A stretch of 64,000 bases of DNA from an uncultured virus (IMG/VR IMGVR_UViG_3300044675_001378) (taxonomy: Duplodnaviria > Heunggongvirae > Uroviricota > Caudoviricetes), in the IMG/VR virus record IMGVR_UViG_3300044675_001378; one strand, 5' to 3'. Each line of letters opens with the position of its first letter. The first letter of the stretch is position 1. Below the pieces are notes generated by a model, which searched no databases, was not told the origin of the DNA, and saw only the letters and a list, made by a program, of their open reading frames with translations. A program made the translations under genes and the position numbers. Positions 1 to 64,000 of the stretch are shown here, piece after piece.

Positions 1-55
1 AGTCCGCTACGCTGGATGCGTAGAAGTGGGCGTTATCTGGCATGTTCTCGTTCAT
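1..55 (-). CDS. 5' part of early hypothetical protein (same gene as 63011..63256), truncated by window edge
   Basis: 1..58 identical to 63202..63259; ATG at 55 after GGAGAAGACAA. Confidence 0.75.
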   Translation of the reverse strand, partial: MNENMPDNAHFYASSVAD

Positions 56-58
56 TTG
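1..58. repeat. terminal overlap block 1 (identical to 63202..63259)
   Basis: direct comparison, 58/58 identical, offset 63201. Confidence 0.95.
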
Positions 59-267
59 TCTTCTCCATGTTCCATAGTTAAAGCCAAGCCCCATATGAGA
101 TAGGCGTCTATCACAGTCACCGCCTCTGGGTACAGTTGATAAATCTCCTCCTCGTCACGCCCCATGCACAGCATGAACACAATGTGCTCTACCTGTTTCT
201 CAGGCACATACGCGCAGATGTTTCCATACGCCTTAACAAAGGCTTTAATCTCTTTCACTGTTCTCAT
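52..267 (-). CDS. hypothetical early protein (71 aa, MRTVKEIK...), allele A of variable slot
   Basis: ATG after GGAGAAAGCAA RBS; stop overlaps next ATG (ATGA). Confidence 0.75.
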   Translation of the reverse strand: MRTVKEIKAFVKAYGNICAYVPEKQVEHIVFMLCMGRDEEEIYQLYPEAVTVIDAYLIWGLALTMEHGEDK

Positions 268-494
268 TTGCTTTCTCCTAAGTGTTGCCGCACTGCGGCG
301 TCTATGACATCCCATGTGATGCCGACATTGCAATCGAACGCACGAGCAACAAGCTCAAGCACCATCACGCAGTCATCCTCTGTGAAGTTCTCTGCCCCCT
401 CTATTTCGTTGCACGCAATCACATTGACTACATCTTCTACGCTCCAGTCATCACGCAGAATCCACTTGCTGTTTTCTTGAATCATCTTTGCCAT
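264..494 (-). CDS. hypothetical early protein (76 aa, MAKMIQEN...)
   Basis: AGGAGAAGACAAATG start; conserved in second copy 63537..63767. Confidence 0.8.
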   Translation of the reverse strand: MAKMIQENSKWILRDDWSVEDVVNVIACNEIEGAENFTEDDCVMVLELVARAFDCNVGITWDVIDAAVRQHLGESK

Positions 495-505
495 TTGTCT
501 TCTCC

Positions 506-655
506 TTAGTTGGTTGCGTTTATATCTACAAAACACTCGCTCTCGAATGAGGGGTCTACATCCGCCACTGCGTGGCGCTCCCCGTCCACCCACAAGTACA
601 CCTCGCAGTCAGGTGGCAGGTGCTTTAACTGCTCGATCAGTTCGCTTGTCTTCAT
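506..655 (-). CDS. hypothetical early protein (49 aa, MKTSELIEQLKHLPPDCEV...)
   Basis: not in ORF track; AAGGAGAAAGCAAATG start; conserved copy at 63779..63928. Confidence 0.8.
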   Translation of the reverse strand: MKTSELIEQLKHLPPDCEVYLWVDGERHAVADVDPSFESECFVDINATN

Positions 656-662
656 TTGCTTT

Positions 663-703
663 CTCCTTAAAGTGCGGTCTGAGAACGGCAGACCGCTAAC
701 CGC
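663..703 (-). ncRNA. leader pseudoknot element, copy A
   Basis: GCGG-UUA-GCGGUCUG-CCGUUCU-CAGACCGC-ACUUUAAGGAG. Confidence 0.6.
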
Positions 704-706
704 TTT

Positions 707-1261
707 TTAAACAACTCTCCCATTAGCTTCACAATCGGGGCAATCAGTCCAGACAGGGGACAGTTCCCCATCGAGGTCTATCCCAAAATGTTTGGCACAG
801 GTTTCGCAGCCATGCGTTTCGCTCCAGATAGCCTCGGCTTCCCGTTCAACTTCACTCAATGCGACATAGAAGCGGTTGTTAAATTCTTCTGGCTCTTCGT
901 CCAGTTGCTTGGCTTCGACTTCAATGCTTTCTGTGCATTGGTCTACTCCCTCCACAATGCTCCCGACCATCATTGCGACAATCAGCACGCCTTTTTCGTC
1001 TAAGTCTTTCCAAGTCCCGAGTCGGCGCAATGCGTCACTGTGAACCCACTCGCTGACCAGTTTGTCAAAAGGGAAGTCATTGAACCCATCAGGCTCGATG
1101 GTCTTGTAGTACTCGATCTGCATGCTCAGATACGCTCCGCAATCGGTGTACTTGTACACCTGCCGGTACAACTCAGCGGGACTGTCGGCATCGGGGAACG
1201 CTTCGGCAAAGTACTGGTTGTCGAGTTGATCGACATCGTACTCAGGGGGATGGTCTGTCAT
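707..1261 (-). CDS. acidic hypothetical protein with C-terminal CxxC..CxxC
   Basis: 184-aa ORF, RBS GGAGAAGTGAAATG, CETC/CPDC. Confidence 0.8.
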   Translation of the reverse strand: MTDHPPEYDVDQLDNQYFAEAFPDADSPAELYRQVYKYTDCGAYLSMQIEYYKTIEPDGFNDFPFDKLVSEWVHSDALRRLGTWKDLDEKGVLIVAMMVGSIVEGVDQCTESIEVEAKQLDEEPEEFNNRFYVALSEVEREAEAIWSETHGCETCAKHFGIDLDGELSPVWTDCPDCEANGRVV

Positions 1262-1665
1262 TTCACTTCTCCTTGTGGTGTGTAGCTCATGTCAAGAAAC
1301 CCTGACGCATATTCGCTGTCCTCCAGCCCGTAGCGAAAGCCCACATACTCGTAAGTCCCATCTTCACGCTTGCCACACGCATAGAAGAAACCATCGGCGT
1401 TACCGCTTCGGTAGTAAAACGCACTGCTCGCCCACTGTGCTCGGGTCTGCTCAATCTTTAACTCTCGCCACTGCCGATACCAAATGGGCGCGAACCACTC
1501 ATTGATTTCGTGTCGGGCTTCGTAGTTTTCCCAATCCTCGAACTTGTGCTTGGCTATCCAGTCGGGCACTGTGTTTCTCAGTGCTGTGTGCATCTGTTGG
1601 TCGGTCAGCACTAGGCTGTCGGGCCACTCGCCCATCTGGGCTTCCATTAGTGTGTTGTATCTCAT
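1258..1665 (-). CDS. hypothetical early protein (135 aa, MRYNTL...)
   Basis: AAGGAGAAGACGATG start; coupled to next gene. Confidence 0.8.
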   Translation of the reverse strand: MRYNTLMEAQMGEWPDSLVLTDQQMHTALRNTVPDWIAKHKFEDWENYEARHEINEWFAPIWYRQWRELKIEQTRAQWASSAFYYRSGNADGFFYACGKREDGTYEYVGFRYGLEDSEYASGFLDMSYTPQGEVK

Positions 1666-1671
1666 CGTCTT

Positions 1672-1710
1672 CTCCTTAAAGTGCGGTCTGAGACGGCAGA
1701 CCGCTAACCG
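1672..1710 (-). ncRNA. leader pseudoknot element, copy B
   Basis: CGG-UUA-GCGGUCUG-CCGUCU-CAGACCGC-ACUUUAAGGAG. Confidence 0.6.
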
Positions 1711-1718
1711 GTAAATCT

Positions 1719-1734
1719 GGGGAGAATCCTCCCC
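1719..1734. promoter_or_regulatory. GGGGA-palindrome site 1
   Basis: ggggagaatcctcccc; one of 7 copies. Confidence 0.65.
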
Positions 1735-1751
1735 GAGCCGATAGACACCCG

Positions 1752-2510
1752 TCAGTCTGGCAGGTCGATGCCGTGCCATGTCACCGGCACGAGGTCAGTC
1801 GGGCGCAGTAGTTTGATGGTGTGCATGGCCGCTTGCATCTTGCTGATCTGGATACGCATGTCGTTGATCTCCTGCTGTTTGAAGATGTGCGTGTCGGTCA
1901 ACTTAGCATCGGCAAGCTCCACGGCCATGCGGCGCTCAAGGATGGCCAGCTCCTTGTCGGTGCGCTCAATGAGGCGGCGCTTATGTATGGCGTGCTGTGT
2001 CGTAGGCCATCGGCGCTCGAACGGGGTCTTTTGCCTCACGCCCTTGATGTAGGGTATCTGGGCGAAGTACTCCTTGATGAGCGCTATCTTCTTGGGCGGC
2101 ATCCAGTCCGTCCAGTGCTCGCCTTTGTTGGGGACATTTGTCCCCGCCGCCAGTTTGGTGGGCGTTTCCTCTGAGGTGTTGGCCTTGAGTACGAGCCGCC
2201 CGATGATGGCGTCAAGCACCATGAGATAAGCCTCCAGTGCAAGGGTGCGTTCGGGGCTGTTATTGGCTAAATCTAAACTCAACATCCTCTGCACGATGCG
2301 GCGTTCGGCCTTGGCAGGGGCTATGAGGTCGCCCCAAAGTCGCTTGTGTTGCGTATCTCGGGCGAGATGTGCGAACTTCTTGTGCCTCTCGGACATCACC
2401 TGAGATATGAGTTCTTCAGCATATCCCAGCGGTAGCTTACGCTTGGCGAGGGTTTTGCGTAAGGTGCTTTCGCTCATACGCAGGTAGGATTTGGGAAAAT
2501 CCATAGTCAT
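1752..2510 (-). CDS. hypothetical basic helical protein (252 aa) next to origin candidate
   Basis: long ORF, AAGGAG RBS. Confidence 0.8.
   Translation of the reverse strand: MTMDFPKSYLRMSESTLRKTLAKRKLPLGYAEELISQVMSERHKKFAHLARDTQHKRLWGDLIAPAKAERRIVQRMLSLDLANNSPERTLALEAYLMVLDAIIGRLVLKANTSEETPTKLAAGTNVPNKGEHWTDWMPPKKIALIKEYFAQIPYIKGVRQKTPFERRWPTTQHAIHKRRLIERTDKELAILERRMAVELADAKLTDTHIFKQQEINDMRIQISKMQAAMHTIKLLRPTDLVPVTWHGIDLPD
2130..2145. promoter_or_regulatory. GGGGA-palindrome site 2 (intragenic)
   Basis: ggggacatttgtcccc. Confidence 0.55.
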
Positions 2511-2519
2511 ATCTCCTTT

Positions 2520-2900
2520 TCATACCGAGTTTTGGACAGAGTGGGAATTGTATCGCATGTTGTGCTAAGCGTCTGGACACCCCGCAGGCCGCATGGATAA
2601 AGGCATTGGACAGAAAGTGTCCAGCTCACTATCTAACAAACAACTAGCCATAGCCAAAGCCTTTAAGTAAAAACAAAAGCCCGAGCAAACGCATATACAC
2701 ACTCTCTAATATATATTATATATAAAGATTTAGATAGAGGGTGCGGACACTTACCCCCCAGAACCTAGCATCCATGCGGGTTGCGGCTGTACTGGGTGCT
2801 TAGCACAAAGTGCGATAAGAAGGGACGGTCTGGACACTTAGTCTTATCTCAATTTTGTACGAGTCTTATCTCAAATCCGTACCGAGTCTTATCGCACCCT
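2520..2900. other. candidate replication origin (nested inverted repeats, AT-rich core, 3 iteron-like repeats)
   Basis: non-coding; AT tract 2707-2729; AGTCTTATC(T/G)CA at 2840, 2862, 2885. Confidence 0.5.
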
Positions 2901-2909
2901 GTTGTCTGC

Positions 2910-2925
2910 GGGGAGAAATCTCCCC
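2910..2925. promoter_or_regulatory. GGGGA-palindrome site 3
   Basis: ggggagaaatctcccc. Confidence 0.65.
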
Positions 2926-2929
2926 AAGA

Positions 2930-3142
2930 TCAGAAAAGTGCCTGCTGTACTGGCGCCATGTTGCGCTCAAGCCAACGCTCGAAGCTGGCCTCACAGGTAA
3001 AGGAGATGCCGCAGGTCGGTCTGCCCACGGGGACAGCCGAGGTGATCTTGAAGTCACGCCTGTCTGTGGGGTAGTAGTCGAATAGATCGTAGTCGCCGCA
3101 GGGCAGAGACAAGACGCCGACATGTTTGATGTGCTGTTTCAT
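2930..3142 (-). CDS. hypothetical early protein (70 aa)
   Basis: AAGGAG RBS directly after pseudoknot copy C. Confidence 0.75.
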   Translation of the reverse strand: MKQHIKHVGVLSLPCGDYDLFDYYPTDRRDFKITSAVPVGRPTCGISFTCEASFERWLERNMAPVQQALF

Positions 3143-3148
3143 TTTTAA

Positions 3149-3188
3149 CTCCTTGAAGCGCAGTCTGAGAACGGCAGACTGCTAACCG
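3149..3188 (-). ncRNA. leader pseudoknot element, copy C
   Basis: CGG-UUA-GCAGUCUG-CCGUUCU-CAGACUGC-GCUUCAAGGAG (compensatory change in stem). Confidence 0.6.
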
Positions 3189-3195
3189 GATTCTT

Positions 3196-3211
3196 GGGGA
3201 GGTTTCTCCCC
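3196..3211. promoter_or_regulatory. GGGGA-palindrome site 4
   Basis: ggggaggtttctcccc. Confidence 0.65.
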
Positions 3212-3214
3212 GAC

Positions 3215-3553
3215 TCAGTAGTTGTAGCTGACACGGACGCGCACTGCGTATTCACGGGGGCTGACACGCTTGACGCTCGCCTGATGGGTAGCGCATCCAC
3301 AGCAGTCGTACTCGTGACGGCATCCACTGCCGCCGAGACTCTGCCCGATGGCACGAGTCAGGTCTTTGCCCTTGAGCGCCGAGGGTGCGACCACTCGGTA
3401 GCGGTATGATCCGCCATCGTCATAGCCCTCGCCCTCGGTCTGGCGGGTAACGCCTAGCACTTTGACAGTGCCGGTGAATTCCTCGGTGTCGAGGTGTCGC
3501 CATCCGTCCGCATAGCGGTTGGTCAGGCGGGTAAACAGGTTGGCTTTGTACAT
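3215..3553 (-). CDS. hypothetical protein with CxHxxDCCGC motif
   Basis: 112-aa ORF in early array. Confidence 0.75.
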   Translation of the reverse strand: MYKANLFTRLTNRYADGWRHLDTEEFTGTVKVLGVTRQTEGEGYDDGGSYRYRVVAPSALKGKDLTRAIGQSLGGSGCRHEYDCCGCATHQASVKRVSPREYAVRVRVSYNY

Positions 3554-3562
3554 GGCTTGCTT

Positions 3563-3703
3563 TCAGAATTCGTTGGTGAGGATGGTTGCTACGGCTTGGG
3601 CGTCTCTGGCTTTGAGCGCTTCGACAATTGCAGGGTTTTCAAGCGCAAGGCTCGGGTCTACGCAGTGCTCAAGGCACAAGGTGAGGAATTCGTTTTGGGT
3701 CAT
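3563..3703 (-). CDS. hypothetical early protein (46 aa, MTQNEFL...)
   Basis: GGAG RBS; fills gap in array. Confidence 0.7.
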   Translation of the reverse strand: MTQNEFLTLCLEHCVDPSLALENPAIVEALKARDAQAVATILTNEF

Positions 3704-3799
3704 AGTCATATCTCCAATAAAAATGCCGCACGATGGCGGCGATTGACACGAAAAGAAACACCGGCCAAGCCTCCCGCTTGTACCGGTTGACAGAAACTC

Positions 3800-3815
3800 G
3801 GGGAGATTTCTCCCC
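3800..3815. promoter_or_regulatory. GGGGA-palindrome site 5
   Basis: ggggagatttctcccc. Confidence 0.65.
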
Positions 3816-3819
3816 AGAA

Positions 3820-4251
3820 TCACTTGGCGAATGCAGTAGCCATAGCCTTTGAAGCCAAGGACTTAGCGTTCTTGTACGCATTGGCCAGCTTAGCCAACTC
3901 TTTCGCCGCTTTCAGCAACTCGGCAGGGATTTCCTCCTCCTCTTTGAGGTTGCTTCCCTCTGCCCGAACGATGTGGTACGCAAACTTCTTGCCTGCCGCA
4001 TTGACGGCCTTTTCATCCTTGGCGTTTCTCTCTGCCCGTGTCAGCGCCACGATCTTGGCCGCTTTCTCAGGTGTCGTCTTCAGGTTGCCCTGTACATACG
4101 ATGTCACGAAGTCCGTCCGCATGGCCGCTTGCCCCTCTGCATCCGCCTTGTGATACGCCTTGTGAAAGGGCAGGGATGCCTCAAGGGTGAGGCGATCAGC
4201 GTTGCCGAGGCCGAGTGCAAACTGCGAGAGGTTGAGTGTGATTGTTGACAT
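3820..4251 (-). CDS. first early gene, Ala/Lys-rich hypothetical protein
   Basis: 143-aa ORF, AAGGA RBS. Confidence 0.8.
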   Translation of the reverse strand: MSTITLNLSQFALGLGNADRLTLEASLPFHKAYHKADAEGQAAMRTDFVTSYVQGNLKTTPEKAAKIVALTRAERNAKDEKAVNAAGKKFAYHIVRAEGSNLKEEEEIPAELLKAAKELAKLANAYKNAKSLASKAMATAFAK

Positions 4252-4272
4252 TTGAAAAGTCCTTCTGAAGGT

Positions 4273-4288
4273 GGGGAGGTTTCTCCCC
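4273..4288. promoter_or_regulatory. GGGGA-palindrome site 6 (leader of first early gene)
   Basis: ggggaggtttctcccc. Confidence 0.65.
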
Positions 4289-4298
4289 GTGGGTTGAT

Positions 4299-4333
4299 GC
4301 GGTTAAGTTCCCCTAACCGCTAACTCTATTGTA
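4299..4333 (-). promoter_or_regulatory. candidate early promoter -10 (TACAAT) followed by 5' hairpin GCGGTTA/TAACCGC
   Basis: TACAAT at 4328-4333 (- strand); no clear -35. Confidence 0.4.
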
Positions 4334-4562
4334 CTATGAGGGGTAGCACCGAAGCACTCACAGGGGAGAAACGGCTACCTGTCAACCCCACCCACCCCCC
4401 ACCAAGCCTGCTACAGAGCGGGGTAGCTGTGCCACATGAACACTATTCCCCTCCGATAATCCCCATTTTTGTCAAACGGCACAAAATCAAAACAAGCGCT
4501 AAAGTTTACAGTTACCCCAAACACTCACCCCCACAAAATTTTGCAAAAATTCCATGAAACTA

Positions 4563-4578
4563 TGTCTAATGTTAGACA
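4563..4578. promoter_or_regulatory. TGTCYA-N4-TRGACA palindrome site 1
   Basis: tgtctaatgttagaca; copies at 48538 and 58581. Confidence 0.6.
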
Positions 4579-4587
4579 TACACAGAC

Positions 4588-4612
4588 AAAAAAATGCCCG
4601 GACAAGCCGGGC
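4588..4612 (-). terminator. intrinsic terminator (- strand)
   Basis: GCCCGG-cttgt-CCGGGC followed by ATTTTTTT on - strand. Confidence 0.55.
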
Positions 4613-4719
4613 TAAGATGTATTTGCGTACATCAAGGAGAAGCAATGACTACGAAAACGCAGACACCACTCAAAAAGTAGTGTATATTAAAGGCTCCGAG
4701 TCCGCAAGGTACTACGCGC

Positions 4720-5382
4720 ATGTTGGATCACTTGTTAGATTTTGAGCCGCCAGTGGTTGAGGCCACCGGCAAGGACGTGTCCGGGTTGGACAGGGCAACG
4801 CCCGACCAAATACTCAACGCACAGGTCAATACGACCAAATGGCTGGAAAAACTTGGCGTCGAAGACGACCAAAAGATTCTGCAAGAGGCCGAAGCCAAGG
4901 CAGCACGCACAGTTTTCGCAACGCTGGCCAACAATGCGACCCCCGCCGAGACCAAAAACCAGTTGACGCTGCTCAAAACGCCGGAGTCCGTCAGGCATCT
5001 GGTGACGCTGCTGTCTGCATACGACTGGGAGTTTGTGGAGCAGGCCAAGCAGATGCGCGGCATGGCGGTCGCCAAGATTATTGAGGAAACCAACCACCCC
5101 GACGCCCGGATCAGGCTTAAAGCCATTGAGATGCTTGGGCGCGTGACGGAAGTAGCACTGTTCACGGACAGGTTGGAGGTCAAGAAGACTGATCTGACGG
5201 ACGCCGAGATCGACCAGAAGCTCCAAGACAAGCTCGACAAGCTGCTCAACGTCATAGATGTGGACATCACCGTTGGCGAAACCACGGCAGACATCACGGA
5301 CGTGGAACCCAGCACGCTAGATGAGAGTGAGCACTCACTAACATCCGAAGAACCTCCAGCCCCCACCGACGATGAATCTTGA
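4720..5382 (+). CDS. terS: terminase small subunit
   Basis: directly upstream of and overlapping terL; RLKAIEMLG helix typical of TerS. Confidence 0.7.
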   Translation: MLDHLLDFEPPVVEATGKDVSGLDRATPDQILNAQVNTTKWLEKLGVEDDQKILQEAEAKAARTVFATLANNATPAETKNQLTLLKTPESVRHLVTLLSAYDWEFVEQAKQMRGMAVAKIIEETNHPDARIRLKAIEMLGRVTEVALFTDRLEVKKTDLTDAEIDQKLQDKLDKLLNVIDVDITVGETTADITDVEPSTLDESEHSLTSEEPPAPTDDES

Positions 5383-6916
5383 CGCGCTCAATCTGAAACC
5401 GGAAGAGGTCAAGGCCCTACGCGCAGCGTTGCCGACGATGACCAAAGCGGCCAAGCAGGATTTGATGGAGATGCTGGAGGTGTTTGAGGAGCGTGAAAGT
5501 CGTAATGCGCTCCACAACTCGCGCCTTAACATGATTGACTTCGCCAAGAAGGTGTACCCCGGCTTCAAGGTTGGGCCGCACCACAGGAAGCTGGCCAAGA
5601 TTTTTCAGGACGTGATCGACGGCAAAAAGAAGCGCGTCATCATCAACATCGCCCCTCGTATGGGTAAGTCTGAGTTCTCCAGCTACCTGTTCCCGGCGTA
5701 CTTCCTAGGTAATTACCCTAATAAGAAGATCATCATGGGCACGCACACGGCGTCCCTGTCGGAAGACTTTGGCCGCAGGGTCAGGAATTTGCTGGAGGAC
5801 GAGGACTTTAATACCGTGTTCCCGGGCACCAAGTTGGCGCAAGATCAGAAGGCTTCAGGCAAATGGAGCACTGACACAGGGGGACAGTACTACGCAGCCG
5901 GTGTGGGCGGAGCCTTGGCTGGACGGGGTGCTGACCTGTTCCTGATCGACGACCCGCACTCTGAGCAGGACGTTAAAGCCAACAGTCGTCTAGCGTTTGA
6001 CACGGCGTGGTCGTGGTTCCAGACAGGCCCGTTGCAGCGCCTGATGCCCAATGGCGCGATCATTGTGGTGATGACCCGGTGGGGCCCACTGGACCTGACC
6101 GGGCGGCTGATCGACTACCAAGTCAAGAACCCGGACTCCCCGCGCTGGGAGATCGTGGAGCTACCCGCCATACTGCACGAAGGCACGGACCACGAGAAGT
6201 CGCTCTGGCCGGAGCAGTGGCCGCTCGCTTCGCTGCTGTCCGCCAAGTCGTCGATGGACCCGAGGTATTGGAACGCGCAGTACATGCAGCAGCCCACCTC
6301 GGACGTGTCGGCCATCATCAGCAGGAAGAGCTGGAGAATCTGGGAAAAAGACGAGCCGCCCAAGTGCGATTACATTATTCAGAGCTGGGACACGGCCCAC
6401 GAGACCAAAAGCACATCCGACTATTCGGCTTGTACAACTTGGGGAGTTTGGTACAACGACGAAGAAAACAACGCCCCGCAGGTCATCTTGCTGGACGCGT
6501 TCAAGGACAGGATGGCGTTCCCTGAGCTGAAAGCAATTGCGTTCAAACACTGGAAAGAGTGGGAGCCGGACGCGTTTATCGTGGAGAAGAAAGCCGCCGG
6601 TGGGCCTCTGATACAGGAGCTGCGGGCGATGGGCATACCCGTGCAAGAGTTTACGCCGAGCCGAGGAAACGATAAGATGGTGCGGGTCAACGCAATTGCA
6701 GACTTGTTTACCTCCGGCATTATCTGGGCACCGGATACCCGCTGGGCACGCGAAGTCATCGAAGAGGTGGCGGCGTTCCCGGTAGGCGAGAATGACGACT
6801 ATGTGGATACGACCAGTCAGGCGCTGCTGCGCTTCAGGCAAGGTGGATTTATCTCACTGGACTCGGATGAGAAAGACGACAAGATTTACCGTGGGCGCGT
6901 AGCCGCCTACTATTAA
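5372..6916 (+). CDS. terL: terminase large subunit
   Basis: Walker A APRMGKS, Walker B LFLIDDP, VMTRW coupling motif, nuclease SWDTA and NDDYVD. Confidence 0.95.
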   Translation: MNLDALNLKPEEVKALRAALPTMTKAAKQDLMEMLEVFEERESRNALHNSRLNMIDFAKKVYPGFKVGPHHRKLAKIFQDVIDGKKKRVIINIAPRMGKSEFSSYLFPAYFLGNYPNKKIIMGTHTASLSEDFGRRVRNLLEDEDFNTVFPGTKLAQDQKASGKWSTDTGGQYYAAGVGGALAGRGADLFLIDDPHSEQDVKANSRLAFDTAWSWFQTGPLQRLMPNGAIIVVMTRWGPLDLTGRLIDYQVKNPDSPRWEIVELPAILHEGTDHEKSLWPEQWPLASLLSAKSSMDPRYWNAQYMQQPTSDVSAIISRKSWRIWEKDEPPKCDYIIQSWDTAHETKSTSDYSACTTWGVWYNDEENNAPQVILLDAFKDRMAFPELKAIAFKHWKEWEPDAFIVEKKAAGGPLIQELRAMGIPVQEFTPSRGNDKMVRVNAIADLFTSGIIWAPDTRWAREVIEEVAAFPVGENDDYVDTTSQALLRFRQGGFISLDSDEKDDKIYRGRVAAYY

Positions 6917-6924
6917 GGATCAAC

Positions 6925-9393
6925 ATGGCAACGAACATCGACAAAGCACTCTTTCAGCAACCACAGGGCATCGACGCATTGGCCGAAGATGAGCAGGGCA
7001 TTGAAATTGAGATTGTTGATCCTGAATCGGTGAGCATTGAAGGCCCGGGGTTTGCCATTGAGTTGGCCAAGGTTGAGGCCGAGAACGACTTTGATGTCAA
7101 TCTGGCCGAAGAGATGGACGAGAGCGCCCTTGGGTCAATGGCCGGGGACTTAGCCGAAGACATTGACAACGACCGCAACTCGCGCAAGGAGTGGGAGAAA
7201 GCGTACACGGAAGGGCTGAAGCTGCTGGGCTTGCAGGTCGAAGAGCGCACAGAGCCTTGGAACGGCGCGTCTGGTGTGTTCCACCCGATGATTACTGAGG
7301 CCGTGGTCAGGTTCCAGTCAGAGGCAATCACGGAGTCGTTCCCCGCCCAAGGGCCGGTGCGCACGAAGATCATCGGTAAAGAGACTCCGGAGAAGCAGCA
7401 AGCTGCGCGGCGGGTTGAGGCCGACATGAACTACGAGCTGACAGACGTGATGAAAGAGTTCCGGCCAGAGCACGAGCGCATGTTGTGGTCGCTGCCAGCC
7501 ACAGGCTCGGCGTTCAAGAAGGTGTACTACGACCCCAATTTGGGACGGCAGGTGTCGATGTTTGTACCCGCAGAGGACATCCTCTTGCCATACGGCACGA
7601 CCGACATGGACACTTGCTATCGCTTGACACACGTCATGCGCAAGACCAAGAACGACATCATCAAGCTCCAGCAAGCAGGCTTTTACCGCGACATCGATCT
7701 GGGCGACCCCACACGCGAGCAGACCAACATTGAGAAAGCCAAGGACAAAGAGACCGGCTTCAGCGATCTGAACGACGACCGTTACGTCTTGATGGAGTGC
7801 CACGTTGACTTGGACCTCAAGGGGTTTGAAGACAAGGACGACGACGGCGAGCCAACAGGCATTGCGCTGCCGTACGTAATTACAATCATTAAGGGGACCA
7901 ACGATGTACTGTCCATTCGACGCAATTGGCGCGAAGATGACGAGCTGCACCTCAAGCGCCAGCACTTCGTTCACTACCAATACGTACCCGGCTTCGGTGC
8001 TTATGGCTTTGGACTATTCCATCTCATCGGGGGATTTGCCAAGTCGGCCACCAGTATCATGCGCCAGCTTGTGGACGCCGGGACACTATCGAATCTACCC
8101 GGGGGCCTCAAGACTCGCGGACTTCGGATCAAGGGTGATGACACTCCGATTGCCCCCGGCGAGTTCCGGGACGTAGACATCGGCTCAGGCGCACTGCGGG
8201 ACAACATCCTGCCGCTGCCATATAAAGAGCCGTCGGCTGTTTTGTACAGTTTATTGGGCACCATCGTTGAGGAAGGTCGCCGCTTCGCAGCTACTGCGGA
8301 CATGAAGGTTGCCGACATGTCGGCCAACGCTCCGGTGGGTACAACTCTGGCTCTACTGGAGCGTCAGTTAAAAGTCATGTCGGCTGTGCAGGCGCGTATG
8401 CACTACGCGTTCAAACAAGAGCTGCGCCTCTTGGCCGGTCTGATCCGTGACTACACAGACCCCGCGTATGACTACGAGCCGGACCGTGGTGGACGCAGAG
8501 CCAAGGCAGAAGACTACAACCACGTAGACATCATCCCTGTGTCGGACCCCAACGCGGCAACCATGAGCCAGCGTGTGGTGCAGTACCAAGCCGTTATCCA
8601 GATGGCGCAGATGGCCCCCGAGATTTATGACCTGCCCTTGTTGCACCGCAACATGCTGGAGGTGCTGGGCATCAAGAACGCCGACAAGCTCGTGCCGCTG
8701 CCAGACGACCAGAAGCCAAGAGACCCTGTGTCCGAGAACATGATGGTGCTTAAAAGTGAGCCGGTCAAAGCGTTCCTGTATCAAGACCATGAGGCGCACA
8801 TCAAGGTACACATGTCAGCAATGCAGGACCCGATCATCATGCAGTTGATTGGCCAGAACCCCAAGGCCGCGATGATCCAAGCGGCCATGATGGCGCACGT
8901 TGCTGAGCACGTTGGTTTTGCGTACCGTCAGAAAATTGAGCAGCAGCTTGGCATCCCCCTGCCGCCGGAAGACGAGAAACTCCCGCCACAGGTCGAGGTT
9001 GCACTGTCCGCCATGATGGCGCAGGCTGCGCAGCAGGTTCTCCAACAGAGCCAAGCGCAGCAAGCCCAGCAACAGGCTCAGCAGCAAGCCCAAGACCCCG
9101 TGCTCCAGCTTCAGCAGCAGGAGTTGCAGATCAAGCAGAACGAGTTGGCGCTCAAAGACAAGAAGATCACTATCGATGCCGCCGCCCGTGCGGACGAGCT
9201 GGACCTCAAAGAAAAGGCGTTGGCTGCAAAGATGGAGTTGGACGGCTTCAAGGCGGGCCAGCAGGCCACGCAGGCCGAAAAGAAGTTGCAGTCCGACCAA
9301 GAACGAGAAGGTGTCCGCATGGGCATCGACATCGCAAGAAGTCGCCAACAGGCGATGCAGAAAAACCAACCACCGAAAGGCCCGGCCAAATAA
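6925..9393 (+). CDS. portal protein (podovirus type, Gln-rich C-terminal barrel)
   Basis: 822 aa after terL; GSAFKKVYYD, GFGAYGFGL motifs; long coiled-coil tail. Confidence 0.9.
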   Translation: MATNIDKALFQQPQGIDALAEDEQGIEIEIVDPESVSIEGPGFAIELAKVEAENDFDVNLAEEMDESALGSMAGDLAEDIDNDRNSRKEWEKAYTEGLKLLGLQVEERTEPWNGASGVFHPMITEAVVRFQSEAITESFPAQGPVRTKIIGKETPEKQQAARRVEADMNYELTDVMKEFRPEHERMLWSLPATGSAFKKVYYDPNLGRQVSMFVPAEDILLPYGTTDMDTCYRLTHVMRKTKNDIIKLQQAGFYRDIDLGDPTREQTNIEKAKDKETGFSDLNDDRYVLMECHVDLDLKGFEDKDDDGEPTGIALPYVITIIKGTNDVLSIRRNWREDDELHLKRQHFVHYQYVPGFGAYGFGLFHLIGGFAKSATSIMRQLVDAGTLSNLPGGLKTRGLRIKGDDTPIAPGEFRDVDIGSGALRDNILPLPYKEPSAVLYSLLGTIVEEGRRFAATADMKVADMSANAPVGTTLALLERQLKVMSAVQARMHYAFKQELRLLAGLIRDYTDPAYDYEPDRGGRRAKAEDYNHVDIIPVSDPNAATMSQRVVQYQAVIQMAQMAPEIYDLPLLHRNMLEVLGIKNADKLVPLPDDQKPRDPVSENMMVLKSEPVKAFLYQDHEAHIKVHMSAMQDPIIMQLIGQNPKAAMIQAAMMAHVAEHVGFAYRQKIEQQLGIPLPPEDEKLPPQVEVALSAMMAQAAQQVLQQSQAQQAQQQAQQQAQDPVLQLQQQELQIKQNELALKDKKITIDAAARADELDLKEKALAAKMELDGFKAGQQATQAEKKLQSDQEREGVRMGIDIARSRQQAMQKNQPPKGPAK

Positions 9394-9588
9394 ATGATCC
9401 AAGACTTCGCACGCGTATTGCGCGAACAAATACGCAAAGACATGAATAACTACGCTGACGACGCCGCCAGCGGAGCATGTCGCTCATTTGAGGAATATCA
9501 AAAACTCTGCGGAACCATTCAGGGTCTGGCTATTGCAGAGCGTTATGTACTCGACCTTGCAAAGAAAGTAGAGCAATCAGATGAGTGA
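9394..9588 (+). CDS. conserved small hypothetical protein
   Basis: 64 aa between portal and GroES; EYQKLCGTIQGL. Confidence 0.75.
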   Translation: MIQDFARVLREQIRKDMNNYADDAASGACRSFEEYQKLCGTIQGLAIAERYVLDLAKKVEQSDE

Positions 9589-10006
9589 AATTCTTTTGCC
9601 GCCGGGTATTACCTTACCCAAACACATCCAGCCCCTAGATAAACCCGAGGAGGACGGCGACAAAGGGTCCGCCTTGCCTGTACCGACGGGCTACAAGATG
9701 TTGTGTATCGTGCCTGCCGTGGACGAAAAACTCGCCGGGACATCTCTTGACCTTATCCGAGATGCCGCGACCATGCGCCTTGAAGAGAGCGCCACAACCG
9801 TGCTTTGGGTTATGAAGCTCGGGCCAGATGCGTACAAAGACACCGCCAAGTTCCCATCAGGTCCGTGGTGCAAGGAAGGTGACTTTGTGCTCGTGCGTAC
9901 CTACACCGGTACGCGTTTTAGGGTGTTTGGTAAAGAGTTCAGAGTATTGAACGACGACCAGATTGAATGTGTTGTGCAAGACCCCCGTGGGTATACCCGC
10001 GCTTGA
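9581..10006 (+). CDS. groES: GroES-like co-chaperonin
   Basis: PTGYKML start, LGPDAY..WCKEGDFV..YTG..EFRVLNDDQI Cpn10-like motifs. Confidence 0.8.
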   Translation: MSEILLPPGITLPKHIQPLDKPEEDGDKGSALPVPTGYKMLCIVPAVDEKLAGTSLDLIRDAATMRLEESATTVLWVMKLGPDAYKDTAKFPSGPWCKEGDFVLVRTYTGTRFRVFGKEFRVLNDDQIECVVQDPRGYTRA

Positions 10007-10016
10007 AGGAGCAAAA

Positions 10017-10961
10017 ATGCCTGCTTTTAAATTTCCTGATGAGATTGAAGACAAAGACGTTGTGGTTTCACAACAAGAAGACGGTGATGTCGAAGTTGAA
10101 ATTGTTGATGACACACCGGAGCGCGACAAGGGACGAAAACCCTTAGACCGGGAGGTGGCTGACCCCACAGATGCTGAGATTGAAACCTACACGCGTGGGG
10201 CGCAGGAACGCATCAAAGAGTTGACACACGCCCGTCACGACGAACGTCGAGCAAAAGAGGCGCTCCAGAGAGAAAAGCAAGAGCTTGAGCGTCTTGCACA
10301 ACACATGCACTCGGAGAACCAAAAGCTCAAACAGTATGTGGACAGCGGTTCCCAGCAGTATGGGGAGATGGCAAAAACCGCAGCCGAAGCTGAGTTGGAC
10401 AAAGCCCGCCGAGATTACAAAACGGCGCAGGAAGCGTTTGACACGGACGGCATCATTGCGGCGCAGGAAGCCCTGACTGAAGCCAAAATGAAAATTGCGT
10501 CAGTAAAAAACTTTCGTCCAACTGCTTTACAACAGGAAGAAAGTGTTGTACAAACTAGGCAACCCGCACCCCAACCGGTGCAACCCGACGAAAAAACCCT
10601 GCGCTGGCAGGCCAAAAACCAGTGGTTCGGGGCCGAGGGGTTCGAAGAAGTTACCAGCTTTGCACTAGGGCTGCACCAGAAACTAGTCAATAACGGGGTC
10701 GATCCCCGCAGCAGTGAGTATTTCGAGCGGATTGACGCTCGCGTAAAGTCTACGTTTCCTGAAGTCTTTGGCGATGCTGAAGAGCGTAAGGTAACGGATT
10801 CCCCAAAAAGGCCAACTTCGGTTGTTGCCCCAGCAAATCGCTCTACGGGCGCAAGAAAAGTACAACTGACACCCACGCAGGTAGCGTTGGCGAAGAAATA
10901 TGGCCTTACCCCGCAGCAGTATGCAAACGAAGTAGCAAAATTGGAGAAATTAAATGGCTGA
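10017..10961 (+). CDS. putative capsid scaffolding protein
   Basis: GAAGGAG RBS; acidic N-terminus, coiled coil, C-terminal LTPTQVALAKKYGLTPQQYA; upstream of capsid genes. Confidence 0.65.
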   Translation: MPAFKFPDEIEDKDVVVSQQEDGDVEVEIVDDTPERDKGRKPLDREVADPTDAEIETYTRGAQERIKELTHARHDERRAKEALQREKQELERLAQHMHSENQKLKQYVDSGSQQYGEMAKTAAEAELDKARRDYKTAQEAFDTDGIIAAQEALTEAKMKIASVKNFRPTALQQEESVVQTRQPAPQPVQPDEKTLRWQAKNQWFGAEGFEEVTSFALGLHQKLVNNGVDPRSSEYFERIDARVKSTFPEVFGDAEERKVTDSPKRPTSVVAPANRSTGARKVQLTPTQVALAKKYGLTPQQYANEVAKLEKLNG

Positions 10962-11409
10962 AACAATAAACCGAAGTCCCCGTGAACTCGACTCACGCGC
11001 AAAAACAACTCGTTATGTGTACACACCTTCGAGTTCCTTGCCTAATCCGACACCTGATCCCAATTACAGGTATCGGTATATCATGACTAGCATAAATGGG
11101 CAGGCGCAGCCTACCCATGTATCAAAAATGATGCGAGAAGGCTGGGAACCCGTGAAGGCGGTGGACCATCCGGAGTTGCTTCTGGAAGGTAGTGCTAAGA
11201 CCGGAAACGTAGAGACAGGTGGCCTCATGCTTTGCAAACAGGCCATTGATCGCGTACAAGTACGGAACGAGTATTACGACCAACAAGCGGCAAACCAGAT
11301 GGCCTCTGTAGATAACAGTTTTATGAAAAATAATGACCCGCGCATGCCGTTGTTTGCTGACCGAAAGTCATCAACAACTCGTGGCGGATTTGGTTCAGGT
11401 TCAAAGTAA
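10954..11409 (+). CDS. conserved head-module hypothetical protein
   Basis: 151 aa; REGWEPV and GGLMLCK motifs. Confidence 0.75.
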   Translation: MAETINRSPRELDSRAKTTRYVYTPSSSLPNPTPDPNYRYRYIMTSINGQAQPTHVSKMMREGWEPVKAVDHPELLLEGSAKTGNVETGGLMLCKQAIDRVQVRNEYYDQQAANQMASVDNSFMKNNDPRMPLFADRKSSTTRGGFGSGSK

Positions 11410-11423
11410 CAAGGAGTCCTTAA

Positions 11424-12041
11424 ATGGCCGCTACCGCTTCCCCCTATGGGCTACGTCCCATTAATCGCGTTGATGGCATGCCCTATGCCGGTGCAACTCA
11501 GACGTTTCTGATTGACCCGGCTGGCGAATCCACCAACATTTTCTATGGTCAAGTTGTCATTATTGGCTCGGACGGCTATCTAGCCATCTCCACCGCCACT
11601 GGTGCCGACATCACGACTAACAACCTTGGCGGCAACGGCATCGGTGCAATCGGCGTTTTCGTCGGCTGCGAATTTGTCAATGCACAAGGACAGGTGATTA
11701 ACTCGCAGTTCTACCCCTCCGGCACAACCGGCGTGGTTACGGCTAAGGTTATTACTGACCCAAGCGTTGCGTTCCAAGCACAGCTAGATGGTTCTGGCAC
11801 TCAATCAGTTTTGGGCACTAACACCTTCTTTGCCGCTGTACAGTCCACTTCTACAGGTTCTACCCGTACAGGTAACTCGACCAGCGCTTTGGATGCCTCC
11901 GTGGTCACAACTGCTGCGGCTTTCCGTATTGTGGGCTTTGTTGAGCTGGAAGGCTTCTCGGAAATTGGCGACGCGTTCACTGATGTGTTGGTTAAATTCA
12001 ACCCCAGTGCCCACTCGTATTTAAACAACGTCGGCCTGTAA
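11424..12041 (+). CDS. putative capsid decoration/auxiliary protein
   Basis: 205 aa, beta-rich, strong RBS, immediately before MCP. Confidence 0.65.
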   Translation: MAATASPYGLRPINRVDGMPYAGATQTFLIDPAGESTNIFYGQVVIIGSDGYLAISTATGADITTNNLGGNGIGAIGVFVGCEFVNAQGQVINSQFYPSGTTGVVTAKVITDPSVAFQAQLDGSGTQSVLGTNTFFAAVQSTSTGSTRTGNSTSALDASVVTTAAAFRIVGFVELEGFSEIGDAFTDVLVKFNPSAHSYLNNVGL

Positions 12042-12052
12042 GGAGTTAAATC

Positions 12053-12982
12053 ATGGCAATTTCACGCGCACAACTACTTAAAGAACTCCTCCCGGGTTTG
12101 AACGCACTGTTTGGTTTGGAGTACGCTCGCTACGGCGAAGAGCACAAAGAACTGTACGAAACAGAATCTTCTGAGCGTTCGTTCGAAGAAGAGACCAAGC
12201 TGTCCGGTTTCGGCGCTGCACCTGTTAAAAACGAGGGTTCGTCCATCGCTTTCGACAACGCGCAGGAAGCCTTTACTGCACGCTACACCCACGAGACCAT
12301 TGCTCTGGGCTTCTCCATCACTGAAGAAGCAGTGGAAGACAACCTGTACGACAGTCTGTCTGCCCGCTACACCAAGGCTCTGGCTCGCGGTATGGCTTAC
12401 ACCAAGCAGGTTAAGGCCGCTGCGGTTCTGAACACAGGTTTCTCTGGCACCGCTCTTGGCGGTGACGGCGTGTCTCTGTTCGGTTACAACGCCTCTGCCG
12501 TTTTGGTCGGCCATCCGCTGGTTGGTGGTGGCGTAAACAACAACACCCCATCCACACCCTCTGATTTGAATGAGACTTCTTTGGAAGCCGCAACCATTCA
12601 GATCGCTGCTTGGGTGGACGAGCGTGGTCTGTTGATCGCTTCCAAGCCTGTCAAACTGGTGATCCCACCATCTTTGATGTTCGTGGCAAAGCGTTTGCTG
12701 GACACCGAACTGCGAGTTGCTACCGCTGACAACGACATCAATGCGTTGAAGTCAATGGGCACCATCTCTGCTGGTTACACCGTCAACCACTATCTGACCG
12801 ATCCGAATGCTTGGTTCCTGACCACAGACGTTCCTAACGGTTTGAAGCACTTCGAGCGTGCTGCGATGACAACATCGATGGATGGTGACTTCGACACCGG
12901 CAACGTGCGTTACAAAGCCCGCGAGCGTTACAGCTTCGGCTTCTCTGACCCACTGGGTATCTTCGGATCACCCGGCGCGTAA
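12053..12982 (+). CDS. major capsid protein (Mu gpT-like family)
   Basis: MAISRAQLLKELLPGLNALFGLEY start, DFDTGNVRYKARERYSFG end; strongly biased codons; followed by terminator. Confidence 0.9.
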   Translation: MAISRAQLLKELLPGLNALFGLEYARYGEEHKELYETESSERSFEEETKLSGFGAAPVKNEGSSIAFDNAQEAFTARYTHETIALGFSITEEAVEDNLYDSLSARYTKALARGMAYTKQVKAAAVLNTGFSGTALGGDGVSLFGYNASAVLVGHPLVGGGVNNNTPSTPSDLNETSLEAATIQIAAWVDERGLLIASKPVKLVIPPSLMFVAKRLLDTELRVATADNDINALKSMGTISAGYTVNHYLTDPNAWFLTTDVPNGLKHFERAAMTTSMDGDFDTGNVRYKARERYSFGFSDPLGIFGSPGA

Positions 12983-12991
12983 GGGTAAATG

Positions 12992-13023
12992 AGAAAAGGG
13001 GGCCTTGTGCCCCCTTTTCTTTT
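12992..13023 (+). terminator. intrinsic terminator after MCP
   Basis: AGAAAAGGGGGC-cttgt-GCCCCCTTTTCT then TTT. Confidence 0.85.
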
Positions 13024-13040
13024 GGTGTATATTGCAGCTA

Positions 13041-13115
13041 TTCCGGGCTTTCCGGTGTATCAGACAGTCCCGGCTGACGACATGCAGACTGATACGCCTA
13101 ACTTGCATGTAAGGA
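13041..13115 (+). ncRNA. kissing-loop structured RNA downstream of MCP (candidate Mu-gpT-DE motif)
   Basis: CCGGG/CCCGG and ACATGCA/TGCATGT hairpins whose loops pair over 10 bp (GGTGTATCAG/CTGATACGCC). Confidence 0.65.
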
Positions 13116-13122
13116 CCATATC

Positions 13123-13695
13123 ATGGCATTGACCACATTCTCCGGCCCAGTTGCTTCGCAAAACGGCTTTATCACCACGATTTCCAATTCTTCCACTGGA
13201 GCATCCGCCTTCAATGCAAGCACGACCGCCGTCACGATGACGGGCGTTGGCGGCACAGGCGGACGCACCTTGTTCGAGATGGGCACTAACGTTGCTCTGG
13301 GTTCGTTCTCTAACGCTCTGAAAGCCCAAGTCACTTACGGTGCTACTGGTCGCACGACTGGTCTGGGTTCAGCCTTTGTTGCTGAGTTGACCCTTTCTGC
13401 TGGTACTTCTTCCGGTACCTACTCCCCTGTTGAAATCGAGTTGAACGCTGATACTGGCGCTTCTACCGGCACAGCAACTTCGCTGATCTACGCTTCGGTT
13501 AACGGTACAGGCAAAGCGACTGTCGATACCAACGGCTACCTGCTGAATCTGGCGGGCGTAACTGTTGCTGCTGCCAAATTGGCTGCCACTGGCACAATTA
13601 CCAACGTCAACGAAATTACGCACGGCCTTCGCGTGAAGATTGCTGGTAGTGACTATTACCTGCTGGCCGCTACTGCCGCTAACTTCAACGCCTAA
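13123..13695 (+). CDS. putative virion structural protein (T/G/S-rich)
   Basis: 190 aa; MALTTFSGPV start, RBS AAGGA. Confidence 0.75.
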   Translation: MALTTFSGPVASQNGFITTISNSSTGASAFNASTTAVTMTGVGGTGGRTLFEMGTNVALGSFSNALKAQVTYGATGRTTGLGSAFVAELTLSAGTSSGTYSPVEIELNADTGASTGTATSLIYASVNGTGKATVDTNGYLLNLAGVTVAAAKLAATGTITNVNEITHGLRVKIAGSDYYLLAATAANFNA

Positions 13696-13859
13696 TGGCC
13701 GCGCTGGATAGGGACTACCTGTTGGGTTTGAGGGGTCAGGCACTTGAGCAACGGCAAAAGTATCTGGACCTTATCCAACAGGCTAACGGTGCAATTGCAA
13801 TGGTGGATGTTTTGTTGACCGAATTAGATCGACCATCAGCAGAACATAACGAGGATTAA
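13695..13859 (+). CDS. hypothetical protein (54 aa, coiled coil)
   Basis: not in track; TAATG coupling; MAALDRDYLL...ANGAIAMVDVLL. Confidence 0.6.
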   Translation: MAALDRDYLLGLRGQALEQRQKYLDLIQQANGAIAMVDVLLTELDRPSAEHNED

Positions 13860-13861
13860 TC

Positions 13862-14377
13862 ATGACAATGCAATATGATGTAAAACAAGGCCATTTAAAC
13901 CAAAGCGGTTTCTTTGTAAAGTATCGTACTCGCGTTAAAGGCGTTTCGTTTTTTGGCGGCAGTGGAACTTTGGTTTTGTTTGATACAACCGCAGCTCCAG
14001 TCACTTCTAGCGTAACTTATGGTCGCAGCGGCACAACCGTGACGATTGGAAAAACTGCGCATGGGCTAACAACCGGCACTGTTGTTGGCATTCACTTTGA
14101 CAGTGGCTCAGGTGGCGCTGCCACTGATGGAAATTACCGCATTACCGTAACAACCGCAGATGCGTTTACGATCACAGACATCAATACTGGGAATATTACA
14201 GGTTCTCCGGCAGCGCTTTATGTCAGTGGCGCAAATCGTTGGCTGTTAACTTACGAAACTCACTCATCAGACGAGTTTCAAAATGCCCCTGTTATTCCCG
14301 GCGAAGGCGTACTGGCAGTTAATGGGATTTACGCCTATATGGACGCCATTGACGGAGCGCAGATTTATTATGGCTAA
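13862..14377 (+). CDS. putative virion protein with inserted beta domain (TAHGL.TG)
   Basis: 171 aa, GAGG RBS. Confidence 0.75.
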   Translation: MTMQYDVKQGHLNQSGFFVKYRTRVKGVSFFGGSGTLVLFDTTAAPVTSSVTYGRSGTTVTIGKTAHGLTTGTVVGIHFDSGSGGAATDGNYRITVTTADAFTITDINTGNITGSPAALYVSGANRWLLTYETHSSDEFQNAPVIPGEGVLAVNGIYAYMDAIDGAQIYYG

Positions 14378-14627
14378 AAAGAAAGGCCCAGTTCTCTCGG
14401 TTGGTCGCGGCGAAAAGCTGCCGGTCTCCAAGGGAGCGGGCTTGACTGCCAAAGGCCGTGCCAAATACAACGCAGCTACGGGTAGCAACCTGAAAGCTCC
14501 CCAGCCCCAAGGCGGCAAGCGCAAGGATTCGTTCTGCGCCCGTATGTCCGGGATGCCGGGTCCAATGAAAGACGAAAAGGGTAAGCCCACCCGCAAGGCG
14601 GCTGCTCTGAAAAGATGGAAGTGCTGA
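14370..14627 (+). CDS. small basic hypothetical protein
   Basis: MAKKKGP...GLTAKGRAKYN...SFCARMSG...ALKRWKC. Confidence 0.75.
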   Translation: MAKKKGPVLSVGRGEKLPVSKGAGLTAKGRAKYNAATGSNLKAPQPQGGKRKDSFCARMSGMPGPMKDEKGKPTRKAAALKRWKC

Positions 14628-14628
14628 C

Positions 14629-14877
14629 ATGACTGAAGACGCTATCCAAACAGCCCGTGAACTTGCTACGCATGCGTCCGACATCAAGCACTTGCAAGAT
14701 GACATGGACAAGATGCTGGAGAACATGAAGGCCATGCAGGCAACGCTGACAGCCATTGACAAAACGCTGTCTGAGGCTCGCGGTGGCTGGAAAGTTTTGA
14801 TGTTGGTTGGCGGAGCAAGTAGTGTCGTAGGCGCTGGTTTAGTTCAGCTTGTTAACTGGTACGCAGGCGGCAAGTAA
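14629..14877 (+). CDS. coiled-coil protein with C-terminal TM helix
   Basis: 82 aa; GGWKVLMLVGGASSVVGAGLV. Confidence 0.7.
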   Translation: MTEDAIQTARELATHASDIKHLQDDMDKMLENMKAMQATLTAIDKTLSEARGGWKVLMLVGGASSVVGAGLVQLVNWYAGGK

Positions 14878-15545
14878 TGTATCTGACAAGCAACATCCCG
14901 TACTTCAAATGCTGGGTGCGCAAAGAGTTTACGAATGCTCACCAGAAGTACCAAGGTGAGTTTATTCACGGGTTGGCAGTGGCGGTCACTACCATTCCTG
15001 ACAGAAGTTTGAGTTTTCAGATAATCTTCACTGGCCTTGAGGCCGAAGAGGGTGAGAACGTACATGGTGGGGCAATGTGGGCGAGGATGCCGCTTGCTGC
15101 GCTTGTTGGAGATATTCCGCTGGAAGTGTGGCCTGAACGTATGTTGAACCACTTGTCGCAGCCTTGGGACTGCAACTCATACAATCACTCCATCATCAGC
15201 TTGGAGCGTGCAAAGCCTTCTCCGTGGATGTGCAAGATAGGCGGGGAGTTTTACACCGGCAGGTATTTGTTCACTGTAGATTACGCAGAGAGCGATGTTT
15301 CTGAAGACCCGTCACAGCACAAGCAGAGTCATGTGCTGATATTGACGGACGCAGGTAAGTGGACTGGAAATGTTGTGGCGCTGCCCAACAACCGGGTCCG
15401 GGTAACAAGTCCAGCCTATTGGCAAACTGGACAGGGAGCGCCTGATTTCAGGCCAAACCAGTGGATTCACTGTGCGGAGCAAGATGACTCGTACATGGAT
15501 GCGGAGCAGACGTTTAACAACCTTTATCAGGAGCAAGAGAAATGA
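14877..15545 (+). CDS. conserved phage hypothetical protein
   Basis: 222 aa; QPWDC, YLFTVDY, QHKQSHV, LPNNR motifs. Confidence 0.8.
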   Translation: MYLTSNIPYFKCWVRKEFTNAHQKYQGEFIHGLAVAVTTIPDRSLSFQIIFTGLEAEEGENVHGGAMWARMPLAALVGDIPLEVWPERMLNHLSQPWDCNSYNHSIISLERAKPSPWMCKIGGEFYTGRYLFTVDYAESDVSEDPSQHKQSHVLILTDAGKWTGNVVALPNNRVRVTSPAYWQTGQGAPDFRPNQWIHCAEQDDSYMDAEQTFNNLYQEQEK

Positions 15546-15832
15546 TGAAATCAAAAATGATGGCCAGTGGCGGCATGATGAAATCCAAAATGATGGCCAG
15601 TGGCGGCGCTATGCCCATGAAAGACGGCAAGCCTGCTTTTGTTGGCGACGGCGTAGGCAAGATGAAAAAAGGCGGCATGCCACCAGCATTGGCCAAACAC
15701 GCAGCAAAACCCGCTTCCAAGGCCCACAAAGGTCTGGCTGGTGGCGGCATGACCAAAATGGGCGCAGTAAAAACGTCTTCTGGTCGTGATGGTATTGCTG
15801 TTAAAGGCAAGACCAAAGGCCGGATAGTTTAA
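15542..15832 (+). CDS. small basic protein with repeated MASGG motifs and RDGIAVKGKTKG tail
   Basis: 96 aa; 33-bp tandem duplication at 5' end. Confidence 0.75.
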   Translation: MMKSKMMASGGMMKSKMMASGGAMPMKDGKPAFVGDGVGKMKKGGMPPALAKHAAKPASKAHKGLAGGGMTKMGAVKTSSGRDGIAVKGKTKGRIV

Positions 15833-15834
15833 AC

Positions 15835-16125
15835 ATGATGGCCAGCCGTGGCATGGGGGACATCAACCCCAGCAAAATGCCCAAGGGCAAGAAGATCACC
15901 CGCAAGGATGATCCGAACAAGGTTGACTTGTTTGCTAAAGGTGGCAAGGTGAAGTCCAAGGTCAATGAGGCTGGCAACTACACCAAGCCTGAGCTACGTA
16001 AACGCATCTTTAACGCCGTGAAGGCAGAGGCCACAGCGGGCACTGGCGCAGGACAATGGAGCGCCCGTAAGGCGCAAATGGTGGCGCAGCGTTACAAAAA
16101 AGCTGGCGGCGGGTACCGTGACTAA
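15835..16125 (+). CDS. small basic protein (FAKGG motif)
   Basis: 96 aa; NYTKPELR, GQWSARKAQ. Confidence 0.75.
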   Translation: MMASRGMGDINPSKMPKGKKITRKDDPNKVDLFAKGGKVKSKVNEAGNYTKPELRKRIFNAVKAEATAGTGAGQWSARKAQMVAQRYKKAGGGYRD

Positions 16126-16459
16126 ATGGTCAGACAAGCGCAAAAAGGCAATTAACTGTGATGCCCCCAAAGGGTTCTCGGAGAAAGCCCACTGCGCTGG
16201 AAAGAAGAAGATGGCAACAGGCGGCTTGGCTAAACCGCAACAGTCTCTAAAGGACTGGGGCAAACAAGACTGGAGAACCAAAAGTGGTAAAAAATCTTCT
16301 GAAACAGGTGAGCGATACCTTCCAAGCGCTGCGATTAAAAGTCTCAGCCCTGCTGAGTACGCTGCGACGACCAAAGCCAAGCGGGCAGGAAAAGCCGCCG
16401 GGAAACAGTTCGTAGCGCAGCCCAAGCGTATTGCAAAGAAAACAGCGGGGTTTAGATAA
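16118..16459 (+). CDS. small basic protein (MATGG motif)
   Basis: 113 aa; GTG start overlapping previous stop; TGERYLP. Confidence 0.75.
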   Translation: MTKWSDKRKKAINCDAPKGFSEKAHCAGKKKMATGGLAKPQQSLKDWGKQDWRTKSGKKSSETGERYLPSAAIKSLSPAEYAATTKAKRAGKAAGKQFVAQPKRIAKKTAGFR

Positions 16460-16638
16460 TGGCTGGTAAGAAATTTATCCAAGAAGCAATCAAAAAACCC
16501 GGTGCATTACGCGCCGCGCTTGGTGCTAAAGAAGGCAAGCCGATTCCAGCCAAAAAGCTGGCGGCTGCGGCCAAAGCCCCCGGTAAACTAGGCCAACGTG
16601 CCCGGTTTGCTAAAACGCTCAGAGGCTTTAAGAAGTAA
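16459..16638 (+). CDS. small basic protein (59 aa)
   Basis: not in track; TAATG coupling; IQEAIKKPGALRAALG...RARFAKTL. Confidence 0.7.
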   Translation: MAGKKFIQEAIKKPGALRAALGAKEGKPIPAKKLAAAAKAPGKLGQRARFAKTLRGFKK

Positions 16639-16641
16639 CCT

Positions 16642-17574
16642 ATGGCAACCACCTCTGGCACAGCAGCCTTTAACCTTGACCTGACTGATCTGGTCGAGGA
16701 GGCGTTTGAGCGCGTCGGTAGCGAGATGCGTACTGGCTACGACTTGCGGACTGCCCGCCGGTCGCTGAACCTGCTGTTTGCGGACTGGGCTAACCGTGGC
16801 GTGAACATGTGGACGTTTGAGCAAGGCTCCATCACTTTGGTGCAGGGGCAAAACACTTACGCCCTGCCGTCAGACACCGTTGACCTGCTTGAGCACGTCA
16901 TCCGCACTGGTGCTAACACGGCGTCTACACAGGCAGACCTGACGATCACCCGGATCAGCGTATCAACCTACGCCACGATTCCGAACAAGATTCAACAGGC
17001 GCGGCCAATCCAAATCTGGATTCAGCGGTACAACGCACAAAGCTCGCCTACGGGCCTGACGCTGAACGGCACCATTACCTCTACGGCTACAACACTCACC
17101 CTCAGTTCTACTGTGGGCCTGCCAGCTTCCGGTTTTATCAAAATTGACAACGAGACCATCAACTACAGCTACATATCAGGGAATACCCTAAACAACTGTT
17201 TCCGCGCTCAGAACAACACCACCGCAGCCTCTCACACTACGGGCACAGCCGTGTTCTTGGAACAGCTCCCGGCGGTCACTGTCTGGCCAACGCCGGATGG
17301 CTCACAGACCTACACGCTGGTTTACTGGCGTTTGCGCCGTACGCAGGATGCCGGTGGTGGTGTCAACGTCATGGATGTGCCTTTCAGGTTCGTGCCTTGC
17401 ATGGTGGCTGGGCTGGCCTACTACTTGGCTATAAAGGTGCCCGGTGGCATTGAACGTCTGGGCGTGCTCAAACAGCAGTACGATGAGGCGTGGCAACTGG
17501 CTTCGGATGAGGACCGTGAAAAGGCGGCTGTACGGTTCGTGCCGCGCCAGATGTTTATTGGAAGCGGAACATGA
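16642..17574 (+). CDS. putative head-tail adaptor/tail tubular protein with inserted beta domain
   Basis: TARRSLNLLFADWANRG, PFRFVPCMVAGLAYYLA; position after head genes. Confidence 0.65.
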   Translation: MATTSGTAAFNLDLTDLVEEAFERVGSEMRTGYDLRTARRSLNLLFADWANRGVNMWTFEQGSITLVQGQNTYALPSDTVDLLEHVIRTGANTASTQADLTITRISVSTYATIPNKIQQARPIQIWIQRYNAQSSPTGLTLNGTITSTATTLTLSSTVGLPASGFIKIDNETINYSYISGNTLNNCFRAQNNTTAASHTTGTAVFLEQLPAVTVWPTPDGSQTYTLVYWRLRRTQDAGGGVNVMDVPFRFVPCMVAGLAYYLAIKVPGGIERLGVLKQQYDEAWQLASDEDREKAAVRFVPRQMFIGSGT

Positions 17575-18284
17575 AGTCAAAGAAAGTGCGTAAGTTTTCC
17601 GGTGCGGAGGGTAGTTTTATACTGCCCGCACAGGTGCGCACTTTTGCCGAGACGGTTGCAGGTAACCGCGACCCCATCACAGAAAAAAATTTTAGTAAAA
17701 AAGAAACACAACAGATGCGCGACGCTATTGCGCGTTCGAGGGAACGGCAATCGAAGATTGTAGAATTTGAAAAAAGCAAAGGTCGTAGAGGATACTACGA
17801 CGAAACCGTAGACTATAAGGATTACGGCGCGGACAAGTTAAGACAGATGGACTCTAAGAGAGACTACAGCCCCCTACCGGGTGATGCCGCAAGAAACACA
17901 TTGGGGCGTTTTAAGTACGAGAAGACGCCGGAAGGTCGTTTGGTTGTAACCGACAGTTACGATTTCAAAGACGATCTCGTGGATAAAAACTCAAATATCC
18001 CGCGTTCGAAAGACTACGAAAAGTTGAGCACGTTTGAAAAACTGGGCAAACTGGCAAAAGACACTATTGCTTCGGACAAAGGAGGTTTAACAACGCTCCC
18101 CAGCCGTGTGGGTAGTGCGTTTGTCGGAGCCGCATCCCGACCCGTGCGTGTTGACCTCGGAGAAGCCCCCTTTAGAAAAGGCGGAGCAGTAAAAGCACGA
18201 GCGCACGGCCCATCACGCACAAGTTCTTCTAAGCGCGGCGACGGCATTGCCAAAAAAGGCTTTACCAAAGGCAAGGTGCGATAA
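17571..18284 (+). CDS. hypothetical protein, moron-like, with FRKGG motif and RGDGIAKKG tail
   Basis: 237 aa, coupled at both ends. Confidence 0.7.
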   Translation: MKSKKVRKFSGAEGSFILPAQVRTFAETVAGNRDPITEKNFSKKETQQMRDAIARSRERQSKIVEFEKSKGRRGYYDETVDYKDYGADKLRQMDSKRDYSPLPGDAARNTLGRFKYEKTPEGRLVVTDSYDFKDDLVDKNSNIPRSKDYEKLSTFEKLGKLAKDTIASDKGGLTTLPSRVGSAFVGAASRPVRVDLGEAPFRKGGAVKARAHGPSRTSSSKRGDGIAKKGFTKGKVR

Positions 18285-18673
18285 TGGGCAACCGTTTTTC
18301 CTCCGGCAAGAACTCGATTGCCATTTGCGACAGGTGTGGTTTTCAGTTTAAGCTGACCAACCTGCGCAAAGAAGTTGTTAAGACAAAGATTAACAACACG
18401 CTGGTCTGCCCGTCCTGCTATGACCCGGATCAGCCACAGCTCCAGTTGGGCATGTACCCAGTAGATGACCCGCAAGCGGTGCGCAACCCCCGCAGGGACT
18501 CAACGTATGTTGAGGCTGGTGTAAACACGGCAGGGTTCAATACCGGGGGTAGCCGGGACATCCAGTGGGGTTGGTATCCGGTTGGTGGTGCTAGCTTCTT
18601 CACCGAGTTGCTGACGCCAAACAATCTGGTGTTGACTACAGCGGTGGGTCAAGTGACAATCTCAGTAACCTAA
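18284..18673 (+). CDS. conserved CxxC..CxxC protein
   Basis: ICDRCGF...VCPSCYDPDQPQL. Confidence 0.75.
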   Translation: MGNRFSSGKNSIAICDRCGFQFKLTNLRKEVVKTKINNTLVCPSCYDPDQPQLQLGMYPVDDPQAVRNPRRDSTYVEAGVNTAGFNTGGSRDIQWGWYPVGGASFFTELLTPNNLVLTTAVGQVTISVT

Positions 18674-18683
18674 GGAGTTAGAA

Positions 18684-18887
18684 ATGGCCATATCGTACAA
18701 AACCAGACCAGCCCCAACAAAGGCAGTGCTTCCGCCAACGAACAACGACAAGTATTTGGCGGATGTAAACGTGTCAGTGGGCAACAACCGCAGTAACGAT
18801 TACAAGCCAACCAAGACCACAGGCATAGTGACCCGGGGTAATGGCTGCGCCACTAAAGGCATCACCGCCCGAGGACCAATGGCGTGA
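18684..18887 (+). CDS. small basic protein with RGNGCATKG tail
   Basis: 67 aa; AAGGAG RBS. Confidence 0.7.
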   Translation: MAISYKTRPAPTKAVLPPTNNDKYLADVNVSVGNNRSNDYKPTKTTGIVTRGNGCATKGITARGPMA

Positions 18888-19570
18888 ACTACACCCAGTT
18901 AACAAATGCGATCTGCGATTACACGCAGAACTTCGACCAAGACTTCATTGACAACATTCCGGTGTTTGTGGAGCAGGCCGAAGAACGCATTTTTAACACT
19001 GTCCAGTTCCCGGCACTTCGCAAGAATCAGTTCTCTCTCATAACGACCAACAACAAGTACGTGTCTTTGCCAAACGATTTCTTGTCTGTGTTTTCGTTGG
19101 CATTGGTGACAGGTGTTACCGGCGCAAACCTAGACACTGGCACGTACGAGTACTTGCTCAACAAGGATGTAAACTTTATCCGGCAGGCTTACCCCAGCCC
19201 GAACGCAACAGGCGAGCCAAAATACTACGCTTTGTTCGGGCCAACGATTGTCAGTTCAGCGATCACCACTGAGCTATCACTCATCCTCGGCCCAACGCCT
19301 GATGCTGCGTATTACGTAGAGTTGCATTACTTCTACTACCCCGTTTCAATTGTCACGGCTGGCACATCTTGGCTTGGCGATAATTACGATCCCGTCCTGT
19401 TGTACGGCTCTCTGGTAGAGGCAAACACGTTCATGAAGGGTGAAGCCGACATGACCGCCTTGTACAACGGAAAATACACAGAAGCTTTAGCACAGGCCAA
19501 ACGACTTGGTGATGGACTTGAGCGCGGAGATGCGTATCGGGACGGTCAGTACAAGCAAAAGGTGATCTGA
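18884..19570 (+). CDS. putative head-tail adaptor
   Basis: MNYTQL..FVEQAEERI..GPTPD..LLYGSLVEA. Confidence 0.65.
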   Translation: MNYTQLTNAICDYTQNFDQDFIDNIPVFVEQAEERIFNTVQFPALRKNQFSLITTNNKYVSLPNDFLSVFSLALVTGVTGANLDTGTYEYLLNKDVNFIRQAYPSPNATGEPKYYALFGPTIVSSAITTELSLILGPTPDAAYYVELHYFYYPVSIVTAGTSWLGDNYDPVLLYGSLVEANTFMKGEADMTALYNGKYTEALAQAKRLGDGLERGDAYRDGQYKQKVI

Positions 19571-19571
19571 T

Positions 19572-19988
19572 ATGGCATTTGACCAGACACTCACCACAAG
19601 CTTCAAGCAGGATATTTTGCTGGGTGTACACGACCTTGACACAGACACGCTGAAGATGGCCTTGTACTTGGCGACAGCCAACCTTGACGCAGACACCACC
19701 GTTTACACAGCAACAGGCGAAACATCCGGTACAGGCTATACAGCCGGTGGCAATGTGTTGACAGGCGTTACGGTTCAGACCTCGGGCACAACAGCCTTTG
19801 TAGATTTTGCCAACCCCACATGGAACCCCGCCAATTTCACGGCACGTGGCGCGTTAATTTATAACGTCACCAAGAGCAACAAAGCGATTGCTATATTGGA
19901 CTTTGGCTCTGACAAGGTGGCGACCACCACCTTTGTTGTTGAGATGCCAGCCAACACAGTGTCATCTGCGTTAATTAGAATTTCATAA
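19572..19988 (+). CDS. virion structural protein, paralog 1
   Basis: DTLKMALY...SGTGYTAGG...ARGALIYN. Confidence 0.75.
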   Translation: MAFDQTLTTSFKQDILLGVHDLDTDTLKMALYLATANLDADTTVYTATGETSGTGYTAGGNVLTGVTVQTSGTTAFVDFANPTWNPANFTARGALIYNVTKSNKAIAILDFGSDKVATTTFVVEMPANTVSSALIRIS

Positions 19989-19996
19989 GGACCAAC

Positions 19997-20191
19997 ATGC
20001 TTGTAACCACAACCAAAGGCGACATGGATGACTCCCTGCTTGAAAAGCGGGAAGGCACAGTGGATAATGACAACGAACTCACGACATGGGTTGAGTACTG
20101 GTTGGACGGAGAGCTTGTCCACCGTTCTGCGCATGTGACCTTGAAAAAAACAGCCGTCTTTGGTGGCGGCGAAACAGCTTCTTTTGCTTAA
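19997..20191 (+). CDS. hypothetical protein (64 aa)
   Basis: AAGGA RBS; WVEYWLDGELVHRS. Confidence 0.7.
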   Translation: MLVTTTKGDMDDSLLEKREGTVDNDNELTTWVEYWLDGELVHRSAHVTLKKTAVFGGGETASFA

Positions 20192-20201
20192 AGGATAAAT
20201 C

Positions 20202-20678
20202 ATGGCAAACACTCAATCAATGTGTACCTCGTTCATGGGCGAGCTAATGACCGCAACCCATAACTTTGGAACGGCACCGACCCGCGGAACAAGCGCAACC
20301 GACACGTTTAAAGCGGCTTTGTATTTGACATCCGCCACAGTTAACGCATCTACCACGGCGTACTCTGCTTCGAATGAGGTGTCTGGTACGGGTTACTCCG
20401 CAGGGGGCGTAACGGTAACGGCTGCAACCCCTCCTACGGCAACAAACTCTTCGGCAACTGCGGGGGTGGCGTTTTTTACCCCTTCGGCATCCATTGTTTA
20501 CACAACAGTAACTTTGTCTACGGCGTTTGATGCGGTGTTGATTTACAACTCTACGCAAAGTAACAAGGCGGTTTCTGTCCATACGTTTGGCAGTCAGACC
20601 ATCACGGCGGGTACTTTTACTTTGACAATGCCTGCTGATACGACATCAACTGCTTTGTTGCGTCTGGCTACAACCTAA
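20202..20678 (+). CDS. virion structural protein, paralog 2
   Basis: DTFKAALY...SGTGYSAGG...AVLIYN; homologous to 19572..19988. Confidence 0.75.
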   Translation: MANTQSMCTSFMGELMTATHNFGTAPTRGTSATDTFKAALYLTSATVNASTTAYSASNEVSGTGYSAGGVTVTAATPPTATNSSATAGVAFFTPSASIVYTTVTLSTAFDAVLIYNSTQSNKAVSVHTFGSQTITAGTFTLTMPADTTSTALLRLATT

Positions 20679-20703
20679 GCGGAGGCGGCGTAAGCCGTAG
20701 ACC

Positions 20704-21546
20704 ATGTTTGGTATATCCGCATTTGCACAGGCCCCATTTGCGGCTCTCGGTGAAAACGTAGTCGTCGTTGCCCTGACGGGCGTGTCCGCGTCCGGGAATG
20801 TTGGATCAGTTCTCAGTGGGCAAGAACTAACGGGCGTGTCTGCGTCTGGGGCTGTTGGGTCTGTAACAGGCTCAAGCACCGTTGCTCTGTCGGGTGTTGC
20901 GGCCTCCGGTTTTGTTGGATCAGTTACTGCGGCTTCGACAGTTGCCCTGACGGGCGTGTCTGCATCTGGAGAGGTTGGCACTGTTGCTCGCGGGGACACA
21001 GCATTTGCTCTGTCAGGGGTAGAGGCTTTAGGGGGTGTTGGTTCCGTCGGGGTGACAAACTCTCTTGCCCTGATTGGCGTGTCTGCGGCGGGGGCCGTTG
21101 GTACTGTTTCTCGCGGGCCAACATTATTTGCCCTGACAGGGGTTGAGGCTTCCGGCGCTGTTGGGACAATGATCTACAACGAGTCGGATGCAACATCCGG
21201 CGATGTGGCAATAGGCGAAGTTGGCACAGTAGCCCCCTCTCTCACCGTCGCTCTTACGGGGGTGGCGGCTTCAGGTTTTGCAGGCACGGTGAGCCACAGC
21301 AAAACAATTGCGCTGACTGGAAATTTGGCAATCGGAACCGCTGGATCGGTTGGGTTTACAGAGTCTTTTGCGCTGTCTGGGGTGCAAGCCTCGGGCGCGG
21401 CTGGAACTGTAATCGCCGTTTATTGGATTTTGGTAGATGACAGTCAAACTCCAAACTGGCAAAATATCAACGATTCTCAAACACCCAACTGGGCGCTGGT
21501 AAATAACGCAGAAACGGCTGATTGGTCGTTGGTTGAGACGGATTAA
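20704..21546 (+). CDS. repeat-rich fibre-like virion protein
   Basis: ~19-aa ALTGVSASGxVG repeats; C-terminal DDSQTPNW repeats. Confidence 0.75.
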   Translation: MFGISAFAQAPFAALGENVVVVALTGVSASGNVGSVLSGQELTGVSASGAVGSVTGSSTVALSGVAASGFVGSVTAASTVALTGVSASGEVGTVARGDTAFALSGVEALGGVGSVGVTNSLALIGVSAAGAVGTVSRGPTLFALTGVEASGAVGTMIYNESDATSGDVAIGEVGTVAPSLTVALTGVAASGFAGTVSHSKTIALTGNLAIGTAGSVGFTESFALSGVQASGAAGTVIAVYWILVDDSQTPNWQNINDSQTPNWALVNNAETADWSLVETD

Positions 21547-21554
21547 GGATACAT

Positions 21555-22013
21555 ATGGCTCTCGTACTTGCAGACCGGGTAAAAGAAACAACCACCACGA
21601 CAGGTACTGGGACAGTAACGCTTCTGGGCGCATCAACGGGGTTCCAGTCGTTCGCGGCAGTTGGCGACGCCAACACCACCTATTACGCTATCGTGGCTCA
21701 AACCGGCACTGAATGGGAAGTTGGGATTGGTACGTATGCAACATCAGGCACAACCTTAGCCCGAACAGTGGTGTTGTCATCGTCTAACAGCGGATCAGCA
21801 GTCAACTTTAGCGCCGGAACAAAAGACGTATTTGTTACCTACCCGTCAGAACGCGCCGTGATTGGGGGTGAGGGTTATGTTGAAAACTCCGCAACGGTTG
21901 CTGTTAGCTCGACTATTACGGCAGGAAACAACGCCATGAGCGCGGGGCCAGTCACAATTAACTCAGGCATTACAGTAACAGTTCCTAGCGGTAGCCGCTG
22001 GGTTGTCGTTTAA
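21555..22013 (+). CDS. tail fibre/adaptor protein
   Basis: MALVLADRVKETT, WEVGIGTY; C-terminal GPVTINSGITVTVPSGSRWVVV. Confidence 0.75.
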   Translation: MALVLADRVKETTTTTGTGTVTLLGASTGFQSFAAVGDANTTYYAIVAQTGTEWEVGIGTYATSGTTLARTVVLSSSNSGSAVNFSAGTKDVFVTYPSERAVIGGEGYVENSATVAVSSTITAGNNAMSAGPVTINSGITVTVPSGSRWVVV

Positions 22014-22070
22014 CGGCAGTTGCCCACCATGCTTAAATCTGCGAAAATAACTTGAACGTAAGGGAAAGAC

Positions 22071-23039
22071 ATGGCAAGCACGTATTCAGACCTTAAATTT
22101 GAGCTGATTGGCACGGGCGAACAAGCAGGCTCTTGGGGCAGCACGACCAACGATAACATTGGCACGGCTATTGAGCAGGCCCTTGTCGGATTAGGCAACC
22201 CTGTTTTTACCAGCGACACCAACCTGACTATCAGCCTGAGCAACACAGTTGCGCTTCAGACGGCGCGAGCCTTGGTCCTGAACGCTACGTCTACGGGCAG
22301 TCTGACGGTTACCCGTGAGTTGGTGGTGCCAACCATCGAGAAGCAGTACATTGTTCAGAACAACACCTCGGGCGGTCAAAGCATTACCGTGAAGACCTCG
22401 GGCGGGACGGGTATCACGGTGCCCAACGGGCGCAAGGCGCATTTGTATGTAGACGGCACCAACGTCATCCAGATGTTCGACTTCGTAGACATCAACGGTG
22501 GTGCAATTGACGGCACTGTTATTGGTGGCGCTACTACGGCAGCGGGTAGTTTTACAACACTCAACGCCACCGTCTTGACCGCCACCGCAGACTCGGCCTT
22601 CACGTCTACAGGTGCTGTGCAGATTTCCAAGGGAACGACAGCAGAGCGCCCCACGGGCGTTACGGGCAAGCTAAGGTTCAACACTACCACTGGTGAGTTT
22701 GAGGGCTACACGGGCGCTGGTTGGGCTTCTGTGGGCGGTTCTGCAATTGTCAACGACACCAGCACAGCGTCAAATATTTTCCCGCTGATGGCAAGTGCAA
22801 CAAGCGGCACGGCCTTGACAGTCAACACCAGCAATGCCAAGCTGCTGTACAAGCCTTCAACGGGGGAGTTTCAGTCAACAGTATTGGTGGCCTCAAACGG
22901 CATTGTGGTGAACAGCCAGACGGTGGCAGAGAATTACACTATTGCCGCAACAAACAACGCAATGTCCTCTGGCCCAATCACTATCAACTCCGGCATCACA
23001 GTCACAGTCTCCAGCGGCTCTCGCTGGGCTGTTGTTTGA
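22071..23039 (+). CDS. tail fibre protein
   Basis: MASTYS..GEQAGSWG, GTTAERP..LRFNTT..FEGY; same C-terminal module as previous gene. Confidence 0.8.
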   Translation: MASTYSDLKFELIGTGEQAGSWGSTTNDNIGTAIEQALVGLGNPVFTSDTNLTISLSNTVALQTARALVLNATSTGSLTVTRELVVPTIEKQYIVQNNTSGGQSITVKTSGGTGITVPNGRKAHLYVDGTNVIQMFDFVDINGGAIDGTVIGGATTAAGSFTTLNATVLTATADSAFTSTGAVQISKGTTAERPTGVTGKLRFNTTTGEFEGYTGAGWASVGGSAIVNDTSTASNIFPLMASATSGTALTVNTSNAKLLYKPSTGEFQSTVLVASNGIVVNSQTVAENYTIAATNNAMSSGPITINSGITVTVSSGSRWAVV

Positions 23040-23051
23040 AAGGAAACAAAC

Positions 23052-23726
23052 ATGACTTTAATTCTAAGCGGCACTGACGGCCTTTCTGATGTGGACGGCA
23101 CAGCAGCCGCCCCTGCTATTCGCGGCACTGATGCCAACACCGGCATCTTTTTTGGTACAGACATCATCGGGTTTAGTGAAGGCGGTGTTGAGTCTGCGCG
23201 GTTCAACGCAGATGCCCAATTTGTTGCCGCCTCTGGTACAGCCGCGTTGCCCGTCATTACGACTACCGGCGATGTCAACACAGGCATCTTCTTCCCTGCC
23301 GCTGACACAGTGGCTGTCAGCACTGGCGGCACAGAACGCGCCCGTATCGAATCAACGGGAAATTTCCTTGTCAAGCGACAAATTACTTCATTTACCACAA
23401 ACGGGTTTGGAGTTTTTCGTTCGGGAAGCAGTCTTGATGTTGCAGATGGTTCCACCATTACCTTATCTAGTGGGTCTGCTGCTCAATTGATTTGTGTTAC
23501 ATGTGGGACTTCTGGAAATGGGGGCACATTTTTTGCCAATTACAATGTAACAGTTTCACAAATTGGCGGGTCTGCTACTCAAATATCAACTACTGATGCA
23601 GGTGTTGTTGATATTGCTGTGTATAAATCTATAAATAACAACACAGTTACATTTAAGAATCGCTCTGGATTTACAAAAAATTACACAATCTCTATTTTTT
23701 GTGCCGACAATGGTGACACAGTTTAA
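23052..23726 (+). CDS. putative receptor-binding fibre subunit 1
   Basis: GTAAAP..NTGIFF repeats, GGTERARI; AT-rich C-terminal half. Confidence 0.7.
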   Translation: MTLILSGTDGLSDVDGTAAAPAIRGTDANTGIFFGTDIIGFSEGGVESARFNADAQFVAASGTAALPVITTTGDVNTGIFFPAADTVAVSTGGTERARIESTGNFLVKRQITSFTTNGFGVFRSGSSLDVADGSTITLSSGSAAQLICVTCGTSGNGGTFFANYNVTVSQIGGSATQISTTDAGVVDIAVYKSINNNTVTFKNRSGFTKNYTISIFCADNGDTV

Positions 23727-23740
23727 TTAAAGGAAAAATC

Positions 23741-23983
23741 ATGCAAGTTGAAATCAAAAACTTTGAAAACGAAACTGACAATAAGTTTGTCGGCTTTAAT
23801 ATTCGCAACGATGCAAACGCTTTGTTTATTATTGACAAACGAGTTCCATTGGTAAATGGAAAAACTGATGAGCAATATGTCCAAGATGCGCTTGCTCTTG
23901 CAAAACCAGAGATTGACGAATGGTTGGCATCACAGTCTTTTGTTGGTCGCAAGTGGAATATTGCAACCAACTCTTTTGAATGA
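23741..23983 (+). CDS. putative fibre chaperone 1
   Basis: 80 aa, AT-rich, AAGGA RBS, follows fibre gene. Confidence 0.55.
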   Translation: MQVEIKNFENETDNKFVGFNIRNDANALFIIDKRVPLVNGKTDEQYVQDALALAKPEIDEWLASQSFVGRKWNIATNSFE

Positions 23984-24035
23984 CTAAAACAGCAGCCATG
24001 ACAACCCGCATCACCGCACTTGAAGGAGCAGCAGC

Positions 24036-24647
24036 ATGAGCAGCATTGCAGTAACGGCCTCGGCAACCGGCACGGGCACAGTCACCCTGTTAGCACCCAT
24101 CACAAACACAAACAGGACGCTGACGCTGCCTGATGCTACTGACACAGTGGCGGGTATTGCCGCGACTCAGACGCTGACTAACAAAACTATAAATGCAAGC
24201 CAATTAGTTGATGCGTCTGTAACACAAGCAAAACTTGGAACAAACGTGGCTGGCAACGGCCCTGCATTTAGGGCAACCCGTTCAACAGCGCAGACCCCAT
24301 CAAGTAGCACTTGGACAAAAGTTACGTTTGATACAGAAACATTTGACACAAATAGCAATTTTGCTTCCAGTAGATTTACGCCAACTGTTGCTGGGTATTA
24401 TCAGTTTAATTGGTCGGGTGGTGTTACGGGGTCTGCAAGTGAAGCATATGTGGCACTCTATAAAAATGGAAGTAATGAAATTTATAATTTTATGATTGGT
24501 GTCTTAACACAAAATGGGTATTTTGCAAATGATTTGCAATATGCTAATGGCACGACTGACTATTTTGAAGTATATATTTATATTACTGATGATGCCCCGT
24601 CTTGTAGTGTTTTAAATATGTCTGGTTTTCTTGCAAGGGGCGCATAA
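24036..24647 (+). CDS. putative receptor-binding fibre subunit 2 (C1q/TNF-like tip)
   Basis: NRTLTLPD, QTLTNKT, GPAFRA, FTPTVAGYYQ, NGTTDYFE. Confidence 0.7.
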   Translation: MSSIAVTASATGTGTVTLLAPITNTNRTLTLPDATDTVAGIAATQTLTNKTINASQLVDASVTQAKLGTNVAGNGPAFRATRSTAQTPSSSTWTKVTFDTETFDTNSNFASSRFTPTVAGYYQFNWSGGVTGSASEAYVALYKNGSNEIYNFMIGVLTQNGYFANDLQYANGTTDYFEVYIYITDDAPSCSVLNMSGFLARGA

Positions 24648-24648
24648 C

Positions 24649-24813
24649 ATGACACTCTACGACAAAATCAAAGCACTGTATCCTACGCTGACTCAGCAGG
24701 ACTTCCTGACCACCATCCGCTTGCAGAACGACTCTGACGGCAAGGGTGACTACATTGCCGCTTGGGATCACCCGACCCTGGCACGACCCACTGAGGAGCA
24801 ACTGAATGGCTAA
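24649..24813 (+). CDS. XkdW-like fibre-associated protein
   Basis: LYP..DF..IRLQNDSDGKGDYIAAW..PTEEQL. Confidence 0.65.
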   Translation: MTLYDKIKALYPTLTQQDFLTTIRLQNDSDGKGDYIAAWDHPTLARPTEEQLNG

Positions 24814-25405
24814 CGGAACAATTGCAGCAAGCCAGCTTGAGATGCTGTCCCTAAGCGGGACGGGCATCATCACCATCACGCCACCGGCTACCAACACGAA
24901 CAGGGCGATCACTCTGCCTGACGCAGCGGGTGCGCTTGTTGTGTCTGGCACAACCCCGAGCTTGAACGGCATCACCTTCCCCGCTACGCAATCGGCAAGC
25001 GCTGACGCAAACACGCTGGATGATTATGAGGAGGGGACTTTTACGCCAATCATTGTTGGCGGCACTACTGCTGGTACAGCAACATATACCTCGCAAACTG
25101 GTCAGTACACAAAAATTGGAAATAGAGTTTTAATTAGCATTCGAATAGGTTATAACAGCGGAACTGGAACAGGGACTTTAAATATAGGTGGATTACCCTT
25201 TACAACAGATAGCGCAGGCGCATCTTTAAGTAACTATTCTGATGGTATTTCAATGACAGCAGGCCATGTAATGCAACTTATAACAGGAACTAGTAACACA
25301 CTAATAAATGTTAATTCAGTCGCAACTGGCGGCGGTTCTGATGCAAATGTTGCTTATGATGCACAAGGATTTATGGCAGTAAATGGTAATTACAAAATTG
25401 CTTAA
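24806..25405 (+). CDS. putative receptor-binding fibre subunit 3
   Basis: NRAITLPD, ANTLDDYEEGTFTP, YTKIGNRV, GGLPF. Confidence 0.75.
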   Translation: MANGTIAASQLEMLSLSGTGIITITPPATNTNRAITLPDAAGALVVSGTTPSLNGITFPATQSASADANTLDDYEEGTFTPIIVGGTTAGTATYTSQTGQYTKIGNRVLISIRIGYNSGTGTGTLNIGGLPFTTDSAGASLSNYSDGISMTAGHVMQLITGTSNTLINVNSVATGGGSDANVAYDAQGFMAVNGNYKIA

Positions 25406-25449
25406 TTATCTACATTGGATTATGCAGTCGGACATTTAAAGGAAATCAA

Positions 25450-25692
25450 ATGGCACTCACCGAAACCAAAGTTATCGACCAAATCACCGTCACCGAGAAC
25501 GGCATTGTGCTGTACCGCGAGGCTACACGCATCCTAAAAGACGGCGACCAGATTGCTCAGACCTTTCACCGCACCAGCCTGACACCGGGCCAAGACCTCA
25601 CTGGTCAACCTGCCAATGTCGTGGCAATCTGCAATGCGGCTTGGACTGCTGAAGTGGTTGCGGCGTATCAGGCTCAAGTCGCAGCAGCTTAG
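25450..25692 (+). CDS. putative fibre chaperone 3
   Basis: MALTE..IDQITV..FHRTSL..ICNAAWT. Confidence 0.65.
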   Translation: MALTETKVIDQITVTENGIVLYREATRILKDGDQIAQTFHRTSLTPGQDLTGQPANVVAICNAAWTAEVVAAYQAQVAAA

Positions 25693-25714
25693 CAAGAAAC
25701 GGACTGTGTAAATT

Positions 25715-25873
25715 GTGGACGCGCTGCCGCCATTACCGCCAGCAGCACAAGCACCTGCTCCAACCTTTGAGTGCGTAAGGTGGTCGTGGTCCTCGGACCG
25801 CAAAGAAGTTTGGTGTCTCCAGTGGCGAGAAAAAGGCAAACCTGAACCTAAGAAGGTAGCGGAAAGTGATTGA
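25715..25873 (+). CDS. hypothetical protein (52 aa, Pro-rich, CVRW..WCLQW)
   Basis: not in track; GTG start, overlaps next gene start. Confidence 0.5.
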   Translation: MDALPPLPPAAQAPAPTFECVRWSWSSDRKEVWCLQWREKGKPEPKKVAESD

Positions 25874-26336
25874 TCCGATTACAGCCCTTGCAGGCATACA
25901 GGCAGCAGTTGCGCTCATCAAGAAGGTCAGCAAAACCGTTGACGATGTGTCGTCTCTTGGGCCTGTCCTTGGCAAGTACTTTGACGCAAAGTCCACCGCC
26001 ACCAAGGCGGTTGTTCAGGCCAAGAAGTCCAAGTCATCAATGGGCACGGCCATCCAGATCGAGATGGCGCTCGACCAAGCTAGACGGTTTGAAGATGAGT
26101 TGCAACTCCTGTTCATGCAGGCGGGGAAAATAGACGTCTGGAACCGCATAAAGTCCAGAGCAGCGGCGATGGATGTGGAGTCTGCCCATGATGCGCGGCG
26201 GGAGCGTGAGTCTGCGGTCAAGCGCAAGCAAGAGATGGATGAGGTTGTTGAGTTGGCCTTGCTGGCAGTTATCTTTTTTAGCTTAGTCGGGGTGATCTTA
26301 TATTTCACTATTGGCATCCTTGAGCAGCAAAGATGA
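25866..26336 (+). CDS. membrane protein, lysis region
   Basis: MIDPIT start, C-terminal TM helix. Confidence 0.75.
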   Translation: MIDPITALAGIQAAVALIKKVSKTVDDVSSLGPVLGKYFDAKSTATKAVVQAKKSKSSMGTAIQIEMALDQARRFEDELQLLFMQAGKIDVWNRIKSRAAAMDVESAHDARRERESAVKRKQEMDEVVELALLAVIFFSLVGVILYFTIGILEQQR

Positions 26337-26941
26337 GTGACGAGCGTTTAAACCTAGTTGACAAAGTGCTGGCGTATGTCAGCAGCCCGTTCCGTCTCTT
26401 TGCAATGGTGCTGATGGCCGTGCTCACGTTTGCTGGCTACTTTGTATATACAAACCAAGAGTTGTTGATAGGGGCGTACAAAGAGTCCAGAAAGATTCCC
26501 AGCATTGCCGAAGACCGCGTAGAAGACGCAGCAGCCCATCTGTTTAAACAGTCTGGCGCACAGATCGTGGCGGTGTTCAAGGTCAACTCAATGTTTGGCA
26601 CACGCATCCTGCACCGGGCCTACGCCAAGGACGGCAGGGACAAGACAAACGACGGGCTGGACGTGGGGCTGTTTACACAGAACGCAGGCAACAATTCGGA
26701 TGTGGTCAAGCTCATGGCTAACGAGATTCCGTGCAGCGAGTACAAGTCAGCGCAGTCGGAAATGGGTTTGTGGTACATCGCCAAGGGCGTTACCTATACG
26801 TGCCGTATCAGTGTGCCACCGGAACCGGGCAGATTTGTTGGGCAAATCACCGTTGGCTGGGCTACCCAGCCTGAAGACATGGACAGCACCCGCGCCATGC
26901 TTCAAATTGCAGCAACCATGCTTTCAAGGAGTAAACAGTAA
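26333..26941 (+). CDS. membrane-anchored protein, lysis region
   Basis: N-terminal TM helix plus soluble domain (CRISVPP..GQITVGW). Confidence 0.7.
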   Translation: MSDERLNLVDKVLAYVSSPFRLFAMVLMAVLTFAGYFVYTNQELLIGAYKESRKIPSIAEDRVEDAAAHLFKQSGAQIVAVFKVNSMFGTRILHRAYAKDGRDKTNDGLDVGLFTQNAGNNSDVVKLMANEIPCSEYKSAQSEMGLWYIAKGVTYTCRISVPPEPGRFVGQITVGWATQPEDMDSTRAMLQIAATMLSRSKQ

Positions 26942-27438
26942 TGGATTGGCTTAAACAAATCGCGCCCACAATTGCCACGGCAATGGGCGGTCCACTGGCG
27001 GGGATGGCTGTCTCGGCTATCTCCAAGGCAATCGGCGTAGACCCCGACAAAGTGGGCGACCTGATCTCCAGCAACAAGCTGTCCGCCGAGCAGATTGCTC
27101 AAGTCAAGATCGCTGAGATCGAGTTGCAGAAACAAGCGCAGGAGCTTGGCCTCAACTTTGAAAAGCTGTCTGTAGAAGACAGGAAGTCTGCACGGGACAT
27201 GCAAGCCGCCACGAGGTCAATTGTTCCCCCGGCCTTGGCCGCAATCATCACGGTTGGGTTCTTTGGCATTTTGGGCATGATGCTTTTTGGCAAGGTTGAC
27301 GGCAGCAACCCAACGATCTTGATGATGCTGGGCAGTTTGTCCACCGCTTGGACAGGCATCATTGCTTACTACTTCGGCTCCTCTGCTGGCTCACAGGCCA
27401 AGACAGACCTTCTTTCTAAGGCTCCGGCAATCAAATGA
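26941..27438 (+). CDS. putative holin (3TM-holin-like)
   Basis: APTIATAMGGPLAG, DRKSARDM, two C-terminal TMs, YYFGSS; adjacent to endolysin. Confidence 0.7.
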   Translation: MDWLKQIAPTIATAMGGPLAGMAVSAISKAIGVDPDKVGDLISSNKLSAEQIAQVKIAEIELQKQAQELGLNFEKLSVEDRKSARDMQAATRSIVPPALAAIITVGFFGILGMMLFGKVDGSNPTILMMLGSLSTAWTGIIAYYFGSSAGSQAKTDLLSKAPAIK

Positions 27439-27857
27439 CACCACACTTTACCCTCGCGGAACTGACCGTTACAAATCACCGTCAGTTTGACAACACGCCA
27501 AACGAAGCCGAGACAGCCAACTTGCAACGGCTTGCTGAGTTCTTGGAGCAGGTAAAAACTGTGCTGGGCGGCAAGCCGATTATGATTAACAGCGCCTTCC
27601 GGTCAAAGCAAGTCAACGACAGCGTTGGCTCCAAAGACACGAGCCAGCATAGAATTGGTTGCGCGGCAGACTTCCGTGTTCCCGGGATGACTCCCGATGC
27701 TGTGGTACGTGCAGTGATTGCTGCGGGTTTACCCTTTGACCAAATTATCCGTGAGTTTGATTCTTGGACGCATATCAGTGTGACAAACACACCGGACGGA
27801 ACCCCACGTAAGCAGGCGCTTATCATTGATAAAGCGGGCACTCGACCTTTTGCCTGA
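27435..27857 (+). CDS. endolysin, peptidase M15A family
   Basis: HFTLAEL, INSAFRS, SQH..GCAAD, WTHIS zinc motifs. Confidence 0.85.
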   Translation: MTPHFTLAELTVTNHRQFDNTPNEAETANLQRLAEFLEQVKTVLGGKPIMINSAFRSKQVNDSVGSKDTSQHRIGCAADFRVPGMTPDAVVRAVIAAGLPFDQIIREFDSWTHISVTNTPDGTPRKQALIIDKAGTRPFA

Positions 27858-27875
27858 TACGTGGGAAAATGAATC

Positions 27876-29789
27876 ATGCCTCTACAAAAACTCCAGCTAA
27901 GACCGGGAATCAACAAAGAGTCCACAACTCTGGCCAACGAGGGTACTTGGTTCGAGATGGACAAGGTGCGCTTTCGTTCAGGCTACCCCGAGAAAATTGG
28001 CGGTTGGACTCTCGATACCGGCACAACTAATTCTGCGCTGGCACCCCCTGCGGGGTCGTTTTGGGGCGTATGCCGCTCTTTGTTTAACTGGGTTACGCTG
28101 TCCGGCTACAACTTGTTGGGCGTTGGCACAAACCTCAAGTTTTATATTCAGAACGGCACCATTGGTATTTTTTACGACATCACACCTATCCGGCTTGTAG
28201 AGTCCGTAGCGGCTAATGCGTTTACTACCGTTAATGGTTCGACAACAGTTACGGTAAACGACACAAGCCACGGAGCCGCAACGGGCGACTTTGTAACAAT
28301 CTCAGGTGTCGGGGGAGCGATAAACGGCATTCCAGCAACAGCACTTAACCAAGAATTTAGACTCACGGTGCTAAGCGCCAATACGTACAGCATCGTTGTT
28401 TCTTCCCCGGCAAGCTCCTCGGGAACGACGGGCGCTGCCACGTTTACATATCAAATCTCCATTGGCCCTGAAATCTTTACAGCCCCAAACGGTTGGGGCG
28501 CAGGCGGCTGGGGTGGCGTTACTGGCTCGTCAACGCCGACAGGTTGGGGGTTGTCTGCCACAACGGGAATTGCTTCCCAGCTTCGTTTGTGGAGTCAGTC
28601 TAACTACGGCGAAGACTTGATCTTTAACCCACGGGGTGGTGGCCTGTATCTCTGGGAAACCAACGCCGACCCAAACATTTTTGACCGTGGCGTTCTGCTC
28701 ACTAGCGGGGATACCCCAGACGTTTGCAACTTTGTCATGGTGTCGGACGCTTCACGCTTTGTGATTGGGTTTGGTGTAAACGACTACGGCTCCGCCGTAC
28801 AAAACCCTATGTTGATACGCTGGTCAGACCAAGAAGACTACACCCAATGGACACCGGCTATCACCAACCAAGCTGGTAGTTTTACACTCAGTGACGGTTC
28901 TCAAATTATTACTGCTATGCAGTCGCGGCAAGAGATTTTGGTGTGGACAGACTCTGCGTTGTATTCCATGCAATACCTTGGCCCACCATACGTATGGGGT
29001 TTTCAACTTCTCGCCGACAACTTGTCTATTGTTGGCCCCAACGCAACATCTACAGCCAACAACATCGCCTACTGGATGGGCGTGGACAAGTTCTACATGT
29101 ATTCTGGACGGGTGGAAACCCTGTATTGTCCTCTTCGTCAGTATATTTTTAACGACATTAATCTATCCCAGTCATATCAGTTTTTCTCAGGTACCAACGA
29201 GGGGTACAACGAGATTTGGTGGTTTTACTGCTCCGCAAATTCAACAGCGGTTGACCGATACGTGATTTACAACCACTTGGAAAAAATCTGGTCTTACGGC
29301 ACCCTTGCAAGAACGGCGTGGCTTGACTCGCCGCTGCGAGCCTCGCCAATGGCTACAGGATATAACGGGCAGCTTATATACCATGAAAGCGGTGTAGACG
29401 ACGGCGCGACAAACCCGCCCACAGCCATTACGTCTTTCTGCCAATCTGCCGACATCAACATCGGGGACGGGCACAACTACGGCTTTGGTTATCGGATGAT
29501 CCCGGACGTTACGTTCAACGGCTCTACGGTGAACAACCCCGCAGTTACCTTTACGCTGCGGCCCCGGCAAAACCCCGGTTCGAATTACAGCGCATCGGCA
29601 ACCCCTGCGGTCACTAGTACGCAGAACTACCAGTCCACCCGCAATTACGAAGTGCAGCAGTTCACGGAGATCGTGTATGTACGTGTTCGTGGGCGTCAAA
29701 TGGCGTTCCGAATCAGCTCGAACACCCTTGGGGTGCAGTGGCAGTTGGGTGTGCCGTCCATTGATATACGCCCAGACGGACGGAGGTAA
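27876..29789 (+). CDS. tail stabilisation/tubular B (nozzle) protein
   Basis: 637 aa; DKVRFR.GYPEKIGGW, IRWSDQE, EIWWFY, RGRQMA. Confidence 0.75.
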   Translation: MPLQKLQLRPGINKESTTLANEGTWFEMDKVRFRSGYPEKIGGWTLDTGTTNSALAPPAGSFWGVCRSLFNWVTLSGYNLLGVGTNLKFYIQNGTIGIFYDITPIRLVESVAANAFTTVNGSTTVTVNDTSHGAATGDFVTISGVGGAINGIPATALNQEFRLTVLSANTYSIVVSSPASSSGTTGAATFTYQISIGPEIFTAPNGWGAGGWGGVTGSSTPTGWGLSATTGIASQLRLWSQSNYGEDLIFNPRGGGLYLWETNADPNIFDRGVLLTSGDTPDVCNFVMVSDASRFVIGFGVNDYGSAVQNPMLIRWSDQEDYTQWTPAITNQAGSFTLSDGSQIITAMQSRQEILVWTDSALYSMQYLGPPYVWGFQLLADNLSIVGPNATSTANNIAYWMGVDKFYMYSGRVETLYCPLRQYIFNDINLSQSYQFFSGTNEGYNEIWWFYCSANSTAVDRYVIYNHLEKIWSYGTLARTAWLDSPLRASPMATGYNGQLIYHESGVDDGATNPPTAITSFCQSADINIGDGHNYGFGYRMIPDVTFNGSTVNNPAVTFTLRPRQNPGSNYSASATPAVTSTQNYQSTRNYEVQQFTEIVYVRVRGRQMAFRISSNTLGVQWQLGVPSIDIRPDGRR

Positions 29790-29792
29790 GCC

Positions 29793-30065
29793 ATGAGCAA
29801 TCCTCTCGTCCGCGCTCCGCGTTTAGTAAGTCCACCGGCTGAATACAACCAACAGTATATGGAGGTGTTGCTTAGCTCCATACGTCTGTATTTCAACCAG
29901 TTGGACAACCCCGGAGACATAGCTGGGGCTGCGTTAAACTTGAACCTTGATACGCTCCCAACCGACGCTGATCTCGCTACTTTAAGGCTTGGCGACGTGT
30001 ACAGAGACACGCAGGATGGTGTGCAGGTAAATAGTCAAATGCTTCGCATAAAGACAGCACCATGA
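29793..30065 (+). CDS. small tail-associated hypothetical protein
   Basis: PPAEYNQQY..IRLYFNQLD. Confidence 0.7.
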   Translation: MSNPLVRAPRLVSPPAEYNQQYMEVLLSSIRLYFNQLDNPGDIAGAALNLNLDTLPTDADLATLRLGDVYRDTQDGVQVNSQMLRIKTAP

Positions 30066-30099
30066 TAAACTCGACCCACCCCCGATTTCAGAGGCAACC

Positions 30100-32064
30100 A
30101 TGAATCAAACTGCACAAGGACTCGCTGCGCTAGGTCGCGGGCCTGACACCATGCTGGTCCACATGGCCCCCGAAGAAGTCGCGGGTCTGCAAGCGCTTGC
30201 CCTGAAACACGGCGGCACGCTAACCATCAATCCAGAGACGGGTCTGGCAGAAGCAGGCTTCCTAAAAAGCATACTGCCGATGATTGCTGGTTTTGCGCTT
30301 GGCCCTGCCGGATTTGGGTTGTCTTCCGCTATGGCGGGCCTTACAGTCGGGGGCATTACTGCCCTTACTTCTAAGAGCTTGGAAAAGGGTTTGATGGCCG
30401 GTCTGGGCGCGTACGGCGGCTCCGGGCTTGGCGAAAGTCTAATGGGCGCAGGCACAAACGCGTTGTCCTCCGCTGGAGCTAACGCAGTTGTGCCCCCAGC
30501 CGCTGAATCAATTGTTCCCCAAGCGGTTGTACCAGAAAGTTTGGCAAATGTTGTCCCCGCTTCTAGCGCCGGAGCTACGGCGGGTATGCAGCCCCTAGCG
30601 GGCGTTCCGGGCAAGTTTGTAACCGACGCGTTGCCGCAGCCAGCAGTACCCGCAATCCCAACAACAACGCCAACAATTAGTCCAGCCGAGTTGGGTGGGA
30701 CCGGTGACTTTGCTCGTTTTGACCGCGCTTATAGCGCTGAGTTGGGTGCGCAAGCCGGACCTTCGACCGGCGATTTTGCACGTTTTGACCGAGCTTATAG
30801 CCCCGGCTTAGGTGCCAGCCAAACGGACAAACTCGGCGCGGGATTCAATGCCGTTACTGCCAGCCCCAGTGCCGCGTTGGAGTTTGCCAAAGCCAACAAA
30901 CTGCCGCTTGCTGCTCTTGGGATTGCTGCGCTCTCTGGCTCAGACGACAAAAATGTGCCTACTCTAACCAGTCCGGGTTTAATCCGCCCCTACACGTACT
31001 CCCGCACTAAGGTTCCCGGGGCTTTTGACCGCACGCCAAACGATCCGATGTCGTCCAGAGAGCGTCAGTATTTCAACGACCAGTACACCGCACTCACCCC
31101 CTACAAAGCCCCCGGCCCAGAGTACATGGCTGTGGGCGGTCCCGTTGAGGACATGTCAAACGGTAACGACATGGCTGCGTACATGGGGCAGGATAAGTTT
31201 GACCGAGGCGGTTCTGTTACGGGCACGGTAGGTGGCTACACATACAATCCTAGAACGGGGCTCTACACCAAACCCGGCGGGCAAGGAGCCACAACGGTTG
31301 CACCTACCGGGGGGCTTTCTGGGGCCAGTGGTTCGAGCGGTGGCGGGGATAATTCCCTCAACTACGTTAATCCTAACGTGGCTAAAGAAACTTTTGAAGA
31401 GCAAAGTGCGCGTAATCAGAAGCTCAACGATTTTCTGACAGAGGTATTGCCAACAGTACTTAGCCCCTTTTCCACAATGGCTCGCGGACTTTATGACACG
31501 CCTATAGCGGGGGGTATTGCCAATTTCTTCTCTCCCCCCGGAAGCATGCCTAATTTCAGTATTCCGGTGGATAACACGGGCACCTATGCGGGAATGCCTG
31601 CAATGGGCCAAACAAGCTACGAATCGGGCGTGGGTAACCCCGCAGAAGGTGGCGGTGGCTCCAATCAAGAAAGCTCTGGTTTTACATCTGGTGCAGACCC
31701 CGGTGGTTATGGCGGGGGTGATTTGGGTTCGTTTCTTGCTGGTGGCGGTCTAACTGCGCTGGCTCAAGGCGGCATCGCCAATCTCGGCGACTACTCCGAT
31801 GGCGGCAGACTTTTGCGCGGCCCCGGTGATGGCGTCTCGGACAGCATTCCCGCACGTATTGGGGCCAAACAAGAAGCCCGTCTTGCCGATGGTGAGTTTG
31901 TAGTCCCCGCACGCATTGTGTCTGAGCTGGGTAACGGCTCGACTGAAGCTGGCGCTCGTCAGTTGTACGCCATGATGGACCGGGTGCAGAAAGCCCGCAA
32001 GAAAACAGTCGGCAAAGACAAAGTGGCAACGAACTCCCGCGCAGCAAAACTTCTGCCAGCATAA
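30100..32064 (+). CDS. internal virion/ejection protein with C-terminal GPG-SDSIPA-GEFV domain
   Basis: GRGPDTMLVHM..INPETGL N-terminus, Gly-rich TM-like segments, several hydrophobic-xxGG motifs. Confidence 0.75.
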   Translation: MNQTAQGLAALGRGPDTMLVHMAPEEVAGLQALALKHGGTLTINPETGLAEAGFLKSILPMIAGFALGPAGFGLSSAMAGLTVGGITALTSKSLEKGLMAGLGAYGGSGLGESLMGAGTNALSSAGANAVVPPAAESIVPQAVVPESLANVVPASSAGATAGMQPLAGVPGKFVTDALPQPAVPAIPTTTPTISPAELGGTGDFARFDRAYSAELGAQAGPSTGDFARFDRAYSPGLGASQTDKLGAGFNAVTASPSAALEFAKANKLPLAALGIAALSGSDDKNVPTLTSPGLIRPYTYSRTKVPGAFDRTPNDPMSSRERQYFNDQYTALTPYKAPGPEYMAVGGPVEDMSNGNDMAAYMGQDKFDRGGSVTGTVGGYTYNPRTGLYTKPGGQGATTVAPTGGLSGASGSSGGGDNSLNYVNPNVAKETFEEQSARNQKLNDFLTEVLPTVLSPFSTMARGLYDTPIAGGIANFFSPPGSMPNFSIPVDNTGTYAGMPAMGQTSYESGVGNPAEGGGGSNQESSGFTSGADPGGYGGGDLGSFLAGGGLTALAQGGIANLGDYSDGGRLLRGPGDGVSDSIPARIGAKQEARLADGEFVVPARIVSELGNGSTEAGARQLYAMMDRVQKARKKTVGKDKVATNSRAAKLLPA

Positions 32065-32081
32065 ATATTTGAGGAATCGAA

Positions 32082-33104
32082 ATGGCCGAACCAACACAAA
32101 CAAACATTACGCAGACAAGCATCCCCGACTATGCGAAGCCGTACGTTGAGGGCTTGCTGGGTAAGACCGAAGCGCTGACCGCCACCCCGTACCAGACCTA
32201 CGATGCCAACCGTATCGCCGGGTTTACCCCTATGCAGCAGCAGGCGTTCCAAGGCGCTCAAGGCATGCAGACTTCTGGCCTGTCTGGGCTTGGTGGTCAG
32301 TATGCGGGGGCAGCTACGCTGGGCGCTCTGGGCACGAACTACGGCCCAACTCAGTTCCAAGGCGGACAGTTCGGGCAGCAAGACGCGCAGCAGTACATGT
32401 CTCCGTACATGCAGAGTGTTGTTGACATCCAGCAGCGCGAAGCCCAGCGTCAAGCAGACATTGCCGGTACACAGCGAGGCGCTCAAGCCGTTAGATCGGG
32501 TGCGTTTGGCGGTGGTCGCCAAGCCATTATGGACGCCGAAGCTGCCCGGAATCTGGCCATGCAAAAGGGCGACATTCAAGCGCAAGGTTTGCAGTCCGCT
32601 TACCAGCAGGCGCAAGCCCAGTTCAACGCCGACCAAGCACGCCGCATGCAGGCGCAGCAGCTCGGAGAGCAATCCAAACAGTACGGCGCGGGTCTTGGCC
32701 TTCAAGGTCTTCAGACGGCGTTGCAGGGTGCGGGTCAGATGGGTCAGCTCGGCGGTCAGCAGTTTGCTCAGGGCATGGACATCAACAAGCTCCAGCAGTC
32801 TTACGGCACGCAGCAACAGCAGCAAGAGCAGAACATCATGTCGCAGCAGTATCAGGACTTCTTGAACCAGCAGAACTACCCGTACAAGCAGTTGGGCTTC
32901 ATGTCCGACATGCTGCGCGGCCTGCCGCTGTCGCAGTCGTCATCGCAGATTTATCAGGCCCCACCATCAGCCTTGTCCACAGCAGCGGGTCTGGGTACGG
33001 CAGCGCTCGGCGCGTCTAGACTTGGGATGTTTGGTGCCGCAGGCGGCGCGGTAATAGACCGACCTGCCGGTCTGGCTGAGCTGGCAATCTCAAGAATGGC
33101 GTAA
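32082..33104 (+). CDS. Gln/Gly-rich DNA ejection (pilot-like) protein
   Basis: YMSPYMQSVVD, GAFGGGRQA, YPYKQLGFMSD. Confidence 0.7.
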   Translation: MAEPTQTNITQTSIPDYAKPYVEGLLGKTEALTATPYQTYDANRIAGFTPMQQQAFQGAQGMQTSGLSGLGGQYAGAATLGALGTNYGPTQFQGGQFGQQDAQQYMSPYMQSVVDIQQREAQRQADIAGTQRGAQAVRSGAFGGGRQAIMDAEAARNLAMQKGDIQAQGLQSAYQQAQAQFNADQARRMQAQQLGEQSKQYGAGLGLQGLQTALQGAGQMGQLGGQQFAQGMDINKLQQSYGTQQQQQEQNIMSQQYQDFLNQQNYPYKQLGFMSDMLRGLPLSQSSSQIYQAPPSALSTAAGLGTAALGASRLGMFGAAGGAVIDRPAGLAELAISRMA

Positions 33105-33113
33105 GGGTAAACC

Positions 33114-34865
33114 ATGATTAACGTCAATCAGATCACTTCGCAACTGGCCCGGATGCCAGACCAAGCGTTGCAGCAGTACGCCATGATGCACAAGAACGAC
33201 CCGTACACGGTGTCGCTGGCGCTGTCCGAGTCTAACCGCCGCAAGCAGATGCGCGATGCCGCGCAGGGCCAGCAAGGTATGGCACCGCAGCCCAAAGTGG
33301 TCGATCAAGGTATTGCCGGTATGGCGGCACCGAGCGAAATGAACCCCGCTCAAATGGAAGCGCTGATGCAGCAGTTGGATCGGAAAAAAGAACAGGAATA
33401 CCGTGAGTTCACTAGGGGCGCGGCTCCGGCTCCGCAGCCCATGCCAGAAGATGTGGGTATCGGCGCTCTCCCAGCGCCCAACATGCAGGGCATGGCCGGT
33501 GGCGGCATCGTGGCTTTTGGTGGTGGCGGAGACGTGCAGCGGTTTGATGGTGGTGGTGCGGTTGACGCCGCTCGCGCTAGGCGAGACGCCGCGCAGCAAA
33601 CACTGTACACATACGGGCTTCGTCAGCGTAGGGATGATCCGCAGGGTTTTATGGCGGCACAAAACGAATTTAACACGGCGCAACAAGCTGTCGCCGCTGC
33701 GGAAGCTGCATATGCGGCAGAAATGTCCGGCACAGGCACCACACGAGCGGCAATGGGGGCGCAAGACGTTGGCGCAACCAAGCAATTTTCAACACTACCG
33801 GCAGTAGCTCCCGCAGTAGTACCCCCCGTAGCTGCTGCGCCGGGTGCTCCAACCCTCCGTTTCCCCCCTACTGCACCCCCCGCTTCCAGTGTTAAAACTC
33901 CCCCTGTTGCGGGTCCTCGTCCGGCTTCTGCTGCCAGTAATAAGCCCCCCGTTGCGCCTGTTGCTCCCGCCGCTCAAGCAGGGCTTGGCGATCTTGCCAC
34001 AACGTATTCGGACATCCTTAAAAAGCAGGACTTTAAAGACCCTGCCGAAGCAAGGCTGGGCGCTTTGGAAGCGAAGGAACGGGCTGCTACCGAAGAAAAC
34101 AAAGCTGCACTTTTGCGCGATCAAGCAAAATTTGACGACGCGTACAAGGGGCGTGAGAAACGCTTGTCTGACCGCGAATTGGACATTGGCAAGCAGAAAG
34201 ACACCAACACAGGTTTGGCGCTTTTGAACGCGGGTCTGTCCATCATGTCCACTCCGGGCGGATTGGCTACGGCTATTGGCAAGGGTGCGCAGGTTGGCAC
34301 CGCGCAGTTTGCTGCCGGTTTGGACAAGATTCGTTCCGCACAAGAGCGCTTAGACGATGCCAGAGACAAGATGGAGGACTTGAAGCTCAACCGTGCTGAG
34401 ATGTCCGCCAAGCAAATCCGAGATGCCGAAAAAGACATCCGCAATGTGGGCATCGACGCAGAGAAGCGCGGTATTGATGGCCTCCGTATGGCTGCTGATG
34501 TGAACCGCAGAACAGCGGCGGACATGTTTAAGGCTACTGTGGACGTAGGCGTCAACCGCGAACGGATGGAGTCCGCGCAAAACATTGCCGAGATGCAAGA
34601 AAAAGGACAAAGCTCACGGTCTGCTGCGCAGATTGCTGCTACGCTCAACACACCTGACCGGCTTATCTTCAATAAACTGCTCAAAGACAACAATAACGAT
34701 GCCGTCGCAGCCGCTACTGCGCTTCAAAAATTAAAAACTGAAAAGTTCAGCGTAACCACTTCTTACGCTGACTATTTGAAATCGTTTGCAGGCAAAGACA
34801 CTTTGACACCGCCCCTGTCTTTTGCCAACTATGCGGCACAATTTGGGGCTACCCTGCCGCGTTGA
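33114..34865 (+). CDS. internal virion/ejection protein
   Basis: 583 aa; MAGGGIVAFGGGG, coiled coils. Confidence 0.7.
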   Translation: MINVNQITSQLARMPDQALQQYAMMHKNDPYTVSLALSESNRRKQMRDAAQGQQGMAPQPKVVDQGIAGMAAPSEMNPAQMEALMQQLDRKKEQEYREFTRGAAPAPQPMPEDVGIGALPAPNMQGMAGGGIVAFGGGGDVQRFDGGGAVDAARARRDAAQQTLYTYGLRQRRDDPQGFMAAQNEFNTAQQAVAAAEAAYAAEMSGTGTTRAAMGAQDVGATKQFSTLPAVAPAVVPPVAAAPGAPTLRFPPTAPPASSVKTPPVAGPRPASAASNKPPVAPVAPAAQAGLGDLATTYSDILKKQDFKDPAEARLGALEAKERAATEENKAALLRDQAKFDDAYKGREKRLSDRELDIGKQKDTNTGLALLNAGLSIMSTPGGLATAIGKGAQVGTAQFAAGLDKIRSAQERLDDARDKMEDLKLNRAEMSAKQIRDAEKDIRNVGIDAEKRGIDGLRMAADVNRRTAADMFKATVDVGVNRERMESAQNIAEMQEKGQSSRSAAQIAATLNTPDRLIFNKLLKDNNNDAVAAATALQKLKTEKFSVTTSYADYLKSFAGKDTLTPPLSFANYAAQFGATLPR

Positions 34866-34934
34866 TTTTTGTAATAATAGGCAAGCGCTAAAACATTCGG
34901 GGTTGCGCCCCCCGATCACAATTTAAGAACTGCT

Positions 34935-37900
34935 ATGGCCGACAAAATCCAACTCCCCAATGGTGCTTTTTTTCCTGTTAAGGAGGGCGAGAGTAAGGAG
35001 CAGGCACTGGCCGTAGCCAAGCAAATGTACCCCGATGCGTTTCAAAAAACGCAATCTGCGGAGCCAAAACAAGACACATCTGGATTCAAAGCGGCAGCAT
35101 CTGCCGGTGCTACCCGATTAGGCGGGGAGTTTGAACTACTCAAAGGCAAGCTCGGCGTAAAGAGCGAAGCCGAAGCGCAGAAAGAATACGAAGCCGCGCA
35201 AGCAAAAGCAGCCGCACGCTTTACCCCCACAGAGAAGGGCTTTACGGAAGCCCCGTTTTTGAAGTTTAAGGAACTTCTTGGCGGCTCTGTTCCGTACGTG
35301 GTTGCGCCTGCGGCTGCGGGTCTTGCTGCTTTGGCTGCTCCTGTTGCCGCTCCGGTTGCTGCGGGTCTTGGTTTGTTGGGCGCAAGCGCGGTGTCCGCAG
35401 GTCAGTTCACGGGCTCCAACCTTGCCGCGCAGGTAGACACAGGCAAGACGCTGGAAGAAGCCAGCCTTGGCAAAGCGGTCGGCGCAGCAATTCCGCAAGC
35501 GCTAATTGACACGGCGGCTATGGCCCTCTTACCCGGTGTGGGTAAATTGTTTAGTTCTGTTGGTTCCAAACTGACTGCCGAACAAGCCAAAGCAATTGCA
35601 TCACAGACGCTGGCCCGCACCGCTGCGGACTACACCGCAAAAACAGGTCTGGCAATGGGGCGCGAGGGTATTACGGAAGTTGCCCAACAGGTGCTTGAGC
35701 GTTTGCAAGCAGGACTTGCGATTGCAGACCCCGAAGCACGCAAAGAGTACATTGACAGCTTTATTGGTGGCGCGGTATTAGGTGGGACTCTTGCCCCCGT
35801 TGGCCGTGCATTTGAGCGCAGTGGTGCCAAGAGCCAAGCGGCTGCCGAAGATCGCAAAACAAGACTGGCCGCAAAAGCCGAGGAGCAACGTCTTGCCGCT
35901 GAAGCCGATGCCAAAGAAGAGGCGTTTAAAAAGTCCCCTGATTACGCGCTCAAAGTAGCAGATGACTACGCCGCTGCCGAGAAAGCTAAAGCGGATTTAA
36001 TGGCTCAAAAGCGCAAGATTGTTAAGGGATCGCCCACTGAGACTGCGGACAAAGCGTTTAACACGATTATTACCAAGCAGCTTCAAGCGCAAGCGCCGGA
36101 GCTTAAAGCCCTTGGTGACGAATATGTTCGCCTTGAACCTATTATCAAGCAGGCAATTGAACAAAAACGAATTGAGACGCTGACCCCTGAAGAGTATTCG
36201 CTGGAGCAGATGCAGGCTGATGTTGCCGGTGCTGCCCCCCGCCGCACTCGTGACGAGCGTTTGGCGGCTTTGAATCAGCCAATTCCTGAAGAAGAAACGG
36301 CCCCCTCCCCCGACGCTGCGTACGTTGATGACCGTCTTGCATTGGCAAGAGCACAGGTTACCTTTACGGGGGACATTGAAAAGGATGCTCCCGATTACGT
36401 TGACTACCTGATGACCGACCCGCGCATGGCCCAGACCATCGTAAACAATCAAACAGCGTTGCCGGGATTTAACCGTAAAGAACAAAACCTTATTCGGGAC
36501 ATATTAAAGGTAAAACTGGACGCATTTCCGCAACCCCAAGCAGGCACCGCTGCGTCTCAAGCTCGTGTTGGCATTGTTGAAGAAGAAGAGCAAGCTGCCA
36601 TTGAAGCCCAACGCGCTGCGGACGAAGCCGAAGCTACCCGCATGGAGACGGAACGCGCTGATGCACAACGCACTGCTCGGCTTGCCCCCGAGGTAGAAGG
36701 TATCAAGCGGTTAGGCAAAGTGCCCGAAGGTGCTTTTAGTTCCGCCAACGCAGACGCTATTTTCCGCGACATGTATCTAAAACAAGCGGACGAGGAGCGC
36801 GTAGATCAATTGCTGTCTACGTTGCCCATGAGCAGCATCACGACGCCCGGTAAAATTTACGCAGGCTTGGGGTTTGAGACGGCCAGCCGCCGTGACTTAC
36901 TCACCCGCATTGCAGTGGCCAAAGCCCACACAGGCACGGAAGACGTAGCGCAGTTGCGCGAAGCGTTGGCCAAACTTGATGCCGAAGCCGGTAGCAAAGC
37001 CAACATGAGCGAGCGCCTGCCCGGTGAAGGCTTGCTGCCCGAAGCAGAAAAGAAAACGATTGCGGCTGAAAAACTTGCCGACCAGCAGAGTCGTACATTG
37101 CAAGAGTACATCCAGTTTTTGGAAGATAAAAAACGCGGCAAGCCGCGTGGCACGCTGCGTCTGGGCCGCAAAGAACGACTCGAAACCGCTGGCGACGAGT
37201 TTAAAGCTGCGTACGCCAAGCAGCATGTCGATGAGGTGAATGCGCGTTTGGATGCGTTTGGTTTGCCCCAACTTACAGAAACAGAAGCCAAGATTGCCAC
37301 GGGGCGTGTTATGCGCAACCTCAACGAGCTTGGTGAGCGTTGGACGGTATCTAGCACAGCAGCGCCGGGATTGGGGACGTTTGCTGCGCCCGTTAAGGCT
37401 ATGGAAGTTTTGCAAGAGCAGATTCGCAGCGGAATGTTCAAGACAATCAACGACGCGGCAGAGCGTGCTAACTTGGTGCGGCGCGGGGAAAAAGCCGGAA
37501 AGACTCGCACTGCTGAAGGCGGCGCACGCATTGCCACTCCTGACGAACTCAAGCTCCGCGCCGAGTCCACCGTTCCAAAAAATGACAAGCGCATTGCTAC
37601 CGAGTTGGCGACGCAGTTGCGGGATACGCTCGACCAGCGCACATACGCTAGGCCAGAACAACCAGCCCCTAAAGGCAAAGAGGGTTCTAATCGCGCAGAC
37701 ATGGCACTTGCCTTTGGCGCTCAAGAGCGCGGGATGCGTGCGGATATTGCCAGTCGCGCAGAGTCCCTTGACGAAGACACCAAGGACTTTGTTCGCCTTG
37801 CAGCCGACACGTTGGACCAGATCAAGGATGAATCGCTTATCACGCGCCTTAAAGAAGGTTTGCAAGACGTGGCTGAAGGCCGCAAAGTCAGCGCACTGAC

Positions 37901-40900
37901 GCAGCAAGAACTCAAAGACTTTGTAGCCACTCGTGCCAAGGATGTGCAGAGCACCACGCGCCCCGGCGCTACCCCTGAAGAGTTGCAACGCACCAGCGCC
38001 CAGCCGCAAATGTCGCTGGCTGGTTTTGATGAAGTTGGAGAGCGTACTCAGCGTGCTACACCTAAGAACTTTCAGAAGATGCTTGACTCTAAGGATGTGC
38101 AGGGCATGCGTGCAGCTATTGCAAAAATGCGCACCGACAACATAGTGGCAATACAAGAAGCCGCACGTAACACCCCCGCAGCGCTGCGTGCAGCACGTAC
38201 CGCCAAAGCTCGTGTAGCGTATAACGCGGCACTTGCACAGGAACAGAAAAACTCTTCAGTTGTCAGTAAGCTAAAAGCCGTGTTCACAGAAGAGCGGGCG
38301 GGCGCAAGAGAAGTTGTTGACGCGCTGCAAAATCAACTTGTTGGTTTGCAAAAAAGAATTGACGAAGTTGCCGAAGTTCGTTCGATGTTAGGAAAAGAAA
38401 CAAACGACATGGCGTTGATGATACAAGCGCCAAGTGTTTTGGGGCAGGAAAAAGCACTTCAAAAACGTTTGAAAGAAACGCAGACTGCTTTGGATTTTGC
38501 TAAAGATTTGGTTGTTGCCGTAGACAAACAAAACGCTGCCAGTGCGACGTTGTATGACATGCTCACTAAAGAAGTCACAACTACTACAGAAGTCAGGCGT
38601 ACTAGAGAAACAGGCGGTCGGTTCCAAGCGTTTGAAAAACAGCAGCGGCGGGGCGAGCAAGCGGTTGAGGATGCGCGTAAAGAGCTGGATGCTGCTGAAA
38701 GGGCCGAACGTGAAGCCGCCGTAGAAATTAAAAAAACTAAGTCGGTACAGTCGGAGTTTCGTGATACTGCGCAGCGTGCTCGTGAAGGTTTGGACTTGCC
38801 CGGACTGCGCAGCACGGTTGACACAACCAAGATGCGGACGCAAATTAGCAACATCCGCAGCGCTATGGGATCGCTCGATGCTCAGCTCAATGCGGAAACA
38901 GACCCCGTTAAGAAAGCAGCTATCCAAGCAAAGATAGACGCTACGGCGGCTAAGCTAGAAACTGTTTACGCGGACGCCCCGCGTATCACGACGGCTATTG
39001 CTGAAAAAGACCAGCTCTTGTTTGAGCAGACGTTTGATGACGTTCATATTGCTGCGTACGACAAGCAGATGGCCAAGGCACGTATCAAGGGCGGTGAATA
39101 CGGCCCTGCGCTTTCCAACCGCAGGCAAGGCACGGTAGATCGTCCACAAACCGGGGGACGTATTGTACAAACGGGCGAGAAACGTGCAACTCCAGCCAGT
39201 GAGATGGCCGGTAGCGCTCTTGAACGCGTTGCGCAGGAGCGTGCCGCGCTGCGTGAACTGGAAGACCGCGTAGCTTTCTTGCGTGCAAACGGCAAAGACA
39301 AAGTTAAGGGTCGGCTGACCGACGCTTTTAAGGCGCTGCAAGAAAAAGTTACAAAGCAAAAAGTGGTTGTCAGGGAAACGGAAGAAGCACAGAAAGCAAC
39401 CGTTGCAGCCGTGCGCGACATCAACAAAGAAGAACGTGCCGAAAAAGCGCGGGTTCGTAAGGCAGAGGTAAAAGCTGAAGATGACGGCGTGGTGTTCCGC
39501 ACAACTACCCGGGGCGGGCCTACGTTGGCTACCGAAGAAGTGTCCGCAATTGCGGATCGCATCACCGCTGACTGGAAAAACGCTCCTGAAATTGTTGTAG
39601 TGGCAACGGAGAACGAACTGCCACTGCGTATATTGGGGCTGCTTGTCAAACGCGAAGCCACCAAAAACACCCCCGGTTTGTTTGATATTCCAAGTGGCAA
39701 GGTGTACTTGATCGCCAGCAATTTGCGTAGTGCCCAAGATGTGGTGCTTACAGTTGCACACGAAGCAACGGGCCACTTTGGTTTGCGCGATTTACTTGGC
39801 GGCGACTACACGCGCACGATGGACAGCCTCTACGCAGGTAATCCGGATGTACGCAAACAAGCCGACGCGAAGCTGGCAAAGGAACCCGCGCTAACTCAGC
39901 AAGTTGCTGTGGAAGAAGTGTTGGCCGACATGGCCGAGACGGGCGGCGTTACGCCCGCCGAGAAAAGCGCATTGCGCCGTATTTACGAGGTTCTGCGTAA
40001 CTGGTTCCGCACCACCTTCAAGCTGCCAAACGTCACCGATGCGGAAGTCCAGCAGCTCGTTGCCAATGCCCGCAAGCAGGTTATTGAGGGCGGCAAGAAA
40101 GCAGAAGGCGTTGCGCCGGAAGGCGGGATACTGCGCCGAACTAAGCAGACAGAACCGGCTAACGCGTTGGAATCGCTAGCGCGGGAAATCACAGCACAGC
40201 CCCTAACGCTCAAGGAAAAGCTGGGCAACAACCTTGCACTGCAAACCGAAATGCAAGCAGTGGACATGCGTGCAGGTCTGCGCGAAACGCTCCGCTTTGG
40301 AGACGACAGTCTGTTTACCCAAGCCATGTACCACGTACGCAAGGCTGAGCAGAAAATGGCGCAGATGTTCACCGTCATGAACAGCGGTCCGCTGGTGGCG
40401 TACAAAGATGCCAAAGGGTTTATAGGGTATCGAAGTTCCAATGAAAACAGCGCTCGTGATGTGTTTGACGCGATTGCTGACATCCCTGTGGACGATCCGC
40501 AGCTAAAGACCAATATTGCACAGGCGTATCTAGTTGCTATCCGCGCAAACAACAAAGGCTTGTCCAAGCTGGATATGGGGGAACTGGGCGTTACACAAGA
40601 AGCCCTTGACGCGGCGCTGGCCGCAGCCGATGCCGACCCTGCTTTGAAAACCGCACTGGAGAACGTGCGCCGCAAGTACAACGCGTACAACAAGGGGCTT
40701 ATTGAGTTCCTTGCTTCGACTGGCCGTATCTCTAAGAAGGCAGCAGCCGACTTGCTGAAAGACGGCGATTACGTTCCGTACTACCGTGTGCGCGACAACG
40801 GCATGGCTGAGCTGAACTTTGGCAACAACGTCACGTTCAACGTGGGCGACATCCGCCGCCAGCCATACCTTGCGGAGCTTAAAGGTGGCCAGACCAAGTT

Positions 40901-42791
40901 GCTGCCCCTGAACGAAGCCATTCAGCAAAACACATTGTTGCTGACGGACATGGCGCTGACCAACAATGCTGCGAAGAGCGTTGCGTACGGCTTGCAAGCG
41001 CTGGGCAAAGGCATGGGTCCCGTCGATCCTATTACAGGTAAACCCGGCAATCTGATGCCGATCAAGACTGGCCCCGGTCCTGCTGACGCACGCACCATCC
41101 GTTTCTTCCAAGAGCCTGACCCAAGCAACCCGAAGGACACCGGCGAGCGCCATCTGATTGTCAACACCAAAGGCACCGCAGCCGAAGGCATCCCCGCCGA
41201 GCTGGTCGTGCAGAGTTTGGAAGGCGCAAGCCTTGCGCTCCCCGGGTTTTTCAAGCTGGGCGGAGCTGCTGCCGATTTGCTGCGTGCTGGTGTGACCCGC
41301 ACGCCCTTGTATATTGCCCGCAAGCTGATCCGTGAGCCTATGGCCGCAGCTTTTACAGGTGGCCTGAACAGCAACGTGTTTTCTGCGGTCTTCAAAGCAG
41401 GCGCTGAGTTTGTGCGCATGAGCCGTGGTACCAGTGACGCGCAAGCCAAGCTCATTGAGAAGGGTTTAATTCAGTCCAACATCTTTGCAGGCGACATGTC
41501 TGACATGAAGAAGATGGCTCTTCAGCTTGCCAGCGGCAAAGACCAGAGCGCATTTGACAAAGTGCTGGCCGCAGCCGACCGATACGCGATGCGTGCCGAT
41601 GCTGCCACACTGGCGCTGGTGCTCAAAAACGCTGAAGAGAACGGGCTGTCAGAAGTTGAAGCTGACATGATGACGATGGAGTCCATGAACTTCTACAAGC
41701 GTGGGCTTTCGCCTACGCTGCAATACGCCAGCCGTTTGATCCCGTTCTTCAACGCGCAGATTCAGGGTCTGAGCGTTCTGATTAAGGCTGCTCGCGGCAA
41801 TATGCCGTTTGAGGAACAGCAGCAAATCAAGCGCAAGTTCTTTAACAATGCCATGCTGCTAATGGCTACGGGGCTTGTGTACGCAATGGCGATGGAAGAT
41901 GACGAGACATTCCGCAACGCCCGCCCTCGGGACAAGTACTCCAACTTCTTCTTACCTATTCCGTTCGTGGATGAGCCCATTAAACTGCCCATCCCGTTTG
42001 AAGCCGGTTACTTCTTCTCGCTGGCGGTGGCTGCTGTCGATGGCATGCGTGCCGAGACTGATGGCAAGGCGCAGTTCCAAGCGCTGCGCGACTTGTTCTT
42101 GGGGTCTATCCCCGGCTACTCGTCTATGGGAATGCCTGCACTTGTTAAGCCTGCTTTTGAAGTATGGGCCGACAAGAACTTTTTGACCGGTGGTTCCGTG
42201 GAGCCTCGCCGTTTGCAGAGTGTCAACACTGAGGAGCGCTACCTTGCGACCACCACAGAGCTGGCCAAGCAGATGAGCAAGGCGGTGCCAATCCTGTCAC
42301 CCATTCAGATCGAGCACATTGTGCGCGGGTATCTGGGCGTGCTGCCCTTGGTGGCTGCGGCGGGAGCCAACAGTTTGTTTGAGGGTGAGAAAAAGGCGGA
42401 GAAACCCGAAAGCCGTGCGTCTGAATTACCGTTGATTGGCACCGCGTTCCAGAAAAAGTACGGTGGTGGCGATGCCGACGTGGTGTACCGCGAAGCGCAA
42501 GAAGCCATTGAGGCTCGCAACACATTTAACAAGATGCTCAGAGAAGGCCGCAGAGAAGACGCCGTTGCTTACCGCGATAAGAACAAGGCCGATCTAGCTA
42601 TGGCTTCCGCTGCGGGGCAGTATCGGCAAGTGGTTGGTCGCATCAACGAGGACATCCGCCGTACGCAAGATCGCACTGACCTGACACCACAAGAAAAGCG
42701 CATCCGTTTGGATGCGCTGGATAAGGCAAAACAGGAACGCGCCGATGCGTTTATCCAAATGTCACGCAGAATAGCGGAGCGGGTAGGTTAA
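34935..42791 (+). CDS. large polyvalent protein (zincin-like HExxGH metallopeptidase plus LPD38-like C-terminus)
   Basis: 2618 aa; AHEATGHFGL..VEEVLAD; IPFFNAQIQG, KLPIPFEAG, SPIQIEHIVRGYLG. Confidence 0.8.
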   Translation: MADKIQLPNGAFFPVKEGESKEQALAVAKQMYPDAFQKTQSAEPKQDTSGFKAAASAGATRLGGEFELLKGKLGVKSEAEAQKEYEAAQAKAAARFTPTEKGFTEAPFLKFKELLGGSVPYVVAPAAAGLAALAAPVAAPVAAGLGLLGASAVSAGQFTGSNLAAQVDTGKTLEEASLGKAVGAAIPQALIDTAAMALLPGVGKLFSSVGSKLTAEQAKAIASQTLARTAADYTAKTGLAMGREGITEVAQQVLERLQAGLAIADPEARKEYIDSFIGGAVLGGTLAPVGRAFERSGAKSQAAAEDRKTRLAAKAEEQRLAAEADAKEEAFKKSPDYALKVADDYAAAEKAKADLMAQKRKIVKGSPTETADKAFNTIITKQLQAQAPELKALGDEYVRLEPIIKQAIEQKRIETLTPEEYSLEQMQADVAGAAPRRTRDERLAALNQPIPEEETAPSPDAAYVDDRLALARAQVTFTGDIEKDAPDYVDYLMTDPRMAQTIVNNQTALPGFNRKEQNLIRDILKVKLDAFPQPQAGTAASQARVGIVEEEEQAAIEAQRAADEAEATRMETERADAQRTARLAPEVEGIKRLGKVPEGAFSSANADAIFRDMYLKQADEERVDQLLSTLPMSSITTPGKIYAGLGFETASRRDLLTRIAVAKAHTGTEDVAQLREALAKLDAEAGSKANMSERLPGEGLLPEAEKKTIAAEKLADQQSRTLQEYIQFLEDKKRGKPRGTLRLGRKERLETAGDEFKAAYAKQHVDEVNARLDAFGLPQLTETEAKIATGRVMRNLNELGERWTVSSTAAPGLGTFAAPVKAMEVLQEQIRSGMFKTINDAAERANLVRRGEKAGKTRTAEGGARIATPDELKLRAESTVPKNDKRIATELATQLRDTLDQRTYARPEQPAPKGKEGSNRADMALAFGAQERGMRADIASRAESLDEDTKDFVRLAADTLDQIKDESLITRLKEGLQDVAEGRKVSALTQQELKDFVATRAKDVQSTTRPGATPEELQRTSAQPQMSLAGFDEVGERTQRATPKNFQKMLDSKDVQGMRAAIAKMRTDNIVAIQEAARNTPAALRAARTAKARVAYNAALAQEQKNSSVVSKLKAVFTEERAGAREVVDALQNQLVGLQKRIDEVAEVRSMLGKETNDMALMIQAPSVLGQEKALQKRLKETQTALDFAKDLVVAVDKQNAASATLYDMLTKEVTTTTEVRRTRETGGRFQAFEKQQRRGEQAVEDARKELDAAERAEREAAVEIKKTKSVQSEFRDTAQRAREGLDLPGLRSTVDTTKMRTQISNIRSAMGSLDAQLNAETDPVKKAAIQAKIDATAAKLETVYADAPRITTAIAEKDQLLFEQTFDDVHIAAYDKQMAKARIKGGEYGPALSNRRQGTVDRPQTGGRIVQTGEKRATPASEMAGSALERVAQERAALRELEDRVAFLRANGKDKVKGRLTDAFKALQEKVTKQKVVVRETEEAQKATVAAVRDINKEERAEKARVRKAEVKAEDDGVVFRTTTRGGPTLATEEVSAIADRITADWKNAPEIVVVATENELPLRILGLLVKREATKNTPGLFDIPSGKVYLIASNLRSAQDVVLTVAHEATGHFGLRDLLGGDYTRTMDSLYAGNPDVRKQADAKLAKEPALTQQVAVEEVLADMAETGGVTPAEKSALRRIYEVLRNWFRTTFKLPNVTDAEVQQLVANARKQVIEGGKKAEGVAPEGGILRRTKQTEPANALESLAREITAQPLTLKEKLGNNLALQTEMQAVDMRAGLRETLRFGDDSLFTQAMYHVRKAEQKMAQMFTVMNSGPLVAYKDAKGFIGYRSSNENSARDVFDAIADIPVDDPQLKTNIAQAYLVAIRANNKGLSKLDMGELGVTQEALDAALAAADADPALKTALENVRRKYNAYNKGLIEFLASTGRISKKAAADLLKDGDYVPYYRVRDNGMAELNFGNNVTFNVGDIRRQPYLAELKGGQTKLLPLNEAIQQNTLLLTDMALTNNAAKSVAYGLQALGKGMGPVDPITGKPGNLMPIKTGPGPADARTIRFFQEPDPSNPKDTGERHLIVNTKGTAAEGIPAELVVQSLEGASLALPGFFKLGGAAADLLRAGVTRTPLYIARKLIREPMAAAFTGGLNSNVFSAVFKAGAEFVRMSRGTSDAQAKLIEKGLIQSNIFAGDMSDMKKMALQLASGKDQSAFDKVLAAADRYAMRADAATLALVLKNAEENGLSEVEADMMTMESMNFYKRGLSPTLQYASRLIPFFNAQIQGLSVLIKAARGNMPFEEQQQIKRKFFNNAMLLMATGLVYAMAMEDDETFRNARPRDKYSNFFLPIPFVDEPIKLPIPFEAGYFFSLAVAAVDGMRAETDGKAQFQALRDLFLGSIPGYSSMGMPALVKPAFEVWADKNFLTGGSVEPRRLQSVNTEERYLATTTELAKQMSKAVPILSPIQIEHIVRGYLGVLPLVAAAGANSLFEGEKKAEKPESRASELPLIGTAFQKKYGGGDADVVYREAQEAIEARNTFNKMLREGRREDAVAYRDKNKADLAMASAAGQYRQVVGRINEDIRRTQDRTDLTPQEKRIRLDALDKAKQERADAFIQMSRRIAERVG

Positions 42792-42985
42792 GAAACACGG
42801 TCGGGGAGGCGATAGAACCACACCCCGATGATGCCGTTACGGATGCCCGCAATAGCGCGGGCATCTCGGTATCTCAACGCTTGGTTCAGCCCCTTGATGC
42901 GCACGGCTTCCGTGTCGAGGCAGGGGACAAAGAACCCCTGTCCTCGCTCAGTCTTGTCCCACGGGAACCGAATTGAGTAGCTCAT
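42788..42985 (-). CDS. small putative DNA-binding protein
   Basis: 65 aa; FPW...GQGFFVPC; last gene of replication operon. Confidence 0.65.
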   Translation of the reverse strand: MSYSIRFPWDKTERGQGFFVPCLDTEAVRIKGLNQALRYRDARAIAGIRNGIIGVWFYRLPDRVS

Positions 42986-45884
42986 TATCCTTCTCAGTAA
43001 TAAGGCGTGAAATCTTCAGCACAGCCACACGCATCTGGGGGCCACGGGTCTTGGCGGTCATGTCCTTCTTGGAGATTTCCGACACCTTGAACAGCGCCCC
43101 AAGCTGACGCTTGAAGTCCGCGTAGCCGAAGCTCATGTTGGCGCAGCAAGCCTTGAGCATACTCTGCTCGATGAAGTAGTCAATGTACCCCGGCGTTGCG
43201 CCGTGCTCAATGCGCCCCATGATGCGTGATCTGGTGGTCGAGTCATCGACCTCCTTGCCGTTGCCAAGCTCTGCCAGTACGCGGTTGCCCTCGACGTGGC
43301 GGATAACGATGAACTGGCCGTAGTGCTCGCGGGTATAAGCGTTCAGGACATCTTCGGCGCTACGGGCGTTGCCTTTGATATTGTTGCGCATGCCGGTGAC
43401 AATCCCGTGCAGGAACTCGATGATCTTGCCCATCGGTATGTCAATGATACCGGCATGGGTGCTCGACATGAGAATGCCAGCGCCGACCAGCTCGGCAATA
43501 CCCGCCATCCAGAAGCGCTCATCATTGGTAGCGTTGAACTCCTTGTACATGTTCGACACGATCTCGGGCACCATTGTCTTGAGCAACTCGACGTTCTTGG
43601 CCATGTACTCGACCAGCATGTGGCCAGCTACCGCATAGTTGTGCTGCAAGGACTTGACGATCTCAATCTCGTGCGGCTCCCATGTCAGCGGCTGGTCCAT
43701 GATGAACTCCAGCAGGCGGCGAAGCTCGCCCTCAGACGCATGGTTGCGGCCCCCCGTGAGCATATCAACGGCGTGGGTGTTGGACGACATGATCGCCACG
43801 GTCATCCATGTGGACAGGTTCAAGCGCTCTTTGTTGGAGCCGGACTCCATACGCTCCTTGCCACGGCCCTCGGTCATGTCCAGCAGGAACTCGGGGAACC
43901 ACTCGAAGTTGTTGCGGTTCTTGCTGGTGATCTCATCCGTAATCAGCGGGTTGCTGTTGAGTAGACCCAAGCGCTGCTGCATGGCTACGGGGGATGTGCC
44001 CTTGCCTGTGCGGTAGTGGGTGGGGTGGCCCCAGACGGATGCGGCTGCTTCCAGCGCCAGCGTCTTGCCTGTGCCGGACTCGGTTGAGCCGCAGTGGTAG
44101 GTCATGCCGTAGATACCCGTGAAGCGCATCAGGGGCGCTCCAGCACCGGCAAGCATGACGGCCAAGTGGGCGTACATCTTCTTGTGGATAAGTAGGTTGA
44201 TGAACGCACGCCACGCCTCGATGGTGCCGGTTGGTTTGGTGTTTGCCACGATGTTCTCAAGTCCGGCCATAGGCACGGAGATGGGCGCTGCTGCCTTGCT
44301 GTAAATCTTGCCAGCGAAGACGTAGGTATCGTCCTCTTGCCAGCCATAGTTTGATGGCACTTTAACGGCTGCCTTACCGGTACTTGCTTGTTCCACGCAT
44401 GCCCTCACATATTCAAAAAGGTTTTTGTCATTACCAGCGCCAAAGGAGGCGATGATGTTTTGTTGAGCCAGTGCTTTGACTGTCTCGTCTTTGCTCACCA
44501 CCGCTCTTTGCGGGATGGTGATTGTTGCTGGGCCTTCTGGCCGCAGCGCTAGCATGTGAACAGTGTGTTCACCGCCGCTGTTCAGGATATCCACCACGAA
44601 CAGATCGTATGGCAACAACATCACCTGCTTCTTGGTTGTTTTGCCGTCAGCATCTTCCATCGACTTTTCGGAAAACACGCCGCCCTTGCTGCCGTAGCCG
44701 AACCCACGCGGAGGCGTAGGACGCAGCAGTTTCTTGACCTCGGGCGCGATGCTAGGGCTTTCCGATGGGATAACGATTTCGATTTCTTTCTCAGCCACGT
44801 CCATTTCAATCACACGGCCAAGCGCAAGCGGGTTGGTGATCTTGCCAAAGTGTTGACACCCGTCACAGCCGCCCGGGTTCTCGCTCTCAAACTTCACGCA
44901 CGGGTACGGCCCCTTGATCTGCGCCTGCTTTTCACGCATGCGCTGCTCGTCGTAGGGATGCAACCCACTGAGCCACGCCGCTGCACGCTCGCCGTCCGAA
45001 CACTTCTGGGCAATGCTCAGCCAGCCACGCCACAAGGGCTCCATGCCGTCCTCTTCGGCGTTCTCTACGAAGTGCTTGAGCTGAGCGCAGCCGGTGCCGT
45101 TCTTGGTCTTCAGGAAGATCGTGCCGAACTTGGTCGTGCTGTTCTCAAACAACTTGGCTCCGGCCATCGTAGTCGGCACTGCTGGCGCTGCATCTGGGCG
45201 CTTCCCCGGCAGGCTCAACGCAGACGTTGCCGCTGCTGGAGCCGTCGTAGTTAGCTTGGCTGCAATGGCTTGGCTGATGGTGTCAAAGTTAAAGCGGTCG
45301 CCCTCGGTCAGCAGCTTGACTTGCTTAGGCTCCCCGTACTTCCACGAGCCATCCTCTTTGTTCTTCTTAAAGTTGAACGTGTTGGGGATCCGCAGCACCC
45401 GTGCAGCGTCTGCTGTCACAGTCATGTCGATGTTGAGCTTTTGCTGCTTGCACAGGCGCTTCAAGTTCTCGGCAGTGGGCTTCCACACAGCCACATCGAT
45501 GTCTTCAGTGAACGGCCAGTAGCAGTGCAGCCCGCCGCCAGAGAACACGATCCACGGAGCGCCCAGCGCATCCAAGCCAGTTTCGGCAAGGAACGCACCG
45601 AGTGCCAGCGCAGCCTGCTTCTTGGAAGCGTAGCCGTCCATGTCGATGAACAGGGATTTGATGGAGCGAGCGTTCTCTGCCGTGCGCTTGCCCGATGTCT
45701 CGAACGATGCCAGTGCGAAGTAAACGTCCTGCTGTGCCTCGACCCAGTTGTCTACGGCAGGGTAAAAGTCTTCCAGATTCTCGACATACCGGTGCTCTTT
45801 CTTTTTTGTGCTCAGTTCCGCCGCGCAGTACAACCCGTTATCCGGGGACGGCAAAACCACCGCAAGGAATTCAAGCGGGTTCAT
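42948..45884 (-). CDS. primase-helicase (RepB/AEP-like primase plus DUF927/SF3-like ATPase)
   Basis: FIDMD, SGGGLHCYW, DAARVLRIP; Cys cluster; Walker A GSTESGTGKT, ITDE. Confidence 0.85.
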   Translation of the reverse strand: MNPLEFLAVVLPSPDNGLYCAAELSTKKKEHRYVENLEDFYPAVDNWVEAQQDVYFALASFETSGKRTAENARSIKSLFIDMDGYASKKQAALALGAFLAETGLDALGAPWIVFSGGGLHCYWPFTEDIDVAVWKPTAENLKRLCKQQKLNIDMTVTADAARVLRIPNTFNFKKNKEDGSWKYGEPKQVKLLTEGDRFNFDTISQAIAAKLTTTAPAAATSALSLPGKRPDAAPAVPTTMAGAKLFENSTTKFGTIFLKTKNGTGCAQLKHFVENAEEDGMEPLWRGWLSIAQKCSDGERAAAWLSGLHPYDEQRMREKQAQIKGPYPCVKFESENPGGCDGCQHFGKITNPLALGRVIEMDVAEKEIEIVIPSESPSIAPEVKKLLRPTPPRGFGYGSKGGVFSEKSMEDADGKTTKKQVMLLPYDLFVVDILNSGGEHTVHMLALRPEGPATITIPQRAVVSKDETVKALAQQNIIASFGAGNDKNLFEYVRACVEQASTGKAAVKVPSNYGWQEDDTYVFAGKIYSKAAAPISVPMAGLENIVANTKPTGTIEAWRAFINLLIHKKMYAHLAVMLAGAGAPLMRFTGIYGMTYHCGSTESGTGKTLALEAAASVWGHPTHYRTGKGTSPVAMQQRLGLLNSNPLITDEITSKNRNNFEWFPEFLLDMTEGRGKERMESGSNKERLNLSTWMTVAIMSSNTHAVDMLTGGRNHASEGELRRLLEFIMDQPLTWEPHEIEIVKSLQHNYAVAGHMLVEYMAKNVELLKTMVPEIVSNMYKEFNATNDERFWMAGIAELVGAGILMSSTHAGIIDIPMGKIIEFLHGIVTGMRNNIKGNARSAEDVLNAYTREHYGQFIVIRHVEGNRVLAELGNGKEVDDSTTRSRIMGRIEHGATPGYIDYFIEQSMLKACCANMSFGYADFKRQLGALFKVSEISKKDMTAKTRGPQMRVAVLKISRLITEKDNELLNSVPVGQD

Positions 45885-45899
45885 TAGCGTCCTTGGGGT

Positions 45900-46082
45900 T
45901 TACGCGAACAGGTCGAGTTGCTTTTCGTCGCGGACGGGGTATTCGTTGATAACGGCGAGGCGGCAGAAGCGGGAGTACAACTCAAACTGAACGTCGAGCG
46001 GGAAGCCCTCTGCTGTCCAGATGTTGTCGCAGTGCAAGATCAACTCGCGGTTGCTCAGGCTTGAAGGTTGTAGTGTTGACAT
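45900..46082 (-). CDS. small protein ending in QLDLFA (clamp-binding motif)
   Basis: 60 aa from MSTLQPSS; overlaps HTH gene end. Confidence 0.6.
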   Translation of the reverse strand: MSTLQPSSLSNRELILHCDNIWTAEGFPLDVQFELYSRFCRLAVINEYPVRDEKQLDLFA

Positions 46083-46333
46083 ATTTTTTTCCATGCCTCG
46101 TCGGCAGAGCGTGAAGTTTGAAGGAATTTGAGCAGCGTTTCTACGCGGTGCTCGTACGCAGGAAAGATGTCTCCGCCTGCGAACCAGTTGTATGCGGTCT
46201 GGCGTGTAACGCCTAGCGCTTTGGAGATGCGAACGACAGAGAAGTCGTGGTGAACTGCCCAACGTCCGAGCTGATTGCCCGGAGTCTTCGGCGCACGCAT
46301 AACCATGTCGATTGTTTTTTGTGAGTAAGCCAT
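46055..46333 (-). CDS. Cro/XRE-like HTH regulator
   Basis: SVVRISKALGVTRQTAYNWF. Confidence 0.75.
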   Translation of the reverse strand: MAYSQKTIDMVMRAPKTPGNQLGRWAVHHDFSVVRISKALGVTRQTAYNWFAGGDIFPAYEHRVETLLKFLQTSRSADEAWKKICQHYNLQA

Positions 46334-46343
46334 AGTGTTCTTA

Positions 46344-46442
46344 AAGGTGGGGGTACTCGCTGCGTCTGTGCCTTACTGGTTATTGCCACAATTCCCTGTT
46401 ACGGGTCAGAGGCATCACAGCATCCGCTTTCCCCCCGAAACT
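46344..46442 (-). ncRNA. structured RNA element, copy 1 (G5/C5 stem with GAA/AGUA loop)
   Basis: AGUUUCGGGGGGAA...AGUACCCCCACCUU ends shared with 47041..47127. Confidence 0.55.
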
Positions 46443-46445
46443 TAC

Positions 46446-46730
46446 TTAGGTCTTGGCAGGGAACAGTTGGGCCAGCACAGCCTCATACTGGGTCTTGCGG
46501 CGCTCCAGCAGCGCTACCTTGTCCAGCTTGTCCAACAGGCTCGGGAAGTTGATGTCTTCCTTGGCGCACTGCTCTTGGATGTCTGCCTCAAGGCGAATGA
46601 GTTCATCGTCCAGCTTGGCCATCTCTAGCTCAGCTTGGCTGCGAACCTTGCGTGCTCGGATGGGTGCCAGTGCTTCGGACAGTTTCTCCTTGGACATGGC
46701 GATGATTTCTGCGAATGGTTTGAGTTTCAT
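46446..46730 (-). CDS. coiled-coil hypothetical protein
   Basis: 94 aa; AGGAG RBS. Confidence 0.75.
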   Translation of the reverse strand: MKLKPFAEIIAMSKEKLSEALAPIRARKVRSQAELEMAKLDDELIRLEADIQEQCAKEDINFPSLLDKLDKVALLERRKTQYEAVLAQLFPAKT

Positions 46731-47026
46731 AATGTTTCTCCTGTGAGTAAAAGTTTGTTGTCTGGTTTGTTGAGGAATGCCAACGGGCTTTTTGGATCGT
46801 GTTTTGGTTTTTGGCTCTGTTCCTGACTCATCTGACCGAAAAGTGCTTGGCCTCCCTGTATGTGCCCGAAGCCTTGTTGCACGTACATCTGCTGCTGCTG
46901 TATGAGTCGGCGGTAGTCTTCCTCTTTCATGTGGCGAAGCTGCATCTCACGCTCGTGCTCGTACCTCTCTCGCTCAAGATATACGTCACGGTTGGCATCG
47001 TAAAGCTGGTTCGTTGTTACTGCCAT
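46727..47026 (-). CDS. Gln-rich hypothetical protein
   Basis: 99 aa; AAGGAG RBS; coupled to next gene. Confidence 0.7.
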   Translation of the reverse strand: MAVTTNQLYDANRDVYLERERYEHEREMQLRHMKEEDYRRLIQQQQMYVQQGFGHIQGGQALFGQMSQEQSQKPKHDPKSPLAFLNKPDNKLLLTGETL

Positions 47027-47040
47027 GTCTTTCTCCTTGT

Positions 47041-47127
47041 AAGGTGGGGGTACTGACGGTGCTCTCCTTGTGACGGCACCAGTTTATTGGTAGAGAGCGA
47101 GGCGACTCCCGCGTTCCCCCCGAAACT
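47041..47127 (-). ncRNA. structured RNA element, copy 2
   Basis: same terminal motifs; internal GCUCUC/GAGAGC and ACCA/UGGU stems. Confidence 0.55.
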
Positions 47128-47129
47128 AA

Positions 47130-48101
47130 TTATTCGTCATCCCAGTCGGCAACGACATCGGCCAGCGCTTTCTTGCCGGGCACAGCCGTTGGCTTTGCCG
47201 CTGCTGCCTTCTTCACGACTGGCTCTTCGTCTTCCTCGGGCGCTTCGACCACTGGGGCTGGCTTGGCCTTGGCTTTAGCCTTGGGGGCTGGTGCGGGGGC
47301 TTCGTCTTCCTCGGGCTCTTCGACCACTGGTGCGGCCTTGGCCTTCGGCGCTGCACCCTTGAGCGCATCAGCAGGCTTGCCCATGTCCATACCAGTGGAG
47401 TCCATCGTGATGGCTTTCTTGGCTTCGGCGGTGTCGCCCTGCTTGGTGGCTTCAGCGAACTCGTCATCAGTCAACCAGCGCATGGCCTTGAAGAACAGCT
47501 TGGGGGACTCGCTGGCAGTGTCGAACTTCATGCGGGTCACAACAGTGCTCGGGTCAACGCCTTGGGCCACGAGCCAGCGTGCGTACGCTTGCAGTGGGCG
47601 GTTGTCGCCTTCGTCCTTACCGAAGATCGAGGTGGCTGGCAGGGATAACTGCATCACATCGCCTTCGATGTTGTTGGCCAAGACGACTGCCAAGCGCTGC
47701 TGGTAACGGCAAGCGCGGGTATTGCCAGTACCGGAACCGGCCACGTTCTGTGGGCAGGCTGCGCAGGTGTCGGACTGTTTGTTCTTGCTATTGGAGTCTG
47801 GTGTGTCGCCATCGTTGGACTGACAGTCAGGTTTGGCGGCGGTTGCGTCCTTGTCGTACTTGGCGGCGTAGAACACACGGGCCACTTTCGGTGCGGCCTT
47901 GACGATCACCACATCGAGGAAGCGCTCATCGACTGCTGCGATTTCTTTGCCGTCAGAGATCAGACGGAACACGCCACCTTTGATCGACACGCGTTTGCCG
48001 CTGGCACCACCACCCGCAAGGGCTTTGGCAATGTCAGACATCTCGGCCTTGCGTGCGAAGGCGGGTACTTGGGCGGGGTTAAACAGAGCTACATTACTCA
48101 T
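47130..48101 (-). CDS. putative single-stranded DNA-binding protein
   Basis: 323 aa in replication module; C..CP.N..GS..ACR core, flexible A/P/E/K tail ending DWDDE. Confidence 0.6.
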   Translation of the reverse strand: MSNVALFNPAQVPAFARKAEMSDIAKALAGGGASGKRVSIKGGVFRLISDGKEIAAVDERFLDVVIVKAAPKVARVFYAAKYDKDATAAKPDCQSNDGDTPDSNSKNKQSDTCAACPQNVAGSGTGNTRACRYQQRLAVVLANNIEGDVMQLSLPATSIFGKDEGDNRPLQAYARWLVAQGVDPSTVVTRMKFDTASESPKLFFKAMRWLTDDEFAEATKQGDTAEAKKAITMDSTGMDMGKPADALKGAAPKAKAAPVVEEPEEDEAPAPAPKAKAKAKPAPVVEAPEEDEEPVVKKAAAAKPTAVPGKKALADVVADWDDE

Positions 48102-48112
48102 GGTCTTCTTTC

Positions 48113-48517
48113 TTACTTGCTTGGTTTGCGAACGGAAATATCGTACTCAGCGTTGGAGTTGAGTCCGGGTGGCAGAACGCCGGGGTTTTCTTCGAGGAAC
48201 TGCTTCATGTTGGTCTGAGCAATTCGTTTCTCGAACAGGTCGAGCGCGTCATGCTGCGTCACAAAGGTCTTGAACGAGTCCCAGTCCGTTGTTGAGTAGC
48301 GTGTCTTGATCGACATGACAACAGTGCCTTGCGGCGTGTTGACGGATGTGACGCCAAGCGCTTGCATCTGGTCTTTCATTGCATGCTTGATGTCGTCTTG
48401 CGTAGCCTTGAGCAACTCCACTTTCGTGTCGTACTCTCTGGTCAGGGTTTCGATTTCGCTGCGAATCTTTCGGTAGACCTTCGCTAACTTGTCGAGTGGT
48501 ATGACTGTTGTAGTCAT
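48113..48517 (-). CDS. conserved replication-module hypothetical protein
   Basis: 134 aa; DWDSF..F, PPGLN. Confidence 0.75.
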   Translation of the reverse strand: MTTTVIPLDKLAKVYRKIRSEIETLTREYDTKVELLKATQDDIKHAMKDQMQALGVTSVNTPQGTVVMSIKTRYSTTDWDSFKTFVTQHDALDLFEKRIAQTNMKQFLEENPGVLPPGLNSNAEYDISVRKPSK

Positions 48518-48537
48518 GGGCTTCTCCTATTTTTGTT

Positions 48538-48553
48538 TGTCTAAGGTTGGACA
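48538..48553. promoter_or_regulatory. TGTCYA-N4-TRGACA palindrome site 2
   Basis: tgtctaaggttggaca, abutting -10 of the promoter below. Confidence 0.6.
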
Positions 48554-48580
48554 GTGTACACAGGTTTCTGGTCTTTGCAA
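48553..48580 (-). promoter_or_regulatory. candidate sigma70-type promoter
   Basis: TTGCAA-N16-TACACT on - strand. Confidence 0.45.
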
Positions 48581-48585
48581 CTCCT

Positions 48586-50148
48586 TTATTTTTTAATTTC
48601 CATGTTGAACATCTCAGTCAAAAGTGAGTGACTGCTTACATTACTTTGCAAGGCTTTGAACATCTTCTTCTCGATGGGGCTACCCTCGATGTGAATGACC
48701 GTCACCTTGTCAGAGTTCTGACCCTTCCTGTCAGCGCGTGCAATGCACTGCACGTACTGCTCAACAGACATCAACGGTCCGTAGAACACCACAGTGTCCG
48801 CAGCAGTTAGGGTAATCCCGTGTGCCGATGCCTGCGGTTGCATCACAAGGACTCGCGGGTTGGCTTCGGTTTGAAAGCGCTTGATGATGTCAGCACGCTT
48901 GGGCGCTGTAACGCCGCCGTGTATGCACTCCGCGCTGATGCCCTTCTTGAGCAGGTGCGTGTGCAGCGCGTCAATGCTGGAGCGGAACAGCGCGAAGATC
49001 AGAACCTTGCGGTCAGTCTCCTCAAGGATTTCTTCAATGACGCTAAGCCTTGGGCTGGCATCAAACTCTACTACCTCGTGGTCGTCCGTGTAGGCCGCAC
49101 CACAACTGATCTGGAGCAGCTTGGACACGCTAGCTGCGGCATTGACCGCGCTGATTGTCTCCCCCGCCGCATGGATCATCATGCTGTCCTTGAGCAAGTT
49201 GTAGTACTTGGCCTGCTGCGGTGTGAGCGCCACTTCACGCGTCACGGTAACGACCGGTGGCAAGTCCAGACACTGCGCCTTGGTGAACCTGATGGCCGGT
49301 TGCAGCGCCTCATGCACGAGGTTCTTTGCGTCAGGCTTCGGTGCCCACTTGAACATGGTGATCTTGTTCATCACTTTGTCGCGCCATGCTGTGAAGAACT
49401 TCGGAACACCCTCCGGGTTCACCAGCTTGGCCAAGCCATACGCATCGACCGGAGACTGAGACGCAGGAGTTCCCGTCATCATCCACAAAAAAGTCTGGGG
49501 CTTGATGATTGTTGATAGGGACTTCCAGCGCTTGGTGCTCATGGTCTTGTACGCATTGGCCTCATCAACGATGACCAGATCAAACTTGCCGTTGGCCACG
49601 ATCTCACTGGCGATCAGGTTCAAGCCCTCGTAGTTGGTGATGACGATCTCGTAGTTCTTCTGGATCATCTCGATGCGGCGCGATGCTTGCGGGTGGTGGG
49701 CAATGATGGCCGAGCGGTGGATGACGCTGTTGCTGATGTCTCCCATCCAAGCGGACTGCATGATCGACAACGGGCACAGGATAAGCACGCGCCTGATCTC
49801 CCCACGCTGCATCAGATAGTCAGCCGCCCACAGCGCACTGAGCGTCTTGCCTGTGCCGGGTTCACTGAACACGAACGCCTTGCGGTTAAGCGTCAGGAAC
49901 GATGCCGTCTCGATCTGGTGCTCCATCGGCGTGTAGCGCCCGGGCCAGTCGTAGTTGCGTGTGATTGGCGATGGCAAGTTCTTGACGCCGAGGTTCTTGA
50001 GAACTCTGACTTCATCCAACCCCCAGAAAACTGCTACCGAACTTGATCCGTCATCGTGCTCTTCAACTACCTTGCTTCTCGGAATTACCCGATACTTCTC
50101 AGGGCTGCGCGTACGCAAGAGCAGCGCCTTGTTCTCGATGATTTCCAT
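48586..50148 (-). CDS. SNF2-family (SF2) helicase
   Basis: EPGTGKT, VIVDEA, MTGTP, SKLLQI, HGITLT, QCIARADRKGQ. Confidence 0.9.
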   Translation of the reverse strand: MEIIENKALLLRTRSPEKYRVIPRSKVVEEHDDGSSSVAVFWGLDEVRVLKNLGVKNLPSPITRNYDWPGRYTPMEHQIETASFLTLNRKAFVFSEPGTGKTLSALWAADYLMQRGEIRRVLILCPLSIMQSAWMGDISNSVIHRSAIIAHHPQASRRIEMIQKNYEIVITNYEGLNLIASEIVANGKFDLVIVDEANAYKTMSTKRWKSLSTIIKPQTFLWMMTGTPASQSPVDAYGLAKLVNPEGVPKFFTAWRDKVMNKITMFKWAPKPDAKNLVHEALQPAIRFTKAQCLDLPPVVTVTREVALTPQQAKYYNLLKDSMMIHAAGETISAVNAAASVSKLLQISCGAAYTDDHEVVEFDASPRLSVIEEILEETDRKVLIFALFRSSIDALHTHLLKKGISAECIHGGVTAPKRADIIKRFQTEANPRVLVMQPQASAHGITLTAADTVVFYGPLMSVEQYVQCIARADRKGQNSDKVTVIHIEGSPIEKKMFKALQSNVSSHSLLTEMFNMEIKK

Positions 50149-50163
50149 TGCTTCTCCATGTTC

Positions 50164-50397
50164 TTATTTGTTGTCGCCTTGATTGGCGCTCTTGCTGCGT
50201 AGTCGCGTGTTGCCCGGTATGGTCTTGCCACCTTTGCGCAGGGGCTTGATGTGGTCGATGTCCTTGCCTGCGCGGTCTACGCCCTTCTTGTCGTACGCCC
50301 GCCGTGCCTTCTGGCGTTCGTGTTGGTCTGAACTAGGGCCGGACTTGCCGGTTTCTAAATCGCGCTTGTACTCTTTCTTGTAGTCTCTGGTTGCCAT
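50164..50397 (-). CDS. small HNH endonuclease
   Basis: KDIDHIKPLRKGG...NTRL...N. Confidence 0.75.
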   Translation of the reverse strand: MATRDYKKEYKRDLETGKSGPSSDQHERQKARRAYDKKGVDRAGKDIDHIKPLRKGGKTIPGNTRLRSKSANQGDNK

Positions 50398-50400
50398 GAT

Positions 50401-51069
50401 TTACCTCTTAGTGTTGAACTCGCAGCCAGCGCAGGGGCACCAGCCGCAGAGCGGGGTTCGTGTGGGGTTCCACACATTGTTTGCTACTGACGCCTCAATC
50501 TTAGCGACTCGCTCCCGATAGCGCCACCACTCAGCTTCGGCTTCGTCAACCGTCATGCTGTGCTTGACCATCGAGTTCTTGACCACAAACAAAAGCGCAG
50601 AGTTAACCTTGCGTATGTGCGGGAAGTGCTTGAACACCATCAATGACATGAGGCGTAGCTGGTCGCGGTCTGGGTACTTGTCGTTGCCCGTCTTGTAGTC
50701 CACGACCCACGCTGTCATGTTCTCGTCGTCGATGATGAGCAAGTCGGCAATACCCCGCGCCCATGCGTCTTTGGACTTCCAATCGCACACCCGCAAGTCC
50801 TGAGTCAGCGCCATCTGAAGCTCGGCTATCTTGCGCCCGGGCTTGGCGAGCAGCGCATCGAGCGTGTCCTTGACGTACTCGAACTCAGGGGGGATGGGCG
50901 TGCCGTCAGCCACGTACTCTTCTGCGGCCTTGTGCAGTATCGTTCCGTAGCGCGTTGCCTCAGTCTCAACGAACGGGTACTTCTTGAGAATCTTGACTTC
51001 GTGGTAGCGGCGGGCGCAGCCCTCGTAGTCCTTGAGGGAGCTGTGGCTCCACGTTACTGGTTTGGTCAT
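50401..51069 (-). CDS. PD-(D/E)xK exonuclease (Cas4/RecB-like)
   Basis: WSHSSL..C, GTILH, GIADL, VVDYKTG, QL, CGWCPC..C. Confidence 0.85.
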   Translation of the reverse strand: MTKPVTWSHSSLKDYEGCARRYHEVKILKKYPFVETEATRYGTILHKAAEEYVADGTPIPPEFEYVKDTLDALLAKPGRKIAELQMALTQDLRVCDWKSKDAWARGIADLLIIDDENMTAWVVDYKTGNDKYPDRDQLRLMSLMVFKHFPHIRKVNSALLFVVKNSMVKHSMTVDEAEAEWWRYRERVAKIEASVANNVWNPTRTPLCGWCPCAGCEFNTKR

Positions 51070-51387
51070 TCAAAATCTCGCTGAGTTAATGGCCTTGGTA
51101 AGCCGGTGTGCAAACTCGGTAACAAACTTCTCGTCTCGGTTCAGCGTGTCACGCCCCATGTCGTGCAGGATTGCGTGGGTTACTTCGTGCCAGAACGACT
51201 CCTGTACTTGCGTCGGTGCGAATGGTTTGTGCGTCACATTACTGCGCCTGCCCAGCTTGATTGTCTGCGCCGTGTAGCTGATGCGTCCCATGACTCTCTT
51301 CTCAAGCATGGCCTCCACGATCTCGATTGAATACTGCTTGTTACCCACGCGCACCTTGCGCGGTATGGGTGCTTTGATTACTGCCAT
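51070..51387 (-). CDS. HExxH metallopeptidase-like protein
   Basis: FWHEVTHAIL...EKFV. Confidence 0.7.
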   Translation of the reverse strand: MAVIKAPIPRKVRVGNKQYSIEIVEAMLEKRVMGRISYTAQTIKLGRRSNVTHKPFAPTQVQESFWHEVTHAILHDMGRDTLNRDEKFVTEFAHRLTKAINSARF

Positions 51388-51893
51388 TACTTCTCCTTGC
51401 TTTCTAAGAATTCTTTGAATAGCGCATCCAACCCACCCTTAGCAAAGGTGGCTGCGTCGGCCTCCCACTCGGCTTTCTCGGTTTCGTAGCGGCGCATAAA
51501 CTCCTCCCACGAAATGGCGGGCTCTGGAATCGGCTCACCTTGTTCTCTTTCGTGCCAGTGTGCCATCACAAGCTCGACGTATTCTTTGTTCAGCCCGAAC
51601 GCTTCGGCAACCGTTTGCCAAACACCGTCCGCCGCTTGTGCAGCCGTAGCCGTCAGAAGGCTGTCAATCGGGGAGCCCTCTTCAAAATCCTCGGGTTCAT
51701 ATAAACGCGCCGCAAAAAGTCGCGCTTCATCTCGCACTTCACACCAATGTCTCGGCCCTGCTTTGTCAAAGTAAACGTGCATTGCGTCTCCAATATCGAC
51801 TTCGGCTTCGTCATCGTCGTACTCGTTTAGGCTCCAACGAATTATGGTTTCAAACACCTCGTCCTTATCTTGCTTGTGGTACGGTCTCTTCAT
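51387..51893 (-). CDS. acidic hypothetical protein (possible insertion)
   Basis: 168 aa; AGGAG RBS. Confidence 0.7.
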   Translation of the reverse strand: MKRPYHKQDKDEVFETIIRWSLNEYDDDEAEVDIGDAMHVYFDKAGPRHWCEVRDEARLFAARLYEPEDFEEGSPIDSLLTATAAQAADGVWQTVAEAFGLNKEYVELVMAHWHEREQGEPIPEPAISWEEFMRRYETEKAEWEADAATFAKGGLDALFKEFLESKEK

Positions 51894-51904
51894 CTGCTTC
51901 TCCT

Positions 51905-53875
51905 TTAATTCTTCGCCAAGCCATAACGCTTGTGTGCGCCTCCGTCAGCGGCCAGTGGTATGCCCGGCATGTACTTCGGCTCCATAGTCATCTGCGCCAA
52001 AACCCATGTTTTAGCGTCAGCAACGTCCTCATCAGGCACAACAGCAATCTGCTCGTCATGCACGGTTCCAGCCACGAAGTACCTCTTCGCGGTTCTCAGC
52101 ATCCCATCAGTCATCACGCATCTCGCTACGCCCTGCGTGACATTGTTGGTTATTTTTCCTGCATACAGTTTAGTCTCATCTGCGCCGTATGTCCACTGCA
52201 ACCTGCCTTTTTCATCTTTCCCCGGTTTCAGGTCAGGATATAGCAGGCTCATGCCAGAGGGCAGCACGATCTCCCCCTTCTTGAAGGTCACGCACTTGTG
52301 GGTGTACTCCTTGCCTTCGTACAGGCTGTACTGGATCAGGTGCCCGAACATGTTCCACAGCGCCACCACAGGCTCGGCAGTCAGGCGGTACTTGTCGATG
52401 ATGGCCTTGGCCGCGAGACAGTGGATGACCAACTCCGTCATGGTGCAGATGTGCGGTATCTCTTCGAGCTTCTTGAGGTTGTCATCCCAGTCCAAGAACT
52501 TCTCGGCGGTCTCGGCAGTCACTCCAAGCGTCTTGGCGAACTCCTTGGTGTACCTGACCGGCGGTGCCCCAAGGAAACCGACGAGTAGCTGAGCCGCAAA
52601 CGATGCCCAGCCAAGACCATAGCCGCACCCGAGTAGGGCCGATTTAGCAGACTGACGAAGGTCTGGATGCGACTCCTTGGTAAGCCCGGGAATGTTAAAC
52701 ATCTGGGAGCCGAAAGCGGCATAAGGGTCACCCCCTGCGCTGAAGATGTCGAGCATATTCCCGTAATCCGAAAGCCACGCGAGGACTCGCGGTTCAATCT
52801 GCGATAAGTCCCCCACGACGAGCTGGTGCCCCTCGGGAGCCATAATTGCTTTGCGTAGGAACGAGCCTCGTTTGAGGTTCTGCATATTGATGGCGCTGCC
52901 TTTGCTGGCCGTCCACCTACCCGTGCTGGCCCCGTAATAGCTGAGCGGGACCGGCAGCGCTCCGCGCTTGCTGATGTCGAGGAACCGCTGAGCACGCGTA
53001 CGTTCAGTAGTTGATTTGACCGCCAGTCTCGCTTCGCATAGATGCGCCACGTCTTCATTGGCTCCGTTGAGGAGGGCTTGGAACATAGCGTCATTTTTAG
53101 CGAGAGCAAGCGTGCTCTTGCCGGTTGTCTTACTGATTTTGCGCGGCGGCGGTATGCCGAGCGCTTCCAGTGCTTCTGCAAATTTAGGGTTCGATGCCAG
53201 TACAGCCTCGTCCACGCCGAGCCGATGTAGTAGTGCTTCACGTTTTTCCTTTTCTTCATGTAGTGCGTCAACCAGCATGGCGCTGTCAAGTTGTAGCACC
53301 GGGTTCGTGTACATCTTGAGCGTCATGTCTATAAGCCTAAGTTCCTTCGCTGGGTAGCCTCGTGATAGCCGTTGGAAGATTTGTTCGCATAGATATACGT
53401 CGTGTTTGCAATACTCTGCAAGTTCATGTTCCATGTTCGCGTCCAGCTCGGCCAGACCATCGGTACTGTATACGGCGGTCCCTTTGGCGGGAAGACCAAA
53501 AGCTGCTGCAAGTCGGGCGAGACTGTTGCCAACCTCAACGCCACGCAAAGCTCGCGCCATTGACAGGGTATCGAAGATGAAACAGGGGTGGGTGTCGTAC
53601 TCCCATCCAAGGATGGATACGTCGAACTGTGCGTTATGAGCAAGGATGGCGGTTCGTCCCCAGTCGTACTGCTGAAGGTACTCAGATAGGTCTCGTCCTC
53701 GTACCCACTCAATTGGCTCATCGCTTCCGTATACATGGACGCAAGCTCCGAACGCGTGGAATCTCTCATGGCGTATGTACTCCTCGGTTGTCATCATGGA
53801 CAGTGAGTAGCCGGTCTTGCGGTCCCACACTGTCTCAAAGTCAATGCTTACTATCTGGTCGTAGGGGGCGCTCAA
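51905..53875 (-). CDS. polA: DNA polymerase family A with 3'-5' exonuclease
   Basis: IDFET, HNAQFD, YCKHD; motif A DLSQIEPR, motif B RQSAKSALLGCGYG, motif C TVHDE. Confidence 0.92.
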   Translation of the reverse strand: MSAPYDQIVSIDFETVWDRKTGYSLSMMTTEEYIRHERFHAFGACVHVYGSDEPIEWVRGRDLSEYLQQYDWGRTAILAHNAQFDVSILGWEYDTHPCFIFDTLSMARALRGVEVGNSLARLAAAFGLPAKGTAVYSTDGLAELDANMEHELAEYCKHDVYLCEQIFQRLSRGYPAKELRLIDMTLKMYTNPVLQLDSAMLVDALHEEKEKREALLHRLGVDEAVLASNPKFAEALEALGIPPPRKISKTTGKSTLALAKNDAMFQALLNGANEDVAHLCEARLAVKSTTERTRAQRFLDISKRGALPVPLSYYGASTGRWTASKGSAINMQNLKRGSFLRKAIMAPEGHQLVVGDLSQIEPRVLAWLSDYGNMLDIFSAGGDPYAAFGSQMFNIPGLTKESHPDLRQSAKSALLGCGYGLGWASFAAQLLVGFLGAPPVRYTKEFAKTLGVTAETAEKFLDWDDNLKKLEEIPHICTMTELVIHCLAAKAIIDKYRLTAEPVVALWNMFGHLIQYSLYEGKEYTHKCVTFKKGEIVLPSGMSLLYPDLKPGKDEKGRLQWTYGADETKLYAGKITNNVTQGVARCVMTDGMLRTAKRYFVAGTVHDEQIAVVPDEDVADAKTWVLAQMTMEPKYMPGIPLAADGGAHKRYGLAKN

Positions 53876-54150
53876 TTAAATTTCTCCTTGGGTGGTGCGC
53901 CTACTGTGGCCATGAACGACGTCAGGTTGTGTGCGTAGTTAATCATGTTGGCAGCGGGTATCTCGTCACAGTTAACGGTACACATTGCGATCTGGTTGGT
54001 GTTGTCCCTGCCGAACAGCAGCACCGCCTCGTGGTCGTCATCTACAAAGCAGCGCACTATGCGGCTGATGAGGAGCTTGAGGTATTCCCGCTCGGCTTCG
54101 TCCAGCTCCCCGATTGCTCTGTCAATTTCTTCTCGTGTCATCTCATCCAT
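53872..54150 (-). CDS. hypothetical protein
   Basis: 92 aa, coupled to polA. Confidence 0.7.
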   Translation of the reverse strand: MDEMTREEIDRAIGELDEAEREYLKLLISRIVRCFVDDDHEAVLLFGRDNTNQIAMCTVNCDEIPAANMINYAHNLTSFMATVGAPPKEKFN

Positions 54151-54431
54151 TGCAGCTTCTCCCTTAGTTCCTGTATGTTTGTTTCGTTGACCACCATCGT
54201 CATGCCCCCTGCTGTGCGGATGGCGGCTAGCTCCCTGTCTTGCAGGGCCGTGGTGACTCCCTTACCTGCCTTGCACTCGATGGCAATGAAGCGCCCCCCG
54301 AAGCAGCAGATGATGTCCGGTATCCCCGCACGCCCGTAGCCATTGGCCGCAGGCGAGAAGTAATAGATACCGAACTCAACCAGCAGCTTACGCACTGCTG
54401 CCTTGACTTTGCCTTCGGGGGTTTGTGCCAT
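54138..54431 (-). CDS. VRR-NUC domain nuclease (resolvase-like)
   Basis: PEGKVK, GIPDII, IECKAG, LQ..EL. Confidence 0.85.
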   Translation of the reverse strand: MAQTPEGKVKAAVRKLLVEFGIYYFSPAANGYGRAGIPDIICCFGGRFIAIECKAGKGVTTALQDRELAAIRTAGGMTMVVNETNIQELREKLQWMR

Positions 54432-54646
54432 CAGATCACTTCTTTGAGTTTTTGCATATAGTGCTTGGCCTTGCCTGCGTCATCGCTGCCGTCCTTACGG
54501 CCAGCACGCATGGCGTACTTGATGATGTTGCCCTTGAGAAATCCTTGGAACTCCTCTGGGGTAAGCACCGCTTCCATCAGCGCCCACGGCTGGATGGGCA
54601 TGTCCTTGTAGTGGCTACCACTGACCTGTACTTCGTCTGCTTTCAT
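54431..54646 (-). CDS. DUF3310/SaV-like protein
   Basis: HYKDMPIQP, GFLKGNIIKY..RAGRK..D..KAKHY. Confidence 0.8.
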   Translation of the reverse strand: MKADEVQVSGSHYKDMPIQPWALMEAVLTPEEFQGFLKGNIIKYAMRAGRKDGSDDAGKAKHYMQKLKEVI

Positions 54647-54969
54647 TGGGCTACTCCTTTAGCTCGTTGTGCTTTGCTGTAAATGGTGAACTGCTTGGGC
54701 TTCAGCGCGATCAGGGCTTCTGTCTTGGTGGTGAACGGCACGGTGCCGTAGTTCGGGTTAGTCTCACGCACTCTCTCAACAGTCTTGGTTGACATTGTGC
54801 TGCGTTTGTAAGTCATGTCCTGTGTGACGGGCTTGTCGCCGCGCCTGCTTGCTTCTTCTACAACATAGCGCTTCCACTCGAACGCATTGGCGGGGGGCTT
54901 GGGGTTTAAATCTTTCAAAACAAAACATCCTTTGATGGGGTCATAACGGGACAGGGTGGCTATTGTCAT
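54643..54969 (-). CDS. hypothetical protein
   Basis: 108 aa, GGAG RBS. Confidence 0.65.
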   Translation of the reverse strand: MTIATLSRYDPIKGCFVLKDLNPKPPANAFEWKRYVVEEASRRGDKPVTQDMTYKRSTMSTKTVERVRETNPNYGTVPFTTKTEALIALKPKQFTIYSKAQRAKGVAQ

Positions 54970-55138
54970 CTACTTTCTCCTTGGTTTTCTTTGGGCGTCC
55001 GCGCTTCTTGTCGGGGATTACCCGCTCTTCGGTTGTGAATGTGTGGTCGTTAGCGCATCTGCGTCTGCGCTCTACAAAGCCGCCCAAGTTCTTTGTCTGT
55101 TCGACTGTCGTCCACTCGTTACAGGTTGGGCATTTCAA
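54941..55138 (-). CDS. NrdR-like zinc-ribbon protein
   Basis: TTG start after AGGAG; KCPTC..TTVEQTK..ERRRRCAN.HTFTTEE. Confidence 0.65.
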   Translation of the reverse strand: MKCPTCNEWTTVEQTKNLGGFVERRRRCANDHTFTTEERVIPDKKRGRPKKTKEKVDDNSHPVPL

Positions 55139-55313
55139 GTGTTCTTCTCCTTGGTTCAGGGTCACGCCAGATGTCCGGTGTTGCCCATGCAAACAGGCAG
55201 TGCCACATGGTTGCGGACTTGTTCCCAAAGCGGCCGTAGAAAAGTTTGGCAAGGTCAAGCTGGTTCTCACGCTCTTGCAGCCACCATTCACGGGCGGTTG
55301 TAGGTCTGGTCAT
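55119..55313 (-). CDS. hypothetical protein (64 aa)
   Basis: GGAGAACACATG start. Confidence 0.6.
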   Translation of the reverse strand: MTRPTTAREWWLQERENQLDLAKLFYGRFGNKSATMWHCLFAWATPDIWRDPEPRRRTLEMPNL

Positions 55314-55492
55314 GTGTTCTCCTCTTCGGGCCATGAGTTGGCGTTCAGCACGGCTGAAAGAATTTTGGCGTCCAGCTTTTCTCCGTGCTCTTCTTCGTAC
55401 CAGCGCATAGTTTGACCAAGCCAGATTAAACGGTTGAGCGTTTCCTCTACGGACAATCCAAACTGCTCGTTCAGTGGCTTCTGTTTTTTCAT
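55310..55492 (-). CDS. hypothetical protein (60 aa)
   Basis: ATGA-coupled array. Confidence 0.65.
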   Translation of the reverse strand: MKKQKPLNEQFGLSVEETLNRLIWLGQTMRWYEEEHGEKLDAKILSAVLNANSWPEEENT

Positions 55493-55755
55493 GTGCTCTC
55501 CATAATTTTTTCAAGCAACGCAGCTTCGTTTTGTCTCCACTGCGGCACTACATTCGGGTCATACAACATGTAGTGGTCGTACATCTTGAGCATGGTCTCG
55601 CGGTCAATGTAATAGTCGCGCGTCACAGCCAACTCAAAAATGTCTCTTGCAAGCCTACGCATCGCATTCTTGTGGAGATGGTCATCTCTGTCCCACTCAG
55701 ACTTCAGTTTGGCTTGCCAGTTCAGGTCGTTACCGTTTCTGCGTAGCACTCTCAT
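55489..55755 (-). CDS. hypothetical protein (88 aa)
   Basis: ATGA-coupled; MRVLRRNG. Confidence 0.65.
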   Translation of the reverse strand: MRVLRRNGNDLNWQAKLKSEWDRDDHLHKNAMRRLARDIFELAVTRDYYIDRETMLKMYDHYMLYDPNVVPQWRQNEAALLEKIMEST

Positions 55756-55931
55756 GTGTTCAACTCCCTCAACATGGCTTGCACCGCCTTTGCAAACACC
55801 ACTTGTCCCCAAGGCATAGGCGCACCTCGGTGTTCCGCTACCACCTCGTAGTAGATCGCTTCTAGTTGTGAATCACTCAGGTTTACCCACGGCTTCTTGT
55901 AGACCTGTGTGTCATCGTCATCGTCAATCAT
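55752..55931 (-). CDS. hypothetical protein (59 aa, KPWVNLSD...)
   Basis: not in track; ATGA-coupled on both sides. Confidence 0.6.
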   Translation of the reverse strand: MIDDDDDTQVYKKPWVNLSDSQLEAIYYEVVAEHRGAPMPWGQVVFAKAVQAMLRELNT

Positions 55932-56089
55932 TTCTTCTTCTCCTTGGGCTGCGTTTCTTTAAATTGTTCGCACGTCCCCTCTGGCGTAAGCGACTTGACG
56001 CAGGGCTTTTCGATGACGGCGCACATCAGAATGACGGTGTGCTTGGTGCGTTGTTTTTGTAAATAAATACATTTCAGGCATGGCTTCAT
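55928..56089 (-). CDS. Cys-rich hypothetical protein (53 aa)
   Basis: not in track; AGGAGAAGAACACATG start. Confidence 0.55.
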   Translation of the reverse strand: MKPCLKCIYLQKQRTKHTVILMCAVIEKPCVKSLTPEGTCEQFKETQPKEKKK

Positions 56090-56394
56090 GTGTTCTTCTC
56101 CTTGAGTTCGGCTTCAATGGCTCGGTCAATTGCTTCATCCAAGTTCGGGCCGCGAATGTCTCGCAGACTCATGTGCCAGTAATGATTGCCACCCATGTCC
56201 AGCGACATTGCACGGGCCATACCCTTGATGTGTTGGTAGCGTGCAGCATCCTTCTGCGCTGGCTGTGCCAAGGCTGCTTTAATGGCATCAATTGCAACAA
56301 AGCCCGCTTCACGCTCGGGGTCAGTCCAGACAAACTTCATTCCGTTTTCCAGCGCCTCCAGCGCCAGCTTCAGTGCTTCTGTTTCTTTGGTCAT
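56086..56394 (-). CDS. hypothetical protein (EALKLALEAL / DAARY / LDEAID motifs)
   Basis: 102 aa, coupled. Confidence 0.7.
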   Translation of the reverse strand: MTKETEALKLALEALENGMKFVWTDPEREAGFVAIDAIKAALAQPAQKDAARYQHIKGMARAMSLDMGGNHYWHMSLRDIRGPNLDEAIDRAIEAELKEKNT

Positions 56395-56522
56395 ATCCAC
56401 CCCAATCCTTGGCAAGCAGCCGCAATAAGAAAGACGCAGCCAACAGTAATGCAGTAAACCCTGTCACAGTGTGGAGCTATCCAGATGATTCCCGTCAATA
56501 TCAGAAGTTGAGGGTCAGTCAT
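56391..56522 (-). CDS. small membrane protein (43 aa)
   Basis: not in track; two hydrophobic stretches; GGAGG RBS. Confidence 0.5.
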   Translation of the reverse strand: MTDPQLLILTGIIWIAPHCDRVYCITVGCVFLIAAACQGLGWI

Positions 56523-56673
56523 GCTCGTCCTCCTTTGCTTCATCAATCAGTTGCTGTTTAACAAACTCCAAGCAGCCAACCACGGTTGCCGAGTACAGGG
56601 TGTCATCGTATTTGTGGATTGTGTTGAGCAAGTCCTCCACAAAGCTGTCTATAAGTTTCTTTTGGTCAGTCAT
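56515..56673 (-). CDS. hypothetical protein (52 aa)
   Basis: not in track; MTDQKKLID...VGCLEFVK. Confidence 0.6.
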   Translation of the reverse strand: MTDQKKLIDSFVEDLLNTIHKYDDTLYSATVVGCLEFVKQQLIDEAKEDEHD

Positions 56674-56894
56674 GCTTGTCCCCTTGCTCGGATTGCTTCG
56701 GCAATGAACTCGCTCACGGCATCGTCAGGGATAAACAAACTCTCAATTAACTGAGCACACGCCTCACGCTCATCAGCACGGACAAGCTCAATGAGCTTTG
56801 GCAAGTTCACATACCCGTCCCAGTCGTTCTCTACCCACGCTTGTCGAGCGAACTCTCTGTCTGCTTCGCTCATGTCTTTCATGCGCTTGTTCAT
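56670..56894 (-). CDS. EREACA/IRARG family paralog 3
   Basis: LVRADEREACA...AIRARGQA. Confidence 0.7.
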   Translation of the reverse strand: MNKRMKDMSEADREFARQAWVENDWDGYVNLPKLIELVRADEREACAQLIESLFIPDDAVSEFIAEAIRARGQA

Positions 56895-57091
56895 GTGTTC
56901 CCCCTCGCTCGAATGGCTTTGCCTACACCTAAATTTGTCCCTTCACACCCCTCTATGTATTCGTCAGCCAGCTTCGCACACGCCTCACGCTCTGCTGCTG
57001 CGACAAGGGCGGCAAACTTAAACATAGATTCGGCTGTTTCAAAACTTGCATTCGCCTCACGCGCCATGCGGATGATGTCTTCTTGTGTCAT
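56891..57091 (-). CDS. EREACA/IRARG family paralog 2
   Basis: IIRMAREA..LVAAAEREACA...AIRARGNT. Confidence 0.7.
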   Translation of the reverse strand: MTQEDIIRMAREANASFETAESMFKFAALVAAAEREACAKLADEYIEGCEGTNLGVGKAIRARGNT

Positions 57092-57309
57092 GTGTTCCCC
57101 CTTGCTCGGATGGATTCTGCACAAGCTAACTCAGGTCGGTCGCCATAATAATCTTCCAAACTGTTAATTCCCTCGCAGTGTTTTGCACACTCTTCACGCT
57201 CATCAGCACGGACAAGGGCTTCAAAGCGCTTGAGAAACGGCAACAGGCTGTATTCGTCATCAATCACAACCATGCCAGCCTCACGGGCCATCTCAATGAT
57301 TGTTTTCAT
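57088..57309 (-). CDS. EREACA/IRARG family paralog 1
   Basis: IIEMAREA..LVRADEREECA...SIRARGNT. Confidence 0.7.
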   Translation of the reverse strand: MKTIIEMAREAGMVVIDDEYSLLPFLKRFEALVRADEREECAKHCEGINSLEDYYGDRPELACAESIRARGNT

Positions 57310-57467
57310 GCGTCCACCCACTTCCAGCCCAGCACCAGACGCACACCCATGCGGTGAATCCAGAGGGGTTTTTTGGTCAGGTTGAAGGTAATTTCGCCCA
57401 TGCGGTAGCCGCCAACATATTTGGGGGAGGTAAGCATCTTGAGCATTTCTGTGTCGTATATCGTCAT
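57306..57467 (-). CDS. hypothetical protein (53 aa, KPLWIHR..LGWKW)
   Basis: coupled ORF. Confidence 0.6.
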   Translation of the reverse strand: MTIYDTEMLKMLTSPKYVGGYRMGEITFNLTKKPLWIHRMGVRLVLGWKWVDA

Positions 57468-57727
57468 ATCAGCAGACTCCAAATCCAAGCGCCAGTAAAG
57501 AACAGTCCAAGGCAGATCACTGCCAGCACTGTAAAAATAGACCAAAGCATGAACGCTCCAATCCTGTGCCATGTTTCTGGCACTGGGTCGATGTCGGCGG
57601 GTACGACGGGATACGGCTTGACCTTGCGCGTCTCTGGCTCAAGCTCTGCCGTGGTGAAGTGGCAGTCCATGCCGCAAGTCGGCTGGCGTGGGCATTCACG
57701 ATAACCCGTGTCGCACATCCTTGTCAT
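57464..57727 (-). CDS. membrane protein with Cys-rich N-terminus
   Basis: 87 aa; C-terminal TM helix. Confidence 0.65.
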   Translation of the reverse strand: MTRMCDTGYRECPRQPTCGMDCHFTTAELEPETRKVKPYPVVPADIDPVPETWHRIGAFMLWSIFTVLAVICLGLFFTGAWIWSLLI

Positions 57728-57930
57728 GCTGCCTCCTCGGTCTTGCCCAAGTACGCCTTCAGGCGCTTGACTCGTTGCTTGTTGTAAGTCACCAGCGCTT
57801 GTGCATATTCGACCCCTGATTCAGCCTTCAACAATTCATGCTCGGCGTGCATCAACTCGTGCGTAACGGCTTGTGTCGGCGTCACGGTCTTGAGCATCAA
57901 CCTCAATTCGGTCCACATATATTTCCACAT
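57724..57930 (-). CDS. coiled-coil hypothetical protein (68 aa)
   Basis: GGAGG RBS; MWKYMWTEL. Confidence 0.7.
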   Translation of the reverse strand: MWKYMWTELRLMLKTVTPTQAVTHELMHAEHELLKAESGVEYAQALVTYNKQRVKRLKAYLGKTEEAA

Positions 57931-57931
57931 A

Positions 57932-58552
57932 TCAACCTCCAAACATTGTTTGCAATTCGCGGTACAGCATGTGCGCTTCCTTGATACTGAGCGTCTCCAA
58001 CACCTGCTTGGCCGTGAGAAGTGTCGGCGCGGGGGCAGCTTGGGCATGGGACGCGTTGAGCGTAGCTATCCCTGCGCGTATCCCGTTTTGCTTCTTGATG
58101 GCCGCGATGTCGATGTTCACTTTCGCTGGTTGGCGTGGCGGTGGGTCTGCTTTGGTGGGGGCTTTCGTATTGGCCAGCTTCTTTCTCAGCAACGCTCCCA
58201 TGTTGCGTATGGTGGCCGTTGCCTTCAGTGGACGGAACTCTGGAATGAGCGCCGTCAGCTTGCCGTCCTTGTCTCTGCTCAAGTGTCCTTGCCTAATCAT
58301 CTGCGTGTACAGCGAGGTCAGCGAGCTTTTCTTGAACCCTTGCTTCTCCAGCGCTTGCACGGCTTGCGTTGCGGTTGTGTAGGGGTTGTCTCTGACATAG
58401 TTGAACGATGCTTGCGACACCCCCACTGTGGGTTGGAAGTAGTGCCTTTGCTTGGCGGATGCAGCTTGCTCCTGAGAAGATGTTGATAGGGGAGTCTCGG
58501 CTTTTTCCCACTCGTTCAGCACGGCATGCAGTGCGGTCTTCATATCTGGCAT
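57932..58552 (-). CDS. putative winged-helix DNA-binding protein
   Basis: 206 aa; FNYVRDNP..T..L...GFKKSS..SL..QMIRQG. Confidence 0.65.
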   Translation of the reverse strand: MPDMKTALHAVLNEWEKAETPLSTSSQEQAASAKQRHYFQPTVGVSQASFNYVRDNPYTTATQAVQALEKQGFKKSSLTSLYTQMIRQGHLSRDKDGKLTALIPEFRPLKATATIRNMGALLRKKLANTKAPTKADPPPRQPAKVNIDIAAIKKQNGIRAGIATLNASHAQAAPAPTLLTAKQVLETLSIKEAHMLYRELQTMFGG

Positions 58553-58580
58553 TGTTTTCTCCTTGATTGAAATCGGGTAT

Positions 58581-58596
58581 TGTCCACTATTAGACA
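58581..58596. promoter_or_regulatory. TGTCYA-N4-TRGACA palindrome site 3
   Basis: tgtccactattagaca upstream of 57932..58552. Confidence 0.55.
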
Positions 58597-58636
58597 TGTT
58601 AGTGTTCACTCTTTTTTGTAAGGGGTTTCCCCCCCC

Positions 58637-58729
58637 TCATAACGGCCTCCAGTAAAGTAAATCAAGCGCTACTACGATAAGCGCGAGTAGGAACACTACC
58701 CGCGTGATGGTGTCTCCTCTGTCAAACAT
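58637..58729 (-). CDS. 30-aa single-TM microprotein
   Basis: not in track; GGAGGAG RBS; MFDRGDTITRVVFLLALIVVALDLLYWRPL. Confidence 0.55.
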   Translation of the reverse strand: MFDRGDTITRVVFLLALIVVALDLLYWRPL

Positions 58730-59015
58730 TCAGCTCCTCCGGTATCTCAATGTCATTGCCAAGTCGGCTTGCTACATAACAGCGCATGGCTGCGATCAGG
58801 GGTGTTGGGCCGGGGTGTTCGATCACGCCACGCCATGCAACCCAGCGTGTGAGGTGCCAAGCTGTTGCGATCTTCTCCCGCTCAATGATCGGGCCGCCTT
58901 GCTCCCAAGAGCTTGAGTACCAGTCCCAATTTTCTTGTCGCACGATGATCTCTACACCCTCACACTTCGCCACTGCCCAATCAAGGGCGGCACCTGTCAG
59001 TTCATCTGTTTTCAT
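58722..59015 (-). CDS. NinX/DUF2591 family protein
   Basis: LTGAALDWAVA, YSSSWEQGGPIIERE, GPTPLIAAMRCYVASRLG. Confidence 0.8.
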   Translation of the reverse strand: MKTDELTGAALDWAVAKCEGVEIIVRQENWDWYSSSWEQGGPIIEREKIATAWHLTRWVAWRGVIEHPGPTPLIAAMRCYVASRLGNDIEIPEELNV

Positions 59016-59281
59016 TTGTCTTCTCCTTGGTCGATATAGATGTTGTCGGCCACTGGCCCGATGCGGGTGCGGTGCTTGACCTCGCAGTTGCTGTTCATCA
59101 TCCAGCAAGCTGTCTCGATGGCATCGCGCACATCCTCCATGATGGAAAACCCAGCGCCATGCCGAGGCTCGTCAACACTGAACACTGTGGTTATGTAAAC
59201 TCCTCCGAACTTCCAAGCCTGCTCCCAACTGTCGTAGTTGCTGGCGTTGTACATCTCAATGAACGTGTGTTTCTCAGTCAT
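59012..59281 (-). CDS. hypothetical protein (89 aa) flanked by 28-bp direct repeats
   Basis: AGGAGAAAGCAAATG start. Confidence 0.7.
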   Translation of the reverse strand: MTEKHTFIEMYNASNYDSWEQAWKFGGVYITTVFSVDEPRHGAGFSIMEDVRDAIETACWMMNSNCEVKHRTRIGPVADNIYIDQGEDK

Positions 59282-59448
59282 TTGCTTTCTCCTTGGTCGA
59301 TGTAGTGCTTGATGCGCCAGAGCATCTCTTGCATGCCTTCCCATGCAACGCGACTAGGGGGCGTTCCGTCTATACCGCGCTGCACAGTGTTTAGCATCAC
59401 ATCGACGTACGTTTCGATCACGCCTTTGGATATGGTTATCTTGATCAT
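59278..59448 (-). CDS. hypothetical protein (56 aa)
   Basis: not in track; GGAGAAGTAAATG start; ends HYIDQGESK. Confidence 0.65.
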   Translation of the reverse strand: MIKITISKGVIETYVDVMLNTVQRGIDGTPPSRVAWEGMQEMLWRIKHYIDQGESK

Positions 59449-59691
59449 TTACTTCTCCCATTTAAGGGTTGTGCCGCTGCCGCTGTAGTTGCAGAGGTCG
59501 TAGTTGGTCATGACTAGCTGCGTAAGGGTGTAGGGGTCTATGTCCCGCCCACTCAAATAGTGGCCCAATAGTATCGAGCCGTTGATGTGTCGGCTCAGGT
59601 CAGAGAACATAACCTCCTTCTCGTGTACTTCGGCAACCATGCGCTGCCCATGTTCGTCATACCCTCGGCCTGTGTTCCATTGATGTTTCAT
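59449..59691 (-). CDS. hypothetical protein (WNTGRGY..HGQRM)
   Basis: 80 aa after pseudoknot copy D. Confidence 0.75.
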   Translation of the reverse strand: MKHQWNTGRGYDEHGQRMVAEVHEKEVMFSDLSRHINGSILLGHYLSGRDIDPYTLTQLVMTNYDLCNYSGSGTTLKWEK

Positions 59692-59697
59692 TTACTT

Positions 59698-59736
59698 CTC
59701 CTTAAAGCGCAGCCTGAGTCGGCAGGCTGCAAACCG
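59698..59736 (-). ncRNA. leader pseudoknot element, copy D
   Basis: CGG-UUU-GCAGCCUG-CCGACU-CAGGCUGC-GCUUUAAGGAG. Confidence 0.6.
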
Positions 59737-59767
59737 TTTCCAACGGTGCAAACCGAAATGACACCCG

Positions 59768-60874
59768 TCAGACTTCGCAGTGAACTGTGTCGAACAGAGA
59801 CAGCAACACAGTATCGGCATCGTAGACAGCGCAGTCAGACATCGCACGCTGCAACACCTCGTCAGTGAGCATGCGCTTGTTGAGGAACTTGAGCGCCATC
59901 ATGGGGTCTTCTGGGTACGCCGCCTCTGCGATCATGTCGAGCAGGTCGTGATACATCCCACGCATGGCATCGCGCAGTGCGTCCTCCAGCATGTCGTTGT
60001 CCGTGTACCCGTAGGCGCTGGCGTCAGACCACTTGCCGTCCCATGAAGTCAGGCTGGTCGTGCTGTAGTAACTCTTCCAGTCCATCAGGGGCAGCTTCTC
60101 GATGACTGTCGGGTCACGCCCCACGGGCAGGGCATCCCACTTGATCTTGACGGCCGCAGCAGCCAGCGCTGTGAAGTGGAAGATGTCCAGAGTCTCGCGG
60201 TCTGAGTGCTCGTTGTCGTAGCCCACGCTGATGTTGGTGCATTCGGGGATGATGTCAACGAACTCGGCAGTGTCGGTGTACACACCTGTGTCATCGCCCA
60301 GATACATCAGCACGCCGTCAGCACACAGCTCACCGGACAGTGCGTCAGCGAACTCATCAGAGCAGCACCTGCCCCACCCCTGATGCGTGATAACGCTGTC
60401 GATGCCGCGCCTGTCGAACGCAATGGCACGATCAAAGCAGGCCAGCAACTCGGGGCTGTGGTCGGCAAGGTACTTAGCACCGATACCCCCGCGCTCCTCG
60501 CCCTGCGTGAAGATGTAGTACGCCGGTACACCAGCATGCAGCATGTGCATCAGCATCGCGCAACCCGCACCATCGTCAGCACCAAGGGGCGCACCATCGG
60601 CATACCACTTGCCTTGAGTCTTCCTGATCTTGTTGGCACCTGTCTCACGATGCACTGTGTCCACATGGGCTACGAACAGCGTGCGGTTGGTGTCGTCGAG
60701 TCGTGCGTCTACATGCAGGTTGCCCACCTTGTCATAGCTGACAGCGATGTGCTTGCGCTTGGGTATGTGTGAGTGCAGCCAGTCCGTGAACTCGATGACT
60801 GCGCGTGTGCCGTGTGGCCGCTTCATTGACAGGGCGCGTGATAGCGTCTTGCAGAGTATTGATTTCTTGTTCAT
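59768..60874 (-). CDS. M20/M28-family zinc peptidase/amidohydrolase
   Basis: AHVDTVH, LGADDGAG, GEERGGIG, AFDR, NISVGY.NEH. Confidence 0.8.
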   Translation of the reverse strand: MNKKSILCKTLSRALSMKRPHGTRAVIEFTDWLHSHIPKRKHIAVSYDKVGNLHVDARLDDTNRTLFVAHVDTVHRETGANKIRKTQGKWYADGAPLGADDGAGCAMLMHMLHAGVPAYYIFTQGEERGGIGAKYLADHSPELLACFDRAIAFDRRGIDSVITHQGWGRCCSDEFADALSGELCADGVLMYLGDDTGVYTDTAEFVDIIPECTNISVGYDNEHSDRETLDIFHFTALAAAAVKIKWDALPVGRDPTVIEKLPLMDWKSYYSTTSLTSWDGKWSDASAYGYTDNDMLEDALRDAMRGMYHDLLDMIAEAAYPEDPMMALKFLNKRMLTDEVLQRAMSDCAVYDADTVLLSLFDTVHCEV

Positions 60875-62328
60875 GTTGATTCCTTGATTGTTACTGTGGT
60901 TGGTTCAATGGACAGGCACGCATCCCGTACGGGGCATGGCTCGACTTCTTCTGGCTCGGGTACATAGTCCTCGTGGTACATGTTGCCGTCAATCTCGACA
61001 GGTGCATCGTCATCGTACAAGTAGAAGTTGCCCGACCCTTGGCACTCCCATGTCTCGTCAAGCAGCGCCCACTCGCCATCGTGTAGCTCTACGCAGTTAT
61101 CGCGCAGTTGGTAGTCGCCCACATGGTCACAGACAATCGCATCGTCATCGCAGTGATACCACTCGTCACCAACACTGACCGCATCATCCATCGAGCAGTA
61201 CTCGCCGTTCTCAAGCTCCACGATGCCGTTGTCACTGAGGTAGTCGCGGTCGTAGTAAGTGCCGTCAACCTCCACGGCGTCATCGTTGGGCACATAGTAG
61301 TCGTTGCCCCTGCGCCCAGTGACATGCGTGTACTCGTCGATGCAGCATTCGCCAACGACATGATCGTCGTATATACCTGTGCCGCGCTGCTCGTCCTCAC
61401 TGATGCGCTGGCCACAGTCCGCACAACTGCATGCGTTCTGCTCAGTCGCAGTGCCGTTTTGATTACTGCACTGCCAGTCACCACTGCTCGTGATGCGTAG
61501 ATACTGTCTGTATGTGCCGTCAGGCATGCGCTCGTTCTCAATGTCAACATCCTGCGTCCCGCCGTCGATGTAAGGAGCGATGAAGTCGCAGTCGCTGTGC
61601 CCGCTCTTGATGTACGCCAGCCGCTCCCCCTTCCATTCGTTGCGCTTCTCGTACCCCTGCGAATGTAGCCACTGATGCAGCTCGTCATCGGGTTGCGAGT
61701 ACCGCTCACCATCCTTGTGCCGATAGGTACGCACGAAGTACTTGGGGTTGCTCTCTAGGTTGTCCCGTTGCATGAGTAGCGCACGACCCACGATCTGATG
61801 CCCCAAGCGGCGGGTTGCCACATGCCAGCCGTAGCACGGCGCGTACACCTCGTAGGGATGCGCCCCGAGTTCATCAAGCTCGTTGCGATCTCCCTCCTCG
61901 TTCTCATCGAACTTCATACATGAGGCGGGGCCATGTTGCACAGCACGCACGATGGCCTCAGTGGTGCGCTCGATGTGAAAGCTAGCCGCTGTAGCGTACT
62001 TGGCTACGAAATCCCTTATGTGATGGTCTGCCATGCGCGGCCAGTGTTGCTTGATGTACTTGCCCAATGATGTCAGCGTCTGCCTGTCGGCCTCGCCTGC
62101 TCGCTCGTCCCGTGTGTAGGCAAGGCGGGTCACATCGGTCGTGGCCTCATGCGGCCACTCAAGCAGCAACTGTTGCCAGTCTTCGGGGTCGTGCATCTGG
62201 AACGCATCGGCCACTGCGGGGTGCAGTTCGAATCTGTTTTGCAAACTCTGATGCCACTGGCGCGAGTAGCGCACAACATCGGCGGCGTACATAAAGCACT
62301 TGGCCTTGGGGGAATATCCTAAGAACAT
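60871..62328 (-). CDS. large early protein with C-terminal Cys/acidic repeats
   Basis: 485 aa; SCM, GRALL, PYID; CADC and ~19-aa D/E/Y repeats. Confidence 0.8.
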   Translation of the reverse strand: MFLGYSPKAKCFMYAADVVRYSRQWHQSLQNRFELHPAVADAFQMHDPEDWQQLLLEWPHEATTDVTRLAYTRDERAGEADRQTLTSLGKYIKQHWPRMADHHIRDFVAKYATAASFHIERTTEAIVRAVQHGPASCMKFDENEEGDRNELDELGAHPYEVYAPCYGWHVATRRLGHQIVGRALLMQRDNLESNPKYFVRTYRHKDGERYSQPDDELHQWLHSQGYEKRNEWKGERLAYIKSGHSDCDFIAPYIDGGTQDVDIENERMPDGTYRQYLRITSSGDWQCSNQNGTATEQNACSCADCGQRISEDEQRGTGIYDDHVVGECCIDEYTHVTGRRGNDYYVPNDDAVEVDGTYYDRDYLSDNGIVELENGEYCSMDDAVSVGDEWYHCDDDAIVCDHVGDYQLRDNCVELHDGEWALLDETWECQGSGNFYLYDDDAPVEIDGNMYHEDYVPEPEEVEPCPVRDACLSIEPTTVTIKEST

Positions 62329-62355
62329 AAAAACTCCTTGATGTTTTACTTAACT

Positions 62356-62388
62356 GAAAGCGAGGGTGAGACAGCACCCTCATACTGT
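62356..62388 (-). ncRNA. leader pseudoknot element, copy E (divergent)
   Basis: ACAG-UAU-GAGGGUG-CUGUCU-CACCCUC-GCUUU; both stems covary. Confidence 0.6.
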
Positions 62389-62389
62389 T

Positions 62390-62405
62390 GGGGACAAATG
62401 TCCCC
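62390..62405. promoter_or_regulatory. GGGGA-palindrome site 7
   Basis: ggggacaaatgtcccc. Confidence 0.65.
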
Positions 62406-62407
62406 GT

Positions 62408-62620
62408 CTACTCCTTGCCTATGAGTTCATTGCGAAGCTCGTCCATTTGTGCGAGCACCTGCTCACGAGTGCCTTTGAACCCCATCTGTTTGAGCATGGA
62501 GTAGGCGCTCGGTGAGCGGCTGCGGGACATACCTTTCATCTCCAGCTTGAGCATGGAGCGCAGTGTGAGTAGTCGAGCGCCCTCGATCTGATTGGGTGTG
62601 CTGAGTGTTGTCATTGGCAA
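62408..62620 (-). CDS. hypothetical protein (LKLEMKGMSRS)
   Basis: ~68-70 aa; GGAGG RBS. Confidence 0.7.
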   Translation of the reverse strand: MPMTTLSTPNQIEGARLLTLRSMLKLEMKGMSRSRSPSAYSMLKQMGFKGTREQVLAQMDELRNELIGKE

Positions 62621-62793
62621 TCCTCCGGTACTTCATCGCCAAGGCCAAACGCCTCGGCCAACTCTTGAATGGTCTGGCGGTGTGCGTCCCAGTCGTGGAA
62701 ACTATCTGGACTGCCCCGCTGCTGGTAGTCCTGCAATGCGCCGCACAGGTCAGCGAGGGCGCAGCGTGCTGCGAAAGTTTGGTTCTCTGTCAT
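62611..62793 (-). CDS. hypothetical protein (60 aa)
   Basis: AGGAGAAGGCAAATG start. Confidence 0.7.
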   Translation of the reverse strand: MTENQTFAARCALADLCGALQDYQQRGSPDSFHDWDAHRQTIQELAEAFGLGDEVPEDCQ

Positions 62794-63014
62794 TTGCCTT
62801 CTCCTTTGGTTGTCTCCTTCATACGCTCATTGCGGCAGTGCTCCGCGTAGAACTTGAGGAACAACATATCGAATGTCGTCAACAACTTCTCTGCGTTCTG
62901 CGTGTCGGCCACATAGAACGCTCGGGCGATATGCTCTGCGAAGCTACCTCCCTCACGCTCCATGCATCGGGCGGCTTGTAGCCGCATGTCGTGGTCTAAG
63001 TGCATTGCTGTCAT
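62790..63014 (-). CDS. hypothetical protein (GGSFAEHIARAF..AD..N)
   Basis: 74 aa, coupled. Confidence 0.7.
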   Translation of the reverse strand: MTAMHLDHDMRLQAARCMEREGGSFAEHIARAFYVADTQNAEKLLTTFDMLFLKFYAEHCRNERMKETTKGEGK

Positions 63015-63256
63015 TTCTTCTTTCCTTTCTTGGTTTCAAAATAGCCGAGCCACTTTGTGCCCTCGACTTGGGGTTGGTACATCTTGATCTCGTAGTTGTC
63101 AGTGTGCGGTACGGGCACGAGGAACAGGTTGTACGGATAGCCGAACCCGTCCATCATCTTGAGCAGTTCCCGTAGGTCTCGCGTGTCGTTGGTTGTTACC
63201 CAGTCCGCTACGCTGGATGCGTAGAAGTGGGCGTTATCTGGCATGTTCTCGTTCAT
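63011..63256 (-). CDS. hypothetical protein (81 aa)
   Basis: AAGGAGAAAGCAAATG start. Confidence 0.75.
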   Translation of the reverse strand: MNENMPDNAHFYASSVADWVTTNDTRDLRELLKMMDGFGYPYNLFLVPVPHTDNYEIKMYQPQVEGTKWLGYFETKKGKKK

Positions 63257-63273
63257 TTGCTTTCTCCTTGTGG

Positions 63274-63540
63274 TTAAAGTGTGCAGTACCAGCGATGGGC
63301 GCTGATTCGTTTTGTCTTGAGGCGAACGCCTACTGTCTGGCGCAGGTGGCTGTTGAACATCTTGACCAACACAGACTCAACACCGCCGCTTGGCATGGTG
63401 CGTAGCTGATCGCTCTCGATGATGACAAAACCCCGCGCTTTGAGCGTCTCGTACAGGGCCTGCCAGTCATGCACCACCTTGGTAGGCACCGGGGTAGGTG
63501 CGGCGCTGAACGCCGTGTCGGGTATGTCCTCAATCCTCAT
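63274..63540 (-). CDS. hypothetical protein (88 aa, MRIEDIPD...), allele B of variable slot
   Basis: occupies same slot as 52..267 but unrelated sequence. Confidence 0.7.
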   Translation of the reverse strand: MRIEDIPDTAFSAAPTPVPTKVVHDWQALYETLKARGFVIIESDQLRTMPSGGVESVLVKMFNSHLRQTVGVRLKTKRISAHRWYCTL

Positions 63541-63767
63541 TTGCTTTCTTCTAAGTGTTGCCGCACTGCGGCGTCTATGACATCCCATGTGATGCCGACA
63601 TTGCAATCGAACGCACGAGCAACAAGCTCAAGCACCATCACGCAGTCATCCTCTGTGAAGTTCTCTGTCCCCTCTATTTCGTTGCACTCGATGACATTGA
63701 CTACATCCTCCACGCTCCAGTCATCACGCAGAACCCACTTTTTGTTTTCTTGAACCATGTGTGCCAT
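63537..63767 (-). CDS. allelic copy of 264..494
   Basis: 76 aa, a few aa substitutions. Confidence 0.8.
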   Translation of the reverse strand: MAHMVQENKKWVLRDDWSVEDVVNVIECNEIEGTENFTEDDCVMVLELVARAFDCNVGITWDVIDAAVRQHLEESK

Positions 63768-63778
63768 TTGTCTTCTCC

Positions 63779-63928
63779 TTAGTTGGTTGCGTTTATATCT
63801 ACAAAACACTCGCTCTCGAATGAGGGGTCTACATCCGCCACTGCGCGGCGCTCCCCGTCCACCCACAAGTACACCTCGCAGTCAGGCGGCAGGTGCTTTA
63901 ACTGCTCGATCAGTTCGCTTGTCTTCAT
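63779..63928 (-). CDS. allelic copy of 506..655
   Basis: 49 aa, 2 nt differences. Confidence 0.8.
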   Translation of the reverse strand: MKTSELIEQLKHLPPDCEVYLWVDGERRAVADVDPSFESECFVDINATN

Positions 63929-64000
63929 TTGCTTTCTCCTATTGTGAAACTGTGGATAGGCTCGGGCAGGTTGTCCACCCAGTCGGCGGGGTATGCGTCC
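63925..64000 (-). CDS. 3' end of a gene absent from the left-end copy (...DAYPADWVDNLPEPIHSFTIGESK)
   Basis: open frame to window edge; stop overlaps ATG at 63928. Confidence 0.55.
   Translation of the reverse strand, partial: DAYPADWVDNLPEPIHSFTIGESK

Follow-up and report, generated by a model that had tools for sequence, protein, structure and literature searches.

Variable arrays of small, coupled early genes in a lake phage, with joints concentrated at the start signal

Integrons line up single genes that lack promoters of their own behind a fixed head element, with a joint at the 3' end of each unit. Their hallmarks are IntI, attC, a fixed crossover base and stacking at the first position. 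PeSLs are repeated elements of the hyperplastic early regions of T4-type phages; they end in a Shine-Dalgarno (SD) sequence and ATG, flank ORFans and, in the passages concerned, are described without an integrase (PMC2839356, PMC4122927). They are about 100 bp long, intergenic and contain a sigma70 promoter, and circles have been demonstrated. The same passages already draw the integron comparison and place some crossovers between the -10 box and the SD/ATG (PMC2839356, PMC4122927). SAS and ESAS, known from cluster K mycobacteriophages and Microbacterium phages of cluster EF, are asymmetric motifs of 13-14 nt at the position of the ribosome-binding site (RBS), found in one orientation and confined to non-structural genes; an inverted repeat precedes a subset of the motifs (PMC3203893, PMC7302621). 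The SAS consensus is GGGATAGGAGCCC; it mostly follows gaps of >50 bp and stays with its own gene family. Pairing of the ESAS arms is not supported, and the passages on SAS propose no role in recombination (PMC3203893, PMC7302621). The model of boundary or linker sequences, as stated in PMC3029335, holds that short conserved junction sequences are sites of homologous exchange. According to the same passage, most mosaic boundaries are without such sequences, and gp67 and gp68 of Island3 share their C-terminal ~50 bp (PMC3029335). Relaxed homologous recombination by Rad52-like phage recombinases is a general route to mosaics via short imperfect homology, with quoted minimal pairing lengths of 23-27 bp for Red-beta and 31-34 bp for RecA (PMC3945230). 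That source describes an ongoing debate on whether phage mosaics stem from recombination at short shared sequences or from random joining and selection.

The DNA analysed here, a stretch of 64,000 nucleotides from an uncultured tailed phage (IMG/VR IMGVR_UViG_3300044675_001378), is referred to as the window. It is one lap of a 63,201-bp lake-phage circle plus 799 bp of a second allele. An independent contig (L001) corresponds to 53693-63201 and leads straight on to 1-572, and a further one (L002) passes from 63013-63201 on to 1-10518. By these two paths the circle is closed through allele A, and no second copy is present. The original prediction of a circular map of ~63.2 kb with two coexisting genotypes is borne out by this closure and by the presence of both alleles in four metagenome runs. 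Genes of a tailed phage comprise a terminase (5372), a portal (6925), a capsid (12053), a primase (42948-45884) and PolA (51905-53875). The minus strand carries the early and replication genes. Among the matches listed, 24 runs contain part of 1-1300, and their labels read lake water, freshwater or plain metagenome. No close named relative was found in INPHARED, the sole match being Bradyrhizobium phage BDU-MI-1 at 23% identity. Outside the early region, the gene at 34935-42791 encodes a virion-module protein of 2618 aa with a C-terminal LPD38 domain, the rest of which is largely without family match. Internal repeats lie within tail-region genes (20766-21280 and 21912-23037), and the genes at 21555-22013 and 22071-23039 have a 100-bp 3' end in common. 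In the locus L007 (9711-10966), late-type genes resembling window 25867-27778 stand inverted directly after the early arrays; the order in the window differs. A 425-bp stretch without genes (2530-2830), with an inverted repeat (2551-2598 vs 2770-2817) flanking an AT-rich core, is conserved in L007 and origin-like.

All array features lie on the minus strand. Array 1 begins behind a fixed upstream anchor, a gene of 250 aa (1752-2504) whose product has no match in the protein atlas. At its head stands a hairpin + SD element (1672-1710), followed by two allele-A cassettes (1258-1665 and 707-1261; together 707-1665), which are flanked by this and an internal hairpin copy (663-702). The hairpin-to-A start motif (653-666) leads to gene A (506-655, 49 aa), the A-to-B motif (492-505) to gene B (264-494, 76 aa, phrog_10258), and the B-to-C motif GGAGAAAGCAAATG (265-278, encoding GESK and stop) to gene C (52-267, 71 aa). 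Gene C is the allele-A cassette; it occurs in array 2 of L026 and among other genes in L019. The C-to-D motif of allele A, GGAGAAGACAAATG (53-66), encodes GEDK and stop. The 5' end of gene D with the CAA of its start motif (1-58) is identical to 63202-63259 and closes the circle. The array continues in the shared distal cassettes (62408-63256), i.e. D (63011-63256), E (62790-63014), 62611-62793 and 62408-62614. It ends in a non-coding double-hairpin element (62329-62407) before the fixed downstream anchor, a gene of 485 aa (60871-62328) that served as query for fetching relatives. Array 2 (58637-59691) is headed by a further hairpin + SD element (59698-59736) and holds variable cassettes including a NinX-like gene (58722-59015), with strict motifs at 59015 and 59281. 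Array 3 (55119-57930) consists of variable small genes with longer C-terminal boundary repeats (LKEKNT and IRARG.., each running to the stop). The shared C-termini AKLKEKNT and IRARGNT/QA of this array are encoded by its boundary repeats, and three tandem paralogues are found at 56670-57309. Array 0 has its hairpin + SD element at 3149-3188. In array 0 (3145-3703) and in L026-L028, genes are swapped at another boundary motif, CTGAAAGCA..CCATG, which is without the GGAG core.

The two ends of the window carry two versions of array 1. Followed in the direction of transcription, the left end is hairpin-1665-1261-hairpin-A-B-C-D, the right end X-A-B-C'-D. Allele B comprises the 3' end of gene X with a motif at 63926-63939 (63925-64000), copies of A (63779-63928) and B (63537-63767; both within 63537-63928), the B'-to-C' motif (63538-63551), gene C' (63274-63540, 88 aa, with family members in L047 and L105) and the C'-to-D motif (63254-63267). 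The predicted identity of 1-58 and 63202-63259 is exact (0 mismatches), and the homology extends to 70/63271 with 3 mismatches. Likewise, the estimate of about 15 substitutions between 263-667 and 63536-63940 proved to be exactly 15 in 405 bp. Twelve of the 15 fall within 63668-63761. This part is the 5' third of gene B and forms a mosaic patch within the shared block. The genes between the blocks (52-267 vs 63274-63540) are unrelated, as had been claimed; no BLASTP alignment was obtained. The first junction lies at -16 to -4 relative to the ATG (55/63256), with a spacer that differs by allele (GA vs AG), the second 2 nt past the ATG at 267/63540, and the third at the A immediately 5' of GGAG, with the ATG at 655/63928. 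All three are thus in motif copies, as predicted, but the copy at 63540, GAAGAAAGCAAATG, has A as second base and breaks the pattern first given, which missed it. Every gene start in the compared block has the motif; within the window, 'on the motif' therefore equals 'at a gene boundary'.

Both versions are real and coexist, for four lake metagenomes carry them. C' was covered without any differing letter in 4/4 metagenome runs when contigs were compared, and the gene B letters of allele A were found in the same four runs. A contig linking 63271 to 63536 via unlike DNA was present in 2/4. The comparison comprised contigs only, from four coded studies that perhaps belong to one campaign, one of them perhaps the source sample. 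Reads supporting a single allele had been named as a counter-indication; the contigs of 4/4 runs carry both versions. Since both alleles occur in the same runs, the contig is a walk along both branches of a population bubble. Contig depths of the two alleles roughly sum in X1, not cleanly in X2 or X8, and are not copy numbers. L001 agrees exactly with the window over 53693-63139 and differs from 63140 through to the end. The alleles are thus identical over 9.4 kb, and their difference is a single contiguous tract, ~4% diverged. This pattern indicates that they probably met by ordinary tract exchange. The simplest account is that the allele tract was transferred in one piece by ordinary homologous exchange; the motif junctions inside it may be older than that exchange. 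The notion of gene swapping 'captured' at the contig ends is consequently too strong. The X-to-A junction at 63940 was found in the window alone, and no listed contig piece spans it; elsewhere, X (86 aa) is a genuine first-slot cassette behind the hairpin in L027 and L019. Pattern searches of IMG/VR gave 0 matches for the C'-D junction and one match, allele A, for the start of gene A.

Relatives were compared as 88 fetched loci together with the two window ends as separate pieces; the anchor search covered the best 80 of 193 relatives. Genes were called by a custom script, with some errors, and the set includes several near-duplicate loci. Between its fixed anchors, the array strings together small genes, most of them coupled by ATGA, with hairpin + SD at its head. 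Array 1 showed 51 distinct layouts in 60 complete non-empty copies, with 1-13 genes each from 105 families, 15 of which are common to arrays 1 and 2. Gene D is preceded by 18 different families and followed by 14. Insertions and deletions affect middle and distal slots too, e.g. L076 vs L078 and L066/L082/L085. The order of families is kept in 267/291 pairs and occurs both ways in 24/291 (7/284 within clades). Internal joints overlap by 4 nt in 639/1720 junctions; others leave gaps of 11-17 nt. Insertion, deletion, replacement and, at times, relocation all affect whole genes.

Ends of high-identity alignments peak at ATG -15 to -11 on the left and 0 to +4 on the right, ~15x the local null; these HSP counts are not independent and give a first look only. 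Across genomes, identity falls to ~0.3, close to baseline, directly 5' of the SD where genes are shared behind different neighbours (145 events), and drops directly 3' of the ATG(A) where they are shared ahead of different neighbours (142 events). The latter set admitted shifts of <=6 nt only and is thus biased against remnants. The test was therefore repeated with the stop codon as anchor, after removal of length-capped events (6/166 and 8/145). The shared stretch then starts at the SD in 67/137 events and stops 0-10 nt into the next gene in 67/160; 100/160 are in register. Ends reaching at least 16 nt into the displaced gene make up 15/320 right-end positions. Matching figures for a late-region control are 5/46, 4/42 and 11/42; this control drew on 80 loci plus the window, had 42 and 46 uncapped events, and suffers from greater divergence and noise. 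On the left side (-22 to +5), overall clustering at boundaries amounts to 104/137, not significantly above the 30/46 of the late control (p=0.18). The unit of counting was the family triple and not the tree branch, and loci include near-duplicates, so that p-values overstate independence. Off-motif events account for 26/145 on the left side and about one third on the right. Some of these are artefacts of gene calling; others are diverged tails, C-termini shared over a greater length, or joints on the stop side that fall at fixed non-coding elements.

Between SD and ATG, the spacer matches exactly in 31/93 events with the same upstream gene and 21/80 with the same downstream gene, vs 138/2307 unrelated same-clade pairs, a baseline that mixes arrays. 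Among 35 cases it tracks the downstream gene in 9, the upstream gene in 5, both in 6 and neither in 15. As the spacer can follow either neighbour, the crossover corresponds to a window of about 15-20 nt, not to a fixed base. The stop-to-start gap is kept in 92/142 events vs 0.30 expected, in a set preselected for small shifts. Some joints have scarcely more than the ATG in common. In relatives, joints lie between the SD and the first codons of the gene that follows; most are in register and free of remnants. The part of the original prediction that placed whole-gene exchange at the RBS/start overlap holds in relatives as well, while the motif as its cause is a matter of interpretation.

The strict start motif occurs in 9 copies in the window, all on the minus strand and all at starts of early genes, against an expectation of 0.0015 per strand (second-order Markov model). 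The claim of more than a dozen early starts applies to the loose form G[GA]AGAA-N3-7-ATG, not to the strict one. The loose form is found at 15/20 called starts in arrays 1 and 2, 4/15 in array 3 and 0/5 in array 0. Outside the arrays it precedes 8/15 fixed replication genes and 1/40 late genes, which marks the motif as first of all a translation signal. An A-rich sequence 3' of GGA is described as an S1-dependent signal of T4 early mRNA in the passage concerned (PMC1702504). A RegB-type decay site was rejected as a candidate; Pfam gave no match to the RegB family, and comparison with the RegB consensus gave 2-4 mismatches in 11. The GE[S/D/V/G]K ends described earlier were confirmed as GESK, GEDK, GEVK and GEGK, formed by ATGA overlap on six window gene types. 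Among C-termini of coupled genes across the loci, GESK is the commonest (41/420), followed by EKNT (28). The motif version varies between clades and arrays, and further boundary classes are present (LKEKNT, IRARG, CTGAAAGCA..CCATG). With clade-specific versions, these other classes and 8/15 fixed core starts, the motif is not a single exact recombination site.

The 40-nt hairpin element consists of CGGTTA, an 8-bp stem with a loop around CCGTCT, and the SD. Its four copies in the window (663-702, 1672-1710, 3149-3188 and 59698-59736) belong to 52 matches in 32/90 pieces. In 27 hand-picked distinct copies the stem is 100% paired (216/216 cells), with two-sided changes at 5/8 pairs; covariation scored 0.511, against 0.187 after shuffling. 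The core TGCC-n-n-CTCA is invariant, and usually a second, more variable hairpin with a 4-nt loop precedes it. A search of the window against Rfam gave no match on the hairpin, only a sub-threshold sX14 at 12947. The hairpin stays put while the first cassette behind it changes among relatives; hairpin-genes-hairpin units occur in the window (e.g. 1665-1261) and in L026, and internal array joints are without it. The covarying hairpin is a putative, uncatalogued regulatory element of phages, at a guess an early regulatory site recognised by a protein. A search for promoters of the sigma70 type in 1-4800 found none on the early strand and one plus-strand site, below chance. Near-palindromes of the GGGGAGAAATCTCCCC / GGGGACAAATGTCCCC type lie in early intergenic positions (2909-2935, 3192-3212, 3797-3818, 4263-4289 and 62386-62406) and are possibly operator or promoter hairpins.

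Integrase and recombinase families were absent from the matches of 58 proteins to PHROGs, 84 to Pfam and 20 to NCBIfam, many ORFs being matchless. The same searches of the window proteins gave no match to a tyrosine or serine recombinase and identified no known annealing protein, Rad52-like ones included. Pfam indicated a candidate PD-(D/E)XK nuclease (50401-51069), a candidate Hjc-like Holliday-junction resolvase (54138-54431) and a Gp157/Pam3-gp33-like gene (48113-48517), all on the minus strand. The nuclease and the Gp157-like gene belong to a group of candidate recombination or replication genes (47130-51069), as does a protein of 323 aa (47130-48101). For the latter, structure predictions reached pLDDT 40 and 36, no sequence match was found in the PDB, and the only lead in the protein atlas was Pam3_Gp34, 10% of one cluster.

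The joints are probably products of short-homology recombination at the SD-ATGA overlap, with selection as a filter. On co-infection, the general recombination of phage or host (exonuclease and strand annealing), without a site-specific integrase, would pair purine-rich SD-spacer-ATGA stretches of 13-20 nt from non-allelic genes, or else the hairpin element of 40 nt. Crossing over there in register would preserve the upstream frame, rebuild the RBS and keep the coupling, and for this reason such products would survive. The motif would most likely be maintained for strong early translation, its role at joints being a by-product, yet it would cause the exchange rather than mark the sole surviving joints. 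New arrays would then be passed on as entire tracts through ordinary homologous exchange in flanking DNA, which fits the allele pair of the window best. The chief argument for this reading is the remnant-free, in-register joints between very close genomes. Against it, stretches of 13-20 nt with mismatches are below the quoted minima for Red-beta and RecA. Since motif and gene boundary coincide in coupled genes, selection too concentrates surviving joints there. It is conceivable, if rather unlikely, that homology-independent joining took place anywhere and was followed by selection for frames, RBS and coupling, the motif being only a strong early RBS. The loose motif at replication starts (8/15, vs 1/40 late genes) points to such a role in expression, as does the likeness of GGA and its A-rich sequel to the S1-dependent T4 signal in the passage cited (PMC1702504). 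Left ends in the late control also cluster at boundaries (30/46 within -22 to +5), and some joints share little beyond the ATG. Random joints should, however, mostly leave remnants or foreign tails; ends of at least 16 nt number 15/320, 100/160 events are in register and 92/142 keep the stop-to-start gap (0.30 expected, in the set preselected for small shifts). Moreover, the joints are exact already between alleles only ~4% diverged.

A dedicated, integrase-free cassette system is improbable. In such a system, an unrecognised phage protein would act on the 14-nt coupling sites or the array-heading hairpin and move single-gene circles out and in. The RBS for the next gene does sit at the 3' end of the cassette, genes move between arrays, 24/291 family pairs occur in both orders, and several conserved array-adjacent proteins are without assignment. 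The crossover base is not fixed, though, the motif varies by clade and array, order is kept in 267/291 pairs, indels reach beyond the first slot, and a tyrosine or serine recombinase was not matched. One X5 contig returns from 59030 to 58735, start to end of the NinX-like gene, as a circle or a tandem would. It was not accepted as a circle, being a single contig of depth 3.1 and 90% likeness in a widespread gene. Least probable is an artefact or duplication, with a right end chimeric with an unrelated phage or both copies in one molecule. Taken as a whole, the contig does join two alleles in a chimeric walk, the X-to-A junction is seen in the window alone, the scan for the gene-A start gave allele A only and the C'-D pattern is without IMG/VR match. 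Nevertheless, C', X, A and B all belong to array families of this phage group, contigs of runs X2 and X5 link B' with C' over 45 letters, and X5 also extends, on the D side, 30 letters into DNA in common with allele A. Duplication is contradicted by L001 and L002, which show one copy only across 53693-63201-10518. Short-homology recombination filtered by selection remains the preferred reading.

Like an integron, the array is a series of single-gene units behind a fixed head element, with the joint at the 3' end of the unit. Four integron features were not found here, namely IntI, attC, the fixed crossover base and entry at the first position. Internal joints overlap by 4 nt or leave 11-17 nt, and the motif is not palindromic, unlike attC. 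With no fixed crossover base, an order mostly kept and no integrase found, the array is not an integron. The original description as an integron-like array without integrase thus stands in that no integrase was recognised and falls in that a fixed crossover base, room for attC and first-slot entry are missing. The 40-nt hairpin + SD element resembles PeSLs in its stem-loop followed by SD and start, and it borders variable ORFans of hyperplastic regions and stands at indels; this likeness concerns the array-heading element only. Most joints here are without promoter or hairpin, and neighbouring genes have 4 nt in common. The phage, with PolA and a genome of 63 kb, is not T4-like and has no sigma70-like site on the early strand of 1-4800. 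As with SAS, an asymmetric motif stands at the RBS, in one orientation and at non-structural genes (9 strict copies, minus strand, early). Its sequence is unrelated to GGGATAGGAGCCC, most genes overlap by 4 nt, and the hairpin here covaries. The boundary-sequence model is matched by a short conserved sequence common to both sides of mosaic joints, and array 3 with its longer shared C-terminal boundary repeats is comparable to Island3 gp67/gp68. In contrast to that model, such sequences are the rule in one region here, span 13-20 nt, sit within the coding tail and serve at once as RBS, stop and start. The motif is also shorter than the minimal pairing segments quoted for relaxed recombination, and a Rad52-like gene was not identified in the window.

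The array works like boundary-sequence mosaicism and like PeSL cassettes, and is not an integron, PeSL or SAS as defined. What differs is a 14-nt joint inside the coding tail that is the coupling signal itself. A search of the open-access literature retrieved no paper on this exact arrangement. Current models stand, as PeSLs and boundary sequences already contain the concept. With ~300 joints mapped, both alleles present together in the same lakes and a 14-nt site open to recoding, the question of mosaic origin becomes directly testable. Should a dedicated cassette system be true, an abundant freshwater phage family would sample a pool of >100 gene families. If the exchange is sequence-directed, crossovers would take place in homology shorter than known recombinases prefer, and a translation signal alone would make a gene row plug-and-play.
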